The notes beneath the pieces are model-generated. The model was not told the DNA's origin. It saw only the letters and a program-made list of their open reading frames with translations, and made no database searches. Both the position numbers and the translations under genes were made by a program. From an uncultured bacterium (lineage in GTDB: Bacteria > Abyssobacteria > SURF-5): DNA of 18,935 bases. The stretch covers positions 1 through 18,935 of the forward strand of contig CAZEBC010000064.1 in assembly GCA_964510165.1 (NCBI GenBank), in the 5' to 3' direction. Below, one piece after another: positions 1 through 18,935 of the stretch; position 1 is the first letter of the stretch; every line of letters begins with the position of its first letter.

Positions 1-26
1 CGTGGTGCGTGTTGCGAAAAGGCCCT

Positions 27-218
27 TCACGAAATATATCCTAATCCTTTCAGCTTTTTTTTGATTTCGTCTTCGGAGTCGGATTCATCGAGGCGCTCGA
101 TTTCCTTTTCGAGCACGTGGGTGATGAATTCCTCGACCGAGGAGTAGCCTGCGAGGTCGGAGAAGCGTTTGACTTTTTTCAGGAGTTCCTTGTCGAGTTT
201 GATTTTTGGGCCGAACAT
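27..218 (-). CDS. Small (63 aa) ribbon-helix-helix/CopG-like protein with acidic LxxLGY C-terminal tail
   Basis: ATG at 218 with GGAGG (224-228) 5 nt upstream. PKIKLDKELLKKVKRFSDLAGYSSVEEFITHVLEKEI fits a beta-strand/helix/G-Y-S-S/helix RHH pattern. Ends DESDSEDEIKKKLKGLGYIS. Confidence 0.75.
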   Translation of the reverse strand: MFGPKIKLDKELLKKVKRFSDLAGYSSVEEFITHVLEKEIERLDESDSEDEIKKKLKGLGYIS

Positions 219-281
219 TGGAGCCTCCAAATGGTTTGGGATTCAGTGTTTACGGGATCCGCTTCCCTTTTCGCCTTCAAA

Positions 282-305
282 GGGCGCGATGAATCGCGCC
301 CCTAC
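282..305 (-). repeat. GTAG-family REP palindrome (copy 1)
   Basis: Minus strand GTAGGGGCGCGATTCATCGCGCCC: GTAG tetramer followed by a perfect GGGCGCGAT/ATCGCGCCC stem, immediately after the stop of the upstream gene. Confidence 0.8.
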
Positions 306-309
306 ATTT

Positions 310-2301
310 TCAAAACACTGGTCTGCCGGTCATGGCGCCCGGCGGTTCGATTCCGAATTCTTTCAGGATAGTGGGCGTGATGTCGCGCAGGCGCGGGTCG
401 CCGATGTTCGCCTTTCGGTTGGAGAGGAACACGCCCGGTGTGATCTCTGCGGCGGCGCAATGGTCGCCGCTCCATTTGTTCTTGTTATCAGATACCAGCC
501 CATCCGGGTACGACCCGCTGGCTGATTCCCAGGAGACCCGGTAGCCGCGGTTGTACCCGACGATGGCGTCGGGGGCAGTGCGCTCGTCGGGATTCGTGAA
601 TATGTCCTTGCTCTTGTAGACGCGGAGTATGACCTGTTCGCCGTTTTCGGGGTCGCGCACCTGCAGCAGTTTTTGGGATATCTCATCGAGGAGCTTGTCT
701 TTTTGTGAGGCCGGCACAGGCCCCATGCTTTCGCGGCCCTCAAGGTTGATGTAGAGTCCGTTCAGGCCGAGTGCGTAGGCCTTGGTTCGGTACCAGTTAA
801 CATTCGAGTAGAACTCGCCCTCTTCGTCGTTGGTGAGGGTAGTGTAGCCGTTGTCGCGGAGCCATGTATTGAGGTTGAACCCGCGATAAAAGGGGGCGAA
901 GCCGTGGTCGGATATTACGATGAGTGTGGTTTGGGCGTCGACGCGGCCGAGCGTTTTCCCGAGCACCTTGTCCATTTCCTCGTAGAAGCGATAGAGTGTG
1001 TCGCCGTACTCGGCGGCGAGGTTGGCGTTGTAGAGCGGGTGCTTCGGGTCAATGAGCCACCAGAGCATGTGGGAATTCTGGTCGAGGCTGCCGAAGTAGA
1101 AGAACAGCAGGCCCGAGTCGAATCGGCCGAAAATGTGGTCGAACATCTTGAGGCGTTCCTGCAGGACGATATTGGCCTGTCCGAGGTAGTCCTTGACCTC
1201 GAGCACGTCGGATGAGAGCGCCTTGGTGTCCTCGGGCAGCCCCTGGGTATAGAAGCATCCGATCTCATGGGCGAGGTCGACGCAAAAATCGTCGGGCGTG
1301 GAAATGGGCATCGCGGGGTCGAGCGGGTCGATGTTGATGGGGGAGACATAGAGGCCGAAGTCGGGGTTGACCTCCTTCAGATAGAAACGGCATATTCCGC
1401 TGACGTGCACGAGGTATGGCACAGCGGTGAACTTGATGTGGGTCCACTCGCTCCATTGGCCGACTTTCAGGAGGATTTCCTGGTCCTGTACGACTACCTT
1501 TGCGATACCGTTTTCAGAGTCGGCGTACACGGTGAAAGGGACCTTCAGCCTGGGTTCGTCTTTTTGGAAGCTGTTTTCGGGGCCGACCAGATGAGCCTTG
1601 ACCACGCCGTCGTACACGTCCACCGGGTAGAGCTTTCCACCGGAGATTTCGTCTTCGTCGAACTTGAGGGGATTGTCGGTAAAGAAGGAGAACGTGCCGT
1701 AGGTGCCGAGGATATCGGGCGTGCCCATGTCAGAGAGCGAGATGCCTGGGCTTTCGGCAGGCGGGAAATTGGCGGGCATCTTGATCACCTGAGTGGGGAC
1801 GCCGTGTTCTTCGAGAATCTGCCAGAAGGCCCGTTCGCGGCGGAGCAGGACGGTCTTGCCGCTGGAGAGCGGGATCACCCAGTCACCGAGTGAAATGGTC
1901 TTTGAGGGTGGCAGCGCCTTGCTGGTTGAGAGATAGGGCATGTAGCTGTCGGGCTCGCGATGGATGAAGTCGTAGATGCCGTGTTTACCGGCGTCGGTAC
2001 CTGTGATGAAGTCGGACCAGGCGACGGGGCTCTGCGGCGGTATGCTTGTGCCGAGTCGCAGGTACGAGCCTTCGCGAGCGAGGCGGGCGAAGTTGGGCAT
2101 TCTGCCGTCGGCGATCAGTTTGTCGAGGATGTTGGGGTCCATGCCGTCGATGCCGAGGACTATGACTTTCTTGGAGGGGGCGGCGTCGGAAGAGCAGCCG
2201 AAATGTGAGCCTAGCGCGGCGCCCACGGTTCCGATAGCTGCGGTCTTCAAGAATTCGCGTCGAGAGACGTACCGAAAATCACAATGAGTGTCCCTTGCCA
2301 C
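310..2301 (-). CDS. AlkP-4: alkaline phosphatase superfamily protein (type I phosphodiesterase/NPP-like) with twin-arginine signal, possible Tat lipoprotein
   Basis: SRREFLK Tat motif, hydrophobic stretch and FGC lipobox-like Cys. Motifs GIDG, PPQSPVAWSDFITG (Ser nucleophile position), DQNSH, SDHGF, WSGDH. GTG start with GAGGGG RBS. Confidence 0.88.
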   Translation of the reverse strand: MARDTHCDFRYVSRREFLKTAAIGTVGAALGSHFGCSSDAAPSKKVIVLGIDGMDPNILDKLIADGRMPNFARLAREGSYLRLGTSIPPQSPVAWSDFITGTDAGKHGIYDFIHREPDSYMPYLSTSKALPPSKTISLGDWVIPLSSGKTVLLRRERAFWQILEEHGVPTQVIKMPANFPPAESPGISLSDMGTPDILGTYGTFSFFTDNPLKFDEDEISGGKLYPVDVYDGVVKAHLVGPENSFQKDEPRLKVPFTVYADSENGIAKVVVQDQEILLKVGQWSEWTHIKFTAVPYLVHVSGICRFYLKEVNPDFGLYVSPINIDPLDPAMPISTPDDFCVDLAHEIGCFYTQGLPEDTKALSSDVLEVKDYLGQANIVLQERLKMFDHIFGRFDSGLLFFYFGSLDQNSHMLWWLIDPKHPLYNANLAAEYGDTLYRFYEEMDKVLGKTLGRVDAQTTLIVISDHGFAPFYRGFNLNTWLRDNGYTTLTNDEEGEFYSNVNWYRTKAYALGLNGLYINLEGRESMGPVPASQKDKLLDEISQKLLQVRDPENGEQVILRVYKSKDIFTNPDERTAPDAIVGYNRGYRVSWESASGSYPDGLVSDNKNKWSGDHCAAAEITPGVFLSNRKANIGDPRLRDITPTILKEFGIEPPGAMTGRPVF

Positions 2302-2352
2302 GTTTACCCCCTCGAGGCGGTTGAACCGCCCCTGACCCCTAACATGTTGTTG

Positions 2353-4554
2353 TCAAATGTGTAGACCTGACCCCTCTAACACGCCCCTCTGTTCCTTCTT
2401 CAGGAGCGATCTGCCGTCCATGTAGGCGGGCGGTTCGACTCCGAAGATTTCGAGCGCGGTCGGCGCGATGTCGGTTATGTGGATGTCGCGGGCGCGCAGT
2501 TTCCAATTGGAGAAGAAGACGCCGGGCACGAGGGCGGGATCGATGCAGTGGTCGCCACTCCAGCTTTTCGTGTTGTCGTCGAAGACGGCTGCGGTAACCG
2601 TGCCGGTAACGGACTCCCAGGAGGCGCGGTAGCCCGAGTTGTATCCGATGATGAGGTCGGGCGCGTTGTCCTGGTAAGGTCCTGCGTATGTCTTCTCGCT
2701 GTCGTATATATTGAGGATGGCGACCTCGCCGGTTTGTTCGTCCTTCAAGCCGGCGAGTTTGCGTATGAGTTCGTCCTTCAGTTGGCGGGCTTGCTCGCCG
2801 GGCTCGACGACGCCGCGCGCCTCACGGCCCTTGAGGTTGAGGTAGAGCCCACCAAGCCCGAGCGCGAAGGCCTTTGTGTTGGCCCAATCTACGTTCTTGA
2901 ACCATTCGCCGCCCGGCTGGCCGTCGGTGAGGCGGAGGTAGCCGTTCTTGTGGAGCCAGGAGTTGAGGTTGACGCCGCGCCGGAACGAGTTGAAGCCGTG
3001 GTCGGACATGATGATGAGCACGTCGTTGTCGCCGAGTTTGTCGAGTGCGCGTCCGACAAGTTTGTCCATCTCGACGTAGAGGTTTTCGATGGCGCCCTTG
3101 AAGCGTTCGGTGTCCTTGTCGCGGTTGGCGGGGTGCTTGTGGTCGAGGTAACGCCAGAACAGGTGCTGGATTCTGTCGGTAATGTCGAACACGCAGACGC
3201 ACAGGCCTCGCCGCGTTTTTTGGAGCGCGTCGAAGAACATCTTTTCGCGTTCCTGCTGGATGAGGTAGCACTGTTTTTCGAAGGCGGCCTCCTCGATGAT
3301 GCGCTCATTGATGGCCCATGTGTCTTCGGCCAGGCCGAGGGTGGCGTAGCGGCCAAACAGTTTTGAGAGGTAGATGGAATAGATGAACGGGTGCGAGATC
3401 GGCAGCGCGGGTTTGGCCGGGTCTATGTTGATGGGGGTCATATACATCTCGAAGTGGGGGTCGGTCTCCTTGAGGAGCAACCGGCATATGCCCTTGACCT
3501 TCACGCCTGGCGCTGCCTTGAACGAGAGCGGGAGCCAGTCGGAGTATTCGCCCTTACGAAGGGGGACTGTTTGACCGTCGAGTCGAAGCTCGGCGGCATC
3601 GGCGCCGTTGAGCGCGACCTCGAACGGGATTTTCATCGTGACGGGGTTCTTGAGCATCGTGTTTTCGGGTCCGTTTATATGTGAGGAGATGCGGCTGCCG
3701 TTGCGCTGGACGCGGATTTCGGTTCCACCGGTGTAGTGGCCCTCGCTTCTTTCGCGGGTGGTGTAGTGGGTAAATGAACCCTGGGTGCCATGCAGGTCGG
3801 GCACGCACATTGCGGAGAGCAGCACTCCCCTGAACTTCTCGGGCGGGAACGTGATGGGGACCCTGATGACCGAGGAAAAGAGGCCGTGCTCGCCAAGGAT
3901 GGTCCAGAACGGCTTGCTCTTGCGCAGGAGCCGGATGTCGGGTTTTCCGAGCGGGACCGCGTATTTTCCGAGCGAAAGTGTTTTTGATGCCTTTCCTATG
4001 TGCGCGGAGGAGAGGTCGGGCAGATAGGTCTTCTTGTCGCGCGCCAGGAAATCGTAGATATTGTGGCGGCCGGGGTTAGCGCCAGTCATGAAGGAAGACC
4101 ATGCGACCGGCGAGATGGGAGGGCAGGTGGTGTTGAGTCGGCTGTAGGTTCCTGTTTCTTTCAATCTGGCGAAGTTGGGCAGCTTGCCCTCCGAGATGAA
4201 TGTGTCCACGAGGTTGGGGTCGAGACCGTCGAGGCCCATTATGACCATTCGGTTTGCGAGGCTCTTGCCATAGGCTTTCTTGCTTCGAAGACCTCGGAAG
4301 ATATAACGGATGGGCCATGCAAGGATGGAAAAGAATGCGAGAAAGATTGCCAGGAAGACGACGAAAAACGACGTCAGGAAGGCGAATCCGGCCCCGGGCC
4401 CGATGTAGGCGTGGGCCTGGGCGGGAAGCAATGCCACTGCGACGAGGGCGAGAGTGAGAGCAGCCAGAGTGTGGATTGAGGAGCGATTGGCGTGTGAGGG
4501 CGCACGCCGTGAGCCCCTACGATGTGGTCGAGAAGGGAGAGGATACGTGCGCAT
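2353..4554 (-). CDS. AlkP-3: membrane-anchored alkaline phosphatase superfamily protein (NPP-like) with signal peptide-YIGPG-TM module
   Basis: Signal peptide ending AQAHA, then YIGPGAG, a Phe-rich TM helix and a basic stretch (RYIFRGLRSKK). Motifs GLDG, PPISPVAWSSFMTG, DRIQH, SDHGF, WSGDH. ATG lies 6 nt after the upstream stop. Confidence 0.88.
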   Translation of the reverse strand: MRTYPLPSRPHRRGSRRAPSHANRSSIHTLAALTLALVAVALLPAQAHAYIGPGAGFAFLTSFFVVFLAIFLAFFSILAWPIRYIFRGLRSKKAYGKSLANRMVIMGLDGLDPNLVDTFISEGKLPNFARLKETGTYSRLNTTCPPISPVAWSSFMTGANPGRHNIYDFLARDKKTYLPDLSSAHIGKASKTLSLGKYAVPLGKPDIRLLRKSKPFWTILGEHGLFSSVIRVPITFPPEKFRGVLLSAMCVPDLHGTQGSFTHYTTRERSEGHYTGGTEIRVQRNGSRISSHINGPENTMLKNPVTMKIPFEVALNGADAAELRLDGQTVPLRKGEYSDWLPLSFKAAPGVKVKGICRLLLKETDPHFEMYMTPINIDPAKPALPISHPFIYSIYLSKLFGRYATLGLAEDTWAINERIIEEAAFEKQCYLIQQEREKMFFDALQKTRRGLCVCVFDITDRIQHLFWRYLDHKHPANRDKDTERFKGAIENLYVEMDKLVGRALDKLGDNDVLIIMSDHGFNSFRRGVNLNSWLHKNGYLRLTDGQPGGEWFKNVDWANTKAFALGLGGLYLNLKGREARGVVEPGEQARQLKDELIRKLAGLKDEQTGEVAILNIYDSEKTYAGPYQDNAPDLIIGYNSGYRASWESVTGTVTAAVFDDNTKSWSGDHCIDPALVPGVFFSNWKLRARDIHITDIAPTALEIFGVEPPAYMDGRSLLKKEQRGVLEGSGLHI
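4498..4520 (-). repeat. GTAG-family REP palindrome (copy 2), inside the 5' end of the AlkP-3 CDS
   Basis: Minus strand GTAGGGGCTCACGGCGTGCGCCC; same GTAGGGGC...GCCC frame as copies 1 and 3, with one stem mismatch. Confidence 0.7.
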
Positions 4555-4560
4555 TACTTC

Positions 4561-5871
4561 TCAGTACTCCATATATTGCAGGATGATCTGGGCCACGTCG
4601 GTGATATTAGGGTTTTCGGGAGGTTGTTGAGCCGACCATAGGAAGGCGTCGTCCCAGGTGTGCATCCCCGTGAGGGGAGTTCTCCCGAAGAGATCCTTGC
4701 GCTTTGGTGAGCCTTTGACGTCGTAGCCGTATTTTGAGACGACCACAAGGTCGGGGCCCTGCTCGGCAAATGGTCCGTCGTAGGCCTCTGCACGTTCAAA
4801 CACTTTCTCGACCACTGTCTCGCCGTCGAACGAGAGTTCGCTCAGGCCGGCCTTTATGTCGGCGGTTATGGGACGGACGTCTTCGGGTTTGACGCAGCCC
4901 TTTGGATATTTCCCGACGAGGTTGAGATAGATGCGCGAGGGGTCGAGCGCGAAAGCTCGGGAGCCTTCGGAGATCGCCTCGATCATGTCGGCATCGTCCT
5001 TCTCCAGTCGAAGGAAGCCCTCCTTCTTGAGCCACGCGTTGAGGTAGAACTCCTGTTTAACGCTCGTGAACCCGTGGTCCGAAAGGATGAAGAAGCCCGG
5101 CGTCGGGTCTTCGGCGTTAATGAGGCGCTTGAAGCGCGCGTGGAGCGATGCGATGAATGAGTCCACTCGCCGGTAATACCGGAGAAACGCCTCGTGGTGC
5201 GGATGGGAGGTGTTATCGAGCGCGTCCCAGAGGTAGTGATGGAGCCTGTCGGTGCCGGTGACTACGACTTCGAAGAGGTCCCATTTCTCGCTGTCCCACA
5301 GGGCGGAGACGGTTCGTTCGCGGGCGTCGAGGGTGCGGAACAGTTCATTGACGAGATAGGCGTGGTCTTCGCGGGCACGCATCGTGTCGATGTCGATTAT
5401 GTAGCCATCCTGCTCGAGCCGCGGCAGAAGCTGGGGGGGATGGACGGCCTTCTTGAGACTCAGCGCTACGAAGCCGGAGATGAGGACGCCTTCGATCGGG
5501 CGCGCCGGATAGGTGGACGGTTGATTGACGACGACACTCCGTTTCTTGGTTTCGGCCAGCTTGTCCCAGATAGTGGGCGCGCGCAGGTCGTTGAATGTGG
5601 GAAATCGGAGGCTGTATGAATGCGGCTTGAGGTCGGTAAAGCCGAAGATAGAGTGTCCGCCGGGGTTCTTGCCGGTCATGAAGCTGGGCCAGCTTACGGC
5701 GGATATTTCGGGCAGCGTGACCTGCATCTTGCTGAGGTGGCCGGTGCGCACGATTTCGGCGAGCGCCGGCATTGTGCCGTCCTGTGTGAATCGTTTGACG
5801 AGAGAGTAGGGGACACCGTCCAGCCCGAGCACACAGACGGGTTTTTTCTTTCTGCTCCAGAATGGGGTCAT
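4561..5871 (-). CDS. AlkP-2: cytoplasmic alkaline phosphatase superfamily protein (NPP-like)
   Basis: GLDG, PEISAVSWPSFMTG, DRLHH, SDHGF and TGMH motifs. No signal peptide; the catalytic beta strand begins at about residue 12. Confidence 0.88.
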   Translation of the reverse strand: MTPFWSRKKKPVCVLGLDGVPYSLVKRFTQDGTMPALAEIVRTGHLSKMQVTLPEISAVSWPSFMTGKNPGGHSIFGFTDLKPHSYSLRFPTFNDLRAPTIWDKLAETKKRSVVVNQPSTYPARPIEGVLISGFVALSLKKAVHPPQLLPRLEQDGYIIDIDTMRAREDHAYLVNELFRTLDARERTVSALWDSEKWDLFEVVVTGTDRLHHYLWDALDNTSHPHHEAFLRYYRRVDSFIASLHARFKRLINAEDPTPGFFILSDHGFTSVKQEFYLNAWLKKEGFLRLEKDDADMIEAISEGSRAFALDPSRIYLNLVGKYPKGCVKPEDVRPITADIKAGLSELSFDGETVVEKVFERAEAYDGPFAEQGPDLVVVSKYGYDVKGSPKRKDLFGRTPLTGMHTWDDAFLWSAQQPPENPNITDVAQIILQYMEY

Positions 5872-5920
5872 GGTGTTTTCGCCTTACAGTTCATAGCGCG
5901 GCGGAGGCGCAACCGAAGCT

Positions 5921-5952
5921 CCCTCACCCTGCCCTCTCCCAGGGGAAGAGGG
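5921..5952. repeat. CCCTCACCC..CCCTCTCCC/GGGAGAGGG-type intergenic palindromic repeat
   Basis: ccctcaccctgccctctccc-ag-gggaagaggg, an imperfect hairpin resembling a common bacterial extragenic repeat type, adjacent to REP copy 3. Confidence 0.55.
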
Positions 5953-5954
5953 TC

Positions 5955-5977
5955 GGGCGCATGCCATGCGCCCCTAC
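5955..5977 (-). repeat. GTAG-family REP palindrome (copy 3)
   Basis: Minus strand GTAGGGGCGCATGGCATGCGCCC; GGGCGCATG/CATGCGCCC stem. Confidence 0.8.
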
Positions 5978-6081
5978 AAACGCGCGACTGATGTCAACAG
6001 CCACCGATAATTCATTCATTCGGCAGTACGCCTCTACGAAACCATGCATTCGCAACGCACAAAATCGATCGTGACGAGGCA

Positions 6082-6681
6082 CTAGATGTATCCGAGGGAG
6101 CGGAGGCGCTCCTTGATCTTTGCTTCTTCTTCCTCGGTGTATTCGTCGGTTTCGGCAGCGGGGATATAGTTCATGAGTTCCAGGGTGCGTATGATCTTGT
6201 TGACGCTTTCCTGGATGGTTTCCTTGTCGGTCTCGACGACGACTTCGGGATTGAGGGGGTCTTCGTACGGGTCGTCCACTCCGGTGAAATGCTTGATTTC
6301 CCCTTTGAGCGCCTTTTCATAGAGGCCCTTCGGGTCGCGGTCCTTCAGGACGGGGACCGGGCATTTGCAGAACACCTCGACGAAGGAGCCTATGAGCTTG
6401 CGGTTCTCATCTCGAATCGCCCGATACGGCGAGATAGCGGCGGCGATGGCGATGACATCGTTTCGGGTGAGCAGGTGGCACACAAACCCGATCCGCCTGA
6501 TATTGATGTCGCGGTCTTCCTTAGAGAAGCCGAGGCCTTTGCTCAGGTTTTGTCTGACGACGTCGCCGTCGAGCACTTCGACCTTGAGACCTCTTTCGAG
6601 CAGCACATCCTCGATCCGGCGCGACAGCGTGGTCTTGCCGGAGCCTGACAAACCGGTAAACCAGAGAGTGAAGCCCTTCAT
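6082..6681 (-). CDS. cysC: Adenylyl-sulfate (APS) kinase with extra acidic LxxLGY tail
   Basis: [13 protein letters not shown]-loop, [31 protein letters not shown] and FTGVDDPYE motifs. AGGAGG RBS. Confidence 0.97.
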
Positions 6682-6699
6682 GCGTGTTCCTCCTTTGAA

Positions 6700-8076
6700 C
6701 TAGACGGCAGGCTTGCCGATCATTTCCTGCGGTATCTCTATGTTGAAGTGGCGGAGAATCGAGGGAGCGATATCATAAATGGAACACGCTTTCGGTCCGC
6801 CGGGCGTTATGCGCGAGTCGCGCCAGACGAATATGCCGTTCTCGGCGTGGTTGGCGTCATCAGGGCCTGTATCGTTCTCGTAGAGATAGACCGAGCCTAC
6901 GCCGACCGAGCCCGCCGAGCGCCAGTCCAGGTTGCCGAGGTAGACGATGAGGTCGGGCGGGATGCCGTTGGTTTCGCGGTAGACCTCCTCGGGCTTGAAG
7001 ACCTTGGTGTTTATGCATTTGCCATTTTCGTCCTCGATGCCCTCGAGCCGCGCCTTGAGTTCATTGCGGACGGTTTCGTATTCATTCTTCGGGATGACGC
7101 CGCCTGGCTCCCTGTCCTTCACGTTCATGAAGACCCGGCTGTAATAGCCGCCCTCGCCCCAGGCCCTGGTCTTGCTCCAGTCGACCATGCTGGTTTTGAA
7201 GCGGGTTCGTTGGGCGGGCTTTTCCTTGAGCGCAAGATACCCTTCTCGCTGGAACCATTCGTTTATGCAGATTGCGCCTTCCATGGTCTTTGCGCCGTGG
7301 TCGGAGACAACCATGACGGAGGTGTCGCCGGGCAGCGAGTCGAGGGTCCTTCCGATCTCGGCGTCCACGCTGACGTAATAATCATGGATTGCGTGTTCGT
7401 ATTTGTTGCCTGGCTCATACAGCCGGTGCTTCTTGTCGAAGTATCGCCAGAACCCGTGGTGAATGCGGTCGATGCCCATCTCGACCATGATTGCGAAATC
7501 GTAGGAATCCTTGTTGTAAAAATGCCGGAACGCCTTGAAGCGGCGTTCGGTCATGGTGTAGATGGCCTTGAGGAGGTCATCCTTTTCGTCGGTCCTGAAG
7601 TCCTCGACGTCAATGATGTAGTTGCCGTCCGCGGCCTGGTCGAGTTCGGCCTTTATCTCGTCGGGGTACGTATACTGGACGTCCTTGCCGGGAGTGAGGA
7701 AGCAGGCGACGAGCGCGCCGTTGAGCGGCTTGGGGGGATAGGTTTGCGGGACGCCGAAGACGAGTGAGCGCAGCCGGTTTCGGGAAAGGATGTTCCATAC
7801 GGTTTTCGCTTTGACGTACTTTGCATTGGCGAAATAGAGATCCTCGTAGTCATAGCTCTTGCGGTTACGGAAGCCGTAAAAGCCGAGCATGCCCGGGTCC
7901 TGTGAGGTCATCATGGCAGTCCACGCCGGCACGGTGATGGGCGGCAGGGTGGACTTGAGCGGGCCGTACATGCCATCCCGCACGAGTCGCTTTATGTTTG
8001 GCAGATCATCGAGCCACTGGTTGAAGACGAGGTCGGGTTCGGCACAGTCAAGGCCGAATATGAGCAGTTTTGACAC
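6700..8076 (-). CDS. AlkP-1: cytoplasmic alkaline phosphatase superfamily protein (NPP-like) between sat and cysC
   Basis: GLDC, PPITVPAWTAMMTS (Thr nucleophile position), DRIHH, SDHGA and DDANH motifs. GTG start with AGGAG RBS. No signal peptide. Confidence 0.88.
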   Translation of the reverse strand: MSKLLIFGLDCAEPDLVFNQWLDDLPNIKRLVRDGMYGPLKSTLPPITVPAWTAMMTSQDPGMLGFYGFRNRKSYDYEDLYFANAKYVKAKTVWNILSRNRLRSLVFGVPQTYPPKPLNGALVACFLTPGKDVQYTYPDEIKAELDQAADGNYIIDVEDFRTDEKDDLLKAIYTMTERRFKAFRHFYNKDSYDFAIMVEMGIDRIHHGFWRYFDKKHRLYEPGNKYEHAIHDYYVSVDAEIGRTLDSLPGDTSVMVVSDHGAKTMEGAICINEWFQREGYLALKEKPAQRTRFKTSMVDWSKTRAWGEGGYYSRVFMNVKDREPGGVIPKNEYETVRNELKARLEGIEDENGKCINTKVFKPEEVYRETNGIPPDLIVYLGNLDWRSAGSVGVGSVYLYENDTGPDDANHAENGIFVWRDSRITPGGPKACSIYDIAPSILRHFNIEIPQEMIGKPAV

Positions 8077-8088
8077 GGTAAATGACTC

Positions 8089-9249
8089 CTATCCTTCTTG
8101 TCGAAAAGGTCGAAAGGATTGAACCAGGATTTCGGCCACTTCGGGCCTTGTGAATTCGGGAGGCGGCATGATCCCCTGCCTCAACATCTCGCGGACCTTC
8201 GTGCCGCTGAGCATCAGGTGATCGCGCGAATTGTGAGGGCACGTCTTGACGGATGCCATTCCGCCGCACGCTCTGCAAAAGAACGCGTTGTCGAAGAACA
8301 ACGGGGTGATCCCGAGTTCGTCGGGTTCGAACTCGTTGAAGATATAGTGAGCGTCGAAGGGTCCGTAATAAGAGCCGACGCCCGCATGGTCGCGACCCAC
8401 GATAAAGTGGGTGCACCCGTAGTTCTTCCTGATGATGGCGTGGAATATCGCTTCCCTTGGTCCGGCGTAGCGCATGGCTGCGGGAAAGACGGAGAGGGCG
8501 ACTCGCGTCTTGGGATAATATTTTTCGAGGAGAACCTCATAGCATTTCATCCTGACTTCCGGCGGGATATCGTCGCCCTTGGTCTCGCCGACAAGAGGAT
8601 GAATCAATATGGCGTCGACCATCTCGAGCGCGCATTTCTGGAGGTACTCGTGCGCGCGGTGTATCGGGTTTCGAGTCTGGAAGGCGGCAACGTGACGCCA
8701 TCCCTTCATCTTGAACAGGAGGCGGGTTTCCTTGGGGTCGAGCCTGTACTCGTTCAGGATCCTATGGATTGGACGATTGAGCAGGGTAATCGGTCCGCCG
8801 AGATACACACCGCCGACGCTTTTGAGGTACCGATTACCGGGATGCGCCTCGTCGGTGGTCTGCAACACCTTCTGGCCTTCATATTCCTTGTCGACCTCGT
8901 ACTTGTCCTCCAGGTGAAGGACGCCGAGGAGGCTTCCGGCCTCGTCACGCATGGCCACATCGCTGCCGATCTCATAGTCGGCGTTGGAGTCTTTGACAGC
9001 GAGCGTGACGGGAATAGTCCAGGGCAGTCCCTTGGCCAGCCTCATGAGGTCCAGGACGCTCACGTAGTCCTCTTTCGACATGAAACCCTCGAGCGGACTC
9101 AGGGCGCCCACAGCCATCATCTCGAGGTCGGAGACTTCTCTGGAGTTCAGGGTTATGGACGGCATCGCAAGCGCGCGCTCGCAGAGGGCCTCGCGCTGAG
9201 AGCCCTCAGCCACGCGGTTTATGAGCCGTCCGCCGTGAGGTTTAATCAT
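8089..9249 (-). CDS. sat: Sulfate adenylyltransferase (ATP sulfurylase, Sat type)
   Basis: [48 protein letters not shown], CxxC..CPH zinc site and SGTKVR motifs. Confidence 0.97.
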
Positions 9250-9411
9250 AAGTAGCGCTTGAGTTTGTCCTTGGTGGTTTTTGATGGACGCACGCTGTGC
9301 GCCTTTAGAGAATCATGTATTGCTCATACCGACAACTTCAATTGTGACGGGCCCGTGCTTGAGGAATGAACTCCTCTTTTCGGCCGGTTCCGGGAACTGG
9401 GATAATACTTC

Positions 9412-9441
9412 ATTTTATTGATTTTGAGCGGGATATGTCAA
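9412..9441 (-). promoter_or_regulatory. sigma70-type promoter for the sat operon
   Basis: Minus strand TTGACA (9441-9436), 18 nt spacer, TAAAAT (9417-9412), in an AT-rich intergenic patch about 160 nt upstream of sat. Confidence 0.7.
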
Positions 9442-9574
9442 GGGTACACAGCGACCAGGTTCCCGAGGCTTGGAATTGCTGCGGAAGATTATGGCAGGCC
9501 GAAACCGCACTTGACAAAAGAACGCGAATCCACTCCTCCGTTTTCACGTCACCAGAGAAAGAACGCTTCGCACA

Positions 9575-10735
9575 TCAGCCGAAGAACAGGGACCTCCTTT
9601 TCTTCAGCAATGAGTCCACCATGTCTTGCACCGTTGCTCGAAGCTGTCGGTTCAGGCGATTGATGATGACGTTATCGTTGAGAGCCGACTCGTCATATTC
9701 ATCGTACCTGATGACAGAGCCGAACTGAATGTACCACTTCGTGGGAAGGGGGATAAAGCCCAGCGGTCCCAGCCACGGGAACGTGGCGGAAAGCGGAAAC
9801 AGTGGCATCCCGAACATTTTCCCCAGCCAGTTGGCGTATCCGAGCACGATGTATATTTCCTCCGCGCCGACGACGGCGGTCGGTATCACAGGCGCCCGTG
9901 TCCGGATGGCAAGCCGAATGACGCCGCCGCGTCCGAAGCGGGCGAGGTTATAGCGGTTCTTGAATCCCTTGGCCATCCCCTTGATGCCTTCGGGGAACAC
10001 ACCGACAAGCTGTTCCTGCCTGAGCAGCCTCTCGGCGTTTTCCTGGCACGCCCTGACCTGGCCGACGGCGGTCATGAATTCGCTGGCGAACGGAAGCCGC
10101 CCAAACCAGTCTTCGATCATGAACCTAGTATACCGTTCGGCGGGATGGAATTTGTAGATGGCGGTCGCGATCATGGCGCCGTCGAACGGGAGCACGCCCG
10201 AGTGGTTGGAGACGATGAGCGCGCGCCCTTCATTCGGGATGTTCTTAAGCCCTTCGGTGGTCACCCGCCAGTATTTCTTGTAGAGGAACATCATGATTTT
10301 TTCCAGAGTGGTATCCACGTCGGGCACTTTGCCGAACTCGTCCATGCGTTCGAGGTGGTCAATGAGTTCATCGTAGTCTTGAGGAGGCGCGCCGGGCACG
10401 GCGGACAGGAGCTTTCCCAAGAGTCCCCGCTTCCTCCTCTTTCTTGCTTTTTCCAGACGGGTGGAGGGTCTGAGTTTCTTTATCTCGATGTCGGCGTCCT
10501 CGCCGTTCTCGCTGACGTCGTCTTCCTCTTCAATCTTCAGAGGTTTCAAGCGCCGCTCCAATCTGCTTTCAAGTCTTTGGAGTCTTTCCTCGACCTTTTG
10601 CTCGATTCGGGAAGCTATGTCATCGGCGCCCGCCTGGGGTGAATGTTTGGGATCGTCGTTGGACTTGCCCGAAGCTTTCCTTTTTCTCACGTTATTGGAG
10701 GGTCGAGCGCTTCTCTTTTTTTCTTCGGTAGCCAT
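9575..10735 (-). CDS. Lysophospholipid/glycerol acyltransferase family protein (PlsC-like) with charged N-terminal extension
   Basis: NHSGVLPFDG (HxxxxD), VFPEG, FGRGG and PVIPTAVVGAEE motifs. GAGG RBS. About 130 aa of charged or coiled-coil N-terminus. Confidence 0.9.
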   Translation of the reverse strand: MATEEKKRSARPSNNVRKRKASGKSNDDPKHSPQAGADDIASRIEQKVEERLQRLESRLERRLKPLKIEEEDDVSENGEDADIEIKKLRPSTRLEKARKRRKRGLLGKLLSAVPGAPPQDYDELIDHLERMDEFGKVPDVDTTLEKIMMFLYKKYWRVTTEGLKNIPNEGRALIVSNHSGVLPFDGAMIATAIYKFHPAERYTRFMIEDWFGRLPFASEFMTAVGQVRACQENAERLLRQEQLVGVFPEGIKGMAKGFKNRYNLARFGRGGVIRLAIRTRAPVIPTAVVGAEEIYIVLGYANWLGKMFGMPLFPLSATFPWLGPLGFIPLPTKWYIQFGSVIRYDEYDESALNDNVIINRLNRQLRATVQDMVDSLLKKRRSLFFG

Positions 10736-10756
10736 GAGCGGACCTCACTTTGCTTG

Positions 10757-11848
10757 CTATTCGCCAGTGGCAATACTGGTGAGCGATTCGATGCGTTCCT
10801 CGGTCTCCCGTTCCACCGGGCGTCCGACGCGGCCAAGTCGTTTCCTGTCGAGGAACTCCTCGAGCGCCTCCCAGGCCGTTTTCTTTGCCTCGAAGCCCAT
10901 CACTTCCTTGGCTCGCGAGCCGTCAGCGAGGCAGTGGAACTTGAGGAATTCGAGATGCTCGGGAGGGAACGGACCCTTCTTTGCAATCCAGAGCGCCCTG
11001 AAAAACTGCTCGGCCACGATGTGGGCCATTGGCAGCCGGGGCTTGTTGGCGAGCTTGAGGACCATGCCCAAGGGTATCACGCGTCTGCCGACGATGTTGA
11101 ACACGCCGGGGAAATCCTCGTCGATGGCGAGCTTGAATGCGTCAACCACGTCCTCTTCGGATATGAATTGGATCAAGGGGTTGTACCCGAGAACCGTCGG
11201 ACATACGGGCATGGAGAGATAATGAGTCCAACAGTTGTCTACCGATGGTCCCATGATGCTGCAATGCCTGAGGACCGTGACCATGGTGTCGGGATTGCTT
11301 TTCCAGAACCGGAGCAGTTGCCGCTCGATCTCGATCTTGTCGAGCTGAAACTCATAGATCATGTGCGGCCTGGGGGTGTAGTCCTCGGTCATGTAATGTG
11401 GGTTATCATAGTGCGCGCCATATACCATCGTGCGACTTGCCACCACCAGTTTCTTGACCGGGACCTCGGAGCATGCGGATAGAATGTGCATGGTGCCGAC
11501 GGAGTTGACCTCATGCGCGTAGGTGGTGTCTTCGCTGGGGCGCTGGAAGAAACCGGTGTGAACCACGATGTCCGGCTTCTGTTCGCTCATGATTTCCACG
11601 AGCATCTCATCGGCGCGCGGATTGGTGAGGTCGAGCTTGTAATACTTGGTCTTTCGGAGCTTGAGAGACGGTCTCTTAATGTCCACGGCCACGAGCTTTT
11701 CGTAGCTTGGGTCTGCCTTCAGTCGCTTGAGAATAGTGCTGCCGAGAAAGCCGGACGTGCCTGTCAGCAGGACACGGCGGCCGGATGGCGCTTCGCCCTC
11801 GCTGTCGCCGCCGAACGTTTTTGCGGCGTCTTTGAGTTGAGTGGTCAT
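10757..11848 (-). CDS. NAD-dependent epimerase/dehydratase family (extended SDR) protein
   Basis: TGTSGFLG Rossmann motif, VNSVGT, SRTMVYGA, QFISEED and FNIVG. Start reassigned to ATG 11848 with a GGAGGGGG RBS; the longer ORF N-terminus is low quality. Confidence 0.88.
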   Translation of the reverse strand: MTTQLKDAAKTFGGDSEGEAPSGRRVLLTGTSGFLGSTILKRLKADPSYEKLVAVDIKRPSLKLRKTKYYKLDLTNPRADEMLVEIMSEQKPDIVVHTGFFQRPSEDTTYAHEVNSVGTMHILSACSEVPVKKLVVASRTMVYGAHYDNPHYMTEDYTPRPHMIYEFQLDKIEIERQLLRFWKSNPDTMVTVLRHCSIMGPSVDNCWTHYLSMPVCPTVLGYNPLIQFISEEDVVDAFKLAIDEDFPGVFNIVGRRVIPLGMVLKLANKPRLPMAHIVAEQFFRALWIAKKGPFPPEHLEFLKFHCLADGSRAKEVMGFEAKKTAWEALEEFLDRKRLGRVGRPVERETEERIESLTSIATGE

Positions 11849-11884
11849 TCTCCCCCTCCGAGTGAATCCTTTAGCCTGCCAGAT

Positions 11885-11914
11885 ACTTTGCCATGCCGGA
11901 AAGCCCAATGTCAA
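11885..11914 (-). promoter_or_regulatory. Possible sigma70 promoter for the SDR-acyltransferase pair
   Basis: Minus strand TTGACA (11914-11909), 18 nt spacer ending in TGG, then a weak -10 CAAAGT. Confidence 0.35.
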
Positions 11915-12166
11915 GCGGAGCCGCAGGCTGCCGCAGGAACTGCTCCATCGCGGGCGCCTCGTGCGCGGAGACACGCCCCCCCTTGCGCCCGTGCAAGCAG
12001 ACTCAGTTGATTGAAAACTGCATCACTAATTATATATTCGTTGTTTGTCAATCGCAAGGGGAGATGTGCAGAAAGAATGGATGAGGAGCCTGTCCCGTAG
12101 TCGGGGGCATGCAAGAAATGCGGTGCAGGTGCGAATTCACTCGCCCAGTCTTTATGGCATTGGTCC

Positions 12167-13231
12167 TTACGCGCTTATCTTGCTGGCGACTTTCTCGAGT
12201 TGGGTCTCAATGTGTTCACGTTTTTGACGGGCACGTGCGAGCTGGCCTTCGGCGGCCTTCAGATTGTCCTCAATAGTCTGCGTTTCCGGCGCCAGTTTAT
12301 CGAATTGCTCTTTCAATCTCGAGCATTCTCGTTCGGCGGCATCGCGCGCTGGCAGCGCTTGCTGGAATTCCTCAAGCAAATCCTTGTGCTTCTTCCTAAG
12401 AGAGGCGAGTTCGGTTTCCGTCTGGTCAATCTGAGATTTCAGTTCCTGGCATGTCCGGCTGCGTTGTTCGAAAGAGGCCTGCGCCTCGGAGAGACGGTCG
12501 TTGAGCGAGACGATTTCCTGAGTGCGGTCATTCATTTCTTCCTGGATATGCCTGAGGGTTTCCTCGGCTTCACTCTCCTCGAGAATCGCCATTTCCAGGT
12601 CGGTCCGCAGAGTCTTTTCCTTTTTCTTTGCTTCTTCGGCCTCGACCTTTGCGATCAACTGAGCGGCATGGAGCGCAAACTCCTTGGCGTCTTCGCTGTT
12701 GCCGCCAGCCAAGGCTTCTTGCGCTCGCTGCAAGAGCTGTTCAACGTCTGAGCGAACGCTTCCTTCCATATGGTATTCCTCCTCGACTGTTGAATCTCCG
12801 TTCATCGGCCCTTCTGTTTGAAGAGAGAATGCCGGCCTGGTCGCCGGTGCGGGCGTCGCGGGCTGTGCTTCCTCCATGCGCGATTTCCACTGTTCAAGAG
12901 CATCGGAATTCACGGAGCCTCCCTGAAGCGAATCCCTTACAAGGTCCATCAGCTCGAAGATCAACTGCCAATGCAATTCCTTGATTGTGGCGCCGTCATC
13001 CGTCACTCCCTTCACGAAGGTTTCGAGGTCGCCGCACAACGGTTCAAGCAATTCGTTTTCCCTGGCGACATGGAGCGCAGAGCCGACGATTCCGGTGAAA
13101 TGCCTTGCTATCTTGTCCGGAGTCTGCCGGGCAAATCTCCAGGAATTCTTGAGCACATGCAGGTCTTCTATCAGATTATCCAGCAGTTCCATCTGATGGT
13201 CGCGACTGTTGTTCGAGTTTTCAGAAATCAA
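12167..13231 (-). CDS. Hypothetical protein: degenerate HPt-like N-terminal helical bundle, linker and long C-terminal coiled coil
   Basis: TTG start with GGAGG RBS. IARHFTGIVGSA...LEPLCGDLETFV...LIFELMDLVRDSL resembles the HPt/CheA-P1 pattern. The C-terminal half is heptad- and E/K/Q/R-rich. Confidence 0.7.
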   Translation of the reverse strand: MISENSNNSRDHQMELLDNLIEDLHVLKNSWRFARQTPDKIARHFTGIVGSALHVARENELLEPLCGDLETFVKGVTDDGATIKELHWQLIFELMDLVRDSLQGGSVNSDALEQWKSRMEEAQPATPAPATRPAFSLQTEGPMNGDSTVEEEYHMEGSVRSDVEQLLQRAQEALAGGNSEDAKEFALHAAQLIAKVEAEEAKKKEKTLRTDLEMAILEESEAEETLRHIQEEMNDRTQEIVSLNDRLSEAQASFEQRSRTCQELKSQIDQTETELASLRKKHKDLLEEFQQALPARDAAERECSRLKEQFDKLAPETQTIEDNLKAAEGQLARARQKREHIETQLEKVASKISA

Positions 13232-13267
13232 CGTGCACCTCCGGCATCACAGGTTCGAGGATTTGTG

Positions 13268-13283
13268 AGCAATATTCATACCA
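13268..13283 (-). promoter_or_regulatory. sigma54 (-24/-12) promoter
   Basis: Minus strand TGGTATGAATATTGCT = GG-N10-GC with TTGC, ending 36 nt upstream of the start at 13231. Confidence 0.6.
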
Positions 13284-13559
13284 TATTGCTGCATGCGTCA
13301 CAATGGTGAGGAAACGGCTTCAAGCGAAGACTCAAGCGTCTTCCGCGGAAAAACGTGATAGACGATAAGAGCATTGATTTCAATGGCTTATGCCGTGACT
13401 TCACCGCCAGGCGGCCCGGGACACGGCGCCACGAAAGCATGGTTCCTCATGTTGACGGGCCGTTGCGAAAGGGCCAAAACCGGCGACAAGTACAAATTTG
13501 ACCAACCGAATGACCACTCGCGCGAGAAGCGAGACGGGCATATCTCCGTTGGCCTGCAA

Positions 13560-13589
13560 TTGACACCTAATTTGAGGATGCTCTATAAT
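13560..13589 (+). promoter_or_regulatory. Consensus sigma70 promoter for the marC-permease unit
   Basis: TTGACA (13560-13565), 18 nt spacer, TATAAT (13584-13589); both hexamers are perfect. Confidence 0.8.
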
Positions 13590-13693
13590 TGTTTCTGATT
13601 GCGGCCGGTCAAAGGCGCTCCTGGTTGTCCCAGCCTTCGGCGCCGGCTTCTTCTTTCATAAACTGAAAACATTCTTTTTTGCATAAAACTTAT

Positions 13694-14317
13694 ATGGAAT
13701 CCCTCTGGACTGAGTTTCTCAAAGCGATTACCCCGTTTGTTCGGACGTTCATTCCGATATTTGTGGCGGTGGATGTGATCGGGATGATTCCGCTGTACAC
13801 CGGTTTGACCGGACAGATTCCCAAAAATCACAGGAGCAGGATCGCGGGCCAGTCGATAGTGACCGCGCTCATCATATCGATAGCCTTCCTCTTTGTTGGC
13901 AAGACCATTTTTGAGTTTCTCGGCATAACGGTGGAGGACTTTCAGATAGCGGGCGGGGTGTTGCTGTTCGTGCTGGCGGTGGTGGACTTGATCGGCGGGA
14001 AGACGCTGACGGAGACGACTCCTCAAATGGGTGTGGTGCCGCTTGGCACGCCCCTCATAATCGGCCCGGCGGTGCTCACGGTGCTCATCATGATGTTGGA
14101 CCTTTATGGGATTTGGCCCACCTTGGCGGGAATACTGTTGAACCTGGGACTGGTGGCGCTCGCGCTGTTCAACGCCGAGAGAATACTGAGCGTGATGGGC
14201 GAGAGCGGCGCGAAGGGAACCGCGAAAGTTGTCAGCCTTTTGCTGGCGGCCATTGGGGTGATGATGGTGCGTCGGGGGATTGTCTCGATCATTTTCCGAC
14301 TTGGCGCGGGTTCATGA
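13694..14317 (+). CDS. MarC family (UPF0056) membrane protein
   Basis: FIPIFVAVDVIG, FLGITVEDFQIAGGVLL, VVPLGTPLIIGPA and SLLLAAIGVMM family motifs; about 6 TM segments. Start at ATG 13694, alternatively TTG 13679. Confidence 0.9.
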   Translation: MESLWTEFLKAITPFVRTFIPIFVAVDVIGMIPLYTGLTGQIPKNHRSRIAGQSIVTALIISIAFLFVGKTIFEFLGITVEDFQIAGGVLLFVLAVVDLIGGKTLTETTPQMGVVPLGTPLIIGPAVLTVLIMMLDLYGIWPTLAGILLNLGLVALALFNAERILSVMGESGAKGTAKVVSLLLAAIGVMMVRRGIVSIIFRLGAGS

Positions 14318-14341
14318 CGTGGAGGGATGCCCGCCTGACGG

Positions 14342-15631
14342 TTGGAGTCCGGACAGACATTGACATTTGACAGATATGCGGCCCTCATAATCTTCTTCTG
14401 CACGTATTGCGCGCTGGTCTTTATTCCCCGGCACAGGATGCATTCGGCGCTGGCCGGGGCGTTCCTGCTCTTGGTGTTGGGCGTGGTTGATCCGGGGAAG
14501 GCGTTCCTTCTGATCAACTGGAACGTGATGGGCATTTTCTGGGGAACGCTGGTGGTGGCGGAACTGTTCATGGCCTCGAACACGCCCGCCTACCTGGCGG
14601 AGGTGGTGGTCGAGAGAACCAGCAACGCCGTGTGGGCCATCCTTGCCATCTGCGCGCTCACATCGTTCATTTCGGCGCTCGTCGAGAACGTGGCGACTGT
14701 GCTGATAGTGGCGCCGGTGGCGCTCGCGATTACCGACAGACTCCACATTTCTCCCGTCCCGATGATAATAGGCCTGACCGTCAGCTCAAACCTGCAGGGC
14801 GCCTCGACTTTGATCGGTGACCCGCCCAGCATGCTGCTGGCCGGTTTCGCGAAGCTGACCTTTAACGATTTCTTCATTTACCAGGGCAAGCCGAGCATCT
14901 TTTTTGCCGTTCAGCTTGGAGCGATTACCTCTTTCGCCGCATTGTACTGGATATTCCGGCGGATGCGGCAAGAGGTGCACATCGAGCGCACACAGCGCGT
15001 GCAGAGCTGGACTCCCCCGATCATGCTCGTCGTCATGATCATCCTGCTGGCGCTGTCCTCATTCGCCGACCCGGGCTTCGGGTACATGGCCGGCGCAATA
15101 TGCATGTTGTTCGGGATGGCCGGCTTTGTGTGGTACGCGATATTCCAGAAGGGAAACGTAATCAAACTGTTCACCAGTCTGGATTGGCAGACGACGTTTT
15201 TCCTGATGGGTGTGTTTGTGGTGGTCGGAACGCTGACGGAGGTGGGATGGGTAGAGGATATCACGCTCCTGTTCAAAGGCTTGGCGGGCGACAACGTCTT
15301 TGTGGCATACACGCTCTTGGTGTGGATATCCGTGCTCTTCTCCGCATTCATTGACAATGTGCCGTACCTGCTTGCGATGCTGCCGGTCGCTCAGGGGCTC
15401 GCCGTGAAGCTAGGCGTTTCTGACACGCTGCTGATGTTTGGACTGCTGATTGGTGCCAGCATCGGCGGCAATATCACGCCGATCGGCGCGTCGGCCAACA
15501 TCGTGGGTGTCGGCATTCTCTCAAGGCGAGGCCACCACGTGGGACTTAAGGAGTTCTCGAAAATCGGGCTTCCCTTCACGGTCGTTGCCACCTTGACCGC
15601 TTACGTGTTTCTATGGTTTGTGTGGCGCTGA
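14342..15631 (+). CDS. ArsB/NhaD/SLC13-like (IT superfamily) ion/anion permease
   Basis: ISALVENVATV, SSNLQGASTLIGDPPS, FSAFIDNVP and GGNITPIGASANIV motifs; multiple TM segments. Start uncertain (TTG 14342 or 14360). Confidence 0.88.
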   Translation: MESGQTLTFDRYAALIIFFCTYCALVFIPRHRMHSALAGAFLLLVLGVVDPGKAFLLINWNVMGIFWGTLVVAELFMASNTPAYLAEVVVERTSNAVWAILAICALTSFISALVENVATVLIVAPVALAITDRLHISPVPMIIGLTVSSNLQGASTLIGDPPSMLLAGFAKLTFNDFFIYQGKPSIFFAVQLGAITSFAALYWIFRRMRQEVHIERTQRVQSWTPPIMLVVMIILLALSSFADPGFGYMAGAICMLFGMAGFVWYAIFQKGNVIKLFTSLDWQTTFFLMGVFVVVGTLTEVGWVEDITLLFKGLAGDNVFVAYTLLVWISVLFSAFIDNVPYLLAMLPVAQGLAVKLGVSDTLLMFGLLIGASIGGNITPIGASANIVGVGILSRRGHHVGLKEFSKIGLPFTVVATLTAYVFLWFVWR

Positions 15632-15740
15632 TTCCTTTGTTTGTCGGGAGGTTGTTTCGGCCCGACGCTTCAAATCCACCGCACATCAAAGCTGCGAGGT
15701 CATGACGGATATCCATTCCGACGGTCGGGGCATTCCAAGA

Positions 15741-18029
15741 ATGAAGGCGCCTCTCCACCTGTTCGCCGCTCTCGGGTTCACCTCGATGGTTGGGCAGATA
15801 CTGCTGATGCGAGAACTCGTCGTGGTGTTTTACGGAAACGAACTCTCGCTGGGCATCATGCTCGGGAGCTGGCTGTTGTGGGCGGGGCTTGGGAGCCTGC
15901 TAGCGGCGGCCATGGCGCCGAGGTTTCGGGTGCTCTCCCGCACCTGGGCCGTCGCGCTCCTGCAGCTTCTGCTGGGCCTGGCGGCGGTCGGCTCGCTGCT
16001 GTGTGTCAGAGCTTTGCCGCTGCTGTTGAGGCGGGCGACCGTCGGCGAGATAGTGGGATACATTCCCATTGTGGTCTCGTCTTTTCTCGTGCTTGCGCCT
16101 CTGTGCTTGTTTCTCGGGTTTCTGTTCGCTCTGTTCTGCCATGTATGGAGCACCGATGAGGAAGCGGCGGCTTCAATCGGGTCGGTGTATGTTATCGAGG
16201 CGCTTGGCGCGGCAGCGGGGGGAGTGGTGTTCGCGGCGGTCCTCGTCTGGGTGCTCGACCCCGTCGAGATGGCGCTTCTGCTGTTGCTCGTCAACCTCGC
16301 CGCCGCGGCCGCGACCCTGGCACTCGAATCGCGGCTGCGGCCCGCAGTCATAGTCGCGTCAATCTTGACGGTGGGGATTGCGGCAATATCCTATTTCGGG
16401 GGAGCGGATCGGCTTCGGGGGCTGAGTTTGGGGTGGCTTTGGCGGCAACTCGACCTCGTGCATTCCGAGGATTCGATTTATGGCAATGTCGCTTTCGTGG
16501 AAACCGAGGAGCAGAAATCGCTCTATGAAAACGGCCTCCTGATGTTCTCGCATCCCGACCGATTCTCAGCGGAAGAAGCGGTCCATTTTGCGTTGCTCGA
16601 ACATCCGCGCCCCGAGAGCGTGCTGCTGATTGGAGGGGGAATCGGCGGCTCGCTCAACGAAGCCCTCAAGCACCCGCTCACGAGGGTGGATTATCTAGAG
16701 CTTGACCCTCTCGTGATAGAAGCAGCCCGGCGGTTCTTCCCGGCAGAAATCGAGGGAGCGCTGGATGACGCGAGGGTGCGCGTTCACACCGTGGACGGCA
16801 GGCTGTTCGTGAAGACGGAGAAAGCAAAGTACGACGTCATCCTTGTGAACCTGCCAGACCCTTACACCGCCCTCATAAACCGGTTCTATACGCTCGAGTT
16901 CTTTCAGGAATGCCGGAGAAGGCTTTCGTGGGACGGGATACTCTCTTTCAGGGTTAGCTCGGCCGAGAACTACATCTCGCCGGAATTGCAGCAATTTCTA
17001 GGATGCCTGCACGCGACCCTGCGCGAGGTGTTCCCGGATGTCAAAGTCATCCCGGGAGAGACCAACATCTTCCTCGCGTGCACTGAGCCTGGGACACTGA
17101 CTCTCGACAGCGATGTATTGGTCTCCCGCCTTGATGAAAGGGGCATAAAGCAGAAGTTGTTGTTCGTGAGGGAGTATTATCTGCCGGACCGGCTGTCGGA
17201 GGAGCGCAAGGAGCGTGTGGCCTCAGCACTCGAGACCGCCGAAGCGCGCATCAACACGGACCTTGCTCCCGTGTGTTATTATTACGACGCGGTGCTCTGG
17301 AGCAAGCAATTCAAGGATGTGTCGGGCTGGATGCTGGCGTCTTTTTCCAAGGTGCGGCCGGGCTGGATACTCGCGGTCATCGCGGCGGCGTTCGCGCTTG
17401 CCCTTCTCGCACAGAGGCTCTTCCCCGGTGCGTGGGGCCAGAAGTCGCTTCTCGCGGCAGTGGCGACTACTGGCTTTGCCGAGATCACTGTCGAGGTGGT
17501 GACACTGCTCGGATTTCAGGCGATACACGGGTACGTGTATTATAAGGTGGCGATAATCGTGACGGCCTTCATGCTCGGCTTGACCGTCGGCGGGGCTGTC
17601 ATGGCGAAAGCTGTCAGGAGCGGCGGGGCGGGCTGGCGCACGTTTCTCCTGGTCCAGACGCTGGTGTGTCTGTATCCGATTCTTACGGTTGCGGCATTGA
17701 TTCTTTTTTCCGGTTCAGGCTCTGAAGGATCGAGTGCGTGGAAGCTCTCGCTCCAGGCGACGGTTGCGTTTCCGCTGCTGGCCTTTCTTGCGGGGTGTGT
17801 CGGCGGGCTTCAGTTTCCGCTGGCAAACCTGCTGTATCTCGGCGAGTCCCCCGGTGCCGCCAGGGCGGCGGGATACACATACGGCGTCGACCTGATCGGT
17901 TCATGCCTGGGCGCGATACTCACCAGCGCGCTGCTTGTGCCGGTGCTCGGAATCGCATATGCGTGCGCGACGGCAGCGGTCCTGAATATGGGAAGCCTCG
18001 CACTGCTGTTGTTCAGGCGGTCTGATTGA
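15741..18029 (+). CDS. Fused membrane (MFS-like)/spermidine-synthase-like class I SAM-dependent transferase
   Basis: N-terminal TM block (GQILLMREL..FYGNELSLG, VYVIEALG), central SIYGNV..LYENG..HPRPESVLLIGGGIGG..YLELDP..DGRLF..YDVILVNLPDP..RFYTLEFF domain, C-terminal TM block (YGVDLIGSCLG). Start likely ATG 15741. Confidence 0.85.
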   Translation: MKAPLHLFAALGFTSMVGQILLMRELVVVFYGNELSLGIMLGSWLLWAGLGSLLAAAMAPRFRVLSRTWAVALLQLLLGLAAVGSLLCVRALPLLLRRATVGEIVGYIPIVVSSFLVLAPLCLFLGFLFALFCHVWSTDEEAAASIGSVYVIEALGAAAGGVVFAAVLVWVLDPVEMALLLLLVNLAAAAATLALESRLRPAVIVASILTVGIAAISYFGGADRLRGLSLGWLWRQLDLVHSEDSIYGNVAFVETEEQKSLYENGLLMFSHPDRFSAEEAVHFALLEHPRPESVLLIGGGIGGSLNEALKHPLTRVDYLELDPLVIEAARRFFPAEIEGALDDARVRVHTVDGRLFVKTEKAKYDVILVNLPDPYTALINRFYTLEFFQECRRRLSWDGILSFRVSSAENYISPELQQFLGCLHATLREVFPDVKVIPGETNIFLACTEPGTLTLDSDVLVSRLDERGIKQKLLFVREYYLPDRLSEERKERVASALETAEARINTDLAPVCYYYDAVLWSKQFKDVSGWMLASFSKVRPGWILAVIAAAFALALLAQRLFPGAWGQKSLLAAVATTGFAEITVEVVTLLGFQAIHGYVYYKVAIIVTAFMLGLTVGGAVMAKAVRSGGAGWRTFLLVQTLVCLYPILTVAALILFSGSGSEGSSAWKLSLQATVAFPLLAFLAGCVGGLQFPLANLLYLGESPGAARAAGYTYGVDLIGSCLGAILTSALLVPVLGIAYACATAAVLNMGSLALLLFRRSD

Positions 18030-18239
18030 AGGTTTAGGGTTCAGATGCTGAACGACAAGACATCGTGCACCGGATTATATGTCAGGAGATCGCGCACTCT
18101 TGGGACATTAAGATGTCTTTCTCCCCCCACCCCCTCGGAGGTGGGGCCTAATGGCCGGTTTGGCCACGACATCGTTCACCATGGACAGTCCATGGGAGTC
18201 TGCGCGACTTTGAATTCTTGCTGATGGACGATATGGTTG

Positions 18240-18935
18240 TCATGAATGACACTCATGCAGGCTCTCTCCGAAAATGTCGAGCACCGCGTCGCTTCGGATG
18301 AAGCGCATGATGTGGATACGGCCGGGCTCGATGTAGAGCTTTCGGGGAAACTCAAAGCCTTCGGCCAAGCGGCGAGGCGGCCTCTGGCCAGGAGGCTTCG
18401 CGCTCGTTCGGTGTTTTTCCCTGACGGGCGCTGTAGTGATGACGACAGTTGTGGAAGTCCTCAAATACGGGCGCCTCTGCACACAGGGCCGAAAAGGACT
18501 CAAAGCGCTGCTGCCGAAAAAACCTTGTCGAACACATCCTGAAACCGCTCCACGCACCCGTTGCGCCACGGCTCGCCCAGCGGGATGAAGACAGGCTGGA
18601 TTCCCAGATGCAGGCACAGCCGTATCACCAGACCGAAGGAGCGCGGATGACGGTTGCTTCCCCTGAGGGGAAGCTGATTGTCCATTTGCAGATACGTCGG
18701 TATGGCCAGGCGCTGCGGCCCCACCTGCGAGTACTTCACTGCCATAAGCTTCTCGCGAGCCTCGACCACCATACGCTCCACCGCGTCAACGGTCCTCTGC
18801 GGACAATCACGCGGTCTCCGGCTGTGATCCTTGAACCATTGCTCCTCACCCGCGCGATACCGGTTCACCCACTTGAACAGCCAACGCCTGGACCGGCGAA
18901 ACTGCGAACAAATGCTGGCTGGCGCTTCACCAGCG
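18240..18935 (-). pseudogene. Degraded IS481-like (integrase-core/DDE) transposase, 5' end outside the window
   Basis: HTH region (ICSQFRRSRRWLFKWVNRY..DHSRRP) joined directly to YLQMDN..PVFIP..EPWRNGCVERF. It continues by frameshift into FEDFHN..HHYSARQGKTP and again into GRIHIMRFIRSDAVLDIFGE. Confidence 0.8.

Follow-up and report, generated by a model that had tools for sequence, protein, structure and literature searches.

Genes for PAPS synthesis linked to four AlkP-superfamily enzymes: a possible modular cassette for sulfation of the cell envelope

Why should the enzymes that make PAPS be encoded in one operon with four members of the AlkP superfamily? The question is raised by the window, the whole 18,935-nt stretch of DNA analysed here, in which a seven-gene unit on the minus strand runs sat, AlkP1, cysC, AlkP2, AlkP3, AlkP4 and a gene for a small ribbon-helix-helix (RHH) protein, and which encodes neither a PAPS/APS reductase nor a sulfite reductase nor a P-loop sulfotransferase. 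A first, sequence-only reading had described this gene content, order and absence, all of which hold, as do its gaps of 12, 18, 6 and 51 nt; it omitted two wider ones, of 79 nt separating AlkP4 from the small protein and of 210 nt separating cysC from AlkP2 (5872-6081, minus strand). The 210-nt gap has no match in Rfam and is about 18 nt long in the nearest relative. Upstream of sat lies a promoter-like site (9412-9441, minus strand; TTGACA, 18 nt, TAAAAT) that agrees with the consensus at 11 of 12 positions, and since shuffled sequence would give 3.0 sites of this kind where the whole region has 4, it amounts to no more than a suitably placed match to the consensus. At the other end the contig stops just short of the position at which relatives encode c5, a YidC/DUF106-like membrane protein, and a search of the window's own assembly found no c5. 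The arrangement is far beyond chance, because its synteny recurs across many phyla.

The first two activities are readily assigned. The sat product (8089-9249, minus strand; 386 aa) matches PF01747 at 336 bits, NF003166 at 547.7 bits (cut-off 387) and also PF14306, and CysC, the APS kinase (6082-6681, minus strand; 199 aa), matches PF01583 at 204.9 bits and NF002059 at 270.6 bits (cut-off 244). This sat is a dedicated second copy, the genome's other sat lying on contig C8 with dsrA, dsrB and aprA, and cysC has a single match in the genome; together the dedicated Sat and the only CysC make PAPS. CysC ends in a tail (residues 174-199; 6085-6162, minus strand) consisting of an acidic stretch followed by a helix with an LGYI end, which is found on 39 of 44 CysC proteins of related loci, is carried by AlkP1 in those loci whose CysC is tail-less, and has residues Y181, R192, L193, L196, G197 and Y198 invariant in 25 sequences. 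Co-folding of AlkP1 with CysC residues 158-199 gave a score of 0.39 (best of three controls, 0.01), with run-to-run contact agreement of at least 77% and a partner pLDDT of at least 55. Of 80 solved complexes 58 reach the mark used for such co-folds, as do 2 of 110 mismatched pairs; only 7 of these complexes, but both mismatched pairs, reach it with scores of 0.60 or less. The model hints weakly that the CysC tail may dock AlkP1.

All four AlkP proteins score 113-152 bits against PF01663 (cut-off 23): AlkP1 (6700-8076, minus strand; 458 aa) 151.7 bits, AlkP2 (4561-5871, minus strand; 436 aa) 141.3 bits, AlkP3 (2353-4554, minus strand; 733 aa) 113 bits in two pieces, and AlkP4 (310-2301, minus strand; 663 aa) 117.6 bits. 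Judged by sequence motifs, each keeps an intact two-metal NPP-type site (GLDC/GLDG/GIDG; DRIHH/DRLHH/DRIQH/DQNSH; SDHG; a late His) and a Thr/Ser nucleophile (T48, S57, S148 and S91, respectively), and none has Cys-x-Pro-x-Arg, as had been claimed at the outset. These catalytic residues are kept in 57 AlkP1, 29 AlkP2, 9 AlkP3 and 13 AlkP4 orthologues. AlkP2 is 25% identical to AlkP1, and AlkP3 and AlkP4 share 41.6% identity across 623 aa; against solved chains the AlkP sequences gave no significant match, and our literature searches on this clade found nothing in print. The NPPs (Xac NPP, ENPP1/3/5/6), PafA and PhnA share PF01663, the two-metal site and the nucleophile with its following Asn. 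They are also the top Foldseek matches of the AlphaFold2 models, Xac NPP, ENPP6 and ENPP1/3/5 for AlkP1 (pLDDT 73.5) and Xac NPP, PafA, PhnA and ENPPs for AlkP4 (pLDDT 88.5, pTM 0.87), although with TM-scores of only 0.34-0.46 on the query. The cassette enzymes differ from them in an inserted beta-rich domain, sandwich-like, in AlkP3 and a beta-sandwich insert in AlkP4, in invariant Arg residues flanking the site of AlkP1 (among 175 invariant columns in 15 sequences), and in their sat/cysC operon partners. Furthermore, known NPPs are secreted or ecto-hydrolases, whereas three of the four cassette AlkPs are predicted to lie on the cytoplasmic side.

The proposal that the four enzymes are differently localised holds only in part: AlkP1 and AlkP2 lack a signal sequence and both look cytosolic. 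The N-terminus of AlkP3 carries a signal-like helix and a short conserved motif with GPGAGF at its end, then one TM helix and a strongly basic stretch, a layout seen in 8 of 9 sequences, and the positive-inside rule, a charge-based prediction, suggests that AlkP3 is probably membrane-anchored with its catalytic domain on the cytoplasmic face. AlkP4 is predicted to be exported and lipoprotein-like, having a TAT signal (TIGR01409, 22.8 bits; cut-off 16.7) and lipoprotein-type Sec signals (lipobox) in several of 12 orthologues. EptA, LtaS, OpgB/MdoB and BcsG are also members of the AlkP superfamily and, by way of intermediates bound covalently to Ser/Thr, attach a charged head group to envelope molecules outside the cytoplasm; these enzymes are PF00884 proteins with about five N-terminal TM helices, a periplasmic domain and membrane phospholipid donors. 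As a predicted exported protein AlkP4 could act likewise, but PF00884 matches here reach only 18 and 16.9 bits where the cut-off is 25, AlkP3, with its one or two helices, is predicted to keep its domain inside, and the cassette encodes PAPS synthesis.

Each of the four clades is linked to sat/cysC, as the sequence-only reading required of them. Within the loci of the best 80 of 524 confirmed AlkP1 relatives, cysC lies within 1 kb of AlkP1 in 59, sat in 37 and AlkP2 in 37, and 19 of 20 genomes in which AlkP1 is not adjacent to cysC still encode cysC elsewhere; among the 119 database matches listed for AlkP1 (its own protein left out) identity is 67-92% and the sources span several phyla. AlkP2, AlkP3 and AlkP4 occur in sat/cysC operons even without AlkP1, as in 12 Acidobacteriota loci of which nine read c4-sat-cysC-AlkP2-AlkP3-AlkP4-small-c5 and three the same minus AlkP2. 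In that phylum cysC is present in 59 of 60 genomes with strong AlkP4 matches versus 11 of 20 without (Fisher p=6e-6), relatedness of the genomes not being factored into this or the other co-occurrence counts. AlkP3, AlkP4, the small protein and c5 form a second, separable module: AlkP4 has AlkP3 next to it in 58 of the 80 metagenome loci centred on it, the small protein likewise in 58 and c5 in 60, and cysC is nearby in only 2, so that this module is often physically unlinked from the first. The four enzymes do not make up an obligatory chain; they belong to separable modules. The small protein itself (27-230, minus strand; 67 aa, with an LGYIS tail like that of CysC) is a probable regulator or adaptor, a joint profile of its family and the upstream c4 family matching the NikR RHH domain (E=1.3e-3). 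The c5 gene, which directly follows it in relatives, gives a profile that matches archaeal YidC-like MJ0480 (DUF106, Oxa1/EMC3 superfamily; E=4.6e-7) over TM1, the coiled coil and TM2; c5 differs in being bacterial and dedicated to the cassette, in having some 120 additional residues inserted between TM2 and TM3, and in that only 2 of 12 members match PF01956, weakly.

Which protein would then use the PAPS? AlkP2 is present in nine of the 12 Acidobacteriota operons, and a small P-loop sulfotransferase lies beside AlkP3/AlkP4 in ten loci, namely the three AlkP2-less Acidobacteriota operons and seven metagenome loci, with AlkP2 in none of the ten. Conversely, a check by place found no such sulfotransferase adjoining the cassette in the nine AlkP2-bearing Acidobacteriota operons, and tblastn found none in 12 AlkP2-bearing metagenome loci. 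No other family recurs in the slot that follows AlkP3, where it is present in 6 of 18 cases. The original proposal had named a classical sulfotransferase just downstream, accounting for all sulfation, among the findings that would count against it; the ten loci, all without AlkP2, come close to this. As the counts were taken without regard to relatedness, the mutual exclusion may rest on few evolutionary events. Comparison of gene neighbourhoods singles out AlkP2 as the leading candidate to use PAPS, as a non-classical sulfotransferase, and because the small sulfotransferase stands beside AlkP3 and AlkP4 in the ten loci, these two need not draw sulfate from PAPS themselves. Literature searches for an AlkP/NPP-fold enzyme with PAPS as sulfuryl donor found none and we know of none.

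We propose a model in which the locus is a conserved, modular cassette for PAPS-dependent sulfation, probably acting on the cell envelope, and hold it tentatively, at a little under an even chance. It takes its start from the recurrence of PAPS genes and AlkP genes together across many phyla. A cytoplasmic step would consume PAPS and release pAp, with AlkP2 as the best candidate because the small classical sulfotransferase fills the same place in the cassette elsewhere and never occurs together with it. AlkP3, c5 and the exported lipoprotein AlkP4 would then take a sulfated and probably lipid-linked intermediate through the inner membrane or process it on the way. AlkP1 would be an accessory to the PAPS-making part, its candidate reactions being sulfuryl transfer, PPi removal or pAp removal, and the two small RHH proteins with their shared tail may regulate or tether the system. 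The joining of PAPS enzymes to AlkPs on both sides of the membrane suggests an undescribed pathway of cell-surface sulfation.

An operon that merely supplies PAPS seems to us unlikely, if worth weighing at length. On this view the PAPS from Sat and CysC would go to CysH and to classical sulfotransferases whose genes lie elsewhere, AlkP1 (possibly AlkP2 too) would clear away PPi or pAp/PAPS, and AlkP3-AlkP4-c5 would be unrelated to sulfuryl transfer, being only co-located or co-regulated. PAPS does have ordinary consumers in this organism, since an EPS cluster of its genome encodes two P-loop sulfotransferases and a cysH-like gene lies at another site. The position of AlkP1 between sat and cysC fits, as do stop-free in-frame Sat-AlkP1 fusions in three of the 80 loci, all Chloroflexota, and PPi removal would pull the unfavourable Sat reaction. 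Indeed, soluble family-I pyrophosphatase (PF00719) was found in none of five genomes searched (the window's own and four others, three recorded as complete chromosomes), all five having a membrane H+-PPase, and ATP sulfurylase is known to be fused to inorganic pyrophosphatase in stramenopiles and haptophytes (PMC2275785). Like that fusion and PAPS synthase, Sat-AlkP1 joins a partner to ATP sulfurylase, but the partner is an NPP-like AlkP rather than a family-I pyrophosphatase or APS kinase. A role in pAp removal also appears vacant in many genomes, CysQ scoring above cut-off in only 3 of 50 cassette genomes. However, AlkP1 accompanies cysC more often than sat, the reverse of what one would expect of a pyrophosphatase serving Sat, and there is no AlkP1 beside the dissimilatory sat on C8. 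Candidate pAp phosphatases, moreover, already flank the cassette: of the 12 Acidobacteriota loci, 8 have a CysQ-like IMPase gene immediately upstream and 10 a neighbouring PHP-type gene, with CysQ and 3',5'-nucleoside bisphosphate phosphatase as best NCBIfam matches, both below cut-off. Among 50 AlkP1 genomes, moreover, 17 (one of them a closed chromosome) showed neither PF13469, PF00685 nor PF03567 and nothing that matched PF01507 strongly, so that none of the classical consumers searched for is there to be supplied. These absences are soft because most genomes are MAGs, and blanks for PF03567, PF17784, PF09037 and PF19798 say little because control genomes gave no match either; P-loop sulfotransferases occur somewhere in 28 of the 50, and in 11 of the 12 Acidobacteriota cassette genomes. 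Finally, helper roles cannot explain the linkage of whole clades, as AlkP2, AlkP3 and AlkP4 share operons with sat/cysC where AlkP1 is missing.

The literal form of the original proposal, in which all four AlkPs hand sulfate along one relay from cytoplasmic PAPS to a surface molecule through covalent Ser/Thr-sulfate, we consider improbable. It draws on the retention of nucleophile and metal ligands in all four, on predicted locations in the cytosol, at the inner face of the membrane and in the periplasm, with AlkP3 and AlkP4 on opposite sides in spite of their similarity, on a YidC-like membrane protein belonging to the cassette, and on recurrence of the full set (cysC with AlkP2, AlkP3 and AlkP4) in 14 of the 80 AlkP1-centred loci. 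Against it, only 6 of 60 genomes carrying AlkP3/AlkP4 have an AlkP1 orthologue, AlkP2 is absent from a quarter of the Acidobacteriota operons, and where a classical sulfotransferase is found instead of AlkP2 the PAPS-using step is ordinary; nor, to our knowledge, is there any precedent for a Ser/Thr-sulfate intermediate in NPP-like enzymes. Very improbable is a scavenging operon whose AlkPs hydrolyse external or imported sulfate or phosphate esters for Sat and CysC to assimilate the freed sulfate: its closest folds are hydrolases, AlkP4 is a predicted exported lipoprotein, and some loci have sulfatase-family genes close by, PF01663 or sulfatase-like genes numbering about 20 in the genome, but it needs a PAPS/APS reductase, to which all 12 Acidobacteriota cassette genomes and 18 of 22 AlkP1 genomes tested lack a strong match, three of its four AlkPs are predicted to work on the cytoplasmic side, no conserved transporter appears across the AlkP1, AlkP4 and Acidobacteriota loci compared, and the recurrent partners (sulfotransferase, candidate pAp phosphatases) mark sulfation rather than assimilation.

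The modular sulfation cassette favoured here can be set beside classical PAPS sulfation clusters, which combine sat/cysC or nodPQ with a P-loop sulfotransferase (NodH, the synechan xss genes). Unlike these, the window version is without a P-loop sulfotransferase, no glycosyltransferase is conserved with the cassette across the loci compared, and the constant partners are AlkPs, the YidC-like protein and tailed RHH proteins. The likeness lies in a dedicated copy of Sat and CysC beside enzymes that use PAPS, and in the small P-loop sulfotransferase of some cassette versions, a family of enzymes that the organism's own EPS cluster also contains.

To our knowledge, bacterial sulfation is known solely from cytoplasmic P-loop sulfotransferases, and the sat/cysC/AlkP cassette bears on whether and how sulfation also reaches molecules past the inner membrane. 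We propose a model, the best supported of the readings but offered tentatively and a little short of calling it probable, in which the cassette is modular and serves PAPS-dependent sulfation across the inner membrane. AlkP2 would be the most likely non-classical user of PAPS, AlkP1 would act as an accessory of PAPS synthesis, and AlkP3, AlkP4 and c5, a YidC/DUF106-like membrane protein of the related loci, would form the membrane-crossing part. The main rival holds that the AlkP enzymes are helper or unrelated hydrolases, and it stays in play in that sulfuryl transfer has no known precedent in the NPP/AlkP fold.

The cluster is one co-directional unit on the minus strand, and the gene content given by the sequence-only reading agrees with Pfam and NCBIfam. 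A promoter-like site (9441-9412, minus strand, 11 of 12 consensus positions) is followed by sat (8089-9249), AlkP1 (6700-8076), cysC (6082-6681), AlkP2 (4561-5871), AlkP3 (2353-4554), AlkP4 (310-2301) and the gene for an RHH-like small protein of 67 aa (27-230), with intergenic gaps of 12, 18, 210, 6, 51 and 79 nt along the unit from sat onwards. Both Sat (NF003166, 547.7 bits against a cut-off of 387; TIGR00339, 436.6 against 322.95) and CysC (NF002059, 270.6 bits against 244; TIGR00455, 233.1 against 138.7) score above the curated NCBIfam cut-offs. The remaining window genes encode an acyltransferase, an epimerase-family protein, a coiled-coil protein, MarC, a CitMHS-type permease and a spermidine-synthase-like membrane protein; there is no reductase or P-loop sulfotransferase among them, as had been claimed from the sequence, and profile search of the window proteins found none, with the P-loop sulfotransferase families (PF00685, PF13469 and relatives) giving no match at E<=0.01 to any of the seven cluster proteins. 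Rfam has zero matches anywhere in the window. As the window is the complete contig C64 of a 4.17-Mb assembly (325 contigs, completeness rating 97%), no sequence is readable past the small protein gene. The 210-nt gap between cysC and AlkP2 (5872-6081) shows no ORF and no Rfam match, and locus L001, the closest relative, has ~18 nt at this place. Directly upstream of sat (9575-11974) lie a PlsC-type acyltransferase gene, whose product has a long charged N-terminus, and an epimerase/reductase-family gene, a pair otherwise present only in the two closest relatives, L001 and L002; it could be a lineage-specific supply of a lipid acceptor, or unrelated.

By profile and predicted catalytic site, and for AlkP1 and AlkP4 also by modelled fold, the four enzymes are assigned to the type I phosphodiesterase/nucleotide pyrophosphatase family of the AlkP superfamily (PF01663, cut-off 23; AlkP1 151.7, AlkP2 141.3, AlkP3 113 and AlkP4 117.6 bits). 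Each carries the NPP-type two-metal ligand set (Asp, Asp/His, Asp-His, His) and a Thr/Ser nucleophile (AlkP1 T48, AlkP2 S57, AlkP3 S148, AlkP4 S91), and the catalytic residues are kept in 57, 29, 9 and 13 orthologue sequences, respectively. The formylglycine motif Cys/Ser-x-Pro-x-Arg is absent from all four, the nucleophile standing in the context P-P-I-T-V-P-A-W and relatives, so that the metal ligands and non-formylglycine nucleophile noticed at first reading are seen in the enzymes and their orthologues alike. Membership in the formylglycine sulfatases (PF00884) was rejected, as CxPxR is missing and PF00884 reaches only 18 and 16.9 bits, below its cut-off of 25. AlkP1 and AlkP2 share 25% identity, and AlkP3 and AlkP4 41.6% over 623 residues. 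The best Foldseek matches of the AlkP1 model (pLDDT 73.5, its two most conserved loops being of low confidence) and the AlkP4 model (pLDDT 88.5) are Xac NPP, ENPPs, PafA and PhnA, with E of 1e-9 to 1e-12 and probability 1.00, yet TMq of just 0.34-0.46. AlkP1, searched both as a single sequence and as a profile, has no significant relative among PDB sequences, nor have AlkP2 and AlkP3, and the protein atlas gave just generic 'alkaline phosphatase family' clusters. AlkP1 is strongly conserved, at 67-92% identity over the 119 database relatives listed, whose source names include Abyssubacteria (92%), Poribacteria, Hydrogenedentota, Schekmanbacteria, Eisenbacteria, Armatimonadota and Planctomycetota; the closest among the matches listed is labelled Candidatus Abyssubacteria.

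The four enzymes were first described as differently localised, and several compartments are indeed represented, but the predicted localisations number three, since neither AlkP1 nor AlkP2 has a signal sequence. AlkP3 begins with a signal-like helix that closes with an Ala-x-Ala-type site, then a short conserved motif, a long hydrophobic helix and 7-10 Lys/Arg, a layout common to 8 of the 9 sequences examined, and the positive-inside rule predicts its catalytic domain on the cytoplasmic face. AlkP4 in the window has a TAT signal, and several of 12 orthologues examined have lipoprotein-type signals. Envelope transferases of the LtaS/EptA/OpgB type pair several membrane spans at the N-terminus with an extracytoplasmic domain of the PF00884 family, whereas AlkP3 has its signal-like helix and one TM followed by the basic stretch, and its AlkP domain is of PF01663, not PF00884; AlkP3 was on both counts rejected as a transferase of that type. 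Residues ~45-53 of AlkP3 (4395-4421) and its orthologues, between the signal-like and TM helices, hold a conserved Ala-His/Ser-Ala followed by Tyr-Ile-Gly-Pro-Gly-Ala-Gly-Phe, which would form a tiny periplasmic N-terminus of conserved sequence if the signal were cleaved.

The role proposed for AlkP1 draws on its neighbors. From a scan of one genome per species we took the best 80 of 524 confirmed relatives and searched their loci by tblastn with the window proteins. In 59 of the 80, AlkP1 has cysC no more than 1 kb away, the linkage that the sequence-only reading had called for, and in 37 it has sat at such a distance; AlkP2 falls within the AlkP1 locus in 37, and the complete set of cysC, AlkP2, AlkP3 and AlkP4 in 14, whose labels include Omnitrophota, Eisenbacteria, Latescibacterota, Krumholzibacteriia, Armatimonadetes and UBP1. 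Where the locus shows no cysC (20 of 21 such loci searched), the gene is found elsewhere in 19 of 20 genomes, and in the sole remaining genome the AlkP1 locus stops at a contig edge. Furthermore, Sat and AlkP1 share a single stop-free frame of 794-855 codons in three Chloroflexota/Anaerolineae loci (L068:1-2382, L072:5138-7702 and L073:8813-11368). Taken with ATPS-pyrophosphatase fusions, a known arrangement (PMC2275785), this fusion leaves room for the helper-hydrolase rival. PF00719 pyrophosphatase was found in none of five genomes (the window's own and four others) and an H+-PPase in all five. Among the labels on the related loci are Acidobacteriota, Latescibacterota, Armatimonadota, Omnitrophota, Poribacteria, Chloroflexota, anammox Planctomycetota, Thermodesulfobacteriota and Verrucomicrobia. 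Flanking genes of the Latescibacterota (ThrRS, DnaK, CCA-adding enzyme), the Poribacteria (LRR proteins, sulfatase, aminotransferase) and the Desulfobacterota (two-component system) were rejected as members of the system, being lineage-specific. In six Latescibacterota-type loci, L012 and five others, an MprF-flippase-type membrane protein gene (PF03706, 152.9 bits; L012:8338-9513) adjoins c4, an RHH family gene, in divergent orientation. Some Acidobacteriota loci (L027:15748-17052, L032:13258-14301 and L050) carry after AlkP2 genes for a cytosolic sulfatase-family protein with an LGY tail and a weakly matching radical-SAM protein, which may be a sulfatase maturase.

Clustering of the flanks gave three more recurrent genes: c4, for an RHH protein of ~75 aa upstream of sat; c5, for a membrane protein of ~274 aa directly after the small protein, as in L001; and c7, for a PHP-domain protein. 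Over residues 6-118 the profile of c5 hits MJ0480 (5c8j), a YidC-like protein of archaea, at E=4.6e-7, with PF01956 seen in just 2 of 12 members and below cut-off. For the small protein there is no Pfam match, the tentative RHH assignment coming from a joint profile against NikR (E=1.3e-3 and 7.1e-3) and the NikR model (E=0.0084, 16 bits). By tblastn, c5 and c4 were not found in the organism's own assembly, and one PHP-type homologue was seen, on contig C73. Of 573 AlkP4-centred metagenome loci the best 80 were taken, and in these the adjoining genes are AlkP3 (58), the small protein (58) and c5 (60), and far more rarely cysC (2), sat (2), an AlkP1-like gene (8) or AlkP2 (12); AlkP3, AlkP4, the small protein and c5 thus form a module of their own. 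An AlkP4-profile match at E<=1e-100 occurs in 144 of 251 sampled Acidobacteriota genomes, a tally that takes in three unpublished ones (G105, G081 and G199), which enter no other result. This second module appears tied to PAPS synthesis at the genome level, as cysC is present in 59 of 60 Acidobacteriota genomes with a match at E<=1e-200 (60 of ~70) versus 11 of 20 without a match (20 of 107), the Fisher p of 6e-6 overstating the case since the genomes are related and not independent. AlkP1 orthologues, each adjoining cysC, occur in 6 of these 60 and 2 of these 20 genomes. Single in-frame stops (TGA, TAG or TAA) were reported by the genome search inside the AlkP4-profile matches of five genomes (G003:C45, G183:C13, G102:C3, G257:C41 and G223:C1), probably because the N-terminal part was read through into a neighboring frame.

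Twelve Acidobacteriota loci bring the two parts together. Nine read c4-sat-cysC-AlkP2-AlkP3-AlkP4-small-c5, and the three that lack AlkP2 read c4-cysC-AlkP3-AlkP4-small-c5 (two) or sat-cysC-AlkP3-AlkP4-small-c5 (one), so that AlkP3 and AlkP4 can stand directly behind cysC. AlkP1 is absent from all 12 and is therefore dispensable to the cassette. In all three loci without AlkP2 the cassette is neighbored by a gene for a P-loop sulfotransferase of ~200 aa (PF13469, 46-52 bits, cut-off 27), while no P-loop sulfotransferase match of the nine AlkP2-bearing genomes lies near theirs. Homologues of this small sulfotransferase occur in seven more metagenome loci, directly after AlkP3 in six and with AlkP2 in none, and tblastn found none in 12 AlkP2-bearing metagenome loci; in the slot after AlkP3 it is the only recurrent family (6 of 18 ORFs). 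Most simply read, these gene arrangements put AlkP2 and the small sulfotransferase at one and the same step, perhaps with few evolutionary events behind the pattern. The concern that a classical sulfotransferase beside the cassette could account for all sulfation comes close to applying in these 10 AlkP2-less loci.

Classical consumers of PAPS were sought in 50 of the 80 AlkP1 genomes, selected for longer loci. PF13469 is present in 28; among the other 22, PF00685 appears in one (weak, 19 bits) and PF01507 strongly in four, and PF03567 in none. PF03567, PF17784, PF09037 and PF19798 had no genome matches, none in the control genomes either, and these blanks carry little information. The expected absence of classical consumers thus holds for part of the set, namely 17 genomes (18 discounting the 19-bit match) with cysC beside AlkP1, mostly MAGs in which absences are soft, one being the closed chromosome behind L030. 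No strong CysH-type match was found in the 12 Acidobacteriota cassette genomes, which points to sulfation more than to assimilation. Two unrelated candidate pAp phosphatases stand beside the cassette, which is consistent with pAp as its product: one, of the IMPase family, comes immediately upstream in 8 of these 12 loci (best NCBIfam CysQ, below cut-off), and the other is the PHP-type c7, in 10 loci (best NCBIfam 3',5'-nucleoside bisphosphate phosphatase, below cut-off). TIGR01331 (CysQ) itself does not discriminate, with 44 of 50 genomes at E<=1e-10 and 3 of 50 above cut-off.

By gene content, the organism itself has a dissimilatory sulfur pathway served by a separate sat: this second copy is grouped with dsrA, dsrB and aprA on contig C8 (7829-14340) and has no AlkP gene adjoining. 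A cysH-like gene lies on C1, and on C66 (9234-13950) two neighboring P-loop sulfotransferase genes follow a polyprenyl glycosylphosphotransferase gene in what is probably a sulfated exopolysaccharide cluster. As the window cysC is the only one in the genome, this cluster must rely on it, and the window unit also feeds the ordinary PAPS consumers. Their presence weakens the argument from the window alone, not the comparative argument.

A bolder version of the proposal, which we consider unlikely, is that the COG3379 clade of NPP-like enzymes holds a new class of metal-dependent sulfotransferases working through a covalent Ser/Thr-sulfate. Sulfate would be drawn from PAPS by AlkP2, with AlkP1 or AlkP3 as further possible users, and AlkP3, the bacterial YidC/DUF106-like protein and exported AlkP4 would pass it, on a lipid-linked carrier, through the inner membrane to an acceptor in the periplasm or at the surface. 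If true, it would be the first sulfation route outside the bacterial cytoplasm, in more than 10 phyla. Literature searches yielded no description of the clade, the cassette or AlkP-fold sulfotransferases, and COG3379 was met once, in an unrelated paper. PAPS as donor of its 3'-phospho-AMP moiety, and a reversed pathway conserving energy from sulfate esters, were considered and set aside. The cassette is widespread, its enzymes are unusually conserved, and the modular sulfation model offers concrete candidates in a new sulfotransferase fold (AlkP2), a paralogue pair acting on opposite membrane faces (AlkP3/AlkP4) and a bacterial DUF106/YidC-like partner. The ordinary reading, if true, would still mean that a large family annotated just 'alkaline phosphatase family protein' helps to service PAPS metabolism.

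Finally, CysC carries a C-terminal extension of 26 residues, an acidic stretch and then a helix ending LGYI. The tail is present on 39 of the 44 CysC proteins of the loci, AlkP1 bears it where CysC does not, and both RHH-like proteins (the small protein and c4) have it. Since a similar helix already closes canonical APS kinases, the tail appears to repeat the final helix of CysC itself. Co-folding of AlkP1 with CysC residues 158-199 gave a score of 0.39 against 0.01 for the best control, with runs agreeing in at least 77% of contacts and partner pLDDT of at least 55; this lends weak support to a predicted contact, the mark being reached by 58 of 80 solved complexes and 2 of 110 mismatched pairs, and at scores up to 0.60 by 7 of the 80 and both mismatches. 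The tail tyrosines as sulfation acceptors were considered and set aside. Thirteen further proteins of the organism's own genome end in the same helix and LGY[LIM] tail, nearly all of them PF01663 or sulfatase-like (C1:4267-5733, C24:26815-28233, C28:14245-16575, three genes on C53, C62:1440-3617, C73:15758-17131, C77:10555-11820, C103:104-1363, C110:6218-8377, C127:3525-5705 and C252:1177-2646). They comprise cytosolic-looking proteins, multi-span membrane proteins and lipoproteins that have signal peptides, so the tail is not specific to one compartment.

What the first reader, a model, noticed from the sequence alone, without database searches (positions are those of the whole stretch)
4270..4470. 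Signal peptide-YIGPGAG-TM module puts an N-terminal tyrosine outside and the AlkP-3 catalytic domain inside
Seen: h-region LAALTLALVAVALLP, an AHA cleavage site directly before Y50 (codon 4405-4407), YIGPGAG, a roughly 25-residue Phe-rich TM helix, then RYIFRGLRSKK. The positive-inside rule predicts an N-out topology with a cytoplasmic enzyme domain, so the signal peptide would export only about 7 residues beginning with Tyr. From recollection, stand-alone small membrane proteins with Y(I/L)(G/D)PG.G motifs occur near envelope-modification loci. Established analogy: Tyr-containing peptide motifs shuttle acyl groups in the DltX/DltB and PatA MBOAT systems. Inference: this Tyr may be the membrane-level shuttle passing sulfate to the exported AlkP-4.
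Basis: partly seen in the sequence, partly recalled or inferred. Interest (0 to 1): 0.75.

Follow-up and report, generated by a model that had tools for sequence, protein, structure and literature searches.

The report
Signal-peptide Tyr-capped anchor on AlkP enzyme
A phosphatase-family enzyme carries an unusual, invariant N-terminal membrane anchor that should leave a seven-residue tyrosine-led tip outside the cell membrane and the enzyme inside, always partnered with an exported sister enzyme; related tips occur as tiny stand-alone proteins in many bacteria, and nobody knows what they do.

Summary
The gene (window 2353-4554, minus strand, 733 aa, PF01663) encodes an Arg-rich n-region, a 15-residue h-region, AQAHA|Y50, YIGPGAG, a 26-residue Phe-rich helix, a +7 basic stretch and then the catalytic domain. 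Y50, G52, P53, G54, A55 and G56 are invariant in 119 homologues, and -1 is Ala in 116 of 119. The predicted topology puts the tip outside and the enzyme inside. No signal-peptide or topology predictor or experiment was available.

New points:
- The database gene call starts 39 codons too late.
- The exported paralogue AlkP-4 follows this gene in 58 of 66 assessable loci, and sits elsewhere in 5 of 5 non-adjacent genomes tested.
- Related AlkP proteins carry Y-I-D-P-G-T-G tips with two helices, which places the enzyme outside.
- The same tip occurs as about 90 stand-alone peptides of 60-90 aa. One is an unannotated ORF between the NodL-like and NoeA-like ORFs on a S. meliloti megaplasmid. It is also fused to TagF-like and arylsulfotransferase domains. 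No Pfam or NCBIfam model and no paper found covers it.

The sulfate-shuttle idea is untested and weakly supported. There is no membrane conduit, sat and cysC lie near few loci, and the tip also accompanies methyl- and glycerophospho-transferases.

The parts
2353..4554 (-). AlkP-3 gene, 733 aa (P0001): PF01663 / NPP-like alkaline-phosphatase-superfamily enzyme with the N-terminal module
   Evidence: ORF and translation. PF01663 E 3e-32. AF2 model pLDDT 90.4. Foldseek top hits are NPP, PafA and PhnA.
4468..4554 (-). Signal-peptide n-region, residues 1-29, 7 Arg and no acidic residue; ATG at 4552-4554
   Evidence: Homologues have a median n-region charge of +3.
4423..4467 (-). Signal-peptide h-region, residues 30-44 (LAALTLALVAVALLP)
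   Evidence: The h-core median is 14 residues in 119 homologues. It is a helix at 25-42 in the AF2 model.
4408..4422 (-). c-region AQAHA, residues 45-49, with a predicted signal peptidase I site after A49
   Evidence: Position -1 is A in 116 and G in 3 of 119; -3 is A, L, S, V, T, G or C. Cleavage itself was not tested.
4387..4407 (-). YIGPGAG tip, residues 50-56; Y50 codon 4405-4407
   Evidence: Y50, G52, P53, G54, A55 and G56 are invariant in 119 sequences. Low-confidence loop in the AF2 model.
4309..4386 (-). Transmembrane helix, residues 57-82 (8 Phe), ending W80-P81
   Evidence: F57, A58, S62, F63, W80 and P81 are invariant or at least 90% conserved. Part of helix 55-96 in the AF2 model.
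4249..4308 (-). Basic juxtamembrane segment, residues 83-102, net +7
   Evidence: Net +4 to +11 in 119 homologues.
2356..4248 (-). Catalytic domain, residues 103-733, predicted to be cytoplasmic. The distance from Y50 to GLDG is 56-58 residues in all 119 homologues.
310..2301 (-). AlkP-4 (P0003, 663 aa): exported paralogue (Tat motif SRREFLK, possible lipobox Cys36), 42% identical to AlkP-3 over 623 residues
   Evidence: It is the next gene in 58 of 66 assessable loci. Homologues have N-terminal hydrophobic signals in 27 of 27 assessed.
4561..5871 (-). AlkP-2 (P0002, 436 aa), PF01663, no signal or anchor; its stop lies 6 nt before the AlkP-3 ATG
   Evidence: It lies upstream of AlkP-3 in 13 of 86 assessable loci.
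6082..9249 (-). cysC (6082-6681), AlkP-1 (6700-8076) and sat (8089-9249): PAPS synthesis genes interleaved with a fourth PF01663 gene

Best explanation
The segment is a procoat-like (type I) N-terminal membrane anchor.

Inferred insertion and topology:
- A canonical Sec-type signal peptide (residues 1-49) inserts as a hairpin together with the following hydrophobic helix.
- Signal peptidase I cuts after AQAHA.
- The mature protein then begins with Y50-IGPGAG at the outer face of the inner membrane, spans the membrane once (F57-I82), and is held by a +7 basic juxtamembrane helix.
- The NPP-like AlkP-3 catalytic domain, which starts only about 20 residues after the helix, therefore sits on the cytoplasmic face.

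Shown:
- The sequence grammar and its invariance.
- The constant geometry of the module.
- The pairing with an exported paralogue, AlkP-4.
- The tip also exists without a signal peptide (M-x(0-15)-Y...), with two helices before the AlkP domain, as stand-alone peptides of 60-90 aa, and fused to other enzymes.

Inferred only: cleavage, topology and the role of the tip.

My committed reading of the tip is as follows. The 7 invariant residues, together with the conserved outer-leaflet half of the helix (G54, A55, G56, F57, A58, S62, F63), form a recognition surface rather than a mere topogenic signal. It is most likely a docking or positioning element that couples an enzyme on the inside to an alkaline-phosphatase-superfamily enzyme on the outside (AlkP-4 here, NoeB-like proteins elsewhere). 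I give about 0.6 to the anchor and topology part and about 0.25 to the docking role.
For: - Grammar and charges. Position -1 is A/G in 119 of 119. Position -3 is small or aliphatic. The h-core median of 14 residues is too short for a stable span. There is no K or R around the tip in 101 of 119 homologues. The 20 residues after the helix carry +4 to +11.
- Constant spacing: Y to the first charged residue is 33-37 residues, and Y to GxDG is 56-58.
- Invariance of the tip equals that of the catalytic residues.
- Signal-peptide-less natural variants place the N-terminus at the same Tyr, for example M-Y-IGPGAGF in L031 and MIF-Y in L008. By my crude rule, 18 of 120 loci lack a signal peptide.
- Among the 150 representatives, the G-type tip goes with one helix (37 of 40) and the D-type tip with two helices (16 of 18). 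The tip is therefore always on the same, non-basic side, whichever side the enzyme lies on.
- TagF-like (PF04464) fusions have the tip, one helix and a basic stretch. By general knowledge these enzymes need cytoplasmic CDP-glycerol. This independently argues that the C-terminal side is cytoplasmic.
- Partner: an AlkP-4-type gene follows in 58 of 66 assessable loci. In 5 of 5 genomes without an adjacent copy, one exported AlkP-4-type gene lies elsewhere. AlkP-4 homologues have a hydrophobic N-terminal run in 27 of 27, a Tat-like motif in 6 and a lipobox-like Cys in 12.
- Stand-alone peptides sit upstream of NoeA-like proteins, which are followed by PF00884 (AlkP-superfamily) membrane proteins in 6 of 10 tested.
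Against: - No signal-peptide or topology predictor and no experiment was available. Cleavage after A49 is a rule-based inference.
- The AF2 model gives the 43-54 loop low confidence and says nothing about cleavage.
- Sequence similarity between this module and the stand-alone peptides is not significant on its own. The small-peptide HMM scores P0001 at 4.5 bits and finds nothing on contig C64 of the window's genome at E<=10.
- The hhalign probability of 79.6% owes 17.6 of its 23.8 score units to the 7-residue motif on which the peptide set was selected. With the motif masked it falls to 4.4%.
- A docking role has no direct support. The tip is also kept in proteins with no obvious exported AlkP partner within the 8-kb loci.
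- NPP-type enzymes are typically extracytoplasmic (general knowledge), so a cytoplasmic one is less usual.
Confidence: 0.6

Rival explanations
1. Uncleaved two-helix hairpin. The h-region stays as a first transmembrane helix, AQAHA-YIGPGAG is a tight periplasmic turn rich in Gly and Pro, and both ends are cytoplasmic. The catalytic domain is still inside, but there is no free N-terminal Tyr.
For: - The AF2 model has two helices (25-42 and 55-96) joined by a loop.
- Gly and Pro are classical turn formers (general knowledge).
- The charge distribution fits equally well.
Against: - The h-core median is 14 residues (range 3-18), short for a stable span.
- The strict A/G at -1 and the small or aliphatic -3 with a variable -2 is the signal peptidase I pattern.
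- The first helix is dispensable in nature: signal-peptide-less forms start 0-15 residues before the Tyr.
- The upstream sequence is not conserved beyond its grammar.
Confidence: 0.2
2. The exposed Tyr is a covalent carrier, analogous to DltX or PatA, that passes sulfate (or phosphate) made available inside to the exported AlkP-4.
For: - The Tyr is invariant in a terminal extracytoplasmic motif.
- The motif exists both as a stand-alone microprotein and fused, as the FXYXXF shuttle motif does in DltX versus PatA.
- There is a constant exported partner with a hydrolase-type nucleophile.
- sat and cysC lie in this locus.
- Tip fusions to arylsulfotransferase domains, which use phenolic sulfate esters as donors (general knowledge).
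Against: - No polytopic conduit comparable to MBOAT or AT3 is encoded in the window. A single helix cannot pass a charged group across the membrane.
- The catalytic domain and the Tyr are predicted to lie on opposite sides.
- Matches to the window's sat or cysC proteins appear in only 11 and 13 of the 120 8-kb loci.
- The most frequent neighbours of the stand-alone peptides are kinase/methyltransferase-like proteins, and the commonest fusions are TagF-like.
- The motif is unlike FXYXXF and is N-terminal rather than C-terminal.
Confidence: 0.08
3. The gene really starts at GTG V40, as in the database call. There is no signal peptide, only a short N-tail (M-ALLPAQAHA-Y...) and a single N-out helix.
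For: - A gene caller chose this start (P0004, 694 aa).
- Signal-peptide-less natural variants exist.
Against: - The in-frame upstream 39 codons encode a textbook n-region and h-region.
- The same grammar precedes the Tyr in about 102 of 120 loci and in about 115 of 119 homologues.
- The ATG at 4552-4554 lies 6 nt after the upstream stop codon.
Confidence: 0.05
4. The catalytic domain is periplasmic like its paralogue. The second hydrophobic stretch does not stop transfer, or acts as a second export signal.
For: - NPP-like enzymes and the paralogue AlkP-4 are exported.
- Relatives with two helices put the domain outside.
Against: - A 26-residue uncharged helix is followed by net +7 within 20 residues, and by +4 to +11 in all 119 homologues.
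- The variants that put the domain outside have an extra helix. That would be unnecessary if one helix were enough.
Confidence: 0.05

Closest known systems
Small ORF of the nodL-noeA-noeB type neighbourhood (Lani_1193/1194/1195 neighbourhood of PMC9758233)
   Same: - Stand-alone peptides have a signal peptide, A-x-A|Y-[IL]-D-P-G-T-G-S, one helix and a basic amphipathic tail.
- On S. meliloti pSmeSM11c such an ORF (L241:3218-3466...VPAHA|YLDPGTGS...) lies between a NodL-like and a NoeA-like ORF, followed by a 555-aa PF00884 ORF.
- The architecture and the motif positions match the window's module.
   Different: - The window has Gly for Asp and Ala for Thr, and is fused to a PF01663 enzyme.
- Direct HMM similarity is not significant (4.5 bits).
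- In the paper I read section 8 and passages. It names conserved neighbours but does not describe the peptide or its motif in the main text. Its supplements were not readable, so I did not confirm that Lani_1193 is this peptide.
DltX / PatA C-terminal FXYXXF acyl-shuttle motif (PMC12148441, passages read)
   Same: - An invariant Tyr in a short extracytoplasmic terminal motif next to a membrane helix.
- It occurs either as a microprotein or fused.
- It works with an extracytoplasmic hydrolase-fold partner.
   Different: - There the motif is C-terminal, has a different sequence, carries acyl groups, and depends on a polytopic MBOAT (or AT3) that gives the cytoplasmic donor access to the Tyr.
- No such protein is encoded in this window, and no chemistry is shown here.
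M13 procoat / type I signal-peptide plus stop-transfer insertion (recalled textbook knowledge, no call)
   Same: A cleavable leader, a very short translocated segment without basic residues, one helix and a basic cytoplasmic side.
   Different: Procoat is a 73-aa phage coat precursor. Here the cytoplasmic side is a 630-aa enzyme, and the translocated segment is an invariant 7-residue motif.
NPP / PafA / PhnA enzymes of the alkaline-phosphatase superfamily (PF01663)
   Same: - Fold: Foldseek E 3e-11 to 1e-8, probability 1.00.
- Pfam match.
- Invariant Asp, His and Thr positions.
   Different: - 10-13% identity and no PDB sequence match.
- A large beta-rich insertion, roughly residues 170-390.
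- Membrane-anchored and predicted to be cytoplasmic.
- Substrate unknown.
C-terminal sorting signals (PEP-CTERM, PGF-CTERM, GlyGly-CTERM; recalled)
   Same: Tripartite layout: a short Pro/Gly motif, a hydrophobic helix and a basic cluster.
   Different: Those signals lie at the C-terminus of exported proteins and are removed by sortase-like enzymes. Here the layout is N-terminal and is followed by the whole enzyme.

Membership tests
PF01663 / NPP-like alkaline-phosphatase superfamily | Profile match above the curated cut-off | tested here: met
   113 bits against a cut-off of 23.
PF01663 / NPP-like alkaline-phosphatase superfamily | AlkP-type fold | tested here: met
   AF2 pLDDT 90.4. Foldseek top hits are Xac NPP, ENPP1, PafA and PhnA with probability 1.00.
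PF01663 / NPP-like alkaline-phosphatase superfamily | Conserved metal-ligand Asp and His residues and a Thr nucleophile | tested here: inconclusive
   D109, D460, H464, D518, H519, D668 and H669 are invariant, and T142 and T143 are at least 90% conserved. Mapping them onto the NPP ligands is from recollection, not from a residue-level superposition.
Sec-type signal peptide cleaved by signal peptidase I | Positive n-region, h-region of about 7-15 residues, small residues at -1 and -3 | tested here: met
   Window: 7 Arg, a 15-residue h-region, A at -3 and A at -1. Among 119 homologues, -1 is A or G in all 119.
Sec-type signal peptide cleaved by signal peptidase I | Actual cleavage | not testable with these tools
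   No predictor or proteomic data was available.
Y-x-[DG]-P-G-x-G N-terminal peptide/module (uncharacterised; NoeA-neighbour peptides) | The motif lies at the mature or true N-terminus and is followed by one helix and a basic amphipathic stretch | tested here: met
Y-x-[DG]-P-G-x-G N-terminal peptide/module (uncharacterised; NoeA-neighbour peptides) | Statistically supported sequence relatedness | tested here: inconclusive
   - Small-peptide HMM: P0001 scores 4.5 bits. D-type AlkP modules, which were not selected on the motif, score E 1e-5 to 8.5e-4, and one G-type module (P0165) scores E 3e-3.
- Reverse HMM: 8 peptides rank before the first of 35,074 decoys, best E 6e-4.
- hhalign gives 79.6%, but the score is mostly the motif.
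DltX/PatA-type Tyr acyl shuttle | FXYXXF motif at an extracytoplasmic C-terminus | tested here: not met
   The motif here is YIGPGAG and is N-terminal.
DltX/PatA-type Tyr acyl shuttle | MBOAT or AT3 partner and an SGNH partner | tested here: not met
   None appears among the Pfam hits of 16 window ORFs.
C-terminal sorting signals (PEP-CTERM and similar) | Located at the C-terminus of an exported domain | tested here: not met
   The module is N-terminal, with about 630 residues following it.

The most novel reading that the evidence does not exclude
The Tyr-led tip (Y-x-[DG]-P-G-x-G) defines a widespread, undescribed class of membrane microproteins and modules. Its few extracytoplasmic residues would physically or chemically couple a cytoplasmic transferase (AlkP-3, NoeA-like kinase/methyltransferase, TagF-like) to an extracytoplasmic alkaline-phosphatase-superfamily enzyme (AlkP-4, NoeB-like). 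In the boldest form, the Tyr is a covalent phosphoryl or sulfuryl carrier, a DltX-like shuttle for non-acyl groups.
Probability: 0.1. Interest if true: 0.85.

Novelty: new variant of a known kind. Interest (0 to 1): 0.58.

Why it matters
If the reading holds, three things follow.

1. A conserved way of anchoring cytoplasmic-face envelope enzymes. A cleaved signal peptide is spent on exporting only seven invariant residues.

2. A strictly co-occurring inside/outside pair of paralogous NPP-like enzymes in many uncultured phyla (Planctomycetota, Acidobacteriota, Aminicenantes, Krumholzibacteriota and others). This points to an unknown two-sided membrane pathway, linked to PAPS synthesis in this genome.

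3. A common peptide element that ties this pair to the long-unexplained noeA/noeB nodulation genes and to TagF-like and arylsulfotransferase fusions. This gives a concrete, mutable handle (Y50, G52, P53) on systems whose chemistry has never been shown.

It also corrects a mis-called start codon that hides the signal peptide in database entries.

Tried and rejected
- Complex prediction of AlkP-4 (residues 36-663, alignment A3) with the mature AlkP-3 module (residues 50-104, alignment A1). Verdict 'no answer', score 0.00 against a mark of 0.32, and the controls were not run. This counts neither for nor against binding.
- Search for the motif elsewhere in the window's genome (4.17 Mb, 325 contigs). 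It gave one real copy, this gene, plus one hit in a 71-aa ORF with no hydrophobic stretch after it, which I judged to be chance.
- 'Shorter' homologue search with residues 28-100. It returned 22 proteins. Of the 13 whose sequences I read, 12 are fragments of the same family and only P0145 (84 aa, YIGPGMG) looks like a stand-alone form; the other 9 were not read.
- HMM of the stand-alone peptides against all 35,074 ORFs of at least 60 aa in the window's genome. It gave no hit to this gene at E<=10.
- Literature. Twelve motif strings gave 0 papers. 'COG3379' gave 1 unrelated paper.
- PDB by sequence: no match at E<=0.01.
- NCBIfam and Pfam on four stand-alone peptides: only sub-threshold, unrelated hits.
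- C-terminal sorting-signal analogy: rejected on position.
- Earlier-findings look-ups by place and by sequence: nothing found.
Full report
**1. What is there**

The finding lies at the 5' end of a 733-codon gene on the minus strand (window 2353-4554). The protein matches PF01663 (type I phosphodiesterase / nucleotide pyrophosphatase; 113 bits). Its AlphaFold2 model (pLDDT 90.4) resembles NPP, PafA and PhnA by Foldseek (probability 1.00, 10-13% identity). No PDB chain matches by sequence.

The N-terminus reads as follows:
- M1 to T29, with seven Arg and no acidic residue
- L30-AALTLALVAVALLP44
- A45-QAHA49
- Y50-IGPGAG56
- F57 to I82, 26 uncharged residues with 8 Phe, ending in W80-P81
- R83-YIFRGLRSKKAYGKSLANR102, net +7
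- V103-IMGLDG, the first strand of the catalytic domain

The Tyr codon is at 4405-4407.

**2. Start codon**

The public gene call for this sequence (P0004, 694 aa) begins at GTG V40, inside the h-region. No other ATG, GTG or TTG lies between M1 and V40. The ATG at 4552-4554 follows the stop codon of the upstream PF01663 gene by 6 nt. Homologues keep a hydrophobic stretch upstream of the Tyr. I therefore take M1 as the start. Four homologues with only 7 residues before the Tyr (P0022, P0101, P0114, P0122) may be similar mis-calls.

**3. Conservation**

- The 120 best homologues share 56-78% identity and come from sources labelled Poribacteria, Abyssobacteria, Acidobacteriota, Aminicenantes, Armatimonadota and others. 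Of these, 119 have Y-[IVA]-G-P-G-x-G in the first 120 residues. The exception, P0026, is a call that starts inside the helix.
- In the 119-row alignment A1 I left out P0004 and P0026. There, Y50, G52, P53, G54, A55 and G56 are invariant. A49, F57, A58, S62, W80 and R83 are at least 90% conserved, and F63 and P81 are invariant.
- Upstream grammar. Position -1 is A in 116 and G in 3. Position -3 is A 81, L 23, S 6, V 4, T 2, G 2, C 1. Position -2 is variable. The h-core median is 14 residues and the n-region charge median is +3.
- Geometry. Y to the first charged residue is 33-37 residues. Y to GxDG is 56-58 residues. The next 20 residues carry +4 to +11.
- The stretch from -6 to +7 holds no K or R in 101 of 119.
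Of these, 117 match this protein by blastx; L029 and L110 are cut by the locus end and L052 is a 60-aa ORF.

**4. Topology**

By the (-3,-1) rule and the positive-inside rule (established knowledge), this is a cleavable Sec signal peptide followed directly by a stop-transfer helix. The tip would lie outside and the enzyme inside.

Independent support:
- By a crude rule, 18 of 120 loci lack the signal peptide, and several start 0-15 residues before the Tyr, for example M-YIGPGAGF in L031. The first helix is therefore dispensable, while the position of the N-terminus is kept.
- Of the 150 representatives at 35-55% identity, 14 are fragments, 59 carry a tip and 77 do not. Of those 77, 17 are Tat-like, 39 have another hydrophobic N-terminus and 21 have none. 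G-type tips have one helix before the domain (37 of 40). D-type tips (Y-I-D-P-G-[TS]) have two (16 of 18). The tip therefore always faces the non-basic side.
- The same tip, one helix and a basic stretch precede PF04464 TagF-like domains. By general knowledge these use cytoplasmic CDP-glycerol.

None of this is an experiment, and I could not run SignalP or DeepTMHMM.

**5. The partner**

AlkP-4 (window 310-2301; P0003) is 42% identical to AlkP-3 over 623 residues. It has a Tat motif (SRREFLK; TIGR01409 22.8 bits against a cut-off of 16.7) and a possible lipobox Cys36.

- In 58 of 66 loci with a complete AlkP-3 and at least 600 bp downstream, an AlkP-4-type gene follows on the same strand.
- I searched five of the eight exceptions genome-wide. 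All five hold exactly two matches: the AlkP-3 gene and one AlkP-4-type gene elsewhere. The latter has a lipoprotein-like or Tat-like N-terminus.
- Of 29 full-length AlkP-4 sequences, 27 could be assessed. All 27 have a hydrophobic N-terminal run of at least 8 residues, 6 have a Tat-like motif and 12 a lipobox-like Cys. The other two visibly have signal peptides.
- AlkP-2 lies upstream in 13 of 86 assessable loci and cysC in 3 of 86. Matches to the window's sat and cysC proteins appear in 11 and 13 of the 120 8-kb loci.

The inside/outside pair is thus the conserved core. The link to PAPS synthesis holds in a minority of loci, which includes this window.

**6. The tip beyond this family**

A pattern for AYIDPGTG found at least 120 loci.
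- I judged 6 to be chance, because no hydrophobic stretch follows the motif or the motif lies inside a large unrelated ORF.
- 95 lie in ORFs with at most 131 residues from the motif to the stop or the locus end. Of these, 89 are complete.
- 19 are fused to larger proteins.
- The small ORFs read: signal peptide, A-x-A|YIDPGTGS, a helix with Gln at +11, then [FY]-W-x-[RK]-[IV]-K and a basic tail.
- By the same crude rule, 80 of 114 have a signal peptide.

Pfam scans of ten examples gave no family for 4 small ORFs, PF04464 for 3 fusions, arylsulfotransferase (PF14269 and PF05935) for 2 fusions from Nanoarchaeota, and PF01663 for 1. The remaining fusions of about 400 aa look TagF-like by eye only. 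NCBIfam has no model either. The 101 homologues of one small ORF are all 'hypothetical' or unnamed (one is labelled HemY), with no Pfam domain.

The gene after the small ORF is most often a protein of about 460 aa with the SFRDP signature and class I methyltransferase hits. The signature is present in 42 of 73, and Methyltransf_23 matches 18 of 73 at E<1e-3. PF01663 follows in 6, sulfatase in 3 and ASST in 1. The gene after that is PF00884 in 6 of 10 tested.

One such neighbour matches 57 Sinorhizobium megaplasmids (34% identity in the 12 S. meliloti records listed). On pSmeSM11c, an ORF not listed in PLSDB's gene table for that record (L241:3218-3466...VPAHA|YLDPGTGS...) lies between a NodL-like and a NoeA-like ORF. 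A 555-aa PF00884 ORF follows.

This matches leads from earlier notes of this scan. It also matches the conserved Lani_1193/1194/1195 (NoeA/NoeB) neighbourhood described in PMC9758233. I read section 8 and passages of that paper. The peptide's motif is not described in its main text, and its supplements were closed.

**7. Is the window's module the same thing as the stand-alone peptides?**

The architecture and the motif register agree, but the statistics are weak.
- The small-peptide HMM scores P0001 at 4.5 bits and finds nothing on contig C64 at E<=10.
- The same HMM does hit D-type AlkP modules that were not selected on the motif (E 1e-5 to 8.5e-4 at Z=35,074) and one G-type module (P0165, E 3e-3).
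- An HMM of 151 AlkP-family modules carrying the G-type (Y-x-G-P-G-x-G) tip ranks 8 small peptides ahead of the first of 35,074 decoys (best E 6e-4).
- hhalign gives 79.6% (P 1.5e-5) in register, but 17.6 of the 23.8 score units come from the motif. With the motif masked the probability is 4.4%.

I therefore call it the same kind of module, probably related through the D-type AlkP forms. Homology is not proven.

**8. Mechanism**

Most likely (about 0.6), this is a procoat-like type I anchor that fixes an NPP-like enzyme to the cytoplasmic face. The mature N-terminus would be Tyr50.

The tip is as invariant as the catalytic residues. It is kept across different fused enzymes and on whichever side the enzyme lies. 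A purely topogenic role therefore seems insufficient. My best guess (about 0.25) is a docking surface toward the extracytoplasmic AlkP-superfamily partner.

In those systems an invariant Tyr in a C-terminal FXYXXF motif is loaded through an MBOAT (PMC12148441, passages). Here no MBOAT or AT3 protein is encoded in the window. The enzyme and the Tyr are predicted to lie on opposite sides. The tip's usual companions are not sulfate enzymes.

**9. Novelty**

Signal peptide plus stop-transfer anchoring is known. This invariant Tyr-led tip, its distribution, and the AlkP-3/AlkP-4 inside/outside pair are not described in Pfam or NCBIfam. They are also not described in the 8.4 million full texts searched with twelve motif strings.

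Noticed in passing
window 4435-4554 (minus strand): The public gene call for this gene (P0004, 694 aa) starts at GTG V40 and so removes the signal peptide. Several homologues with only 7 residues before the Tyr may carry the same mis-call.
   Followed up: partly
window 310-2301 (minus strand): AlkP-4 has a Tat motif (SRREFLK) followed by ...LGSHFG-C36, a possible lipobox. Only about 11 residues separate C36 from the first strand. Both paralogues would therefore sit tightly on opposite faces of the same membrane.
   Followed up: partly
L241:3218-3466 (S. meliloti pSmeSM11c): An 83-codon open frame (its first Met 71 codons before the stop), absent from PLSDB's gene table for that record, encodes ...VPAHA|YLDPGTGS, a helix and a basic tail. 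It lies between a NodL-like and a NoeA-like ORF, upstream of a 555-aa PF00884 ORF (the NoeB position).
   Followed up: partly
L133:4693-5985 and L215:1898-3280 (Nanoarchaeota MAGs): The Tyr-led tip (AYIDPGTGG), followed by two hydrophobic stretches, is fused to arylsulfotransferase (ASST) domains.
   Followed up: no
window 9575-11974 (minus strand): A PlsC-type acyltransferase with an N-terminal extension of about 150 aa, and an NAD-dependent epimerase/dehydratase, lie directly upstream of sat. This suggests that the locus modifies a lipid or a sugar-lipid.
   Followed up: no
window 13679-18029 (plus strand): A divergent gene set: a MarC-family membrane protein, a CitMHS/ArsB-type anion permease (a possible sulfate importer), and an 803-aa protein with a spermidine-synthase-like domain at residues 319-446.
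   Followed up: no
P0145 (84 aa, metagenome): The only candidate for a stand-alone G-type tip found: ...LAVHA|YIGPGMG, a helix and an RRRKPKEEK tail.
   Followed up: no
P0001 residues about 170-390: A large beta-rich insertion splits the PF01663 match into two stretches. It is shared with AlkP-4 but absent from the 436-aa and 458-aa AlkP-2 and AlkP-1. Its function is unknown.
   Followed up: no
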